From NCBI GenBank assembly GCA_964019335.1, contig OZ025738.1:186001-250000 (forward strand): a DNA stretch of 64,000 nt, written 5' to 3'. A program made the translations under genes and the position numbers. The notes beneath the pieces are model-generated. The model was not told the origin of the DNA, ran no database searches, and saw only the letters and a program-made list of their open reading frames with translations. Positions 1 through 64,000 of this stretch are shown piece by piece (the stretch's first letter is position 1; each line of letters starts with the position of its first letter). This stretch comes from Diplonema japonicum. Lineage: Eukaryota; Protista; Euglenozoa: Diplonemea.

Positions 1-150
1 GCCCCCTGTAATCAAGTAAATGGTGCTTGTGCAGGGTGCCCCCACCGGCTTCCTTTAAATCATCGAGTTTTCTTTCTTTCTCTTATTCACAACACAAGAA
101 AAAACAAGAAAACATCTATATCCCGTCACGGGGGGCAAAGATGCTACAAC

Positions 151-3100
151 TCATGCTTTACTCTTGTTGCTGTTTTGTGTCACGTCACCGTCGCTGAGAG
201 CCTTCACATCAGCTTTTCCTTCCGTGATGAGGATGTGTAATGCGTCAGTGTGTTCGTTACTAGCCGCTCTGCTATACGGGGTAGCACCGTTGTTGTCGGC
301 CATGTTCACATATGCCTTTCCTTCCATGATGAGGATATGTAATGCATCAGCGTGTCCATTCTCAGCCGCCATGAAACATGGGGTAGCACCGTAGTTGTTG
401 GGCTTGTCCACATCTGCCTTTCCCTCCGTGATGAGGATACGTAATGAGTCAGCTTGTCCATTCTGAGCCGCCTTGAAACACGGGGTAGCACCACAGTTGT
501 CGCCGATGTCCACATCTGCCTTTCCCTCCGTGATAAGGATACGTAATGCGTCAGCGCGTCCTGATTCAACCGCAATTATACACGGGGTATCACCGTAGCT
601 GTTGGCCTTGTCCACATCTGCCTTTCCTTCCGTGATGAGGATACGTAATGAGTCAGCGTGTCCATTATGAGCCGCAATGACACACGGGGTAGTACCGTCG
701 TTATTTGGCTTATTCACATCTGCCTTTCCCTCAGTGATAAGGATACGTAATGCGTCAACGCATCCATTCAGAACCGCCAAGAAACACGGGGTAGCACCGT
801 TGTTGTCGGCCTTGTTCACATCTGCCTTTCCTTCCGTGATGAGGATACGTAATGAGTCAGTGTATCCATTCCGAGCCGCCATGATACACGGGGTAGTACC
901 GTCGTTGTTGGCCTTGTTCACATCTGCCTTTCCCTCCGTGATGAGGATATGTAATGCGTCAGCGCGTCCTTCTTTAACCGCAATTATACACAGGGTATCA
1001 CCGTTGCTGTTGGCCTTGTTCACATCAGCCTTTCCTTCCGTGATGAGGATACGTAATGAGTCAACGTGTCCATTTTGAGCCGCTATGATACACGGGGTAT
1101 AACCATTGTTGCCGGCCTTGTCCACGTCTGCCTTTCCTTCCGTGATAAGGATACGTAATGCGTCAACGTATCCATTCTGAACCGCCACGAAACACGGGGT
1201 ATTACCGTAGTTGTCTGCCTTGTCCACATCTGCCTTTCCTTCCGTGATGAGGATACGTAATGAGTCAGCGTGTCCATTATGAGCCGCAATGACACACGGG
1301 GTAGTACCGTCGTTATTTGGATTATTCACATCTGCCTTTCCCTCAGTGATAAGGATACGTAATGCGTCAACGCATCCATTCAGAACCGCCAAGAAACACG
1401 GGGTAGCACCGTTGTTGTCGGCCTTGTCCACATCTGCCTTTCCTTCCGTGATGAGGATACGTAACGAGTCAGTGTATCCATTCCGAGCCGCCATGATACA
1501 CGGGGTAGTACCGTCGTTGTTGGCCTTGTTCACATCTGCCTTTCCCTCCGTGATGAGGATATGTAATGCGTCAGCGCGTCCTTCTTTAACCGCAATTATA
1601 CACAGGGTATCACCGTTGCTGTTGGCCTTGTTCACATCAGCCTTTCCTTCAGTGATGAGGATACGAAATGCGTCAACGTATCCATTCTGAGACGCGATGG
1701 AACATGGGGTATAATCGAATTTGTTGGCTTTGTCTACATCTGCCTTTCCTTCCGTGATGAGGATTCGTAATGCGTCAGCGCGTCCTTCTTGAGCCGCCAT
1801 GATACACGGGGTAGCACCGTTGTTGTTGGCCTTGTTCACATCTGCCTTTCCTTCCGTGATGAGGATACGTAATGAGTCAACGTATCCATTTTGAGCCGCC
1901 TTGAAACACGGGGTATAACCATTGTTGTCGGCCTTGTTCACATCTGCCTTTCCTTCGGTGACGAGGATACGTAATGCGTCAGCGCGTCCCGCATTCTCTC
2001 GAGCCGCCGTGATACACGGGGCATCCATCATGAAGTGTTCCGTGAGGAAGACACGTAATTTGTCAGCTTCTTCTTCTTGAACCGTTATGAGACACGGGGT
2101 AGTACCGTCGTTGTTGGCCTTGTTCACATCTGCCTTTCCTTCCGTGATGAGGATACGTAATGAGTCAACGTGTCCATTTTGAGCCGCTATGATACACGGG
2201 GTATAACCATTGTTGCCGGCCTTGTCCACGTCTGCCTTTCCTTCCGTGATAAGGATACGTAATGCGTCAACGTATCCATTCTGAACCGCCACGAAACACA
2301 GGGTATTACCGTCGTTGTCTGCCTTGTCCACATCTGCCTTTCCTTCAGTGATGAGGATACGTAATGAGTCAACGTATCCATTCTTAGCTGCCAAGAAACA
2401 CGGGGTAGCACCGTTGTTGTTGGCCTTGTTCACATCTGCCTTTCCTTCCGTGATGAGGATACGTAATGAGTCAGCGCGTCCTTCTTTAACCGCAATTATA
2501 CACGGGGTATCACCGTTGTTGTTGGCCTTGTCCACATCTGCCTTTCCTTCAGTGATGAGGATACGTAATGCGTCAACGTATCCATTCTTAGCTGCCAAGA
2601 AACACGGGGTAGCACCGTTGTTGTTGGCCTTGTTCACATCTGCCTTTCCTTCCGTGATGAGGATACGTAATGAGTCAGCGTGTCCTTCTTTAACCGCAAT
2701 TATACACGGGGTATCACCGTTGTTGTTGGCCTTGTCCACATCTGCCTTTCCTTCAGTGATGAGCATACGTAATGCGTCAACGTATCCATTCTTAGCTGCC
2801 AAGAAACACGGGGTAGCACCGTTGTTGTTGGCCTTGTTCACATCTGCCTTTCCTTCCGTGATGAGGATACGTAATGCGTCAGCTAGTTCTTTTTGAACCG
2901 TAATGAGACACGGGGTAGTACCGTAGTCGTCGGCCTTGTTCACATCAGCCTTTCCCTCAGTGATAAGGATACGTAATGTGTCAACGTGTCCTCTTTGAGC
3001 CGCCACGTAACACGGGGTAGCACCGTTGTTGTTGGCCTTGTTCACATCTGCCTTTCCTTCAGTGATGAGGATACGTAATGAGTTAACGTATCCTTTCTGA

Positions 3101-6100
3101 GCCGCAGTGAAACACGGGGTATAACCGCTGTCGTCGGCCTCGTTCACATCAGCCTTTCCCTCAGTGATGAGGATACGTAATGAGTCAGCGTATCCGTTCT
3201 GAGCCGCCGTGATACACGGGGTAGCACCGTTGTTGTTGGCCTTGTTCACATCTGCCTTTCCTTCCGTGATGAGGACACGTAATGAGTCAGCGTGTCCATT
3301 CAAAGCTGCCATGAAACACGGGGTAGAACCGTCGTTGTCGGCCTTATTCACATCTGCCTTTCCTTCCGTGATGAGGATACTTAATACGTCAGCGTGTCCA
3401 TTCTGAGCCGCTTTTAAACACGGGGTTGCACTGTTGTCGTCGGTCTTGTTCACATCTGCCTTTCCTTCCGTGATGAGGATACGTAATGCGTCAACGTGTC
3501 CATTATGAGCCGCCATGAAACACGGGGTAGAACCGTAGTTGTCGGGCTTGTCCACATCTGCCTTTCCCACCGTGATGAGGATACGTAATGCATTAGTGCC
3601 TCCCTCTTGAGCCGCCATGATACATGGGGTAGCACCGTTGTTGTTGGCTTTGTTCACATCTGCCTTTCCTTCCGTGATGAGGATACGTAATGAGTCAGCG
3701 TATCCACTAAAAGCCGCCGTGATACACGGAGCATAACCGTTGTTGTTGGCCTTGTTCACATCTGCCTTTCCTTCCGTGATGAGGACACGTAATGAGTCAG
3801 AGTGTCCATTCTTAGCCGCCATGAAACACGGGGTAGTACCGTCGTTGTCGGCCTTGTTCACATCAGCCTTTCCTTCCGTGATGAGGATACGTAATGAGTC
3901 AGCGTGTCCATTCTCAGCCGCCGTGATACACGGGGTAGTACCGTTGTTGTCAACCTTGTTCACATCTGCCTTTCCTTCCGTGATGAGGATACGCAATGCA
4001 TCAGCGTATCCACTAAAAGCCGCCATGATACATGGGGCATAACCGTATTTGTTGGACTTGTTCACATCTGCCTTTCCTTCCGTGATGAGGATACGCAATG
4101 AGTCAGCGTGTCCATTCTGAGCCGCCATGATACACGGGGTAGTACCGTCGTTGTTGGCCTTGTTCACATCTGCCTTTCCATCCGTGATGAGGATGCGCAA
4201 GGCGTCCACGCAGTCGCGTTCAGCGGCGACAGAGCACGCAGTGCCGCCAGACGCATCCGCCGTATCCGCTGCCAGCCTCCCAGAGAGGAAGACATCCTTA
4301 AGAAGGTCAGCCCGATTCCTTGCGGCCGCAGCATGAAGCACTGTCCACCCTTTACGCGATCCCTCTTCCTCGTTCGCTCCCCAGAAAGTGTCGCCGAGAA
4401 CCTGCACCACCTTGTCGAATACAGCCAGCTTGCAAGAACACGCAAGAAGCCCGACACCTGTTGTGTGAAGATCCTTTGGTACCCCAGCAAGGTCCGCTCC
4501 CTTGCTCAACAGAACTATCGCACTCTTCTCGTGGCTCCTGTCCTTGTTCATCCGCAACACTGCTGAGAGCGAAGCGTTCAGAGCCTCAGAGTGAGCTGTG
4601 GGTGACAGGGACAGGTTGGCACAGCACAGAGACACCACCTGCTCGTTGTGCTCCAACTCTGCCGCCTCCTGAAGCACCGTCTTGCCGACTTCATCAACAG
4701 GCATTGTCGTGCTGAGCGGGTAGTCTACGAACCTTCCTTCACGCGTCACCGGATGAAGTTGAAAGATGTCATCTATCGTGGGCTTCCTCCTGATCGTTTC
4801 GAGGATCACCGGTTGGAGTTCAAAGCTGTCGTCTCTCGTGAGCTTCGTCTTTCTTTTTTCGATCGTATGGAGGAGCTTCGCGTTGCGGACACGCTCCACC
4901 TGTGTCATGACGTCTCCAAGCCTGCCCCAGTGATAGAAGTCGATTTCCTGCAGCTCCACCACAACCACGCGACGCATGCTTGTGTCGAGAGCCACCTCCA
5001 GCAGACGCATCACACCGATGTCAGGGCGACCCACCACCCGGAACTGGGTGTTCGCTGCGATCAGAACCTCCTTCTCCTCGGGGAAGCGACTGAACCGAGC
5101 GATCCTCCGCCCAGTCTTAACCCGAAGAATGAGGATCGTCCCCTGAACCTCTTCGTCCCGACCGCACCCACCCGTCGTCCCAAGGAAGTCCCTCACCACC
5201 TCAGGGTCCTCACTTGCACTCGTGGGGTGCGGCATCGTCACCACTGCCCCCACAGAGTACAGCGACTCACTCACCCGGAAGTCGATTGCACGGAACACGG
5301 TCCCCTCGTACTTCGGCTGCGACATCATTGCTCGGTGCAGGGAATAGGCGAAGTCCTTCATCGGCTCGTAGCGTTCCCGCTCCCCGTGGAACGCCACCTC
5401 ACGCATCGCCGCGTTCACCCCGTAGCACAAGGGGCTCTCCAGACTGTACAGCCGAAGGTACGGCTCCGACTTCCCCTCCACCTGCTGCACCGCCCACTTC
5501 GCAGCACCATTCGTATCACCTTTCGCAGCCATCACACTCCTCATCGCAGCCTCCACCGTCGCCAGTATCGGCCTTGCACACGACGCACCTTTGAAGAACT
5601 CGCTCCTCCCTCGGTCCACCTCGATCTCGCCGACCCCGTCGCTGTACCGGCTCACTACTCCCTCGTTTGCTGCCACCACCCTTCCTCCACCCACCTTGTT
5701 TTATTTTTTTTAAGTTCTTTTTATTTATTTTCTGGATTCCCTCTTAAGGAATTTTGGCTAGAGCCGGGAAAATAAAGTTTTCATTATTTCCCTAGGGAAA
5801 ATAAAGTACTCTATTTTTTTCCTCATGTTTTAAGCAGATTTGTGAAAATGGGGCTTCAGAGAAAAGAGGCCGAAAAATCAATAAAATTTTGCGGTATTTG
5901 TGCCATGGTTGGTGCCCACCGTGGACAGGGGGTCCTACACGTGCCTGTCACCATTCTGCTGTTGCATCCTGGAGTTGGCTGTTGGGGTTTGCCTTTCAGT
6001 CATAGTCCCTCTAAGTAGGGAGTTGTTTGGGTGGACGAGAACAGGGGCCATGCGTCGGTGCACCCAAGTTCCTCAGGGAGTTCATCGAGTTCAGCCGCAT

Positions 6101-6919
6101 CCGCACCAGAAAGCCCAGGAGCCCGGGAGGCTGATATGATAACGTAGTTAGATGCCCTATAAAGGAGGGCTTAAGCCGTCGAGCCTCTGGTCCCTTTATA
6201 GCCGCCTGAACCATACCATGAAGCATAAGGGATTTGCTGCATTTCCCCCGTTTTCGTGACAGCCGAATTTTGGTTCATCTTTATGTGTGAGCCCCCTAAA
6301 TTGTATTTCTTCTCAAAAGCAACCACTTCAACGGAGTTTTCGGGACTATTTACACATTTCTTTCAAAATACTTCCCGTGGTTGCATGCTGCCCCTTTTTT
6401 GTGAAAATTTAAAAAAGCGTTTTTTCGCAAAGAAAAAAGCATTGACAAATAGCGGAGAGGTGACCATATCGGATTATTAAAGCAAAAAGTGAACTTTATT
6501 CTTCCCTCGGTTGATATTCTATCCCGAGGGATCTTATTTTCCCGAGCGAAGCGAGGGAAAAATAACCCCCTCGGGATAGAATATCACTTTATTTATTTAA
6601 AAATCAATAGTTATTATTTCTTTTTTTTATTCTTTTTGTATACCTTGAACGCTTTCGCCGCCTTCTTAAGCTCTTCACGCGCCTCCGACACCAGTGATGA
6701 CACGCTGTCCCCCACACCGCGCTCCTTGTTGCGTTTCAGGAACTCCTGCATCACAGCAATCACGCTGTGGCACAGTGCGTCGTGCCACTTCCCCATCGCC
6801 GTGTCCAGCTCCACCTCGATGGTGGTGGTTGCTGTACCCCCCACGCTGCTCGCCAACTGTCCACGCAGCTGCACCACCGCTTTCCACGCTATTTCTACAG
6901 CTCCCTCTCCCGCCGTCAT
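151..6919 (-). CDS. ADP-ribosyltransferase (R-S-E clade) + ~40 ankyrin repeats; 2 exons (6919-6644, 5694-151), ~1939 aa
   Basis: ART motifs LYS...VFRA...TSAS...FPEEKEVL followed by 34-aa ankyrin repeats (TPC..AA.NG..D.LRILITEGKADVNKA). The ORF-track 'start' GTG at 5694 follows AG. A 276-nt ATG exon (MTAGEG...KAFK) ends at a GT donor at 6643 and joins in phase 0. The same structure is present in the paralogue. Confidence 0.88.
5695..6643 (-). other. GT-AG intron (949 nt) expanded by repeat insertions
   Basis: GTATAC...AACAAG at the same position as the 51-nt intron of the paralogue. Confidence 0.75.
6512..6586. repeat. Long hairpin/palindrome inside the intron
   Basis: Perfect 19-bp inverted repeat TGATATTCTATCCCGAGGG/CCCTCGGGATAGAATATCA, plus an inner TTATTTTCCC/GGGAAAAATAA stem around GAGCGAAGCGA. 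Confidence 0.85.
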
Positions 6920-7868
6920 TTCTTCTTCTTTTTCTTTGTTGATAATTGCAAGTAGGTAATCTGTGTGGATGTATGTTGTGAACATGTGAACAAACAAACT
7001 GGAGAAACTAAAATGCTGAAAGGAGGGAGAGGAGTAAGGAGAGAGGAAGATGATATCAATTAAAAACTCAAATCTATTTCTACGGTGCATGGTGCCCACC
7101 GTGGACTGAGATCCTACACGTGCCTGTCGCACTCCCACGGTGCCAGGATGTTGGATACCTGTTGCATCTGAAGCAGCATGCGCTCCAGCTCCGCGACTTC
7201 CCCTTCTCCTCCCGCCTCTCTTTCTTCTTCGTCTTCTGAGTCGTCTCGGGAATCTTCTTCGTCCACCTCCTCCGTCGGTGGGATGTGTGCCACTGCGTCG
7301 GTCCGCCATCCCCGTGGGTGGATGTAGAAAACCGCGCCTGTGATCACCCTGCGTAGGTTCCTTGCTGCGACGGGGTCCGACGACGCTGAAACAATATAAA
7401 GAAAGAGATCAGGTGAAAAAGGGGGTTAAGGACTGGAGGGGGTTGAGGGTTCGCTCCGTGTTGAGGCCTTTTGGACGAACCCGAGCCGGTTCAGCGGAGA
7501 CCGTCAAGCTTCACAAGGTCATGACTCCCCGTTCCACAATCTGGCAGCCCTTTCTCACCCGTTTGTCAACATAATTAGAAAAGGTATAAAAACAGAAGTG
7601 GGTGAAAGTTACAACAAAACCTCATACATCAAACCACCACAGGGGTACAACCTTCCTTTGAATTACTGTCGTACTACGGTAAAGATCTGTTTTTGTTTGC
7701 TTAACAGACCTGCGGGTAACAGTGGCCTGCAATATTGATATTCTTTCGGCTACTTCCTTCTTGCGTTGGTAGTGGTGAACGATGTTTAGGGGTATCATCT
7801 ACCACTTAAAAAGGTGAGCCGAGGGAGAGGGAACAAGGGTTTAAAATCTTCTTTTGTAACGCGTGCCT

Positions 7869-9542
7869 TTAGCGTCTACCCAGAAGAAAAACAACAACAA
7901 CAACAACAGAAGAAACGGTCGAGAATACGCAAAGCGTTAACGGTATCCCACACCACCCTTTTCCCGTTTCCTTCCTCGTTCTCTCCAAGGGGGGCTTCGA
8001 TTCTAAATTCCCTCCTTCTCCTCCACCACCACCACCACCAGCAGCAGCAGGAGTAGCAGCAGCATCATGAGGGGTGGTTCTCTTCCTCAAGACGCCAACC
8101 GGTTCAACATTCAGCCACCTAACTGAAACACATCCAGTCGAAGCGATTTCACAGGCGAAGTGGTTCCCAACAGTTCTGATAGATGTAAGCGAGGGGTTCT
8201 TATGGAGGAATCGACAACCGATAGTAGTCACGCTGGTAAAGCCTTCAAGATCCACCGATGTGAGGGAGGGGTTCGCGCACAGGAACTCGTCGTTGAGCGA
8301 TGTAAGATTGGCCAGACAGCCCCCGCCGGCAAATGACACAAGATCGTTGTTTGCAGACATGAAGCAGATTCCGATGGAACGCACTTTTCTGAAGACGCTG
8401 AAGTCGAAAGCCTCCAACGAGGTCTCGTTCAAGAAACTCGTTCCGATGCTGCGAACCTTTCCGAACCCGCTCACGTCGAGCGATTTTAAACACGGGCTTC
8501 CATAAAGGCAGAAGGCCCCTATGCTCTGTGTCTTCCTTAACCCACTGAGATCGACTGTTGCAAGCGAACTGTTCTTGACCAAGAACTCGTCGTCTATCTC
8601 AACGAGGTCTCCCAACCCACCAGCACCGGTGCTGAACCTTTCGAGGAACCTGTTGTTGCACACGAACTCTGTTCCGACTGACCGGACGCTTGTCAAGCCG
8701 TCGAGACCAAGTGATTTGAGGGAGGTGTTGTTTAGAAAATGGTGGCCGATCGTCTCCACCTTTGTAAAACAGCTCAGGTCGATCCGTTCAAGAGAGGCGT
8801 TTCCGCACAAGAACTCGTCCCCTATTCGTTCAACTGAGCTGACCATGCTCTGCAAGTCCACCGACGTGAGGGACGGGTTGTGGCAGACGAAGCCGTCTCC
8901 TATACTTTCAACCCCGTCCAACCCACGGAGACCATCGATCGACGTGAGAGACTTGTTCCCGTTCATGAAATAATCCCCAATCTCCGCAACACCCTTTAAA
9001 CCGTCAAAATCAACAGATACGAGGCGTGGACAGTCGCAGAGAAACTCCTCCCCGAACATCACGAGGGTCATCCTGACCGTGACGGACAGCAGAAGGCAGT
9101 TCTGAAGAAAACCCCCGCTTGTTACGCGAGGGATACAAGCTGAGTCAATAATGATGAGGTGGTCCAGACCAACCGGAAGGTCGTGGGACTCAAGGGTGAT
9201 TATCTCGTCTGGCGTGTCTCCCACATCGATCTCCAGAACCATCTCGGGGAGGTCTTGCAGCCTGTTCTTAGCTTCTTCGGGGTTCTCCCATAGTTCCGCT
9301 AGCCCTATGGTTGCTGTGTGTTGAACAAGCTGGGCTTCCGACCCGTCCACAAGCCCGCTGCTCTGAACCTCCCCACCGTACAGCCGGTCTAGGACGCTGC
9401 CTTCCCATGTTAGTTTGAAGTTCCCTTCAGCCACACCTGCGGCGAGGGACGCCTTGAGGTACAGGCTGCGAATTGTATCCTTTCCCGATAGTTGCACATC
9501 ATGCGTCCCAGCAGCCGTCTTCACGAACACTGTGATGCTCAT
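7869..9542 (-). CDS. Ubiquitin-like + leucine-rich repeat protein (divergent family member); true C-terminus uncertain
   Basis: N-terminal Ubl (ITVFVKT...FKLTWEG...LVDGS), then LRRs (L..V..IG..FL..N.SL..vDL). Confidence 0.85.
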   Translation of the reverse strand: MSITVFVKTAAGTHDVQLSGKDTIRSLYLKASLAAGVAEGNFKLTWEGSVLDRLYGGEVQSSGLVDGSEAQLVQHTATIGLAELWENPEEAKNRLQDLPEMVLEIDVGDTPDEIITLESHDLPVGLDHLIIIDSACIPRVTSGGFLQNCLLLSVTVRMTLVMFGEEFLCDCPRLVSVDFDGLKGVAEIGDYFMNGNKSLTSIDGLRGLDGVESIGDGFVCHNPSLTSVDLQSMVSSVERIGDEFLCGNASLERIDLSCFTKVETIGHHFLNNTSLKSLGLDGLTSVRSVGTEFVCNNRFLERFSTGAGGLGDLVEIDDEFLVKNSSLATVDLSGLRKTQSIGAFCLYGSPCLKSLDVSGFGKVRSIGTSFLNETSLEAFDFSVFRKVRSIGICFMSANNDLVSFAGGGCLANLTSLNDEFLCANPSLTSVDLEGFTSVTTIGCRFLHKNPSLTSIRTVGNHFACEIASTGCVSVRWLNVEPVGVLRKRTTPHDAAATPAAAGGGGGGGEGGNLESKPPLERTRKETGKGWCGIPLTLCVFSTVSSVVVVVVFLLGRR

Positions 9543-10539
9543 TTTCTTTTTTTTTTTCCGATTTTCACTTTTTCACTTTTTCTTATTATAGAAACCTGGC
9601 CAAGGTGTGCCTCTCGAAGCTCGAAAAAGAAAGGTGGGAAAAAAAGTTCGCTTTTTTCTTTTTCTTCCCTTTCTTCTTTTTCGTTTGAACTTAGTAAGCC
9701 AGCTGCACATCCCGCCTTCTTGAGAAACTCGGCCCGAACATCACGAGGGTCATCCCGGTGCGGCTTCTTTGTCCACCAACATTTCGTGTTGGTCGTCCGA
9801 TGGTGCCCCGTGAGGCGTCCGCACTGGTCTGATTCATTTTCTTTAAAAAGGTTTGCTATTCTTTTTCTGTGTATCAGCCCACCCACCTTTCTCTTTTCTT
9901 TTCTTCTTTTTTTGGGGGAAAGTACTGATGGATCAAAGTGATGGATCAAAAGTGATGGATCAAAGTAGGAAAAAAGAGGTAAGAAAAAAGAAAAAAGAAA
10001 GTCAAGCGACTGGCACCTTCCGAAGAAGGGCCTCCCACGTCCGCCGGGTTGAGCAGAGGATGCCGGGGGTAGGGGGAAACATTTGATAATTGGATACCGT
10101 GTGGTCTTCTCACCCCTGGCCGGTATTGGACCTTCTGAAAAGTCCTTCTGTCCCAAAAGGGGGGAAAGAAGAAGAAGGAGAAGCTCCAGTCTCGGGACAG
10201 CACGTGGGCAGTTGTCCAGTGCCAATGAATGGGATGGGGATGAAACTACGGGGGAGCCGGGATGGTCAGGACTTACTTTGCAGGACTTCCAATACCATGT
10301 GGTCCTCTCACCCCTGGCCGGTATTGGACCTTCTGAAAAGTTCTTTTGTACCCAAAAAGGAGGAAAGAAGGAGAAGAAAGTTAAATACTGTAAAACGCGA
10401 GCTGAGAAAAATATCCGGGCTTCTTTTTCGCTTCTGGGAGTTTGTCACTCTGGCAACTTTCTCTCCGGAATCTTTCGTTTACAGTGATCTTTCTTTTTTT
10501 TAAAATTCCACTTCCAGTTTTAAAAAAAAAAATATATGA

Positions 10540-10860
10540 GTTAAAGGAAGTCTTTGTGAGACGCCCCCTTGTTCTCATCTTCTACCTGCACCTATCCCCT
10601 TTCAGCAGCGGTTTCTCCTCCTTTGGTGGTCTTGCCGGCCTTCTCCCCAGCCTGGCCGCTCTTTCTCTTCGTTCTCTCGCCCATTGTCCTTTCAACGCCT
10701 CTAGGTCATGCTTGGTCTTCGGTGATGCAAATATCGCCCTCCTGTTCCATCCGATCACCGCCTTTGTCCTCCCGATGGATCGTAGTGTGTGCACCCTTGT
10801 GCACGGCTCAGCTGGGAAGGCCCTCCTTCCTTTCACCTTCTTCAGTATCCTCCCTAGCTC
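10540..10860 (-). mobile_element. 3' fragment of a non-LTR retrotransposon
   Basis: RRAFPAEPCTRVHTLRSIG...RRAIFAS is homologous to the C-terminus of ORF 62051-63361; near copy at 54320-54640. Confidence 0.75.
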
Positions 10861-11740
10861 CCAAAAAAAGAAAAAAAAGAGTCGATTGTTGTTGTTTGTG
10901 CACAGCCTCCTCGTGGAGAGGGTATTCCGCCACAGCCAGAAGCTCTTGGAGAGCGTTCGTCTTCTTTCAATCGATTGTTATATGCACTTATAAAATATAG
11001 CGCGCATTCTCGAGCTTCTCGCCTCGCGAAGTGGATGGCAACAGACATTCGTATTTTCTGATTGTGCACACCGTGTAGTAGGATAAACCCAGCAATGCCA
11101 CCACTCTTTTTAGCAATAACAATTCATTACCAAAAAATATTGTTTTTCTTGTTCATGCAAAAAAAAACCTTTTGTTTTTTTTTTTTTTTTTCTTTCTTTT
11201 CTTTCTCTTAATTTGTTTTCTTCCTTTCTCTTTTTCCAAAAACACCTAATCAACTAAATAGAAAAATAGTAAAAACCACGAACCATAATCAACACGAAAA
11301 TGGTGGCGGGATGAAACAAAATATAAACATGAGTTAAAGGAAGTCCTTGTGAGACGCCCCCTTGTTCTCATTCTCTACCTGCACCTAACAAAAGAAAAAT
11401 GAATGCAAGAATAGAAATAAAAGAAATTAAAAAAAAAGAGAGACATTTAAGGGTACCTGCGGTATGCGGCAGGACGCCTGATATAAAAATAAAACGGAGC
11501 TTTGATTAAGTGGCGTTAAGCGTGCAACGAAGCACGAACTATCTACTTGACTACAGGGTGTTATGTCCACCACCTAAATAGAAAAAAAGATGGGGTAGAG
11601 CACGAAAAGAAAAGAAAAACTATGGTATACGTTACTATCTATTCCTCACACCATCGATGCTGGACACTCTTTCTTTCTTTCTTTCTTTCTTTTCTTCTTT
11701 TTCACAACACAAGAAAAAGTAGGATTAGATCTATAACCCA

Positions 11741-14700
11741 TCACGGGGGGAGAAGATGTCCTTTCTGAGCCGCTATGAAGCACGGGGTAATTCCGTTGTT
11801 GTCGGCCTTGTTCACATCTGCCTTTCCTTCTGTGATTAGGAAACGTAATGCGTCAGCGTGTCCCTCTTTAGCCGCCATTAAACACGGGGTAGTACCGTCC
11901 TGTTTTGCCTTGTCCACATCTGCCTTTCCCTCCATGATGAGGATACGTAATGCGTCAGCGTGTCCATTCTGAGCCGCCAAGAAACACGGGGTAGCACCGT
12001 CGTGTCTTGCCTTGTTCACATCTGCCTTTCCTTCCGTGATGAGGATACGTAATGCATCAGCGTGTCCATTACGAGCCGCCATGTAACACGGGGTACAACC
12101 GTATTTGTTAGCCTTGTTCACATCAGCCTTTCCCTCCGTGATGAGGATACTTAATGCGCCGGTGTGTCCATAATAAGCCGCTATGAAACACGGGGTAGAA
12201 CCGTCTTTAGCACCGACCGTTTTTGCCTTGTTCACATCTGCTTTCCCTTCCGTGATGAGGACACGTAATGCGTCAACGTGTCCTTTCTGAGCCGCCACGA
12301 AACACGGGGTAGCACCGTCGTTTCTTGCTTTGTTCACATCTGCCTTTCCCTCCCTGATGAGGATACGTAATGCGTTAGCGTGTCCATTCTGAGCCGCCAT
12401 GATACACGGGGTAGTACCGTCCTGTTTTGCCTTGTTCACATCGGCCTTTCCCTCCATGATGAGGATACGCAATGAGTCAGCGCGTCTTTCCTGAGCCGCC
12501 ATGTAACACGGGGTAGCACCGTCGTGTCTTGCCTTGTTAACATCTACCTTTCCCTCCGTAATGAGGATACGTAATGCATCAGCGTATCCATTCTTAGCCG
12601 CCATGTAACACGGGGTACAATCGTATTTGTTGGCTTTGTTCACATCTGCCTTTCCCTCCGTGATGAGGATACGTAATGCGTCAGCGTGTCCATAATAAGC
12701 CGCTATGAAACACGGGGTAGAACCGTCTTTAGCACCGACCGTTTTTGCCTTGTTCACATCTGCCATTCCTTCCTTAATGAGGACACGTAATGCGTCAACG
12801 TGTCCTTTCTGAGCCGCCACGAAACACGGGGTACCACCGTCGTTTCTTGCCTCGTTCACATCTGCCTTTCCATCCGTGATGAGGATACGTAATGAGTCAG
12901 CGTGTCCATAACTAGCCGCCATGTAACACGGGGTAGCACCGTCGTTTTGTGCCTTGGTTACATCTACCTTTCCTTCCTTTATGAGGATACTTAATGCGTC
13001 GGTGTGTCCATTCTGAGCCGCCATGATACACGGGGTAGCACCGTTGTTGTTGGCCTTGTTCACTTCAGCCTTTCCCTCCGTGATGAGGATACGTAATGAG
13101 TCAGCGTGTCCATTCATAGCCGCCATGAAACACGGGATAGCACCGTCGTTGTCGGCCTTGTTCACATCAACATTTCCTTCCGTGATGAGGACGCGCAAGG
13201 CGTCCACGCAGCCGCGTTCAGCGGCGACAGAGCACGCAGTGCCGCCAGATGCATCCACCGTATCCGCTGCCAGCCTCCCAGAGAGGAGGACATCCTTAAG
13301 AAGGTCATCCCGATTCCTTGCGGCCGCAGCATGAAGCACTGTCCACCCTTTACGTGGTCCCTCTTCCTCGTTCGCTCCCCAGAACCTGTCGCCGAGTACC
13401 TGCACCACCTTGTCGAATACAGCCCGCTTGCAAGAACACGCAAGAAGCCCGACACCTGCTGTGTGAAGCTCCTTTGGTACCCCAGCAAGGTCCGCTCCCT
13501 TGCTCAGCAGAACCGCCGCACTCTTCTCGTGGCTCCTGTCCTTGTTCATCCGCAACACTGCTGAGAGCGAAGCGTTCAGAACTTTAGAGTGATCTATGGG
13601 TGACAGGGACAGGTTGGCACAGCACAGCGACACCACCTGCTCGTTGTGCTCCAACTCTGCCGCCTCCTGAAGAACCGTCTTGCCGACTTTCACATCAGGC
13701 ATTGTCGTGCTGAGCGGGTAGTCTACAAACCTTCCTTCACGCGTCAGCGGATGGAGTTGAAAGCTGTCATCTCTCGTGAGCTTCGTCTTTTGTTTTTCGA
13801 TCGTATGGAGGAGCTTCGCGTTGCGGACACGCTCCACCTGTGTCATGACGTCTCCAAGCCTGCCCCAGTGATAGAAGTCGATTTCCTGCAGCTCCACCAC
13901 CACCACGCGACGCATGCTTGTGTCGAGAGCCACCTCCAGCAGACGCATCACACCGATGTCAGGGCGCCCCACCACCCGGAACTGGGTGTTCGCTGCGATC
14001 AGAACCTCCTTCTCCTCGGGGAAGCGGCTGAACCCAGCGATGCTCCGCCCAGTCTTAACCCGAAGAATGAGGATCGTCCCCTGAACCTCTTCGTCCCGAC
14101 CGCACCCACCCGTCGTCCCAAGGAAGTCCCTCACCACCTCAGGGTCCTCACTTGCACTCGTGGGGTGCGGCATCGTCACCACCGCCCCCACAGAGTACAG
14201 CGACTCACTCACCCGGAAGTCGATTGCACGGAACACGGTCCCCTCGTACTTCGGCTGCGACATCATTGCTCGGTGCAGGGAATAGGCGAAGTCCTTCATC
14301 GGCTCGTAGCGCCCCCGCTCCCCGTGGAACGCCACCTCACGCATCGCCGCGTTCACCCCGTAGCACAAGGGGCTCTCCAGACTGTACAGCCGAAGGTACG
14401 GCTCCGACTTCCCCTTCACCTGCTGCACCGCCCACTCCGCAACAGCCTTCGCACCACCCTTCGCCGCGCACTCTTCAGTCTCCTTCGCAGTCATCGCACT
14501 CCTCATCGCAGCCTCCACCGTCGCCAGCATCGGCCTTGAACACGACGCACCTTTGAAGAACCCGCTCCACCCTCGGTCCACCTCGATCTCGCCGACCCCG
14601 TCGCTGTACCGGCTCACTACTCCCTCGTTCACCCTTCCTCCAGCCACCTTTTTTATTTTTTATTTATTATTTTTATTCTTTTTATTCTTTCTTTTTACCT

Positions 14701-14974
14701 TGAACGCTTTCGCCGCCTTCTGAAGCTCTTCACGCGCCTCCGACACCAGTGATGACACGCTGTCCCCCACACCGCGCTCCTTGTTGCGTTTCAGGAACTC
14801 CTGCATCACAGCAATCACGCTGTGGCACAGTGCGTCGTGCCACTTCCCCATCGCCGTGTCCAGCTCCACCTCGATGGTGGTGGTTGCTGTACCCCCCACG
14901 CTGCTCGCCAACCGTCCACGCAGCTGCACCACCGCTTCCCACGCTATTCTTACAGCTCCCTCTCCCGCCGTCAT
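11741..14974 (-). CDS. ADP-ribosyltransferase + ~15 ankyrin repeats; 2 exons (14974-14699, 14647-11741), ~1060 aa
   Basis: Near-identical ART domain to 151-6919. The 51-nt GT-AG intron at 14648-14698 joins ...AFK|VAGGR in frame. The C-terminus stops abruptly within a repeat. Confidence 0.88.
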
Positions 14975-16129
14975 GGTTTCTTCTTCTTTTCTTTTGTTGA
15001 TAATTGCAAGTAGGTAATCTGTGTGGATGTATGTTGTGAACATGTGAACAAACAAACTGGAGAAATAAAATGCTGAGAAGGATCCTTCCCGTAGTAACCG
15101 GCACTGCAATACACCGTGATGACGTCGACCCACTAGAAGAAATAAATCTGGTTCGACAAATCGCCCACACTTCTATTTTTTTTTTTTGTATTCTTCTTTC
15201 TTTCTTTTGTACCTAACTTGCATCACACTGTCTTACATTGGGGGAAATGGGTGGGTTTTGGAGGGTTATGGTTGATCACAGGTGCTTAAGCTGCGATATC
15301 AGGAGGGTGAGGAGCAAGGAGAGAGGAGGATGATATCAATAAAAAACTCAAATCTATTTCTACGGTGCATGGTGCCCACCGTGGACTGGAGATCCTACAC
15401 GTGCCTGTCACCATTCAAAGGCTTTCGATGTCCGTCTCTTACCGACTTCTAAGCCGTTGATTGGCAATTTCCAGTTCTACCATGTCGAAGGTTTTGTCTC
15501 TAAGCGAAGTGCTTTGCGAGGATCTCACTTTTAAAGTGGGCTGTTCGCTTCTACTTTATCCTTTTGCCTGTCATCTTGTCGATCATTCTAAACACTGTCC
15601 CGATGTTCCTGATCTCTCGCAATTTGCTCGGTTTTGTTCGTCTTCCACATCGTGAACCCCGCCTCCCGTCTTCACGAACACTGTCATATCGTTCATCTCT
15701 TTTTCCCTTTTCAGGGCTTATTCTTTTTCTTTTGTGTGTTTTTTCTTTTTTAAATGTTTCTGTTGTAAAGTGATCTTGCTAACGAGGAAATATAATGAAG
15801 GTGGCTGAACTCATCAGGTGAAAAGGGAAAGGAGAAAAGACGGCCTGATCGCCAGGAAATGCTGGTTCAGACGCGTCGGCGGACGATATAATGGGCTTCA
15901 CCCCCGCCCAGGCTTCGCGTGTATGGCTTTTTCTGACTTGCTAGGCCGGCTTAAGAACGAGAAATGAAATGATTCTCTTAAGGGATTTTAGCCTTTTTCT
16001 TTTTCTTTAAATTCGTCGCTTTTCCCGGAAAAACCAAATAAAAAGTGGGGTCTGGGTTATTTTTGTAATTTAGAAACGCCAAAAAAAAAACCAAAAAAGA
16101 AAAAAGAAAAAAAAAAGAGTCGGCTGATT

Positions 16130-17960
16130 GTGTGTGCAAGCCTTCATCAGGAAACGGTTGTACGCTACGCGGGATATCGTTGAGAAGACCCTTCGGTCCG
16201 GTGTAGCCGACCGCATCCTTCCTTCGATCCACCGCTTCGCAGGCCCGAATAGGTTTCCGTCCGACGGGACCACCACCCCCTGACCCTTCCCTTGTCGGTC
16301 GGTCTTCCCGCCAACCAGCATGATCAAGGTCTCCCAGGGGCGGGGGAACACGTGCCCTATTAGAAGACGTTCTACGTCCACGAACCGACCGGCCGTGCTC
16401 CATTGCAAGGACAGGGCAGCCGTCAACATGTCCTGCGGGGACGAGATCACCTGAGCACCTGCTCCCGTGACACCAGAATCCTCTGGACTTCTAGGCGATG
16501 GTTGAAAACCTCCAGTCTCCCTTGGAGGGAACGACGATAGGCTGCCGTCGGGCCGACCTGACCCATCCGCCAGTAAGTCATGTACTGTAGTGCGGAGGAA
16601 GCGGAAATGCGCTGCGTTTCCTTTCTATCCATAGCAGGAAGGCCTCCTCCTCCGATATCGTCGGATGCCGTCTGCGTACCTGCTCCGCGAATTGCCGACC
16701 CCTGCGAAGGACCGAGACCACCGAGTCTTGAGATTTGTAGCAAGTCCCCATGAACTCTTGCGTTTGCAGTAGTAGGGGTCCCACTTCCTCCTTCGCGATC
16801 GAATAGTCGTTTAATCGCGGCCGACCCTTCGGAGTCGCAGAGGGAGTGAGAAACGTTTTTGATAAATGAAAAAGAGGAGCGAGCGGGGGGAGGAAACCGT
16901 TGACGGGAGCTAGAGAAGTACTGTTCTGATTGATAAGAGTTAGGGATGGTGGATGAGTCAGCTGTCAATGCCTCGCCTTTTTTGGACCCCCACCGTGGAA
17001 GTAATTCGGTCTCTTTGAGGGTTCTGACCTAAGAGGTTCCGACTTTACCGCCGCCGCCAGCCGAGCCGCGGCGCTGATGACATTGCCATCAACCTTCGTC
17101 CATTCCAATCCTTCCAGCCTTTCCTCGTACACCAAGGCCCGTTCCATGCCGGATTGGCGATCCGGAGCCTTAGCCCTGATACGGCAACACTCCAGCTGGA
17201 CCATGAGATCGTGCGCCAGCGGAAACAGGGCCTCCCCTACCGTAGCAAAGAGCGGGAAGATCTGTGTCAGGACCGGAACAACCTACGAACATCGTGTTCG
17301 TGTCCACGCGCAGTGTCCCGGGCGTCCTCCGGGATCGGTCCGGATGTTTCCAAGGAGCTGACGTCTGAGATGGGCGTGTGTGACGTGTCCGACCCAGGAC
17401 GTCACTCTTCTGGTGTCCACCGAGTACGGAAGCTCGTCTGGCACCAGTCCTGCTTGGCCCCCTCCCAGGCCTGCGCGGCCTCCTCCTAGGCCTGCTTGGC
17501 CTTCTCCTCGACCTGCGGGGTCGGAGGATCCCTCCTGGTCTGCGAGACCCAGACTCTTGAGCCCCCCCGGGCTGCTCAAGAATGCCCTGAAGGCGCCCAT
17601 CAGCCTCCGTCAGGACGGGGGCCTGTTTCTCCTCCCTAGCGGGGGAACCCAGCAGCACCAGAGGTTCGCCCTCCTTCTGGACCGCCCATAGACACCGGGG
17701 GCAGAGCCAACCCCTGGAGCCCAGGTCCTTTAGAAGGTGCGTTCCGTCTCTTTTGTGAACCTGCTTGAGGCACGCTTCGTTGCTCAGGCAACCACATCGG
17801 GGGCAATGGAACCCCGTTTTGTGCTCCCGGTCGCAGCCGGCAGCACAGTCCGGGTCCGCCGGCGCCGTGGGGGCCCCCTCCGGGTATAGTATAACCGATA
17901 ACTCCGACGGGTCGATGTCTGCGCAAGCCATTTTTGTTTGTGCAAGCCGTTTTCACCTAC
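16130..17960 (-). mobile_element. Degenerate tyrosine-recombinase element (VIPER/TATE/DIRS-like): PHD-finger gag-like ORF plus truncated YR
   Basis: Cys pattern CAAGC...HCPRC...ACL...WLCPRC in 17170-17931; YR motifs LQWSTAGRFVDVERL and GGKTD..G in 16070-16450. Frameshifted, and the HxxR/Y end is missing. Confidence 0.65.
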
Positions 17961-18389
17961 AGTAGGGATAAACGGACAAGCTGCCTCTACTCTTTTTGCA
18001 ATAACAATTCTTTTCAAAAATTTGTTTACTTGTTCCAGCAAAAAAAAAATGAGGCTTTGATTGCAACACTAGGTGGCGTTAAGCGTGCAATGAAGCACGA
18101 ACTACCTACTTAATTACAGGGGGCGCTCCTCGGCCGAGCAGTAGCTTCTTCTGCGTTCCGCGTCGTGTCCTTAATGCGTGCGGTGTGCAACTCAACCCCA
18201 GCCATGGTGCCCCTGGTAACCAAGATTCTGAGCCCGTGCAGTTTGCTGCCTGTTCGTCACCCTGAGCATCTGCGATACGTTCTTCCACTCGGGCGCTACC
18301 GGTGATGACCGACGGGGAGGTCAACAGCGAACAACACATCTGATGTACTTCTTATATTTCCATGTTATCCCCACCACCTTAAAAAAAAA

Positions 18390-19070
18390 AATGGGGCTTT
18401 GGTTGCAACACTATTTGGCGTTAAGTGTGCAGCTTGGTGGGGGGTCTATCTTGTGTTGTTACCCTTCTGCGTCGCTGCATTTTTATCGGCAGATGGGGTG
18501 GGGATACTTCGGGTAGGTTCGAGGTAGATCGGCACGAACTTGTCGCTCCAGTCGTCTCTCCCCGGTGAACCGGTTGCGAGTCGCTGTTCGAGGATGAAGC
18601 GTACCTTGTCGTACGAATCGAATGTGGGTCTGCAGGTATACCCTCGGATCCGTTTGTTTGCACCAATGGATCGGAGGGAGGATGTCAAGAAAGGTTTCCC
18701 GGGGATAGGAGGGGATCGTGCTTTCTTTTCGGCCACCTCTGACAGTTTTGTCAGAACTTTAGCTAGCCGGTTTGCACGCTTACGTACGTCAGCCGAATCT
18801 TCCAAGATGAGCTGTTTGGTCGTGGCCTCAAAGTCGAGTGCGAGCTCTATCCTTGAGACTGAACCATGGGCTCCACTGCAGCATGCGAAGCCATTTGAGC
18901 ACTTCTGGGACAATTGTATCCCCCTGGAAGTGTTTCAGCCCGTTGTTCTTGTACCAATCCAGGCTTGGCACCGAGCACCCTCTTCCAACCAGCGGTCTGT
19001 TCAAGGGAACCTTTCTACCGCGGCCTTCTTCGTTTCCTGCTTCGCGCTCACCCTCCTGATGATCGCGAGG
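18390..19070 (-). mobile_element. 3' fragment of a non-LTR retrotransposon
   Basis: VSRIELALDFEATT...SLRSIG...GYTCRPTF is shared with 46432-47601 and 62051-63361. Confidence 0.75.
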
Positions 19071-19558
19071 GAAAAAAACCATAAAAGAAAACCAAGAAAC
19101 CATTCAAAGAAGCATGTTTTCGCACACGTGTCTTTTAAAAAATAAAAGAAAAAAAAAAAAAAGAGACATTTATAAAAATAAAACAAAACGGTGATCAAGC
19201 CGTTTCACTTAAATCTAGACCATATACGAGTTCCTCTTGCCCATTGTTCTTTCAGCGCCTTTAGGTCACGCTTCGTCTCCGGTGATGCAAATAACGCCAT
19301 CCGATAGCGAAAACGCTAGTTATTTGGCCAGAAATAGAACACTTAAACAAAGACACTATAAGAAACTAGATACATGAAAAGAAAGAGAAAAAAGAGAAAA
19401 AGAAGAGAAAAGAGAGTATGCTTCACACAATTCTTTCTTTTTTATTTTTTATTTTTTTTTTTTATGTGTTTTTCTTTTCTAAAAAAAAAAAAAAAAAGAA
19501 AACTCGCTATATAAAAAAAGAAAATTACCGAGAGTATTGAAGAGAGTTGTACTAAATT

Positions 19559-20728
19559 CTAACTAATGGAGGGGGTGGTCTGTATACTTACCCCAGACGG
19601 CATCGCAGCCTCTAAGAGCCTCTTAAAAGTATCACTGCCTCCTCGCAAAATAACGGCTCTCAGTTTTTCGCACTCAGACAAGAAACCATAGCCACCAAAA
19701 GAAGAAAGATTGGTCATTGATGATAAATCGACGGTTTCAAGTTTGTTGCATTCAAACAAGAAAGAAGAACCAATTGAGTTAAGATTGGTCATCGCATTCA
19801 AGTCGATGGTTTCTAATTTCTGGCACCTAAACAAGAAGTTAGAACCAATAGAAGAAAGATTGGTCATTGAACTCAGGTTGATGGCTTCTAGATTTCTGCA
19901 TTCAGACAAGAAGTAAGAACCAATAGAAGAGAGATTGGTCATTGAACTCAAGTCGATGGTTTTTAGCTTATTGCAGGAAGACAAGAAACCATAGCCGATG
20001 GAAGAAATATTAATTAAACTCAAGTCGATGGTTTCTAGTTCGTTGCAGTCAGACAAGAAGTTATCACCAATAGAAGACAGATTGGTCATTGAACTTAAGT
20101 CGATGGTTTTTAGTACGGTGCACCCATACAAGAAGCCATCACCAATAGAAGGAAGATTGGTCATCACATTCAAGTTGATGGCTTCTAAATCAACGCAGCC
20201 TAATAAAAAGTAGTTACCGATGGTAGAAACATTGGGGAGGATGAGTTCAACAGACGTCAGGTCGCAATCTTGAAGAAAACCATTGTCAATACTTGTAACA
20301 CAGCCTGTGGAGTCGGTGACAACGAGGAACCGAAGTCCAGAAGGAAGGTCCTTCCTGTTCATGGACAAGACATCGACAGCTGGAGAGTCCCCCACCTCCA
20401 CCACAAGAACCAGCTCAGGGTCAGCTGACACAAGACCCTCAAGCTCAGAAACCATTCCTGAGTTCTTGTCCTTCAGCTCCTCCAGACGAACGGTTCTCAT
20501 CTTCGCCTCCACACGGACCACGGAGCCCTCCACGAGCCCAACTTCCCGAAGCTCTTCACCGCCGTTCCTGTCAAGGACCTCACCCTCCCAAACCAGTTTG
20601 AACTTGCCTTCGAGTAAACCAGCAGCACACCCCGCCTTCTTGTACAGGCTCCCCACCGTCTCCTTCCCCGACACTTCCACATCGTGAACCCCGCCTCCCG
20701 TCTTCACGAACACTGTCATATCGTTCAT
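19559..20728 (-). CDS. Ubiquitin-like + LRR protein, 389 aa
   Basis: MNDMTVFVKTGGGVHDVEVSG Ubl followed by 22-aa LRRs (LSSMTNLSSIG..FL..C..LETID). Confidence 0.9.
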   Translation of the reverse strand: MNDMTVFVKTGGGVHDVEVSGKETVGSLYKKAGCAAGLLEGKFKLVWEGEVLDRNGGEELREVGLVEGSVVRVEAKMRTVRLEELKDKNSGMVSELEGLVSADPELVLVVEVGDSPAVDVLSMNRKDLPSGLRFLVVTDSTGCVTSIDNGFLQDCDLTSVELILPNVSTIGNYFLLGCVDLEAINLNVMTNLPSIGDGFLYGCTVLKTIDLSSMTNLSSIGDNFLSDCNELETIDLSLINISSIGYGFLSSCNKLKTIDLSSMTNLSSIGSYFLSECRNLEAINLSSMTNLSSIGSNFLFRCQKLETIDLNAMTNLNSIGSSFLFECNKLETVDLSSMTNLSSFGGYGFLSECEKLRAVILRGGSDTFKRLLEAAMPSGVSIQTTPSIS

Positions 20729-21975
20729 TTAAACCTTTTGTTGTTGTACCTTATTCCTGTGTGTTTGAAAAACCAGAACACAAGAATAGAGAGGTGAAAA
20801 GAAGATTACTCGTTCATATATAAAACAGAAAAAGTGGGGTGGAAAGGTGTGGACCGAGAAAAGTTAGCGAACATGAAGAGCAAGAGATCAGCACAATATG
20901 GGTCAGCGCCACCCTCGAAGACCATGAAGACTTTACGCAAGTCCCTCGAGTATTCATCCCTCTTCATCTGTTCCTTGTACCTTTTTTCGCTTTTTATTAT
21001 CACTTGCAATATCATTTCAGGTGCTTGCCTTGTGATACCTTTTGGGGAGAACTCACACTTTGTCCTGTAGAGAAGGTACATTTGGACGTCGAGCCACGTG
21101 TCGCTTCAAATTGGTGATCGAAGAGGTCATCATCATCCGTTGTGAAGACCTTGGACTTAAATATAGCTGAGCAGGGGATGCCCCGTGTCGGTTAATGAAG
21201 ATTGCGCACGGTTTTCTTCCAGGTACGGGTACTTTTTTTTTTTTTTAAATTCCACTTCCTTTTCGACTTGCTAAGGCCGCACCCACTAGGTGGGTTGGAA
21301 GTGTCTCGAGACGCTCACCCGGTTGCCCGGGTACTCATGACCGTACTGGTGTTCTCATTCCACAAGCTTTGCTGGTTGTTAGGCACTTTACACTTTTTTT
21401 TTTTTTTTTTTTTCTTTTGGCTACTGCGGGTGCCGGACCTCAGTATCCTTTTTTTTTTTTTTTTTTTTTTTATTATCACGTTATAGGGGTGGGGTAAAAC
21501 TTGTTCAGGGGGGCTTTTTTTATTTTCACTGCTGTGTCTGTCTCGTCGGCTACTTAACATTAACATTTAACATCGACTCTTCCTTTTTTTTCGTGGGCTC
21601 TCCCCCACACCGGTTTCAACTGATCAGGAAACACGAAGCCGTTCCTGAAGGGAAAAAAAAAAAAAAAGAAGGGTTCTTGATACCAAGCTTGCGTACGTAT
21701 ATAGAAAAGCCTAAGGAAGCTTCAAACAAAGGTTTCAAAACTTTTTTTTTGGATTTTCCAACTGTGGGTAGGGCTTGCATGAGAAGGTCATGCAACAATG
21801 TCTGCAACTGCTCGGCACCTTTAGCTGTATGCGGTCTCGCGGCTACCTTCCATACAGGCTTTGAAGGGGTCGGACCCTTTAGACAGTGCAGCACAGAACG
21901 TTGTTGTTGGTGTTTGTAGCTCAAACCCCAGCGGCATCTCGGACCCCGCAACCCCACCTAACGCCAAAACCAGGC

Positions 21976-22011
<36 letters not shown>

Positions 22012-22399
22012 CCACCTCCTCTTGGTCTAGCCAGACCGACCCCACCCAGCTGGGCTGTGTGGATGGTTTGTCTGCGACGTTGTGGGTTCTCCACAGCCTG
22101 GGGGGGAAACTGTAAAATTTCCCTTAGGAAAAAAAAATGCTCAGCAAGTCTTTGCTGGGTCAAGGGGGGGAGCATTTCTACCGAAGAAAAAGAAGAAGAA
22201 ACGGAAAACGAAGTTTCGTCCACCCGTCAGATGACACGACAATCGTGTCATCCAACACTTCTCTGGCCCCTTCCAGCTGCCTAGCAAGCTTGGCATATTG
22301 CTGGTCTTCCCACTCTTCATCTCCGCAGCACGTCGCTGCAACGGCAAGCACACCACAGTATGCTGCTGCAATGAGAGAATTCTCCCAAGCAGGACTCCA

Positions 22400-23983
22400 C
22401 CAGGGCTCTAAAAACGCCCGAAACAATGGGCCCAGCTTGCCTGTATAGCTTGCCTGCTGACATGCTCCCAGGCTGCTTCAACCCACCTGGCAGAAAAAAG
22501 AGGGAAAGTTGAATTATTTTAGTTTATTTTTAAAAAAATACCTCAGATGTGGTCCTTTTATCTCACTTGTACTTGGTACCGTCCACCCTTCCTGACGGTT
22601 CCCTTCTTCCACATACTTGTCCAGCCTCCTCATAGACCACTTTTTATACTTGGTCTTGATTGTCGCCTTCATTGAGGCGTTCAGTCCTATGTCCAGGGCT
22701 GGCACAAATAGGTGAGGCCTGGAGGGACAAACGCTAAGTGAACGTTTGTTTCTAAAAACAAGTTCACAAAATCATCCGTAGTGTGGCCATTGTAGTCATC
22801 TAGGATGAGCAAGATGGGCTCGTTGGGTGCCCAGCCCGATGACTTTATAAGTTTATAGCAACAGGGGAGAAAGACACGTTTTACCCAGAGCTGAAGCGTT
22901 TCTTGGGTGGCCCAGTGGGATTTCGAAGCTGTTAAACTCCAGCCTTTTGGGGGGGTGTCTGAAATGGTTTTAAGTTAGAATAGAGAAGCGAAGAAATAGA
23001 TAAAAAGGGGTGGAAAAGAATAAATACTGCATACGAAAACAGAGAGTCGAATAAAAAAGGGAAAAAGGTGACTGACATCCTCAAGAGGAGCCTGTGTGTG
23101 CAACACGAGGGACGGACCCGGGGTATTTGCAGCGGGCTGGTTCTGTTCTTCCCGTGTAAATTAACTGCGGATGCAGTTTGCCACCAGACAGGGAAACGCA
23201 AAACTGTCCGGTGACGGCACGCTTGTCCCCCAAGCCCCTAACCTTGACAACCTTGGAACCCCTTTTAGCCTTCGTCTTCTTCCCCAGCGGCAGCAGGGGA
23301 AGCGCCGTCTGGTCCATGTTCCAGGTCAACTCTGGCCTGATCCCATGTTCTTTGATGGTCCTTCCGACGTACTCTGCGAACCTCCTCGCTGCTTGGGTGT
23401 CATTGAGGCTGCTAGACTTCCCTGTTGTTGGGTGGCGGCTTGTCATGCCATGCTTGGAGCACAGCTGGTTGGCCCAGGCTTGGGAGAAAGACACCGTTCC
23501 CCCAAACGCCTCGAGGTTCTCCTTCCGCAGCGGGTTGCAGCGGAGACCCTCTGCATACAGGCAGATGTCCGACGCTGCTACCGGCACCCCCCTTCCGTTC
23601 TGCACCTGGATCCAAGCAAAGAGCTTGGTTGTTTCTTCCTCGTTCAGAAGAGGCTTGCGACCCGCAGTAAACGGGTGCGGCAGGGGGATCGACCTTGGAG
23701 CTACCAAAGCGGTGTTTCCAGTCTGATATACTGGACGTTGGCACCGTGATGTCTTCCTTCGCGCGGTACCAGCGCTGGGCCGCCGTGGTACCATAGGTGG
23801 CTGCGTAGCGGCCTATTTTGGCCTTTTCAGCCTAAGCCTGAGCTTCGCAGGAGGCTTTCTTGCTTTCTTGGCGGCGTGCAAGGTGTTGATCTCTTGCACT
23901 TCCCTGGGGGTAAGATGGCCGGAGTTGCCAGCATCCAAAAAGGTACGCTTGCCAACCCAGTTAGTCAAAGTGCCCTGTTGCAT
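22400..23983 (-). pseudogene. pogo/Tc5-type DDE transposase (CENP-B HTH + DDE_1), disrupted
   Basis: HTH-like L..EEE..L..WI...GVPV...FS..W; WNMDQT; LLILDDYNGH; PALDIGLN; WVEAAW. It has an in-frame stop near 23814, a PLE-fragment insertion at ~22958-23093 and a 55-nt intron at 22487-22541. Confidence 0.8.
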
Positions 23984-24433
23984 TTTTGAAAAAGTTAATG
24001 AAGAGTAAGTTTAATGAAAGATTAAGCGTCTGGAATGTGTTTAGGGGGCTAGGAAAATGAGAAATAAAAAGTACAAGAACAACCCTAAAGCAAGCACAAG
24101 GAGTGGTTCGGTTCGACAAGTTTGTGGTAGAAGCGAACAATCAGGATCTGAGGTATCTTTTAGTTCTTGGAAAAGTCCGTAATTCAATTCTCTCTGATTT
24201 TCGTTTGATTTTTCTCTTGCTACAGAAACTAGTTTCATCCGTTTTCGGGTCCAGCCCTTAAAAGAAAGGGGCCCCGGGAAAAAAATGTCCGGAAGAAAAA
24301 ATATCCGGACCGCCAGAGCTTCCGGACATTTTATCTTCCGGTGATTTTTGTTTTACAGTAATTCTTTTTTTTTTTTTTTGGAGCCCAAACACCCCCCAAA
24401 TGCCCAAATAAAGGGATTATTCGGACCCCCCCT

Positions 24434-24964
24434 TTATTTCTTTTTTTTTCCCATGGAAACTGGTCCAAGACTTTTGGTTTGAATGGACTTTCTTTTTTCC
24501 TTCCCCCCCCCCCCATACATCAATGCCCAGGCAGCCCCGAGCATGCTCGCGCTGTGAAGAACCTCATTGAAGACCGACTGCAATAAGACAAACCAGATGC
24601 ATCCGGTCACACCAACGACCAAAAGGACTCTGATCGGTGGGCGTTGAAAACTATTTGAAAACATGGCGCAAATGATGAACAAGAGGGAGACCATGGCCGT
24701 GTCCTTCGCATCCTGATAGTAGTCTGCCACTCCAGCGGACAAGGCAATGTACTTGAGGAACACATCGAAGGGTTCATGGCTGGCCCCGAAGAAGATCAAA
24801 AAATAGCCGTACCAGATGGACGTATAGCGATTCATCGTAAGCCATTGCTCTTCTTCCAGCACAATATTCATATCTAGCGCATTGCAAGTGTCATATAGAA
24901 CTGCCGTTACCAGCTGAGCAACCCCTAAAAACACTTCAAAATACCTCCTCCACGCAACTGTCAT
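24434..24964 (-). CDS. Multi-pass membrane protein, weakly TMEM8/CREST-like; probably lacks its first exon in the ORF track
   Basis: About 6 hydrophobic segments; FEVF...AVLYDTC and LHSA resemble CREST motifs, but His residues are partly lost. Confidence 0.45.
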   Translation of the reverse strand: MTVAWRRYFEVFLGVAQLVTAVLYDTCNALDMNIVLEEEQWLTMNRYTSIWYGYFLIFFGASHEPFDVFLKYIALSAGVADYYQDAKDTAMVSLLFIICAMFSNSFQRPPIRVLLVVGVTGCIWFVLLQSVFNEVLHSASMLGAAWALMYGGGGKEKRKSIQTKSLGPVSMGKKKK

Positions 24965-25544
24965 CTTCGGAGGCGACTGAAATGATATTGTAGAAAAAGA
25001 TTATTTAGAAAAAATAAAAAAAAAAAAAAGAAATCCCACAGTAGAAGGACAAAAATATATGAAAAATAACACAAAAGGGGAGAGAATACGCACTGTGTGT
25101 ATTATTCCTTTTTTTTTTGCTTGGACAAGTCACAAGACTCGTTCTTGCAAAAGAAAAAACGTGATCCATCGTAAGCTCAACAAAAAAGAAAAAGGCTGAT
25201 TTCTATTATTTCGCAACTTGATGCAGCAGATGCCCTTTTAACTCAACATGCTTGCACTTATGAAAGCTAGCATATCTTGCACTAGTATTACCTGGAAAGG
25301 CAGACCAACGTACAACTACTTTCAAAGACACTTTGAGGAAAGCCAGCAAGTTAAACAGGTAACTGAATAAAAAGCGAAAAAAAAAAACATAGCCTGCACG
25401 TTATGACTTGTCCCGCTAAACAGGTAAGTGTATCTCTTCACAGATCCAATGGCTTGTTCGCAGTCTGAGAGAGTGCAATCTCTCCGACGGTGCGTGAAGT
25501 ACCCGATGTCAGCGTCACTGCCGTGGTCACATTAATATGCAAGC

Positions 25545-28500
25545 TCACCCACCCAAAACAGCCCTGAGCATCTTCGTGATGCCAGTCTCCTTCATGATTG
25601 TAGCGAAGGCCTTACCAATACCCGACTTGAGGAAGGTCTTCGCGATGGGGTCAGCAAAGGTGAGGACAAGAAGCTTCGTTGGCTCGTTCAAGACGATGTC
25701 CTGTATGAAGGCGATGGCGCAGCCTGTGAAGAAGCTCTTTTGGGTCTCCTGCTCCCAGCGCAAGGCCTCCGTGAAGAAGATGGTCATGGAAGCGAGCTGT
25801 ATGAAGAAGGCGAGGGCGTAGGCGAGGTAGGTCACGTAGTGCGGTAGGTGCTGTGGGAGGAGGCCCCCTTTCTTCAGCTGGTACGACCGCAGTACCACGA
25901 GCCACCCTACCAGAAGGAACACGAGAGGAGCCAACCACTGCTCTGTCCCGCCCACCTCCACCTTGCTCCCTTCCCTCCGAATGGACGGTTGTATCTCCAA
26001 GCAGGCGAACAAGCACCCAGACCACTGCAGCACGAACACAACGGACCCGAGGTGCCCCATGCTGTACCTCTGGTAAATCACCCACCAGCACCCCAATGCC
26101 GCCACAATCTGCACGCAGCTCGCCCCTGCCCCTGCCCACCACTCCACCTCGTAGTACAGATACAGCACAATGAACAAATGCACCGACCAGAAGACCGACA
26201 GCACCATGGGGAGAAGCCGCGGGCGCCACGAGTTCACCCCGAGCGACACGAAGATCATCGCCCACAGGAACAACAAGGCCACACCGATCCCAACCTCTCC
26301 AGAGTCTATCATCAGCACGCACCCGTACATCCCCAGTGACATCAGCAGCAGTACCACAGCCTTCGCGAGCTGGAAAAAATACGTTGCGAAGCTCAGGAAC
26401 AACAGTACTGCCAAAACAAGTGGCCACCACTTGTAGCCGATCAAGAAGACAATTCCAACGTGCACCAGAGTTAGGAAGATGATGAATCTCATGGACTGCT
26501 TAGCTTCACTGTTTGCCCGTTGGCAAAGGGTCAGCTCCTGTTCCTCTTCCTCATTCATCGAACTTTCCGTGCCTGTTTCATTGTCAGACACCGCAGGCAG
26601 CGCGACTTGCTTACCGCCTTGACGCATTGTGGGGGACATCGGTGTTGTCTCGTTCTCTAGGAACACGGGCTTCATTGAGCTGCACACAGCAGGGCTGCTC
26701 CGTCCAGTGCTGAAGATGGGGCTCATCCGCCTTGAGAAATTGGGATCGTCCTTTTCCATCTCTTTCTCTTTCTCTTCTTCTCTCTTTTTCGCCTTCCACC
26801 ACTCCTTGTGTGAAATGGACTTGTACTCAGGTGTGCTGTACTGTGTGTATTCGCAAATGAGGCGTATCTCAGGGTTCCGCCCCTGCTTCTTGCTCAGCTC
26901 GTCAGGGATCTGATACCAGCAGTCAAGGGACGCTGTTGCCGATGAGTCGTCACGGACAATGCAATCGATGATGTCCTGCATGGAAATGCTGAGCGACGCC
27001 ACAAGGTTCTCCGTGCTTGTGTCCTGCAGACCGTCGTCGTCGTACACGTTCACCACCACCACAGACTCCTTCTCCTCCCGCACGGGGTAGCTCACCACAC
27101 AGCTCCCATCGAACACAGGGTTCGGGTCGTCCCACACGGTCACAGACTTCCACACACGGCACTCGCTCTCCACAAGAACGAAGCAGTCGGGGACGTCGTC
27201 CATCACTTCCCCTCGGATGGGCAGGTCCCTTGCCTGCACCACCCGCACATTCAGCTCCCCCAGAATGGGGTACTCGGGGTACGGGTCGAGCGCAGCCCAC
27301 GACCACAGCTGTTTGGTAGTGTGTTGTGTGCTTTTGAGGGAAACATACCACCGGGACCTTTTTCACCGCCCTCTTGAAAAGCAGCCCCAGCAGCACTGTT
27401 GTCGGGGTCATCATGCAAGCGGAGATGACCGCCACCATGATCGTCTTGGCGACAGTTCTGAATTAGATTTGTGATTGCTGACCACTTGTATTCTTCACAA
27501 GCATACCCATTCTCGCTCCTGCCGTGGAAGACAGCACAGATGAAGAAGACTGTGTTCATCGCTGCGAAGAGAACAGCAAGCCTCTGCGGGCGGGAGAACG
27601 TCTGTCCCGGAAGCCGGAACAAAACGCAGAACCACAAGTGTGCCCGGAGGGCTGTTGCAGCCTTCGAGGCAAATAAGTGAAGCTTATCACAGCAGGTCAT
27701 GCCGATTACTTCTTCCTCTGTAGCGGTAACGCTGACCTTTCGCATGCTAGAAAGGTTAGTCCCTGCGACTGACTTCCTTTTCTCAGGAAGACTACCAGGT
27801 ATTTCCATGTCCTCGAAGTCTATGTCGGTTTGGTTCGAATTGCTTTTCGTTTCTGTGTACACGTCAGACACCGACACGCACGGTGAAGGAACGGACTCGA
27901 AGCCAAGGTGGGCTCGCGTCAGCACAGGTGCAGAGTGCTCTTCATAATTGGGGCAAGTAGTTTGTTCCATAGCCTTTGGTGAAGACTCATGCCACTGTTT
28001 CTTTGCTTTTAAAGCAGGCGGCATGTGTATCCCTCCAAGTGCGGCCAAGTCCTCAGACACAATAGACACTACTCTCGGTGCCCGCTCACTCGGCATTTCT
28101 TGTGTTTTATAAATCTCTTTAGGTTTTCTATTGGCCTTGGGTGAATTCTCTTCTAGTGCAACAGATAGCCTCTGCGCTTTTTCTTTTGCTCTGATGGCAG
28201 GCGGCATGTCTAAGTCCTCAGACTCAACGGACATTATCCTTAACACCTTTTCTTTCGTTCTACTTTGTGCAAAAGGAGAGACATGAGACATCAGTCTTTT
28301 GTTTGCTTTCGGGGTGGAAAACTTCTCCACCACAATAGACTGCCGCAGCATGGATTCCTGCTTGCTGAACTCGAACCGTGCTACTTCCCTAACCATCTTG
28401 TTTAGCTCCATCGCTTGTTGTATCGCAGCTGCCTTTGCTTCTTCGAAGGTTTCACACGGCTTGTCTTTCTGATGCTGAAAGATGTGTGCTGCCATCAGGT

Positions 28501-31500
28501 AGTTCCCTTCCTTGCACTCGCGAACACCATCCTCCCACCTGAAGACGTGGCCAGCCGCCGCCATCTCCTCAATATCCAAAGCTTGTATCGAAGTCAGACG
28601 CTCGTGAAAGGGACTTCCTAAATCAGGTAATGTCCACTTGTTTCCAGACATGGCGAGTGCATTGTTTACCTTTTCCTCCTGCTTCAAACGAGCCCTTTCC
28701 GATGGCGCAGCTTTGCTGTTCGCGAGCCCAGCATCCTGCCGCCTGTCGTAGAAGTAGGTACCAACGAAGAGGATATAGTAGAGCAAGTAGAGTGTCCCCA
28801 CGACAGTGAGGGTGGGGATGTTCACCGCTGAGAGCTGCGTCCAGCTGTTGAAGTTCGAACTGCTGAAGAGCCGTTTCAGGTTTGTTGCGGGCATCACCTC
28901 AGAGGCAATGAAGGCCCCCACGGTCCCAAGCTTCGACCCCCCGGTCAGCTCTACAGTCCCGTTGTTGTTGTTGTTTCCCAGCACCACAGCCGCCCGGTAG
29001 GTCACGCTCCCCCCACACGAAGGGTTCTGCTGTGCAGTTGCCGTCAACAAGCCCTCCGAAAGAAACCCGTTCCACTGAAGGTCCTGACCCGATTCCCAGG
29101 AGCCTGTGGTCTCGTTCCACACGCGCAGGGCAATGTTGCACGGGTAAGGGTCCACGAACTCCGCGTCCACCGTGAAGTTCACCTTCATTGTCACAGCCTC
29201 ATTCGAGACCCCTCCTAAGGAGGAGACCCGTACCTGCACCACGTCCCCTGTCGAGGTCTCGTTGTTCCCGGGAACCGGGTACAGGTCCCCTGCTGCCGCC
29301 TTCACGAGGACACGCCCTCCCCCTGACAGCCCAGGAAGTGCCACAGAGGTTGTTGAGTTCTCCAGTCGCACTGTTGCCGTTCCTGATGTCGCTTCACCGA
29401 TCGTCGTCACCGCTATCTTCAAAACTGTCCCCGAGAAGCTGATGTCCCCCGTCCCGTTATGAGCAAGGAGGGATGAAGCCAGACTGTCCGTCAACGCCAC
29501 CACAGACTCCTTCGCTTCCCCTGTCGCTGAGAGCGTCCCGAGCCCGTCCACCGCCTGCAGCACCCGTCCTACATCGCCAGCGGTCCCGTTCTCAATCGCT
29601 GTCTGCCCGAGCTGCTCCACCACCTGTGCTGCCCCCACCACTTCTGCGCTCACCTCCTCCGCCGTCCCCGAGCCGGTCCCGGTCCCAATCTGAGAAACGA
29701 TCGACTCTGCCGCGGTGGTCGCCTCCCCAGGTGAAGTGATCACTTCGACAGTGCCCCGGAAGGTCTGAGAAGTGATCCAGTTGTTGCTGTTGCTGCTGCC
29801 GCTGCCAACACCTCCGCCTGTCCCCTGCACACCAACCTGGATCACGAGGTCTCCCTCCGGTAGGGCATTCAGAGAGAAGGAGGCGACCCTCGTGTGCCTC
29901 ACAACCACCCCGTCCACCGCCACCACGTACTGCGCCTCCGAAGACGACCCAAGGAACCACTCGTCGTAGTCAAAGCTCACCTTCGTCCCAACAGTGAGGT
30001 TCACGAGGGGGGGCGTGAATATGATCACCGAGAGCTGCTTCGGAACGAACACACGGAAGGAGTCGCTACCCCCGCCTGTTCCCATGCTGTCTATCCCGCA
30101 CAACAGAGAGCCTCCCGTGTTCCCCATCGTGGCCCCAAGGTCCACTTCTAAATACATTGTCGTCTTGCTCACAGCAAGGCCGACAGCTGAAAAAGAAGAA
30201 GAAGCAGAACTAGAACCATAATAACCGTTGCACTGAACCACTATCTCGTTCTTCGACACACCAACACAAAAAAGCGCCGCCGTGTGCAAGGCCTCCATCC
30301 TGCGAACAAGATCCAAGGCCGCAGGAACAGACCAGCTTGCGAGGAGCAAGGGGTCCACCACCACGTCCGCCCGACCCAACGAAGTGTCCAGAAAGACCAC
30401 AGACAGGGCCCCCGAGTCAGAAGAAGAAGAGAGCCCCAGCTCCGAAGCGAGAAGCCCTTGGACATCGCCGACTGAGGAGAGCTGCTGGCCCACTATGCTG
30501 AAGTGCGCAACGAGGGGCGTGAACACGCCGTCCGCCGACAAGAGAACCCGCTGACGCTCCCCCACAGGGCTTGCCACGAATACCTCCTTCCCGAATACAC
30601 GAACCTGCTGCTGCTGCTGTGAAGGGGAATAACCCTTCACCTCTGACATCGTGGAGGAAGGGGCAGAGAATGGCGCAGGAGTTGCCGGAGACACAGTTTT
30701 GGGGAAACTCGTCGCGGGGGAAGGGGTGGAAGGAGCACCCGTTGTGAATGGAACAGTTGTCGGCACCGCTGTGTGCAGCGAAGGTGACTGGGAAGGAAGC
30801 TGTGTGGGTGCAAGTGTTGGAGGAACCAAGGTCGAAGGGGACACAGACGCGACAGGTGTCGGGGCGGGGCTTTGCGGTGCAACTGTTGGGGCAAGGGTCG
30901 TGGGCGGTGAAGGAGTTGGAGCGGTTGTCGAAGGTGCAGGGGTCGAGGGAGCAGGGGTCGAAGGTGCAGGAGTTGATGGAGCAGGGGTCGAGGGAGCAGG
31001 AGTCGAAGGTACAGAGGTTGAAGGTGCAGGGGTCGAAGGTGATGGGGTGGGGACCGGTGTTGGGGCAGGGGTCGAGAATGCAGAGGTTGAGGGGGCAGGG
31101 GTAGAAGGCGCAAGAGTTGATGGAGCAGGGGTCGGAACAGAAGTTGATGGAGCAGGAGTCGAAGGTGCAGAGGTTGTAGGTGCAGGGGTCGAAGGTAATG
31201 GGGGGACCGGTGTTGGGGCAGGGGTCGAGGGAGCGGGCGTCGAAGGTACAGAGGTTGAGGGAGCAGGAGTCGAAGGTGCAGGGGTCGAAAGTGCAGAGGT
31301 TGTAGGTGCAGAAGTTGAAGGTGCAGGAGTCGAGGGAGCGGGCGTCGAAGGTACAGAAGTTGAGGGAGCAGGGGTCGAGGGAGCAGGGGTTGAAGGTACA
31401 GGGGTCGAGGGAGCAGGAGTCGAAGGTACAGAAGTTGAAGGTGCAGGAGTCGAGGGAGCAGGAGTCGAAGGTGCAGAGGTTGAAGGTGCAGGGGTCGAGG

Positions 31501-32925
31501 GAGCAGGAGTCGAAGGTGCAGGAGTCGAGGGAGCAGGGGTCGAAGGTACAGAGGTTGAAGGTGCAGGAGTCGAGGGAGCAGGGGTCGAGGGAGCAAGAGT
31601 CGAAGGTACAGAGGTTGAGGGAGCAGGAGTCGAAGGTGCAGAGGTTGAAGGTGCAGGGGTCGAGGGAGCAGGAGTCGCAGGAGTCGAGGGAGCAGGGGTC
31701 GAAGGTACAGAGGTTGAAGGTGCAGGAGTCGAGGGAGCAGGGGTCGAGGGAGCAGGAGTCGAAGGTACAGAGGTTGAGGGAGCAGGAGTCGAAGGTGCAG
31801 GGGTCGAGGGAGCAGGAGTCGAAGGTGCAGGAGTCGAGGGAGCAGGGGTCGAAGGAGCAGAGGTTGAAGGTGCAGGGGTCGAAGGTGCAGGAGTCGAGGG
31901 AGCAGGAGTCGAGGGAGCAGGAGTCGAAGGTGCAGGAGTCGAGGGAGCAGGAGTCGAGGGAGCAGGGGTCGAAGGTGCAGGAGTCGAGGGTGCAGGAGTC
32001 GAGGGTGCAGGAGTCGAAGGTGCAGGAGTCGAGGGAGCAGGGGTCGAAGGAACTGGGGTTGGTGATGGGGTGGTTGATGAAGAGGCCCTGTGTGATTAAT
32101 GTAGCTGGTTATAATAACATACGAAGCGATGGCCATCTGTGCTGAGGTGCAGGCGGACGAGGTCGCGCAGACAACATGAGTAAGGTCTCCCGAAGGCTCC
32201 GAAGCAAGACCTGTGCATGCACTGTCAACAGCACACATCAAGCCACAAAAATACGAACCACCTGAAGTTACACTTGCTGGGCATGTATAAGTGAGACCGG
32301 AGCATGCATCAGTCGACATGCATTTGAGAATGCTGCCGATGTCTGACGAAGCTGATGAGGTGATTGCGGCTTTGGAACAGGCGGTGGTCCCTGAGCAGAC
32401 CACCGCGCCAGTGCCAGAAGTCCCGAGCGTGTATTTTATTTTTTCGCAGGCATTGGTTCCTGTGCAAGTCACGTCGCACGACTTACCAGTAGGGCACGCA
32501 ACTGTCACATCAGAGCAAGCTGTATCGGCCCCACAAACCAGCTCGAGTGTTCCCCCGCTCCCTTGCTGGGTGATGGTAAGCTTCGAACACGAGCTTTGAC
32601 CGCTGCAGGTGATGGTGCACGCCCCGCTTGTGGGGCAGTTAATGGTGGACTTGCTACAGGCACTCGTATCACTACAAGTCAAAGTGCAGTCACCAGTACT
32701 TGGACAGGTGAGTACTAACTTTTCACAGCTACTTGCAGCGCTGCATGAGGTCGTGCAGCTGTATGAAGAGTCACAAGTGGCGGCACACTTGGTGCAAGCG
32801 GAGCTGCTGGAGCATAACAATGCCTCACTTGCAGAAGAAGAGAAGGTGACTGACGACGAGCAGCCAGCGATGTCAGCAGCAGCAAAGTACACACATGTCA
32901 GCACAACAGCGACCGTTCGCACCAT
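25545..32925 (-). CDS. Polycystin-1 (PKD1)-like surface receptor with C2 domain; 4 exons (32925-32123, 32087-27507, 27457-27349, 27308-25545), ~2418 aa
   Basis: Signal peptide, Cys-rich repeats, STPAP mucin stalk, GPS-like VWNETTGSW, a TM helix, PKD1-like HLWF..LFR.P...FSRPQRL, a C2 domain (LNVRVVQARDL...PDCFV...NPVF...VYDDD) and many TMs. Three GT-AG introns (35, 49, 40 nt) join four ORF-track ORFs in frame. Confidence 0.8.
30850..32070 (-). repeat. 15-nt coding minisatellite (STPAP/STSAP pentapeptides)
   Basis: Tandem GGAGTCGAGGGAGCA-type units. Confidence 0.95.
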
Positions 32926-33374
32926 GCCCCCACCCCTCTGTGGCTGAGAATTCGAAAAGTAGTATACGATTGCTTTTAACCTTCCATATTCGCTAAGTGA
33001 CCGACCAGAACTCGCATTTTGAAGAGCTAAAAAAATTTCTAATTGCTTTTTCTAGGGCTGGAATGGATTTCTTTGCGTCCGGGGCCCAATGTCCGACATA
33101 TGGAACTTTTTTTTGTAATAAAAATTTTTTTGGTGATTTGCCTTACTTTTTTATTTTAAATTCCACTTCCTTTTCGACTTGCTAAGGCCGCACCCTAGGT
33201 GGGTTGGAAGTGTCTCGAGACGCTCAACCGGTTGCCCGGGTACTCATGACCGTACTGGTGTTCTCATTCCACAAGCTTTGCTGGTTGTTTGGCACTGTTA
33301 CTTTGTACTATACAAAATGAAGCAGCTCCGGTGGAAAAAACACAACAAGTGGGGTTCGAACCTGACGAAAAAAA

Positions 33375-33450
33375 CCACTGTGGGATTCGAACCCGCGACT
33401 CCTGGAACAAGGGGGCTTGACAGGTGAGCACGGTGACCACTCTACCACAC
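33375..33450 (-). ncRNA. tRNA-derived (Asp-like) element or tRNA pseudogene/SINE head
   Basis: A box TGGTAGAGTGG, CTGTCAA anticodon-like loop, B box GGTTCGAATCC, then a T run. The stems do not form a clean cloverleaf. Confidence 0.6.
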
Positions 33451-33599
33451 AAAAATTCAAAACTCTGACCCCCCATCTTTACTCACGCATCCGGCACAGT
33501 GAGTGGAGTAGGTTCCCTTCTTTCCACACTGCATATCCTCCACGATACACACTCACGACGTGCCTCAGCCCATCAACACTGTGATGAATAAACACAGAA

Positions 33600-34085
33600 T
33601 AAGAGATAAAGGAGGTTCCTGTTCTGGAACGTCCTTGTCTACTTATCTCTACTTATCTACCCCTTTCTCCCGGCCTCGCCTTTCTTTCTTTTTCGGCTGT
33701 TGCCTTTCTCTGTAAATATATTCTTCTGACTCTCCGCCGGGAAGATTCGCTTGCCTCTGACCTTCTTCTGTACGCATGCTGTCCCACCTGCCTCTTTCTG
33801 TACCAGATCACCCTGCTTCCCCGTGATCGGCTCGACGCCCAGCATGTTCTCGAAGTCTAGTACGAGTTCCATTGTGGTGACTGTCGTCTTCCTCGGCCCG
33901 TCGTACAACTTGAGCTACTTAATGATGTCTTCTCCGTGCTTCATCATCAGGCTCCCGCTCACATGCTTCTTCAGCTCCTACCACTCAGGTGGTGCGCATG
34001 AGCGTTTCCTTCCGTTAGCTGTTCCAGGGGTGCGTTTCCAGCATTCTCTTGTCCTGGAGAAGCCGGTCTCGTTTTGCCACCATTT
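33600..34085 (-). mobile_element. 3' fragment of a non-LTR retrotransposon
   Basis: VTTMELVLDFENMLG...GKRIFPAE motif. Confidence 0.65.
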
Positions 34086-34089
34086 CCAG

Positions 34090-34174
34090 CAAGTTGTACT
34101 GCGTCTCAAGTTGTACTGCGTCTCAAGTTGTACTGCGTCTCAAGTTGTACTCCGTCTCAAGTTGTACTCCGTCT
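34090..34174. repeat. Tandem repeat, 5 x 17 bp (CAAGTTGTACTSCGTCT)
   Basis: Contiguous units with no spacers. Confidence 0.95.
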
Positions 34175-34875
34175 TCCTCAGCCGGTGTTGGTGTGATCGG
34201 TGACCAGCACAGAATAATGATGAAAAGAAACTAGTACACTGAAGAGTAGGGGGGCTCACTATTCTGGGTCACCAGAAAAATCTGTTGTTTCTTCAGACGC
34301 TTGAACCACCCGAAGTAGAACAGCAGGAAGGGAGGAGGAGGAAAAAGGGGGAGGAGGAGGTACTGATGTCTTCTTCTTTACTTCTGTTGTCGCTACTGTC
34401 TGGGTTGCCATCCTTTGTTTTTGCCTGCATATGGCACTTCCACTCCGTCGCTCTGAGCTCCCACTTCTTGCCCTCTTTTGTGTAGTGGACCCGGTAGTGG
34501 AGCTCCTTGTGGCTGTACTCCGCTATCGCGATCCTGTCCATCTGGAGTCCTCGTTGTCTGAGGCTCTCTGCTGGCTGGAAGGGCTTGCTTGGTCTTTCCC
34601 TTCGAGTTGCCCGTGTACTCTCAGCAGCGGAAGTATTCTCCCGTCGTCACTGCTTGTTTCATAGTCTGTCTCCGTTCCGTCTTCAGGCTGGTTGTCGGGC
34701 CAGGCGCATGCGGGTCAAGGATCTCCCAACGCAAACGTGACCGGTGATCGGTGTAATTCCCACATAAGTACCTTCCAAGCAGAAATAACTTCTGCCCCAA
34801 AGGCAACGTCACTTTCAGGTGGACGGCGTAGACGCGCATCTGTCTCTTCAACTATAAAATCCCCTGAAAAAAGGT

Positions 34876-34949
34876 GACTGACATCCTCAAGAGGAGCCTC
34901 CCACGTACCAGGAATTAAGCAGAGGTTGCTTCCATGGCCCGTATCAGTC
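34876..34949 (-). ncRNA. Structured RNA motif, type 2 (PLE family 2 3' region)
   Basis: GACUGA/UCAGUC closing stem, a long hairpin with loop ACCUC, a GGGAGG junction and a UCCU-CUUG-AGGA hairpin. Other copies at 36845-36918 and 50583-50656; partial copies at 23070-23093 and 56437-56477. Confidence 0.75.
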
Positions 34950-36734
34950 TATCGCCGGAAAGAATAATGAAAATAACGGAACGAAGTGAAAAAGGAAAAG
35001 AGAAAAGACGGCCTGGTCGCCAGGAAGTGCTGGTTCAGACGCGTCGGCGGACTCCTAGGTGCAGGGCACAGCCCTCCCAACTAGACCACCCTGGTCTTCG
35101 AAAACATTTTCCGCTGAACTACTGGTCAGGAAGATTTAAAGGGAAGAGTGCCCAGGTGCAAAAGTTTGGCAAAAATGGCCAAAACTCAAAATGGCGACTT
35201 CCAAGGTCATTTTGGTTGGCCCCCAAAAAACTTTTTTTGGAAAATCCTTTTTGGAACTTCCTTGGAACTCACCGTTCTCTCATGACATATGGATTTTTTG
35301 AAAAAAAAAATTCAATGAACCTTTGAGCATTTTTGACATTTTTTCCCCTATAGCCCCCTATAACCCCTTTGGGACATAGGGCAGGTCACTTAGCGAATAT
35401 AGAAGGTAAATAAAAATAAAATTCACTATGATAGGAACGAAGTGGTTAGCAACGGCCCGCCCATAAAAACCCATAAAAAGAACAAGCCAAATTCGGCACA
35501 TGACCGGAAAGACTGTTTCCGGAAGCTTTCTTCTTTTTTCTTTCTTGGCACTAACCACCTCGTGAAATCGCCAAAATAAAGCACCAATATCATTGTTTCG
35601 TAGATACTCCCTTCTGTTTGGACACGTCACAAAGACCTCGTTCTTCTTAAAGATAATGCGCTTTCCGTAAGGGCATAAGTTCTTCTGTTTTCGATCGATT
35701 GTGAGTCATATCTGGTGTGTACTGTTCCACGGCGTGTTGTTGAAGTCGAGGATGAGGGCGAACCGGACAAACCTCATGTGATCTCCGAGCTCCTCCGTGG
35801 TTTTAGGCTCCTCGCCGGGCATGTGCTTGCAGATTCTTCCTTCGCGGGCTCTGCTTGCCATTCGACGGTGTCGATGTACTTCGGCCTGGCCGCTTTGGCT
35901 TGCAGGGCATTCTAGGAGAAGGTGTTAGAGGTTGTGGGTGTTTTTTTTTTTTTTTTTTTAAATTGGGGTTTTCTTCTTTTATTCTTTTTTTAAATCAGAC
36001 ACAGATGTGCTTTTTGTTCTTTGAGTGACGCTTCATGTGAAAGAAGACCTGTGCAGGTTTGGCAGGGGTGGCTATTACCTGAACCTTTCCTCCTTTGCAA
36101 GTGCGCTGCTCGTAGTTGTCCTTCAACAGCTCAATGAAGCTCAGCAATGGAAAGATTGGTCAGCGAACTCAAGCAATACTAGTATGACGCTTCCTTAGCT
36201 TTTGTGTCCAGCTGCTCCGCACGGGGGGCCCAGTTTTGCGTTGCTACCCAAACTCTCTCCCGTCTTCCATCCGAACTATTTTTTCTTTCTTTTATATATA
36301 ACTCATAATACGCACTGTTGCTCTTGGGACGCTTCTTGGACCTGTGCCCTCACACGCATGTAGGCTCTTCATCTTCTTTTTACGGCGAGCAACCACCCGC
36401 ACACCGAAATTTATCAAATTTTACTTTTTCTCGGTCCTATTTTTTCTGTTTTGTGTTTTTACTGTGTGTTTGTTACGAAAGGGTTGAAAATAAAAAAATA
36501 AAAAAAAAAAACAGACTCAAAATATTCAGAAAAAAAAAAAAAAAAAAAAGAAAAGAAAGAAAAGGAAGGAAATGACTTAGTTTACTTCAAATAAAACCGC
36601 CCACATTTGTTTTCCTGTTTTCTTTCTTTTGTTTTCTTTTTCCCTAACTTGCATCACGAAGTCTAACATTGGGGGAAATGGGCGGGTTTTGGGGGGGTTG
36701 CCATCCTTAGATGTGGTTGCGCTTCTCAGGCACC

Positions 36735-36955
36735 TGAAATGATTTTAAGTTAGAATAGAGAAGCGAAAAAATAGATAAAAAGGGGTGGAAAAGAATAAAT
36801 ACTGCATACGAAAACAGAGAGTCGAATAAAAAAGGGAAAAAGGTGACTGACATCCTCAAGGGGAGCCTCCCACGTACCAGGAATTAAGCAGAGGTTGCTT
36901 CCATGGCCCGTATCAGTCTATCGCCGGAAAGAATAATGAAAATAACGGAACGAAG
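36735..36955 (-). mobile_element. 5'-truncated retrocopy of the PLE family 2 3' end with a 17-bp target-site duplication
   Basis: Matches 50472-50696; flanked by TGCGCTTCTCAGGCACC at 36718-36734 and 36956-36972. Confidence 0.85.
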
Positions 36956-37099
36956 TGCGCTTCTCAGGCACCCTCTCCTGAATCGAACCCTAATTCCTTG
37001 TTAGTGCTTCAGCTGCTTGTAAACCACTTCTAGACGCCCACCGTAAAACTGAAAAAGAATGGGAAATGATTACCAGAAAAAAAAAAAAAAAGAGAACTA

Positions 37100-38142
37100 G
37101 AAAGTATTGAAGAGAGTTGCACTATGTTCTTGGTCTGTATACTTACCCCAGATGGCACCTTCGCCTTAAAAGTATCAGTGCCTCCTCTCAAAACGATGGT
37201 TTCTAGTTTTTCGCAGCAAGACAAGAAGTAATCGCCAATGGAAGAAATATTTTGGTCATTGAACCAAGTCGATGGTTACTAGTTTGCTGCAGTCACACAA
37301 GAAGTAAGAACCAATAGAAGAGAGATTGGTCATTGAACTTAAGTCGATGGTTACTAGTTTGTCGCAGTCAGACAAGAAGAAAGAACCCACGGAATCAAAT
37401 ATTCGTTAATTTTTTATTTCCTGTACTATTATTTTACATTTAAAGGAGCGCATCCAGTTGGGGGGGGTTTGGGGTTGCAAGTTCCTTTTTGGAAAATATT
37501 AGCGAAACATAACAAAAGGGGTAAAACTAAAACGGATTGTCAGGAACTTATTTTTTGAAACTATGGAAAGAAACGTAAAAAAGAAAAAAACTATGTTCTT
37601 ATATTTTTCGTGGTGTGCGGGTTAGATAGAGCACAGACCCGGTTTCGTCCCTTACAACGACCCCGAGGTGCGTGGTCCTCATCAGGCTGTGTCGCACCTT
37701 ATGCGGTCCACCTGTGGCCAACAGGTGGCTGAAATGATTTTAAGTTAGAATAGAGAAGCGAAAAAATAGATAAAAACAGGTGGAGGGCCTGTACTCTCCC
37801 CCTGTTTACCGTGACGCCGCACCGTGGGCATTTACGTTCCTTGCCGTCGTCGTTCCTGGCCCCGCATTTGCCTTCGTGCCTTCTTACAGAGCTCCCACAG
37901 AAGATTGGTCATCGCATTCAAGTTGATGGTTTCTAGTTCGGTGCAGCCAGACAAGAAGAACCAATAGAAGAAATATTGGTCGTTGAACTCAAGTCGATGG
38001 TTTTTAGTTCGCTGCACCAAGACAAAAAGTAATCACCAATGGAAGAAATATTGGTCATCATCTTCAAGTTGATGGTTTTCTAATTTATCGGACGTTGATA
38101 AAAAGTTGTGACCAATGGTAGAAACATTGGGGAGGATGAGTT
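37100..38142 (-). pseudogene. Ubl-LRR gene fragments (37100-37385, 37900-38142)
   Basis: Frameshifted LRR-coding 66-nt units. Confidence 0.75.
37632..37699 (-). ncRNA. Hammerhead ribozyme-like remnant
   Basis: CACAG-C-CUGAUGA-G-GACC...GGUC...C-GAAA-CCGG-GUC-UGUG, with a 7-bp AGGUGCG/CGCACCU complementarity. Stem II has an 11-nt insertion and the stem I register is imperfect. Confidence 0.55.
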
Positions 38143-38720
38143 CTTTTTTTTTTTTAAATTCCACCTCCTCTTGGTCTAGCCAGACCGACCCTGTGTGAGT
38201 GTGTTGAGACGTTCGTGCTTTCGTGTCGGCCTGTGTTATTGTTCTAGCACCTTTGTGACATGGGTATTCTCTTTCCACAGTTGGCTAATGGCTTTTCTTT
38301 TTTTTTTTTTTTTTTTTCCTCCTTTGGTTGCCAGTCCTCGGGATTCTTTTTTTTTCTTTTTCTTTTTTTTTTTTTTTTTTTATTGATGCTCATGGGGGGA
38401 AGAGGGTGGTTGGGGTTTATGTTATTTTTTTCTTTCTTTCCTTTTTTTTTTTTTTTTTTTTTTTCTTTCTATTTGTTTACACTTGATTTGTTTTCTTCCT
38501 GCTGCCTTTTGATTAGCTTGCTAGGTATACGGCTAGTCGGTGGGCTTGCCGGTGGGCTTGCCAGTGGGCTTGTAGGTAGTCTCTTCGGTGTCCTCGAGGA
38601 ACCTGATTGCCCTCTTCGAGTCTTTGATGAGGATGTGCTCCAGCGTGTGGATGTCGTAGTGCTTGTCTCTGGCCGCCTTGGTCGCTGGGCACTCTAGGAG
38701 GAGGTGGTGTAGTATTCGTT
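38143..38720 (-). mobile_element. Retroposon 3' end: Zn-knuckle-like ORF remnant plus a poly(A)-punctuated tail ending GGTGGAATTT(A)n
   Basis: LHHLLLECP remnant; second copy at ~48135-48890; related fragment at 40150-40379. Confidence 0.65.
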
Positions 38721-39148
38721 GGGTTGCGTACTCCTCTTTGAGCAGGTGGTGTATGACCAGTCCTTTAGCTGGTTTACTAGCACTTCTTCGCGTCTGCTGA
38801 GCCCTTCCATCCGCTTCGGTGCCTCTCTCCCCTTCGTTTTTATCGAGTCCTGCTCTTATCTCTCTACTAAGGGGTCCAGGACGGTCAGGGTCTCGGCCCC
38901 CCACAAAGTCAGCAAGCCGGCGGGACAGTGTAGTGCTGTTTTGGTACGCCCCCCCTTTGTCTCTACTTGTAAGAAGAAAAACCTTAGTTGCTTCAATAAA
39001 CCTGACACGACGTTTTCGAAGTCCAGCGCCAGCTCCACCGTCGACACTGCCGTGTACCTGTTCCCTCCATACTAAACAAGGAAAAATAAAGGAAAAAGTA
39101 AGTACGAGGGAATAAACAAAGCAAAATTTCCCAAATTTTTCTTTCTTT

Positions 39149-40006
39149 TTATTCTTCTGTTATTCTTACCCCCGATGGTACCTTAGTCTTTAACCTGTTA
39201 AAAGTATCAGTGCCTCCTCTCAAAACGATGGTTTCTAGATTTTCGCAGCCAACCAAGAAGCTAGAACCAATAGAAGAAAGATTGGTCATCACGTTCAAGT
39301 TAACGGTTTTTAGATTGTCACACCATGGCAAGAAGTAAGAACCGATGGACTCAAGATTGGTCATTGAACTCAAGTCGATGGTTTCTAGATTGTTGCACCC
39401 AACCAAGAAGCCATGGCCAATGGAATTAAGATTGGTCATCGCATTCAAGTCGATTACTTTTAATCTTGGGCACCCTTTTAAAAAGAAATTATGAATGGTA
39501 GAAACATTGGGGAGGATGAGTTCAACAGACGTCAGGTGGTCGCAATCTCGAAGAAACTCATCGCCTATCCTTGTAACACAGCCTGTGGAGTCGGTGACAA
39601 CGAGGAACCGAAGTCCAGAAGGAAGGACCGTCGTCTTCATGGACAAGACTTCGACAGCTGGAGAGTTCCCCACCTCCACCACAAGAACCAGCTCAGGGTC
39701 AGCTGACAAAAGACCTTGAAGCTCAGAAACCACTTCTGAGTTCTCGTCCTTTAGCTCCTCCAGACGAACGGTTCTCATCTTCGCCTCCACATGGACCACG
39801 GAGCCCTCCACGAGCCCAACTTCCTGAAGCTCTTCACCACCTTTCCTGTCAAGGACCTCACCCTCCCAAACCAGTTTGAACTTGCCTTCGAGTAAGTTTG
39901 TGGCACAGGCCACCTTCTTGTACAGGCTCCCCACCGTCTCCTTCCCCGACACTTCCACATCGTGAACCCCGCCTCCTGTCTTCACGAACACTGTCATATC
40001 GTTCAT
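39149..40006 (-). CDS. Ubiquitin-like + LRR protein, 285 aa
   Basis: Intact ORF, same family as 19559-20728. Confidence 0.9.
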   Translation of the reverse strand: MNDMTVFVKTGGGVHDVEVSGKETVGSLYKKVACATNLLEGKFKLVWEGEVLDRKGGEELQEVGLVEGSVVHVEAKMRTVRLEELKDENSEVVSELQGLLSADPELVLVVEVGNSPAVEVLSMKTTVLPSGLRFLVVTDSTGCVTRIGDEFLRDCDHLTSVELILPNVSTIHNFFLKGCPRLKVIDLNAMTNLNSIGHGFLVGCNNLETIDLSSMTNLESIGSYFLPWCDNLKTVNLNVMTNLSSIGSSFLVGCENLETIVLRGGTDTFNRLKTKVPSGVRITEE

Positions 40007-40559
40007 TTTGTTGTTGTGTTTCTGTTCTGTAAAAGGTGATTTTCAATGTTCAAGGGGAAATCAATGGAGATGTTGAATGAAAAAGGCAAAAAAAAAAAAA
40101 TTCACTATGATAGGAACGAAGTGGTTAGCAACGGCCCGCCGCGGTGGCTATCATCATAAGTGCCTCAACCGCCTTCTGATCGGCATGCTACTTCGGCAGG
40201 TTAGATGGTTGTTGCGGGGGTTGCTGGGGACTGGGGCAGGTTCAAGGTGTTTGATTGCTTTTCGTGGGTTCTCCACAAGGATGTGTCTCAGCGTCAGGGT
40301 GTCGAAGTGTTTGTCCCTGCTTGGTTGCGGGCAGTCTAGGAAGAGATGTTGGAGGGTTCGCTTCGTGTTGGGGCCGCACTTCACTATGCTAGGAAAGAAG
40401 TGGTAGCAACGGCCCGCCGCGGTGGCGTGCCTGCCTTATGATGCTCCCCTTTAAAAAAAGAAAGAAAAGTACCGAGAGTATTGAAGAGAGTCGCGAAAAA
40501 TATTTTAACTGTGGGCAGTATTTTCTTGTGCTACAGTCGCGAAAATGTTCTCATCCTTT

Positions 40560-43500
40560 TTATAATCTCTGTATACTTACCCCCGATGGCACCTTAGCCT
40601 CGAAGAGCTTGTTAAGATTTTCAGTGTCCCCTCTCAAAACAAATGGTTTTTAGTCTTTTGCACTCATACAAAGGGTTATCACCAATGGAAGAAAGATTCA
40701 TCACATTCAAGTCTATGGTTTCTAGTGTTTCGCACCCTAACAAGAAGCCATCACCAATAGAAGAAAGATTGGTCATTGAACTTAAGTCGATGGTTTCTAG
40801 TTCGTAGCAGCGAGACAAGAAACCATCACCAATGGAAGATAGATTGGTCATCGAACTCAAGTTGATGGTTTCTACTTCATCGCACATAAATAAAAAGTTG
40901 TGACCAAAGGTAGAAACATTGGGGAGGATGAGTTCAACAGACATCAGGTGGTAGCAATATTGAAGAAACTCATGGTCTATACTTGGATGGGCTGGGAACC
41001 GAAGCCCAGAAGGAAGGTCCTTCCAGCTCATGGACAAGACATCGACAGCTGGAGAGTCCCCCACCTCCACCACAAGAACCAGCTCAGGGTCAGCTGACAC
41101 AAGACCCTCAAGCTGGTTGCAGCGATGACAGGAGCGCACAACGAGCTCTCGAGCCTCCTAAAAGCTGTACAACGCACCCTGCACGAGAAGGACCTGGAGT
41201 TCCGAAGCAAGGAGGTGAATCCGGGCCTCAGCGGAGTACGCCGCTTCTGGATCGTGGAATCAGCTGAGCAGGTCGCGGCTGAGATCAAACAGCGGTACAC
41301 GTTTTTCAAGTCGAAGGTCCCCGCCACCTACGACTTTAAAACGATGTACTCCAACCTGGACCAGGGACTCCTTCGAAAGGGCCTGGGCAGAGCAATCCGC
41401 GAAGCCTTCGAGCACGCCGGGAAGGAGCTGGTGATAAACAAGAGCGGAAGTAGCTTCGCGGATGCAGAAGACGACGACAAAGTGTACTCCCTCTCGATGG
41501 TGGAGGAACTAGTCGAATTCGTCGTTGACAACGCGTACGTCGAGCAAGGCGGCCGTGCTCTGCGCCAGGTGCGGGGCATACCGATGGGCGGCAACGCGTC
41601 TCCGGATATAGCGAACCTATACTGCTATTCCGTCGAAGCCGACTACATCGACGGCTTGATCGAGAACAAGGACTGGGGCCGTCTCAAGGAGTTATGCTCA
41701 GCCGCCCGCTACATCGACGACTTTTTGGTTTGGGACACGACCCCCCCACCCGAAGAGCTGTACGGGATGTCCTACGCCAAGACGTCGGACAACGACGACG
41801 ACGTTCCGTTCATCGGCATGCGGATCACGGCACGAAACGCCGAAAAACAACTGGGTACGCTTGTCAGTCTATGACAAGGCTGCGAACTGGAAGTTCAAGC
41901 CCACGCGTTTCACACACGGGCACACAGCAGCTCCCTCAACACAGGGCCCAGGTATCCTGAAGGGCATGATGCAGCAAGCGCTTTGCCTCACCAACAGCTC
42001 ATCGGACTTCAAGAGGCAAATTGCAAAGACATACTTCAGTTTGCGCGATCGAGGGCACGAGCACAAACTCCTGAACCGAGCATTCCACGAGTTCCTTTGT
42101 GAGCGCGTCAACAAGAACTACGGCTGGGAGAAAGGGGAGCTCCAAAGTTTCTTTACCAGGTCTATGACCACCTTCAGATTTCTCTGTGCCTCATCGGTCC
42201 CCCGTGGGGCAGGTCTCGCTGACTGAGGATGGGGGTCGTCGTCTGTTTGCGTCGACTCCGTGGGTGGTGGCTCCAGCATGTACATGTCCCCCTGTGGGGG
42301 AGGAGGAGGTTCCGTCGCAGCAGTCAAATCCGCGGGTGGCTCCAGCATGTACATGTCTCTGCTGTGCTGTGTCAGCTCCGGCATGTACAGGTCGTCTGTA
42401 GCCGACAGACCGGCCACTTCTCCCAAGATACCCTATCCCTTGCCTGCCAAAAGATCCTTGGCGAAGAGGCCTCGCTGCAGAGCGTGGTCAAGAGCGGACG
42501 GTACCCAGTTCTGGTAATCGGCCCGCCGAAAGGCTCCAGGACGGGCCACTGGACTACAGCCATCAAAACCGGCAGGTCGTGGTACACCGTGATGGACACA
42601 GACAAGGAAGAACACCGTGTCAATGGACTGAGGCAGGTCCTACGTATGTATGACGAACAGAACATCCTGGGTATCACCGAAGAAAGCTGGGCCAGAGCAA
42701 GGACTTTAAGGGAGCAGAACGGCGGCAGACCAAAAGCGTTCGACGTCCACGCTTGCATCAAGGGAGCGCAGGACGAGGTAATGCCACCGGTTTCAGGCCC
42801 CTGTTTGAGCCAGACCCCTGCAGCTAGCCTCACCCCCAATGATGACCCGGTCCCTTCACCTGGTCCGGACTCAGACGCTAATCCGGTCCACAGCATTGAC
42901 CCGACCCCCGTTGCAGACCCGGTCCATACATCTGGCCCGGTCTCCGTCATGGACCCGGCCCCAACGGCTAATCCGGTCGCGGACTCGGTCCCCGCGACTA
43001 AACCGGTCGCGAACACGGCCCCCGTCACGAACCCGGTCCCCGCGACTAGCCCAATCGCTGACCCGGTCCTCATCACAGACCCAGTTACCGCAGCTAGCCC
43101 GATCACGGACCCGGCCCTCGTCACGGACCCGACCCGAGCTAACCCAGTCACAGACACGGCCCCCGTCGCAGACAACCAGCCCAGTCGCTGACCCGGTCCC
43201 CGTCACGGACCCGGTCCCCGCATCTGGCCCGGTCGCAGACACGACCTACATCACAGACGCGATCCCCGAAACCAGCTTAGTCGTTGACCCGGTCCCTGCA
43301 AGTAACCCAGTCGCTGACCCGGTCCTCACCACAGACCCGGTCGCAGACACGGCCCCTGCCACAGATCCAGTCCCCGCAACCAGCCCAGTCGCTGACCCGG
43401 TCCCCGTCACAGACCCGGTCCCCGCAGCTAACCCGGTCCCTGTCACGGACCCGGCCCCCACAACCAACCCGGTTGGAGACACGGCCCCCATCACAGACCC

Positions 43501-45994
43501 GGTCAGCCCAGTCGCTGACCCGGTCTCCGCAAATAGCCCGATCGCTGACCCGGTCCCCGTCACGGATCCGGTCCCCGCATCTGGCCCGGTCTCGATAGTC
43601 CATGACAACCCAGTGCCCACAACTGGCCCAGTCTACGCCACGGACCTAGTCAGTTCGCCTGGCCCGATCTCTGTCACGGACGCAGTCCCCACCACAGGCC
43701 CGGTCCACGCTTCTAGTCCGATCCCCTCCGCAGACCCGGTTCCTACATCAGGCGCAGCCTCCACCAGAGACCCGGTCCCCGCGTCTGACCCGGTCCTCGC
43801 CTCGGACCCGTTACCCGAAGCTGATGCCCTCCCCGTTACAGACCCAGTCCCCGTGCAGATGGACCTGTCTGAACCTCTGGGGCAGCATGGATCGACGACA
43901 TGGGTGCAACCCGAGCCCTCAACGGAGGCGGTCGCCCCACCACCCCTCTCGACGACAGCGGAGCCCTGGGTGCCGTTAGCTCTGACGACGATGTCGCAAC
44001 GACAGATGCAAAGCAGTAGCAGGACTGCGTCAGGACGGGGCACTTCTACTTCTCCTCCTTCTTTTTCTGCTTCTTCTTCTTTTACGCGGACAACGACGAC
44101 TGTCCATCAGAGTCTGCTGTGGACCGATGTCCCGGGGCACCAACGAGGTCGTGGGGGCATCACGAGAGGTCGTGGGGGCATCACGAGAGGTCGCACGTCA
44201 AGCCCCGGATCACAACCGGGACGCGCACACAGCGCAACGACCGCGTGTTTCCCTCGCACCCCAGAACGATTCTCACCCCTGGCCGGTCTGTCGGCTACAG
44301 ACGACCTGTACATGCCGGAGCTGACACAGCACAGCAGAGACATGTACATGCTGGAGCCACCCACGGATTTGACTGCTGCAACGGAACCTCCTCCTCCCCC
44401 ACAGGGGGACATGTACATGCTGGAGCCACCACCCACAGAGTCGACGCAAACAGACGACGACCCCCATCCTCAATCAGCGAGACCTGCCCCACGGGGGACC
44501 GATGAGGCACAGAGAAATTTGAAGGTGGTCATAGACCTGACCGGTGACGACGACGTGGCCTCTGCCCCAATCTCGACCCCGACATCGATAAAGACAGAGC
44601 CTACACCACAGGAGGCACAAGGAAATGAAAGGGTGGTCATAGACCTGACTGGCGACGACGGCGACAAAGTCTCTGCCCCGACCTCGACCCCGCCATCGGA
44701 AACGGCGGAACCTGCGCCACGGACGGAGGAGCTGGAACTGGCATGCCTCACTACCCACGACGGCGACGAAGCCCCAGCCCCGGCCCCGCCCCTCGCAAGC
44801 CACCACAAGAAGAAGCGAAAGGGAGGCACATGCCCGGACGTGTACCTTGGCCACGACACCAAGCTGGTAAGGACCAGCACAGATCGTGCACCAGAGCCAC
44901 CTCTGCTCGTCAAATGGCGGTCCAAGAGCGCGAAGCGCGGGCAGTTGTGCGACGGACAAGCGGAGCCCGCAAAGAAGAAAGACCGCTTGGACCTCCTCAG
45001 GGCGAACCGACGGTCGGGCAAGGCCGCCGTTCACGCCCTGGCTGAAGAACATCGAGCGGGTCTGGAAGATAAGCTCTCCCACACGAAACTGGCGACGGCC
45101 GGGATCGTCGAAGCGGAAGGGGAGTGGACGCCAGAAGCCATGATACGGGTCTGCAAACACGTGCTCGGCGAAGAGCCTAAAACCGCGAAGGAACTCGGGA
45201 TTCACATGAAGTTTGTCCGGTTCGCCCTCATCCTGGACTTTGACAAGACGTGGATCATGGCCAGGTATGACTCGGAAGGCTGGAAGGCGAAGGGGGACGT
45301 CGAGAGACGGCAGCAGTTCACGCGGCACGGAGATATGAGAGCCTTGAAGGATCACTACTTCGTGGCCACTGACTGGCTGTTCTTCACCACGCTGCAGTGG
45401 CATAATGTGGGACAGCGCCACCCCCCAAGAACCACGAAGACCTTACGCAAGTAAGAGTGCTGGCCCGGCGAGCTACGAGGGCAAAAAACCTCATTTCTCC
45501 TTGGAGATGAGAACATATATTATAGTGCGACATGATCAGACTGGAACGGCCGCCCCGGGGAGGCCCTTCTTCGGAAGGTGCCAGTCGCTTGATCAGTGTC
45601 GTCGAATGCGCGCTATATTTTATATTTTATAAGTACATATAACAATCGATTGAAAGAAGAAGAACGTTTACCAAAAGATCCTCAAGCTCAGAAACCACTT
45701 CTGAGTTCTCGTCCTTCAGCTCCTCCAGACGAACAGTTCTCATCTCCGCCTCCACATGGACCACGGAGCCCTCCACGAGCCCAACTTCCTGAAGCTCTTC
45801 ACCACCTTTCCTGTCAAGGACCTCACCCTCCCAAACCAGTTTGAACCTGCCTTCGAGTAAGTTTGTAGCACGCCCTGCCTTCTTGTACAGGCTCCTGAAA
45901 TGATTTTAAGTTAGAATAGAACCGCCTCCTTCCCCGACACTTCCACATCGTGAACCCCGCCTCCCGTCTTCACGAACACTGTCATATCGGTCAT
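40560..45994 (-). pseudogene. Ubl-LRR gene split by a PLE insertion (5' half 45994-45680, 3' half 41114-40560)
   Basis: The two halves are colinear with intact paralogues once 41115-45674 is removed. There is an extra ~28-nt insertion at 45894-45921. Confidence 0.85.
41115..45674 (+). mobile_element. Penelope-like retroelement family 1, 5'-truncated, with a 14-bp TSD
   Basis: RT motifs YDFKTMYSNL, GIPMGGNASPDIANLY, RYIDD and PFIG; PLE-type thumb VYDK...RGH (frameshift at ~41870); TSD AAGA(C/T)CCTCAAGCT at 41101-41114 and 45675-45688. Confidence 0.85.
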
Positions 45995-46060
45995 TTCTTT
46001 GTTTTCTTTCTTTGTGTTTCTGTTCTGTTATTGGCGATTTTCAATGTTCAAGGGGAAATC

Positions 46061-46110
46061 AATAGGTGGCTGAAGTGATTAAGGAAAAAAAAGAGGAAAA
46101 GAAAACAAAA
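46061..46110 (-). promoter_or_regulatory. Candidate (trans-)splice acceptor upstream of Ubl-LRR genes
   Basis: Polypyrimidine tract + AATCACTTCAG|CCACCTATTG about 75 nt before the ATG; equivalents at ~56330 and ~60570. Confidence 0.45.
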
Positions 46111-46431
46111 AAAAGTAAAAGTGGAAGAAAAGAGAGCTCAGACTGCTGTGAACGGGAGAAAGCACGAAGAACGAATAGAAAAGCGTGCTAGATTTCATAG
46201 ATATCATCTTCCTCGCACAACAACTGCTTTTGACAATCTGGAAAACATCAGTAAGACCTCTGAAACTGTACCTCATGTGTTGGTTTGGGACAGGACCCCC
46301 CCCCCCCACCCCTTCGAGCTCGCCACAAAAATCACCGGAAGACAAAATGTCCGGAAGAAAAATTGTCCGGAAGAAGAATGACTTTGGTTGCTTCATAAAC
46401 CGCCTGGCGTACGAGCAACTTCTTAACCGCG

Positions 46432-47555
46432 CTAGCGGATGTTGCTACCCTTCTGTGCTGAAGGATGCATGGCTGCGGGAAGGGTGGACTGCGTTCTGGT
46501 AGGTTGTTGTGCTCTGTAGTCGGGCACGAAGGGGTCGGACCACTCTTTTCTCTGTGCAGTCGGTACTGCGCATTGTCTTTCCAGAATTTCGCACGTTCTG
46601 CTGGATGCGAATTTCGGCCTTCCGGTGTACCCCTTCAGTCGCTTGGGTGCACCTATCGATCGTAATGCCACGGATTCAGTTATTTCCTTGGGCATGAACG
46701 GCTTTGGTGCGTGTGCCTCGGCTGCGCCCATCAGTCTTTCAATTATTTTTGCCAATCGGTTGGCCCTCTTGGTGCTGTCGTCTTGCCTGCCCAAAACGTA
46801 CACCCCACTCGTCAGCTCGAAATCTATCACTAGCTCTAGTCTAGTCACCGACCCCTGCTTATTCCATTCTAATTTCGAAAGCCACTTAACTACTTCCGGC
46901 ACAATCTGTGCTCCTATGAACCTCATTTCAGGTACTGTGTACTTGCTCCATAGCGCAGGGCGTCTCCATACATGTACCCTTTTCTCATTCTTTTCTGCTA
47001 TCATCTTGGTTGCGTCCGCAAGAGTTATCATGTTGACTAGCAGTTTCTGCACAATTTCCGGCTGTGGTACTTTGCAGTTTTTCGGTATGATTCCATGAAG
47101 TCTTAGACATTGAGGCATATCTTCCTTCGGAAAATTCATTACCGTGGTGTACATCGCTTCTTTCCGTACAGATTCATACTCTTTGCACTTCCAGTAGATA
47201 TGCTCCAGGTATGCTGTGTAGGTTCCAGCCACCTCCCCGCATCCCATGCACAGTACTCTTGGATCTTCTACCTTGGGGTGGACCATCCCAAGAGCTCCTG
47301 TCAGCATTCTCCTTGCGTTGTTCTGTATTTGCCACGCTTTTGTTGTTTTCCATATCATGTTTGTCCTCTGTTCGTCCACACCCTCTTTTATCCCCTCGAG
47401 GGTTGGTCGTTCTCGGCACATCTGTCCTCTACGGTATCTCTTGATACGAAGGCGATGCTCATGTACCATCATTCCCTTTGGTTGCTTGGCAACTGCTCTT
47501 AGCCATGTCCATCCTAGCCTGAGTGGTTGAAGTACATTGCGCTTTAGGTTGCTCA
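46432..47555 (-). mobile_element. 3' part of a non-LTR retrotransposon ORF
   Basis: CCHC knuckle CMGC...HIYWKC, CLRLHGIIP and VTRLELVIDFE. Confidence 0.8.
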
Positions 47556-47658
47556 CCGTCCGGAAGATAAAATGTCCGGAAGCTCTGGGAAAATAAAGCA
47601 CTTTATTTTTTCATTTTTGAAGAAAAAAAATTCGGAACGAAGTGGTTAGCAACGGCCC

Positions 47659-47696
<38 letters not shown>

Positions 47697-48137
47697 TCGA
47701 TCTTTTAACATCAAGGTGACAAGTCAAATGGCGCTCAGTAAGAACGGTGATAAACTAAGAAGAAAAAGAAGAAAAACGAAACCCATTAACTGTTATCGTC
47801 CAATACTTCCTACAGGCGCTCTTGCGACGACCACCACAGCCATCGCCAACGTGCCAAAATAAAATGGGCCAAACTCGCACACTGGTGTGAGCTTCAAGGG
47901 AGCTAAACGTTTCAGACATGGCGTGCCACACCCATAGGCCTCTCACGACCGGGGAGGGGGTGTCCTGGTCTTTTTTTCTCTCTTTTTTTTTTCTTGGTGT
48001 TCTCTTTCCACAAGCTTTGCTTGTTTAACACTTTACACTTTTTTTTTCTTTTTTGGCTACTAAGGGTGCCGGACCTCAGTATCCTTTCCCCCATATTTTT
48101 TCTTAATTATACGTTATCGGGGGTGGGGAAATGTTTG

Positions 48138-48168
<31 letters not shown>

Positions 48169-48353
48169 CCACCTCCTCTTGGTCTAGCCAGCACCCAGCT
48201 GGGCTGTGTGGAGCCAACGGAAGTGTGTTGAGACGTTCGTGCTTTCGTGTCGGCCTGTGTTATTGTTCTAGCACCTTTGTGACATGGGTATTCTCTTTCC
48301 ACTGGCTTTTCTTTTTTTTTTTTTTTTTTTTCCTCCTTTGGTTGCCAGTCCTC

Positions 48354-48398
<45 letters not shown>

Positions 48399-48933
48399 TT
48401 GATGCTCATGGGGGAATAGGGTTGTTGGGGTTTATGTTATTTTTTTCTTTCTTTCCTTTTTTTTTTTTTCCTATTTGCTTACACTTGATTTGTTTTCTTC
48501 CTGCTGCCTTTTGATTAGCTTGCTAGGTAGACGGCTAGTCGGTGGGGGTTAGTCGGTGGGCTTGCCGGGGGGGCTTGCCGGTTTTGTTTGGGGAGAGGGG
48601 GGCTTTTTTTTTTTTCACACCGCTGCATCTGATTGGTCGGGTGCTGTGGTGGGGAGGGGGTAGGTTCTCTGTTTCCGCGAGAAACAGGATGGTACACTCT
48701 CTATTTGGGATCAGGGATGGGATCTCGGGATTCTGATTAAATGACAAGTGCCTCAGCCGCCTTCTGATCGGCATGCTACTTCAGCAGGTTAGATGGTTGT
48801 TGTGGAGTTGTTGCGGAGGGGGGCAGGTCCCCGGTGTCTCCGAGGTATTGGATTGCTTTCCGTTGGTTTTTCCACAAAGATGTTTCACATGTTCTTTTTT
48901 CTTCTTTTTTTCCCCTCTTTTTTTCTTCTTCTT

Positions 48934-50151
48934 CTAAACACCGACTTTTCTTTTTAAATGCAAGTCGACAGTTTCTACTTTTACGCACCCCTCCAAGAAG
49001 CGATCACCAATAGAAGAAAGATTGGTCAACGTATTCAAGTCGACAGTTTCTACTTTTACGCACCCTTCCAAGAAGCCATTACCAATGGAAGAAAGATTGG
49101 TCATCGCATTCAAGTTGATGGTTTCTAGTTTTACGCACCCAAACAAGAAGCCATTACCAATGGAAGAAAGATTGGTCATCGCATTCAAGTTGATGGTTTC
49201 TAGTTTTACGCACCCAAACAAGAAGCCATTACCAATGGAAGAAAGATTGGTCATCGCATTCAAGTTGATGGTTTCTAGTTTTTCGCACCTAAACAAGAAG
49301 CCATTACCAATGGAAGAAAGATTGGTCATCGCATTCAAGTTGATGGTTTCTAATTTTACGCACCCATGCAAGAAGTAATTACCAATTGAAGAAAGATTGG
49401 TCATCGCATTCAAGTTGATGGTTTCTAGTTTTACACACCCTTCCAAGAAGTAATCATCAATGGAAGAAAGATTGGTCATCGCATTCAAATCGATGGTTTC
49501 TAGTTTTTCGCACCCAGACAAGAAGTTATGACCAATGGAAGAAAGATTGGTCATCGCATTCAAGTTGATGGTTTCTAGATTTTCGCACTCATTTAAAAGA
49601 TTTTCATCAATGGTGGAAACATTGGGGAGGATGAGATCAACAGACGTCAGGTGGTCGCACTCTTCAAGAAACCTAGAGCCTATACTTGTAACACAGCCTG
49701 TGGAGTCGGTGACAACGAGGAACCGAAGTCCAGAAGGAAGGTCCGCCGTCTTCATGGACAAGACTTCGACAGCTGGCGAGTTCCCCACCTCCACCACAAG
49801 AACCAGCTCAGGGTCAGCTGTCACAAGCTCCTCAAGCTCTGAAACCACTTCTGAGCTCTCAAGCTCCTCCAGCTGAACGGTTCTCATCTTCTTCGCCTCC
49901 ACATGGACCACGGAGCCCTCCACGAGCCCGAGTTCCTGGATATCTTCACCCCCGTTCCTGTCCAGGACCTCACCCTCCCAAACTAGTTCGAACTTGCCTT
50001 CGAGTAAACCAGCAGCACACCCCGCCTTCTTGTACAGGATCCCCACCGTCTCCTTCCCCGACACTTCCACATCGTGAACCCCGCCTCCCGTCTTCACGAA
50101 CACTGTCATATCATTCACCTCTTCACCTGATCCCTCTCTCTTTCCATTCAT
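48934..50151 (-). CDS. Ubiquitin-like + LRR protein with near-identical 66-nt repeats; family C-terminus replaced
   Basis: Open ORF; LNAMTNLSSIG.. repeated about 9 times. Confidence 0.85.
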   Translation of the reverse strand: MNGKREGSGEEVNDMTVFVKTGGGVHDVEVSGKETVGILYKKAGCAAGLLEGKFELVWEGEVLDRNGGEDIQELGLVEGSVVHVEAKKMRTVQLEELESSEVVSELEELVTADPELVLVVEVGNSPAVEVLSMKTADLPSGLRFLVVTDSTGCVTSIGSRFLEECDHLTSVDLILPNVSTIDENLLNECENLETINLNAMTNLSSIGHNFLSGCEKLETIDLNAMTNLSSIDDYFLEGCVKLETINLNAMTNLSSIGNYFLHGCVKLETINLNAMTNLSSIGNGFLFRCEKLETINLNAMTNLSSIGNGFLFGCVKLETINLNAMTNLSSIGNGFLFGCVKLETINLNAMTNLSSIGNGFLEGCVKVETVDLNTLTNLSSIGDRFLEGCVKVETVDLHLKRKVGV

Positions 50152-50471
50152 GTTCTTTTGGGTTCGTTTTTTATTCTTTTTTTCTAATGTATTTTCCCTG
50201 TGTGCTTTGTCTCGAAGGCTGCAGGAGTCAAATGAAGAAGAAGAACCTCTAGAAAAGAAAAAAACCTACTGTGAAACGAACATCTTCAAGAAAAAGGTGA
50301 CGAATAACTATTTATTAAACTCAAAGTACAGGACAAGCCCCCGCTAGAGGGCCGCCCTATGGGAGAGGGGGGTCTATCTGTTAATACTCCCCTTCTGGAG
50401 CATTGCTTTCATCCAGATCGAGGCTGTGAGCGTCTTGCAAAGTCGAGTGATGCGATCCCGCTTGTAGGCGG

Positions 50472-53400
50472 CTGAATGATTTTAATTTAGAGTAGAGAAG
50501 CGAAAAAATGGGTAAAAAGGGGTGGAAAAGAGTAAAAACTGCATACGAAAACAGAGAGTCGAATAAAAAAGGGGAAAAAAGTGACTGACATCCTCAAGAG
50601 GAGCCTCCCACGTACTAAGAATTAAGCAGAGGTTGCTTCCATGGCCCGTATCAGTCTAACGCCGGAAAGAATAATGAAAATAACGGAACGAAGTGAAGTA
50701 GGAAAAGAGAAAAGACGGCCTGGTCGCCAGGAAGTGCTGGTTCAGACGCGTCGGCGGACGCAGTTTAACGTCATACCCGGGACCGAAAACACATAGGAAA
50801 AGGAAAGAGCAGAAAGGGTAATAACAACAAGTTTAAAATTGGAAAGAAAATGGAAAGGGTGGAAACTAAATAATAGGGTGCGAGGTCTGTGAAACCTTGC
50901 ATAGCCTATCGCCTCGTAGCACGCCGGGCCGGCACTCCTACAATGTGTAGGGTTGTTTCCGATTGTTCCTAGTTGTAGGAATGCAGGACAGTCGACCACT
51001 GCGACTCGTTGTAATAGAGGGTCCCGGCCCCTACAAAGTCAGCGAGCAGGGCTGCCACGGTCGAGTAGGACTTGTCCCCGAACCCCTGGGTTTGCAGCAG
51101 AAAGCCCTGTTCCTGGCGGGATGCGTAGTGCCACGTCGAGCCGTGACAGACCAGCAGGCACGGGATCACAACCCGTGTGTCGGGGGGGACCGCGACCAGG
51201 GGGGCCTCACCCAAGAAGTGAGTGCACGCCCTGGACATGCAATTGGGGTCAAAATTGGCCTCGCCCTTGGAAAGAAAGCCCAGATGCCGAAGCTCATCCA
51301 GGTCCTCAGGGCCGTCGACGCCTGCATCCTTGGTGAGCCTCCGAAGGGCGACGAGCCCAGTGATCCTGGTTTTCGGCCGCGTCGCTGCGAGATCTCGCTT
51401 GGCCGCGGGGAGTGCGGGACCGTCCTCGGGCTCCGGGCGTTTGTTCCTCTGTGCGTTGTAGGTGATCAGGAGAGGGGTTTTCCCCGAAGGTCTAGCTTTA
51501 TCGCCTCCTGGGGTCTCGGAGTCAAAGAGCGGGTGCTTCCATCCACCTTGGGCGAACGACCACCACTGTTGCTGCACCGGGGTGTTCGGTCCCGAGTGCC
51601 ACTCGTGAGACAGCCGGAGACGCTCGGACTCAGGCAGTGCGTTGTGCGCAGTCACAAGTAGTTGCTCTTGGTTGGCGACAGTCACTTGTTGGTCGGTAGT
51701 TCTGACCGCGTCACGAGCCTCGAGCAGCAGTTGATGTGGAGGGGTGTCCAGGTGCTTCGGGAGGGACCCGACCGCCAGGATCCGTCTCTGGTGTTCGTCC
51801 AAGAGCTCCGGTCGTTGTCGGAAGTAGACCAAGAGACTGAGGTAGCGGTCCATCCGTCTCTGGAGGAGCCTTTCGGTCGAGGGCATCCTGGTCAAGGCCC
51901 TGGGACTGCTCGCGAAGGATGAGAAGCCCTTCGTCGTCGGTGGATGTAGAACTCTTACCACGACGGCTTTCGTGCTCGTATGCAGTGCCGTCGTGCTTCT
52001 TCTTACGCGAGGGTTTGTCCGGGGAGTCCTGCGTGAGGTCGATCACCTCTGGGGCCCCACTTGTTTGAGGAGGGTCAAGGGGGGGCAACTCTCTCGGTTC
52101 GGGCAACGGGCGCCTCCAGGGTCAGTGTTTGGACGCCGACCGCCGGTTGGAGTGTCGCGTGTCCCATGCCGGGAGGCATCGGCGTGTCAATCCCGAGCCC
52201 GATGTCCTGATGGGCGGACTGGGTGCATACCGTAAGCTGGGCGGCCCCAGGGACCGTCACTAGGGCTCCAATCGTCTGGTGGATGCCCAGGGGGCCCCCT
52301 GCCGAATCGGGCGTCGTCGCCTCGACTCGGACTAGAGATGGCTCCGCAGCCGACGTCGATTCCCTCTGGGTGCTAATAACCGGTTGGAGTGTCGCGTGTC
52401 CCATGCCAGACGGCATCGGTGTGTCAAACCCGTGCCCGGTGCAGACCGCGAGCTCAGAGGGTGCCACGCTCGTTGATGGCGGCTGGCACGGTGTCAACTG
52501 CGGCCCAGCATTCGTCCGTCTCAGCAGAGTCACGCGGGGTGTAGAGGCTGCAAGCGATCGCGGTTCTGTAGCCTCCGAAACCGGCCTGGCCGAGGTCGCA
52601 GGCGTCCTCAGTTCTATGGACCTTGTGAATAGCCTGACCTCTGGTGAAACGGGTGTCTGCAGTTCTGCCGACTTCGTGAAAAGCTTGATCGGCGCGGCCA
52701 CGGGCGTCCTCAATTTCGCGTATATTGGGGACAGCTTGCTACTAAGAGGGGATGTCTGGAGGGCTACGGAAGACGAGAACAGCACAGGTGTTGCGGTCGG
52801 GTCCGTCTGACAGGCTGCGACTGCTATCTGTGGCGCAGACTTCCGCAAACTTGCGACCTTCGGGAAAAGTGGGATCGTTCCAACTAAGTCTGTCTGGCTC
52901 GCCGCAGATGTGGTGGCGACAGAGCATCCGGTGTGCACAGCCCGGGCGGCCACAGCGGCAACTAGGGTCACGAAGGTTATGGCGACGGGACGCTCGATGT
53001 GAGCGGTGTGTGTAGTCATAGATGGAGCGGCGGCTGTCGTGTCAGACCACGTGCGAAGCCGTGGTACATCTTCTGAATCTCTTGCATTGTAGAGAAGGGG
53101 ATGCGGTCTACCCCGGCATACTCTGCCAACCAGTTTATGACGGCCCAACCGCATTCCAGGCCCCAACGACCCTCCCCACTTTTGTTGTGCAGGTCGATGG
53201 GGGGCGCAAACACCTGATCCGCGGCATCGGATGGTGAGACCACGGAGGCTGCTCGGGGTAGTGTCCGTCCAGCTAAACCTGAAGAGCTATCCGAGGAGCT
53301 GCCTGAGGAACCACCAAAGGGCTTGCCTGAGGGGCCGTCCGTGGAGTCGCCTGAGGAACCAGCCGAGGGGTTGTCCGGGATGCGGATCCCGATAAAGGGG

Positions 53401-53760
53401 ACGTCGCACGAGTCGGATGAGGTCTTTACATATGCCATGCCGTAGAGATCCTCTGGAGGTGGCGCAGTGCTCCACAACAGGAAGTCGTCGATGTAGCGAC
53501 ACGCGTTGCAGAAGCGCTTCAAGGTCTCCCAGTCCTCTTCGGCAAGGAGTTTGTCGATGTACGCGGCCTCCACGGCGTAGCAGAACAGGTTCGCCAGGTC
53601 CGGGGAGGCATTCCCGCCCATGGGAATGCCTTTTACTTGACGAACAGCACGGCGTAGTCTATCCTCGATGCACAGTTCTTCCGAGTGAAGGTTGGCATCG
53701 GGTCTTCCTCCTTTCCCGCGTGCGCATGCTCCTGCCGCATCAGTCCATCCGTTCACCAGC
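50472..53760 (-). mobile_element. Penelope-like retroelement family 2, internally deleted and frameshifted
   Basis: RT motifs GIPMGGNASPDLANLF, RYIDD and PFIG (53016-53756); low-complexity linker; EVIDLT; C-terminal domain homologous to family 1; 3' UTR repeated throughout the window. Confidence 0.8.
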
Positions 53761-54319
53761 GCGTGACGTAGCTCATACGATATCTTTTCTCGTCCGTGTT
53801 GAGGTCGCCATTAATACCCCCCAAAAAAATAAAACACATGGAACTCGTCCGTAACCAGGGCTAGTGCCGCCCCGCTTCGACGCGGGGTCTCGACTCTCCT
53901 TTATTCTCCTCCCCCAGATCGTCACCAACATTTCGTGTTTTGTCGTCTGATGGGTGCCCCGTGGAGGCGTCCGCACTGGTCTGATTCATTTCTTAAAGGT
54001 TCATTATTTCTTTTTTTCGTGTATCAGTCCACCCACCTTTTCTTTTTTTTTTTTTTTTTTTTTTTGAAAGTCTAAGAACGACAAAAGGGTTCAAGACTGA
54101 AACTCGAGAGGAAAGGAATGTGAGTAGCTCACCCTAAAGTCTAAAAACAACAAAAGGAGCGCCCCTCGTGAAGCTATTAAACTATGATGAGGTGGGAGGA
54201 AAACGAGAATGAATGGGGATGGGGATGAAACTACGGGGGAGCCGGGATGGTCAGGACTTACTTTACAGGTCGAAGTGCTTCGCCCTGGACGCTTTTCGCC
54301 CCTTTTTTTTAAAAAGAAA

Positions 54320-54640
54320 GAAGAATATATATGAGTTAAAGGAAGTCTTTGTGAGACGCCCCCTTGTTCTCATGCTCTACCTGCACCTATCCCCCTTCAG
54401 CAGCGGTTTCTCCTTCTTCGGTGGTCGTGCCGGCCTCCTCCCCAGCTTGGCTACTTTTTCCCTTCTTTCCTTTGCCCATTGCTTCCCCAGCTCCTCCAGG
54501 TCGTACTTGGTCTTCGTTGATGCAAAGATTGCTCTTCTACTCCACCCGATCACCGCCTTCGTCCCTCCGATTGATCGCAGCGTATGTACTCTCTTGCATG
54601 GTTCAGCTGGGAAGGCCCTCCTTCCTTTCACCTTCTTCTG
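54320..54640 (-). mobile_element. 3' fragment of a non-LTR retrotransposon
   Basis: Near copy of 10540-10860. Confidence 0.75.
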
Positions 54641-54962
54641 CAGTAGTCAAAGAAGAATAAAATCAATTTGCTTCGACAAACGCCCACACTTCTATTCTTT
54701 TTGTATTCTTTTTTATCCGTACCTAACTTGCATCACACTGTCTTACATTAGGGAAATGGGTGGGTTTTGGGGGGTTATGGTTGATCACAGGTGCTTCAGC
54801 TGTGTAAAACGAAAAAGAAGGGGAAATGATTACCAGAAAAGAAGAAGAAGAAAAAAAAAAAAGAAGAAATACCGAGAGTATTGAAGAGAGTCGCGAAAAA
54901 TACTTTAACTGTGGCAGTATTTTTCTTTTGTGCTACAGTCGCGAAAATGTTCTCATCCTTTT

Positions 54963-56256
54963 TTATAATTTCTGTATACTTACCCCCGATGGCACCTTAG
55001 CCTCGAAGAGCTTGTTAAGATTTTCAGTGCCTCCTCTCAAAACGATGGTTTTTAGTCCTTTGCACTCAGATAAGAAGTAATCACCAATGGAAGAAAAATC
55101 CATCACATTCAAGTCTATGGTTTCTAGTGTTTTGCACCCTAACAAGAAGCCATCACCAATGGAAGAAAGATTGGTCATTGAACTTAAGTCGATAGTTTCT
55201 AGCTTGTTGCAGTAAGACAAGAACCATGACCTATGGAATAAAGATTGGTCATCGAACTCAAGTTGATGGTTTTTAGTTCGTGCACTGAGACAAGAAGTCA
55301 TCACCAAGAGAAGAAAGACTGATCGTTGAACTCAAGTCAATGGTTTTTAGTCTGTAGCACTGAGACAAGAAACCATCACCAATGGAAGATAGATTGGTCA
55401 TCGAACTCAAGTTGATGGTTTCTAGTTCGTTGCAGGAAGACAAGAAGCCATTACCAATAGAAGAAAGACTGATCGTTGAACTCAAGTCGAAGGATTTTAG
55501 TCTGCTGCAGTAAGACAAGAAACCATCACCAATTGAAGATAGGTTGGTCATCGAACTCAAATTGATGGTTTCTAGTTCGTAGCAGTGAGACAAGAAGCCA
55601 TCACCAAGAGCAGAAAGACTGATCGTTGAACTCAAGTCAATGGTTTTTAGTCCGCAACCAGACAAGAAACCACGACCAATGGAAGATAGATTGGTCATCG
55701 AACTCAAGTTGATGGTTTCTAGTCTTTCGCACTTAAATAAAAAGTCATCACCAATGGTAGAAACATTGGGGAGGATGAGTTCAACAGACGTCAGGTGGTC
55801 GCACACTGTAATAAACTCATCGTCTAAACTTGTAACACGGCCTGTGGAGTCGGTGACAACGAGGAACAGAAGTCCAGAAGGAAGGTCCGCCGTCTCCATG
55901 GACAAGACTGTAGAGTCCCCCACCTCCACCACAAGAACCAGCTCAGGGTCAGCTGACACAAGACCCTCAAGCTCAGAAACCACTCCTGAGTTCTCGTCCT
56001 TCAGCTCCTCCAGACGAACGGTTCTCATCTTCGCCTCCACATGGACCACGGAGCCCTCCACGAGCCCAACTTCCTGAAGCTCTTCACCACCTTTCTTGTC
56101 AAGGACCTCACCCTCCCAAACCAGTTTGAACTTGCCTTCGAGTAAGTTTGTGGCACAGGCCACCTTCTTGTACAGGCTCCCCACCGCCTCCTTCCCCGAC
56201 ACTTCCACATCGTGAACCCCGCCTCCCGTCTTCACGAACACTGTCATATCGTTCAT
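54963..56256 (-). pseudogene. Ubl-LRR gene with a frameshift near 55230-55300
   Basis: Two overlapping ORFs give a full family-type protein; could be a pseudogene or a sequencing error. Confidence 0.75.
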
Positions 56257-57459
56257 TTTCTTTTTTTTTGGTTGTGTTTCTGTTCTGTTAAAGGTGATTT
56301 TCAATCTTCAAAGGCAAATCAATAGGTGGCTGAAAATGATATAAAGTAAAAAAGTTGAAATAATAAAAAAGAATAAATATATGAGTTAAAAGGAAGTCTT
56401 TGTGAGACGCCCCTTGTTCTCATGCTCTATAAAAGTGACTGACATCCTCAAAGAGGAGCCTCCCACGTACCAGGAATCTTGGTGCGGGCTCCTATAAAGA
56501 AGTGAAAAGAAAAGACGAAAAAAAGAGACGCAAAAAACGCAAAAATGTGTGAAAAGAGAAAAGAAGCTTCAATAAACGGCCCGTATACTTACTTACTCCT
56601 GCAGGTATCTGAGCCTCTAAGAGCTTCTTAAAAGTTTCAGTGCCTCCTCTCAAAACGATGGTTTCTAGTTTTTCGAAAGATTCATCACATTCAGGTTTCG
56701 CATCCCAACAAAGAGCCATAACCAATAGAATAAATATTTGTTAGTGATCATCCCTGTCGTCGGAGGGTCCTCTTACCCACTACCTGCAAACACAAGGTCC
56801 GGACCAAAGCTTGGTTGGCTATTATGCGTTGCAATGCGGTTTCGTCCTGCCTCGTCGTGTCTTGCGGCCCTAGGGTACAAAGCCTCTTGTTAGTCCGCAG
56901 CCCGGTGTTTGGAAAGGGAGTCAACCACAATGCACAGGTAGGCATGGTCAGATTTGTTTGTGAGCAGATGAAAAAAAAGGGGGGGGGGTTTTTTTTGCAA
57001 GTTCCTTTTGGAAAATATTAGCGAAACATAACAAAAAGGGGTAAAAACCAAAACGGATTGTATCAGGAACTCATTTTTTGAAACTATGGAAAGAAACGTA
57101 AAAAAAGAGATGAGATAAAGGAGGTTCCTGTTTTGGAACGTCCCCCTTGTCTCTACTTATCTACCCCTTTCTCCCTTCTGGGGCCTCGGCCTTTCTTTCT
57201 TTTTTGGCTGTGTTGCCTTTCTCAAAGTATCCTCCCTTTCTTCTTGCCACTTTCTGCCCAGTTTCTTAAGGTCCTTCTTGGTTTTCTCTGATGCAAAAAC
57301 TGCCTTCTGTTCCATCCCAGACTCTTCTTCGCACCTATGGTTCTAAGCGCGTGGTTCTTCTTGCTCTCCGCTGGGAAGATCCGCTTGCCTCTGACCTTCT
57401 TCTGTATGCGTGCTGTGTCCCACCCTTCTTGGATTCTTTCCAGGAGGCCGTGGAAACTC

Positions 57460-60296
57460 CTTTGGTAAACGTTCTTCTTCTTTCAATCGATTGTTATATG
57501 TACTTATAAAATATAAAATATAGCGCGCATTCGACGACACTGATCAAGCGACTGGCACCTTCCGAAGAAGGGCCTCCCACGTCCGCCGGGTTGAGCAGAG
57601 GATGCCCCGGGGCGGCCGTTCCAGTCTGATCATGTCGCACTATAATATATGTTCTCATCTCCAAGGAGAAAAGAGGTTTTTTGCCCTCGTAGCTCGCCGG
57701 GCCAGCACTCTTACTTGCGTAAGGTCTTCGTGGTTCTTGGGGGGTGGCGCTGTCCCACATTATGCCACTGCAGCGTGGTGAAGAACAGCCAGTCAGTGGC
57801 CACGAAGTAGTGATCCTTCAAGGCTCTCATATCTCCGTGCCGCGTGAACTGCTGCCGTCTCTCGACGTCCCCCTTCGCCTTCCAGCCTTCCGAGTCATAC
57901 CTGGCCATGATCCACGTCTTGTCAAAGTCCAGGATGAGGGCGAACCGGACAAACTTCATGTGAATCCCGAGTTCCTTCGCGGTTTTAGGCTCTTCGCCGA
58001 GCACGTGTTTGCAGACCCGTATCATGGCTTCTGGCGTCCACTCCCCTTCCGCTTCGACGATCCCGGCCGTCGCCAGTTTCGTGTGGGAGAGCTTATCTTC
58101 CAGACCCGCTCGATGTTCTTCAGCCAGGGCGTGAACGGCGGCCTTGCCCGACCGTCGGTTCGCCCTGAGGAGGTCCAAGCGGTCTTTCTTCTTTGCGGGC
58201 TCCGCTTGTCCGTCGCACAACTGCCCGCGCTTCGCGCTCTTGGACCGCCATTTGACGAGCAGAGGTGGCTCTGGTGCACGATCTGTGCTGGTCCTTACCA
58301 GCTTGGTGTCGTGGCCAAGGTACACGTCCGGGCATGTGCCTCCCTTTCGCTTCTTCTTGTGGTGGCTTGCGAGGGGCGGGGCCGGGGCTGGGGCTTCGTC
58401 GCCGTCGTGGGTAGTGAGGCATGCCAGTTCCAGCTCCTCCGTCCGTGGCGCAGGTTCCGCCGTTTCCGATGGCGGGGTCGAGGTCGGGGCAGAGACTTTG
58501 TCGCCGTCGTCGCCAGTCAGGTCTATGACCACCCTTTCATTTCCTTGTGCCTCCTGTGGTGTAGGCTCTGTCTTTATCGATGTCGGGGTCGAGATTGGGG
58601 CAGAGGCCACGTCGTCGTCACCGGTCAGGTCTATGACCACCTTCAAATTTCTCTGTGCCTCATCGGTCCCCCGTGGGGCAGGTCTCGCTGATTGAGGATG
58701 GGGGTCGTCGTCTGTTTGCGTCGACTCTGTGGGTGGTGGCTCCAGCATGTACATGTCCCCCTGTGGGGGAGGAGGAGGTTCCGTCGCAGCAGTCAAATCC
58801 GCGGGTGGCTCCAGCATGTACATGTCTCTGCTGTGCTGTGTCAGCTCCGGCATGTACAGGTCGTCTGTAGCCGACAGACCGGCCAGGGGTGAGAATCGTT
58901 CTGGGGTGCGAGGGAAACACGCGATCGTTGCGCTGTGCGCGCGTCTCGGTTGTGATCCGGGGCTTGACGTGCGACCTCTCGTGATGCCCCCACGACCTCG
59001 TTGGTGCCCCGGGACATCGGTCCACAGCAGACTCTGATGGACAGTCGTCGTTATCCGCGTAAAAGAAGAAGAAGCAGAAAAAGAAGGAGGAGAAGTAGAA
59101 GTGCCCCGTCCTGACGCAGTCCTGCTACTGCTTTGCATCTGTCGTTGCGACATCGTCGTCAGAGCTAACGGCACCTAGGGCTTCGCTGTCGTCAAGAGGG
59201 GTGGTGGGGCGACCGCCTCCGTTGAGGGCTCGGGTTGCACCCATGTCGTCGATCCGTGCTGCCCTAGAGGTTCAGACAGGTCCATCTGCACGGGGACTGG
59301 GTCTGTAACGGGGAGGGCATCAGCTTCGGGTAACGGGTCCGAGGCGAGGACCGGGTCAGACGCGGGGACCGGGTCTCTGGTGGAGGCTGCGCCTGATGTA
59401 GGAACCGGGTCTGCGGAGGGGATCGGACTAGAAGCGTGGACCGGGCCTGTGGTGGGGACTGCGTCCGTGACAGAGATCGGGCCAGGCGAACTGACTAGGT
59501 CCGTGGCGTAGACTGGGCCAGTTGTGGGCACTGGGTCGTCATGGACTATCGAGACCGGGCCAGATGCGGGGACCGGATCCGTGACGGGGACCGGGTCAAC
59601 AATCGGGCTATTTGCGGGGACCGGGTCAGCGACTGGGCTGACCGGGTCTGTGATGGGGGCCGTGTCTCCAACCGGGTTGGTTGTGGGGGCCGGGTCCGTG
59701 ACAGGGACCGGGTTAGCTGCGGGGACCGGGTCAGCGACTGGGCTGGTTGCGGGGACTGGATCTGTGGCAGGGGCCGTGTCTGCGACCGGGTTAGCCGTGG
59801 AGACCGGGTCTGTGGTGAGGACCGGGTCAGCGACTGGGTTACTTGCAGGGACCGGGTCAATGACCAAGCTGGTTTCGGGGATCGCGTCTGTGATGTGGGT
59901 CGTGTCTGCGACCGGGCCAGATGCGGGGACCGGGTCCGTGACGGGGACCGGGTCAGCGACTGGGCTGGTTGTGGGGACCGGGTCTGCGACGGGGGCCGTG
60001 TCTGTGACTGGGTTAGCTCGGGTCGGGTCCGTGACGAGGGCCGGGTCCGTGATCGGGCTAGCTGCGGTAACTGGGTCTGTGATGAGGACCGGGTCAGCGA
60101 TTGGGCTAGTCGCGGGGACCGGGTTCGTGACGGGGGCCGTGTCCGCGACCGGTTTAGTCGCGGGGACCAGTCCGCGACCGGATTAGCCGTTGGGGCCGGG
60201 TCCGTGACGGAGACCGGGCCAGATGTATGGACCGGGTCTGCAACGGGGGTCGGGTCAATGCTGTGGACCGGATTAGCGTCTGAGTCCGGACCAGGT
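57460..60296 (-). mobile_element. Second 5'-truncated copy of PLE family 1
   Basis: Near-identical reverse complement of ~42857-45674, with the same 3' end (...GAACGTTTACCAAA). Confidence 0.9.
57550..57626 (-). ncRNA. Structured RNA motif, type 1 (PLE family 1 3' region)
   Basis: GACUGG/CCAGUC stem, a hairpin with loop UCCUC, a GGGAGG junction and a CCUUC-UUCG-GAAGG hairpin. Deleted copy at 45539-45586 (+); truncated copy at 10008-10066. Confidence 0.75.
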
Positions 60297-60739
60297 GACC
60301 GTTGCCATCTCTTGTGCCTGCTGCCCGCTCATTTTCTTGTCGTTTGTGTCCCACCCAGCCTTTTTTTTTTTTTTTTTTGATTTTTTTTTTTTTTTTTTTT
60401 AGAATAAGATCTGTTGGTAAAGGTGGTGGTTTTAGAAAGATGGGGGGGGGGGGAGAAAAGAAGATGTAGATCTCTTAATTATTTCCCTTTCAAGAAAAAA
60501 AAAAAATTCTTTGTTTTCTTTCTTTGTGTTTCTGTTCTGTTATTGGCGATTTTCAAATCAATAGGTGGCTGAAGTGATTAAGGAAAAAAAAGAGGAAAAG
60601 AAAACAAAAAAAAAGTAAAAGTGGAAGAAAAGAGAGCTCAGACTGCTGTGAACGGGAGAAAGCACGAAGAACGAATAGAAAAGCGTGCTAGATTTCATAG
60701 ATATCATCTTCCTTCGCACAACAAGTCTTCTTTTTTATT

Positions 60740-61672
60740 CTAATTCTGTATACTTACCCTCTCTGGCACCCAGATCTTTAAGAGCTTGTTAAACGTATCA
60801 GTGCTTCCTTTCGCAATGGTCTTTAGGTTTTTGCAGTCAGACAAGAAGTAATCACCAATGAAAGAAACATTAGTCATTGAACTCAAGTCGATGGTTACTA
60901 GATTGCCACACCCATACAAGAAGCGATTACCAATAGAAGATAAATTGGACATCGCATTCAAGTTGATGGTTTCTAGTTTGTCGCACCCATACAAGAAGCT
61001 ATTACCAATGAAAGAAATATTGGTCATAGAACTCAAGTCGAGGGTTTCTAGATTGCTGCAGCAATACAAGAATTCATCACCAATGGAATTAAGATTGGTC
61101 ATTGAACTCAAGTTGATGGTTTCTAGTCCATTGCACCCTCCTAAAAAGAAACGACGGGTGGCAGAAACATTGGGGAGGATGAGTTCAACAGACGTCAGGT
61201 GGTCGCAATACTGAAGAAACGCAGCGTCTATACTTGTAACACAGCCTGTGGAGTCGGTGACAACGAGGGAGCGAAGTCCAGAAGGAAGGTCTTTCCAGCT
61301 CATGGACAAGACATCGACAGCTGGAGAGTCCCCCACCTCCACCACAAGAACCAGCTCAGGGTCAGCTGACACAAGACCCTCAAGCTCAGAAACCACTCCT
61401 GAGTTCTTGTCCTTCAACTCCTCCAGACGAACGGTTCTTCTCCTGTCCGCCTCCACACGGACCACGGAGCCCTCCACGAGCCCAACTTCCTGAAGCTCTT
61501 CACCGCCGTTCCTGTCAAGGACCTCACCCTCCCAAACCAGTTTGAACCTGCCTTCGAGTAAACCAGCAGCACACCCCGCCTTCTTGTACAGGCTCCCCAC
61601 CGTCTCCTTCCCCGACACTTCCACATCGTGAACCCCGCCTCCCGTCTTCACGAACACTGTCATATCGGTCAT
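60740..61672 (-). CDS. Ubiquitin-like + LRR protein, 310 aa
   Basis: Intact ORF, same family. Confidence 0.9.
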   Translation of the reverse strand: MTDMTVFVKTGGGVHDVEVSGKETVGSLYKKAGCAAGLLEGRFKLVWEGEVLDRNGGEELQEVGLVEGSVVRVEADRRRTVRLEELKDKNSGVVSELEGLVSADPELVLVVEVGDSPAVDVLSMSWKDLPSGLRSLVVTDSTGCVTSIDAAFLQYCDHLTSVELILPNVSATRRFFLGGCNGLETINLSSMTNLNSIGDEFLYCCSNLETLDLSSMTNISFIGNSFLYGCDKLETINLNAMSNLSSIGNRFLYGCGNLVTIDLSSMTNVSFIGDYFLSDCKNLKTIAKGSTDTFNKLLKIWVPERVSIQN

Positions 61673-61994
61673 TCTTTGGTTGCGTTTCTGTTCTGTTAAA
61701 GGTGATTTTCGATGCTCAAGGGGATAAATAAAAGGGGAAATAAAATAAAGAAATGAGTTTAAGAAGGTCTTTGTGAGACGCCTTCCTTCTTCTCACCTGT
61801 CCCCGTTCAGCAGCGATTTCTCCTTCTTCGGTGGTCGCGTTTGTTCCCTTCTTTCCTTTGCCCACTGCTTCCGTTGATGCAGATATTGCTCTTCTACCCC
61901 ACCCGCCGGTTTCTTCGACGATGTTGAAGAGCTGCGCCCACAACGGTGTTCTGCCACGTCCCGTGCCGGCAGCGTTCCCTGAAAAAAAAAAAAA

Positions 61995-64000
61995 AGGCGA
62001 TGTTTAAGGGCAAATCCCACTCGAGGACCACCCTTAGGGGGGGTGGGGGTCTATCTCTTGATGCTTCCTTTTTGGAGCCTCGCTTTCGTTCCGATGGCGG
62101 ATACCAGTGTCTTTCGCAGACGGTTGATGCGGTCCTTCTTCAGGTTGGTCTTCAGCTCTCTTAGCCTGTCCTGGGTTTCTCGTGAGGCGAAGATCGGTCT
62201 CCTTGCAAAGCCTATCGCCGCCTTCCCTCCTATTGCCATGAGGGACTTCACTCTCGTTTTGTTCTTCGCCGGGAAAGGCCTTTTCCTTCCTTGTAATGCG
62301 CACCTGTCGTTCACCTTTTGGATCAGTTTCTTGATCCTTCGCGCCTTTTCATCCTGCGTCATTCCCAGCGATCTTCGTGTCGTCGCTTCGAAGTCTAGGG
62401 CTAACTCCACCGCCGTCACCTCCGACGTCGTGTCTTCTTTAACCCATCTTAGCTCCGACATCCATTTCAACAGCGACTCCGCGTACATCCGCAGTATCCC
62501 ACTTGTCGTCCCGAGCTGTTCCAACGTCGGCGTCAAGTGCTTTACTCCTACCACTTTCCGTTCCCACGGCAGTTCTCCTCCAAAATCCTCCACTTGGATC
62601 AGTTCTTCATCACGTTTTGCTACTATCATCGCCAGGTACCTCTGCAACCTCTCCAGGTGTGCAAATCCGTGCCCCCTCGGCAAGATCCCGTGCAGTTCCA
62701 GGCAGAGAGGCCAGCCCGACCTGTCGCGTAGCGGTTCCAACCCGTCCCTCGCCAGCTCTTCCAGCGCAAGTGGGCATTCGTACAGCTGGTGCCGTAGCAG
62801 CGTCACTGTGTTCTGGTGTACTGCTGTGCATATGTCGCATCTATAATTCTGAGGAAGCATTGTCTCTCCGGGTGGTCTCCCGTCCTCTCTTTTCAAGTCA
62901 TCATTGTCCGGTTCCTCTTCCTCACTTGCCGGGTCGAGCGGAACGGTTTTCGGTCCCGCACTGGCGTGTGGGCTTATGTAGGGGACTGCTCCTGCTATGA
63001 TCCTCCTGATCTGGTAGGCTACCACCGGATCCCTCTCCTCCTTCCACAGCCTATTCGTTTCAGGGTCAGCCCCAGCCTCGAGTCCTCGTACCGTGCTCCT
63101 TTCCTTCGTGAGGTCCCTGCACCGGGCCTTCCTCACAGCTTCCCTGAAGACGTGTCCTCTTTCTGGCCATCCCATGTTCTTGCAGTCCGTCAATCGGCTC
63201 CAGCTCCATCCGATGTACGGCAGCCATCTTTTCATCAGATTCCCAACCGGACCTCTTGGCGCCCCCCCTTCCACGTAGCGTTCTGCTATTTTCTGCAACC
63301 TTTGTCGCAGTCCTTCCTTTTCCATGCCCTCGGATATCATTTTGAGGGACCGGTACGCCACTAATGAGGTAGGGTCGTTGGAGTTCTGAAGGCGCCATCT
63401 ATCCCTGCCTGCAGAATCGAGCGGAGCTTCGCCAGGAGGTATGCATCGTCCGCGTAGGCTACAACGTCCACCCCCGCTGCCTCCATCGTCTTGATCATCA
63501 CAGAAAGCAGCGCGTTGATGATGATCACCGACAATGGGCAGCCCTGGAGGATGCCGTTGGTTGCCTCGAACGGGTCGCCCACTCCAATCGGGAACTTAAA
63601 CCTCCTTGAAATCTGGTTGTACATCCCTTGGAGTGCTCTCCTTATTGGTTCTGCCAGGCCCATTGCACTCATCAGGTCCAGTGATAGTCTCTGCGGTACC
63701 ATGTCGAAGCACTTGCTGAAGTCAAGGGCTATTCCTTGGAGTGGTTCTCCCTCGACTAGTGCTAGTTCCAACTTTGTACAGAGTTCCATCAGAGCTGAAG
63801 TCGTGCTGTGCTTAGGCCTGAATCCGTGCTGATTTGGCGTGATCCACCGCTCTTGCCAGCCTAGCACCTGCTTCAGTCTCGCGCTTGCCCACAGCCGGTA
63901 GATGGTGCTGGTCACCGTGATTGGCCGGTGGTTTAGGGGTGCCGACCCCTCCCCTTTCGGTGTGAGCGTTACCAGGGCTGTTGTGATCTGCTCCGGCCAT
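61995..64000 (-). mobile_element. Non-LTR (LINE) retrotransposon: RT plus C-terminal CCHC region, running off the window
   Basis: RPIT..STIYRLW, QHGFR, LDFSKCFD, GILQGCPLS and AYADD; CDIC...HQLYEC; break/deletion near 63361. Confidence 0.9.

What the first reader, a model, noticed from the sequence alone, without database searches (positions are those of the whole stretch)
57550..57626. Covarying pseudoknotted RNA motif shared by the 3' ends of two divergent Penelope-like families: candidate new ribozyme or RT-recognition RNA
Seen directly. Family 1 reads GACUGG A ACG G CCGCCCCGGG GCA UCCUC UGC UCAA CCCGGCGG A CGU GGGAGG C CCUUC-UUCG-GAAGG UG CCAGUC. Family 2 (34876-34949) reads GACUGA U ACG G GCCAUGGAA GCA ACCUC UGC UUAA UUCCUGGU A CGU GGGAGG C UCCU-CUUG-AGGA UG UCAGUC. 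The helices differ in sequence but keep pairing (G-C vs A-U in P1; wholly different P2 middle and P3). The unpaired parts are conserved: G.A mismatch, UYAA bulge, CCUC loop, GGGAGGC and UG junctions. Loop CCUC is complementary to junction GAGG, implying a pseudoknot. A cUUCGg tetraloop and G-U pairs fix the strand as element-sense. The surrounding UTRs are unrelated, and the motif lies ~90-110 nt from each 3' terminus. Established: PLEs typically carry hammerheads in their terminal repeats. By eye this fold fits neither hammerhead, HDV-like, twister, pistol nor SECIS consensus. Inference: a functional RNA for self-cleavage, nuclease resistance or RT binding.
Basis: partly seen in the sequence, partly recalled or inferred. 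Interest (0 to 1): 0.92.

Follow-up and report, generated by a model that had tools for sequence, protein, structure and literature searches.

The report
Conserved folded RNA in diplonemid retrotransposons
Two diverged families of Penelope-like retrotransposons in a marine protist (very likely Diplonema japonicum) share a roughly 75-base RNA fold in their terminal repeats that matches no described RNA family; what it does is untested, and it may recruit the element's reverse transcriptase or be a new ribozyme.

Summary
The motif lies on the minus strand at 57550-57626 (type 1) and 34876-34949 (type 2). It folds as a three-way junction.

- **Covariation:** of 24 comparable base pairs, 9 changed on both sides and still pair; none is broken. 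In 200,000 random-substitution simulations, none had zero broken pairs. Unpaired parts are almost invariant.
- **Copy number:** about 82 type 1 and 106 type 2 exact cores in the 62.5-Mb genome. No third type was found.
- **Hosts:** real Penelope-like elements with the GIY-YIG nuclease N-terminal to the RT in one frame. Published work says this group lacks canonical hammerheads. The motif sits in the pseudo-LTR.
- **Known families:** Rfam gives no hit at gathering score, and no ribozyme at E up to 10. It fails the hammerhead and HDV tests.

- The CCUC/GAGG pseudoknot is invariant, so it has no covariation support. It is also sterically strained.
- The UTRs are not wholly unrelated: a second 45-nt block is shared.

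Function is untested. My estimate is RT recognition about 0.42 and a new ribozyme about 0.2. No motif was found in 63 metagenomic relatives. Other first-stage notes report what looks like the same motif elsewhere in this genome.

The parts
57550..57626 (-). Type 1 motif, full copy (77 nt). P1 pairs 1-6 with 72-77. The long arm is P2a, a G.A mismatch, P2b, a CC bulge, P2c, a UCAA bulge, and P3 with loop UCCUC. The junction strand is GGGAGGC. P4 carries a UUCG loop. The closing junction is UG.
57460..57549 (-). Type 1 tail, 90 nt, ending ...TTTACCAAAG. This is the 3' terminus of the element, and flanks differ between copies beyond it. The first ~22 nt pair with the 12 nt upstream of the motif to extend P1; this extension is specific to type 1.
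   Evidence: a contig in run X3 diverges at 57462
57683..57726 (-). Block A of type 1: a 45-nt stretch that overlaps the stop codon (57711-57713) and runs about 28 nt past it, 89% identical to the type 2 counterpart. It is conserved in sequence, not through compensatory changes.
57711..59174 (-). C-terminal part of the type 1 element ORF (487 aa, no Pfam hit). It is 28% identical over 174 aa to the type 2 C-terminal region.
34876..34949 (-). Type 2 motif, full copy (74 nt), in a short 5'-truncated retrocopy with an unusually short 12-nt tail.
36845..36918 (-). Type 2 motif, full copy with one change in P4 (T to C, giving a C.A mismatch).
36734..36844 (-). Type 2 tail, 111 nt. It is pyrimidine-rich, with CTAAC and a terminal CATTTCAG, and the copy ends exactly at CAG.
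50583..50656 (-). Type 2 motif, full copy, variant with one G.U pair and one C.A mismatch in P2. It belongs to a longer 5'-truncated element that reaches an RT fragment at 53016-53756.
50472..50582 (-). Type 2 tail of the 50583 copy (111 nt).
50910..50936 (-). Core of block A in the type 2 element of the window.
10008..10084 (-). 5'-truncated type 1 copy. Similarity starts near motif position 20. It carries a different, pyrimidine-rich tail.
56437..56475 (-). 5'-truncated type 2 copy, starting at motif position ~37, with another tail variant.
45539..45586 (+). Type 1 copy on the plus strand with a 29-nt deletion that removes P3 and the 3' half of P2. It lies in an inverted copy that is otherwise 100% identical. 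The deleted form occurs once in the genome.
41125..41874 (+). RT fragment (YIDDF motif) of the plus-strand type 1 element. It was the query that located full-length copies elsewhere in the genome.

Best explanation
The motif is a cis-acting, folded RNA module in the pseudo-LTR / 3' UTR of two related Penelope-like retrotransposon families in a diplonemid, very likely Diplonema japonicum. These families have the GIY-YIG nuclease N-terminal to the RT.

Shown here:
- It is a three-way junction whose helices P1, P2 and P4 are kept by compensatory changes.
- Its unpaired letters are almost invariant: the one-letter junction, G.A, the UYAA bulge, the CCUC loop, GGGAGGC and UG.
- It sits 90-111 nt upstream of the point where DNA copies end.
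- It travels with several different tails.

Inferred: the element's own protein recognises this fold, and perhaps block A as well. That would select the element's RNA and position the RT for target-primed reverse transcription, which starts at the end of the tail. This resembles the structured 3' UTR of R2, or the RNA segment that the Poseidon PLE protein needs in vitro. The invariant purine-rich junction and the loop would be the protein contacts. The helices would serve only as a scaffold, which is why they are free to covary.
For: 1. The fold is real. There are 9 double compensatory changes, 0 broken pairs among 24, and 0 of 200,000 random trials do as well.
2. The two families are diverged: RT core about 62% identical, C-terminal ORF 28%, tails unrelated. 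Even so, every junction and loop letter but three is the same.
3. Within type 2, two subfamilies are 77% identical in the 3' UTR upstream of the motif and 83% in the ORF end. They are 74/74 identical in the motif and 107/110 in the tail (P = 5e-7). So the terminal module is the constrained part.
4. The position fits. The motif is 90-111 nt upstream of the 3' terminus of about 190 copies, which show variable 5' truncation and target-site duplications. That pattern is the signature of target-primed reverse transcription.
5. The same motif is joined to at least five different tails, so it is the constant part of the 3' module.
6. In a Poseidon PLE, a defined RNA segment near the RT start site is needed for insertion in vitro, and hammerhead cleavage is not needed (PMC11167929).
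7. Contigs from three public runs span the whole motif without a break.
Against: - There is no direct evidence of protein binding.
- An invariant 7-nt junction with invariant loops is just as typical of a catalytic core.
- The motif occupies the pseudo-LTR, where other PLE clades carry a hammerhead.
- In Poseidon the required RNA lies at the RT start site, not about 100 nt upstream of it.
- The strong conservation of motif plus tail within type 2 could come from recent exchange of 3' ends rather than from selection.
- Only two lineages from one genome are known.
- No homologue was found in 63 metagenomic relatives of the RT. Many of those contigs are short, and their RTs are at most 47% identical (best segment).
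Confidence: 0.42

Rival explanations
1. It is a new class of self-cleaving ribozyme that replaces the hammerhead in the pseudo-LTR of PLEs with an N-terminal nuclease. It would cut read-through or tandem transcripts. In this organism genes are transcribed as long polycistrons, so an element RNA has to be cut out of a longer precursor.
For: - Canonical PLE clades carry hammerheads in their pseudo-LTRs, and the Naiad/Chlamys group is reported to lack them (PMC8557442; PMC4209133).
- No hammerhead or other known ribozyme occurs in the window or in 10 loci covering pseudo-LTRs and 5' UTRs.
- The motif lies both about 1.85 kb upstream of the GIY-YIG motif and about 3.55 kb downstream of the RT in full-length type 2 copies (coordinates).
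- It is small, at 74-77 nt. Its junction strands of 1, 7 and 2 nt resemble the 1, 7 and 3 of a hammerhead (my own knowledge). Its junction letters are invariant.
- Diplonemids transcribe genes in long polycistrons (PMC10161547).
Against: - No catalytic core of any known class is present.
- DNA copies run 90-111 nt past the motif, so cleavage there cannot make the template's 3' end.
- The 5' ends of copies truncated inside the motif are scattered (about positions 9, 10, 10, 13, 15, 20, 20, 37, 37), with no pile-up at one site.
- Contigs span the motif intact, though they may derive from DNA.
- Most conserved structured RNAs in retroelement UTRs are not catalytic (prior from my own knowledge).
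Confidence: 0.2
2. It is an RNA-metabolism element that does not act through the RT. Possibilities are a fold that resists exonucleases, a stability or nuclear-export signal, or a signal that governs 3'-end formation or splicing near the tail.
For: - It is a three-way junction with a possible loop-junction contact, which broadly resembles the compact folds of exonuclease-resistant RNAs (my own knowledge).
- It sits in the 3' UTR.
- The type 2 tail downstream looks like a splice acceptor, so RNA processing happens close by.
Against: - The type 1 tail has no acceptor-like features, yet it keeps the motif.
- Rfam gives no match to any xrRNA or transport-element family.
- The tight link with the retrotransposed 3' module is explained more simply by a role in retrotransposition.
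Confidence: 0.15
3. It works as DNA, for example as a recognition or homing site for the GIY-YIG nuclease. Elements would then insert beside existing copies and build pseudo-LTRs.
For: - Type 2 copies insert right after the motif's 3' end (GTCAG|TCACC...), with an ~11-nt duplication.
- The motif's end resembles the general junction pattern CAG|NNRCCY.
Against: - A protein that reads double-stranded DNA gives no reason for nine compensatory changes that keep intrastrand pairing.
- G.U pairs occur on the sense strand only.
- The preferred target is the few bases at the motif's edge, not the motif itself.
Confidence: 0.05
4. It has no function of its own. It is conserved only because the copies are young, or because 3' ends are exchanged between families.
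For: - Copies within each type are nearly identical: at least 40 exact copies of each.
- The tail is also conserved within type 2.
Against: Between the types, 18 of 21 substitutions fall in helices as matched pairs and none breaks a pair. Neither neutral drift nor exchange of 3' ends can produce that.
Confidence: 0.03

Closest known systems
Hammerhead ribozymes in the pseudo-LTRs of Penelope-like elements (Cervera and de la Pena 2014, PMC4209133; Rfam hammerhead families)
   Same: Same host class of retroelement and the same place in it, the pseudo-LTR. Similar size. Both are three-way junctions with invariant junction strands, and the strand lengths are similar: 1, 7 and 2 nt here against 1, 7 and 3 nt.
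   Different: None of the defining core letters is present (CUGANGA, GAAA, UH). There is no Rfam hit even at E up to 10. Reordering the blocks, as in the non-circular permutations of PMC10085705, does not help, because the blocks themselves are absent. Catalysis is untested.
RNA needed by the Poseidon (PAc) PLE protein for insertion in vitro (Frangieh et al. 2024, PMC11167929)
   Same: A defined piece of element RNA in the repeated region is needed for target-primed reverse transcription by a PLE protein. Reverse transcription starts at a set point with no homology to the target.
   Different: In PAc the segment lies in the first 172 nt of the ORF and holds the start site itself, in an AC-rich stem-loop. 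Here the motif is about 100 nt upstream of the copy terminus. There is no sequence likeness, and the two PLE clades differ (C-terminal against N-terminal nuclease).
Structured 3' UTR of R2 and the 3' stem-loops shared by LINE/SINE pairs (my own knowledge, not tested here)
   Same: [quoted passage not shown] The helices covary and the primary sequence drifts. Short 5'-truncated copies keep the fold.
   Different: These are non-LTR elements, and there is no likeness in sequence or fold. Binding is not shown for this motif.
HDV-like ribozymes of R2, L1Tc and other retrotransposons
   Same: A 3-bp hairpin with a UCCUC-type loop whose C's could pair with G's that follow a long helix, then a hairpin, a short junction and a closing strand.
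   Different: The helices are simply nested here. HDV needs the 5' strand of P1 to lie outside P2, which makes a double pseudoknot. There is no C in the junction before the closing strand. There is no Rfam hit.
Three-way junction of telomerase RNA (CR4/5 or TWJ) bound by TERT (my own knowledge)
   Same: PLE RTs are the closest relatives of TERT, and TERT recognises a three-way-junction RNA.
   Different: This is analogy only. There is no sequence or helix correspondence, and nothing was tested.

Membership tests
Hammerhead ribozyme (any strand order) | Core blocks CUGANGA and GAAA, and a UH cleavage site, around a three-way junction | tested here: not met
   The type 1 junction region reads CUGGAAC and type 2 reads CUGAUAC, so G8 and A9 are missing. 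There is no GAAA at a junction. The letters before the one-letter junction are G-A or A-U, not U-H.
Hammerhead ribozyme (any strand order) | Match to the Rfam covariance models | tested here: not met
   No hit at gathering score in the window or in 10 loci. No hit at E up to 10 in slices of about 100 and about 380 nt.
HDV-like ribozyme | Nested double pseudoknot (P1 5' strand upstream of P2 5' strand) and a catalytic C in J4/2 | tested here: not met
   All covarying helices are simply nested. The junction before the closing strand is UG. There is no Rfam hit.
Twister, twister-sister, pistol, hatchet, hairpin, VS | Match to the Rfam covariance models | tested here: not met
   No match at E up to 10 with permissive filters. 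Pseudoknots are not modelled by these searches, so an unusual permutation cannot be excluded completely.
SECIS element | AUGA / GA quartet at the base of the upper helix, and an AA in the apical loop | tested here: not met
   Type 1 has UGGA where type 2 has UGAU, so there is no conserved quartet. Rfam gives no SECIS hit.
tRNA-like structure | Cloverleaf recognised by a tRNA finder | tested here: not met
   ARAGORN finds nothing in 34000-58500.
Penelope-like element (host of the motif) | RT and GIY-YIG nuclease in one ORF | tested here: met
   Pfam GIY-YIG hits above the cut-off lie in the same open frame (up to 2175 aa) as the RT, about 1.6-2.4 kb upstream of it, at nine or more places. The RT has YIDDF, and its nearest relatives are diplonemid proteins.
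Penelope-like element (host of the motif) | Pseudo-LTR: part of the 3' end repeated upstream of the ORF | tested here: met
   A 407-nt 3' fragment (motif plus tail) abuts the 5' end of the full-length type 2 element in L071/L072. L048 and L052 show the same junction.
Naiad/Chlamys group of PLEs | Nuclease N-terminal to the RT; CxC linker; IFD in the RT; no canonical hammerhead | tested here: inconclusive
   The N-terminal position is met, and so is the lack of a hammerhead. The CxC motif, CCHH and IFD were not examined, because no full-length copy could be fetched. No tree was built.
RT-recognition RNA of a retroelement | Specific binding by the element's protein, and a requirement for insertion | not testable with these tools
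   Only indirect support: the position, its constancy across different tails, and conservation.

The most novel reading that the evidence does not exclude
The motif is a new class of small self-cleaving ribozyme, possibly protein-assisted like the Poseidon hammerhead. It would be the long-missing counterpart of the hammerhead in PLEs with an N-terminal nuclease, cutting element RNA out of polycistronic transcripts.
Probability: 0.18. Interest if true: 0.9.

Novelty: new variant of a known kind. Interest (0 to 1): 0.6.

Why it matters
PLEs are the sister group of telomerase RTs, and how they move is poorly understood. All canonical clades carry a hammerhead of unclear role. The Naiad/Chlamys-type clades are reported to have none.

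A different, strongly constrained fold in the same place raises two testable possibilities. Either the pseudo-LTR needs a structured RNA of some kind, and catalysis is optional. Or a new catalytic fold has taken over the role. Either answer bears on the open question of what the PLE hammerhead is for.

The motif is short and has clear disrupt-and-rescue sites. It occurs in a culturable protist with a published genome, so the experiments are direct.

Tried and rejected
- **Rfam:** searched at gathering score over the window and 10 loci, and at E up to 10 over four slices. Only chance microRNA, snoRNA and U6 fragments turned up.
- **Hammerhead, in any block order:** rejected on core letters, after other first-stage notes and PMC10085705 suggested it.
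- **HDV-like:** rejected on topology and on the missing C.
- **tRNA-like:** ARAGORN found nothing.
- **A third family in the genome:** the covariance model's best 150 hits are all type 1, type 2, or decayed or truncated copies. The 11-nt core with other flanks is no commoner than the control and has no CCUC partner.
- **Other organisms:** pattern scans of metagenome, genome and viral contigs gave 0 matches. In 63 metagenomic contigs encoding related RTs there was no match by model or by loose pattern.
- **RNA ends:** only Logan contigs were on offer, with no raw reads, so starts and ends cannot be seen.
- **The 29-nt deletion at 45561:** considered as a sign of RT skipping or processing. It is a single copy, so I take it for a one-off deletion.
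- **A coding explanation:** an ORF crosses the type 1 motif in one frame but none crosses type 2, and the substitution pattern is that of pairs, not codons.
Full report
**What is there.** The motif is on the minus strand.

An 11-nt core, ACGTGGGAGGC, occurs six times in the window, always on the minus strand, against about one expected by chance. Alignment shows the following copies:
- one full type 1 copy;
- three full type 2 copies (34876, 36845, 50583);
- two 5'-truncated copies (10008 type 1, 56437 type 2);
- one plus-strand type 1 copy at 45539-45586 that lacks 29 nt of the motif, inside an inverted repeat that is otherwise 100% identical.

That deleted form is unique in the genome.

**The fold.** I checked it pair by pair on the native sequences.
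- Of 24 comparable pairs, 9 differ on both sides between the types and still pair: 1 in P1, 6 in P2, 2 in P4.
- None differs on one side only, and none is broken.
- Of 22 comparable unpaired positions, only 3 differ.
- P2 has 8 pairs in both types, but its bulge sits one pair apart (CC against U).
- P4 ends in UUCG in one type and CUUG in the other.

I placed the same 21 substitutions at random 200,000 times. No trial had zero broken pairs, and the usual number was about 10. So helices P1, P2 and P4 are supported as well as two lineages allow.

P2a, P3 and the proposed CCUC/GAGG pseudoknot never vary, so they are neither supported nor contradicted.

Energy alone does not pick out the fold:
- z-scores are -0.17 and -0.73;
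- for type 1 the proposed fold is 2.3 kcal/mol above the minimum, with low pairing probability for P2;
- for type 2 it is close to the minimum, with P2 and P3 well populated.

On the pseudoknot, my inference is this. With P2a formed, only two letters separate the base of an arm of about 15 bp from GAGG. The loop could reach GAGG only if the arm folds back at its bulges, or if P2a opens. A 4-letter match between a 5-nt loop and a 7-nt strand has a chance of a few per cent.

**How many copies, and where.** The window is contig C91:186001-250000 of a 62.5-Mb assembly in 132 contigs. Exact type-specific cores number 82 for type 1 and 106 for type 2, with 0 in the reversed-pattern control. At least 40 copies of each whole motif are letter-perfect.

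I built a covariance model from the four copies. Its best 150 genome hits were type 1, type 2, or decayed or 5'-truncated copies of them. The core with other flanking letters is no commoner than the control, and it lacks a CCUC partner. I therefore know of two types only.

**The hosts.** Upstream of the motif both types have a long ORF. It ends 87 nt before the motif in type 1 and about 300 nt before it in type 2.

The RT fragment at 41125-41874 (+) carries YIDDF and a weak RVT_1 hit. In the genome it matches:
- a 97-98% identical family, which lies about 3.7 kb upstream of type 1 motifs;
- a 59-62% identical family, which lies about 3.55 kb upstream of type 2 motifs.

Pfam GIY-YIG hits above the cut-off lie in the same open frames (up to 2175 aa), on the N-terminal side of the RT. 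These are therefore Penelope-like elements of the permuted type with an N-terminal nuclease.

The C-terminal regions of the two families are 28% identical over 174 aa.

Full-length type 2 copies carry a second motif about 1.85 kb upstream of the GIY-YIG motif. In C52 this is a 407-nt 3' fragment (motif plus tail) that abuts the 5' end of the full-length element. The same junction is seen in L048 and L052. This is the pseudo-LTR arrangement typical of PLEs.

**The organism.** The closest protein to the RT fragment (96% identical) is from the Diplonema japonicum transcriptome. The next closest are from D. papillatum and Flectonema. A published D. japonicum assembly is 62.30 Mb (PMC13598402). I take the genome for D. 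japonicum.

**The module.** Copies of each type show variable 5' truncation and a fixed 3' end.
- Type 1 ends ...TTTACCAAG or ...TTTACCAAAG, 90 nt after the motif.
- Type 2 ends ...CATTTCAG, 111 nt after it.
- A short type 1 insertion has a 15-16-nt target-site duplication.

The tails of the two types are unrelated, and each motif type occurs with more than one tail.

It is 45 nt long, 89% identical between the types, and overlaps or directly follows the stop codon (57683-57726; type 2 core at 50910-50936). It is conserved in sequence, with no compensatory pattern.

Two type 2 subfamilies compare as follows:

| Region | Identity |
|---|---|
| End of the ORF | 83% |
| 3' UTR upstream of the motif | 77% |
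| Motif | 74/74 |
| Tail | 107/110 |

The chance of no change in the motif at the flank rate is 5e-7. This shows that the terminal module is constrained or was recently exchanged. It does not single out the motif from the tail. The comparison between the two types does single it out.

**Known families.** Rfam 15 gives nothing at gathering score in the window or in ten loci that cover pseudo-LTRs and 5' UTRs. At E up to 10, four short slices gave only chance fragments of microRNA, snoRNA, algC and U6.
- The hammerhead core letters are absent, so no reordering of blocks (PMC10085705) can make it a hammerhead. The junction strand lengths, 1, 7 and 2 nt, do recall the hammerhead's 1, 7 and 3.
- The UCCUC loop and the following G-run recall P3/L3 and P1.1 of HDV. 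But the helices here are nested, and the last junction has no C.
- ARAGORN finds no tRNA-like gene.

**Literature.**
- PLEs with an N-terminal nuclease lack canonical hammerheads (PMC8557442).
- A Poseidon PLE needs a defined RNA segment for insertion in vitro, starts reverse transcription internally, and does not need hammerhead cleavage. That hammerhead cleaves only when the protein is present (PMC11167929).
- I found no paper describing PLEs or this motif in diplonemids.

**Other organisms.**
- Exact-pattern scans of metagenome, prokaryotic genome and viral contigs found nothing.
- A protein-guided scan fetched 63 metagenomic contigs with related RTs (best segment at most 47% identical). 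Neither the model nor a loose pattern found the motif there. Many of these contigs are too short to hold a 3' UTR.

**RNA evidence.** Public runs were offered only as assembled contigs under coded names. Contigs from three runs cover the whole motif with no substitution, while the ORF upstream differs by 7-13% in one of them. Contigs cannot show RNA ends or even prove that the source was RNA, so self-cleavage remains untested. The D. japonicum transcriptome hit shows that the type 1 RT is transcribed.

**Reading.** The structure claim stands. The function is open.

I favour a cis-acting recognition module for the element's protein in target-primed reverse transcription (0.42). The reasons are its position, its constancy across different tails, the pattern of free helices with fixed single-stranded letters, and the Poseidon precedent.

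The rivals:
- A new ribozyme (about 0.2) is the main one. It draws weight from the pseudo-LTR position, the absence of a hammerhead, and the polycistronic transcription of diplonemids (PMC10161547).
- Against it, the copies run about 100 nt beyond the motif, and the 5' ends of copies truncated inside the motif are scattered.
- A role in RNA stability or processing gets 0.15, a DNA-level role 0.05, and no function 0.03.

Other first-stage notes on this genome describe what looks like the same 74- or 77-letter motif on other pieces. Those notes are unchecked and do not add independent evidence.

Noticed in passing
window 36734-36844(-), 50472-50582(-); loci L031-L072: The type 2 tail reads like the end of an intron or a trans-splice acceptor: a GTATGC, a long pyrimidine tract, CCTAAC, then CATTTCAG. 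Copies end exactly at CAG and are followed by NNRCCY in most of the 42 type 2 loci. In full-length composites the upstream pseudo-LTR ends CAG|TTGCCTCTAAC, which is the 5' end of the full-length element. In a genome that is transcribed as polycistrons and trans-spliced, the pseudo-LTR may supply the spliced-leader acceptor for the element or for the next gene.
   Followed up: partly
window 57683-57726(-), 50910-50936(-), 45456-45482(+): A second conserved 3' UTR block (45 nt, 89% identical between the two families) at or just after the stop codon. It is conserved in sequence, with no compensatory changes. One type 1 subfamily (L023) lacks most of it.
   Followed up: partly
L034, L035, L043, L044 (type 2 loci): Nested insertions directly after the motif's 3' end (GTCAG|TCACCTTTTCC), with a duplication of about 11 nt. 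The elements seem to target the edge of their own motif, which would build pseudo-LTRs and tandems.
   Followed up: partly
L001, L011, L019, L022: A ~200-nt type 1 3' module sits inside another repeat, flanked by a 15-16-nt target-site duplication (GTATTGTGAGGCTGCT). The composite was then itself copied.
   Followed up: no
proteins P0003 and P0006 (relatives; P0003 from Diplonema papillatum): Relatives of this RT carry a USP/UCH-type deubiquitinase domain (Cys box and His box) after the RT. The D. japonicum C-terminal region looks different and has no Pfam hit. It holds repeated VVIDLTGDD stretches that look like SUMO-interaction motifs.
   Followed up: no
window 7869-9542, 39149-40006, 48934-50151, 55273-56304, 60740-61672 (all -): A tandem family of proteins with a ubiquitin-like domain plus BspA-type leucine-rich repeats, interleaved with the retroelement copies. 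Every gene with a Pfam hit and six of the seven motif copies are on the minus strand.
   Followed up: no
window 11741-14647(-): A 968-aa ORF with an ADP-ribosyltransferase (ART) domain followed by a long ankyrin-repeat array.
   Followed up: no
window 58700-60400(-) and 42900-44200(+): The type 1 ORF holds a long, low-complexity, proline- and threonine-rich repeat with units of about 48 nt. It differs in length between the two window copies.
   Followed up: no
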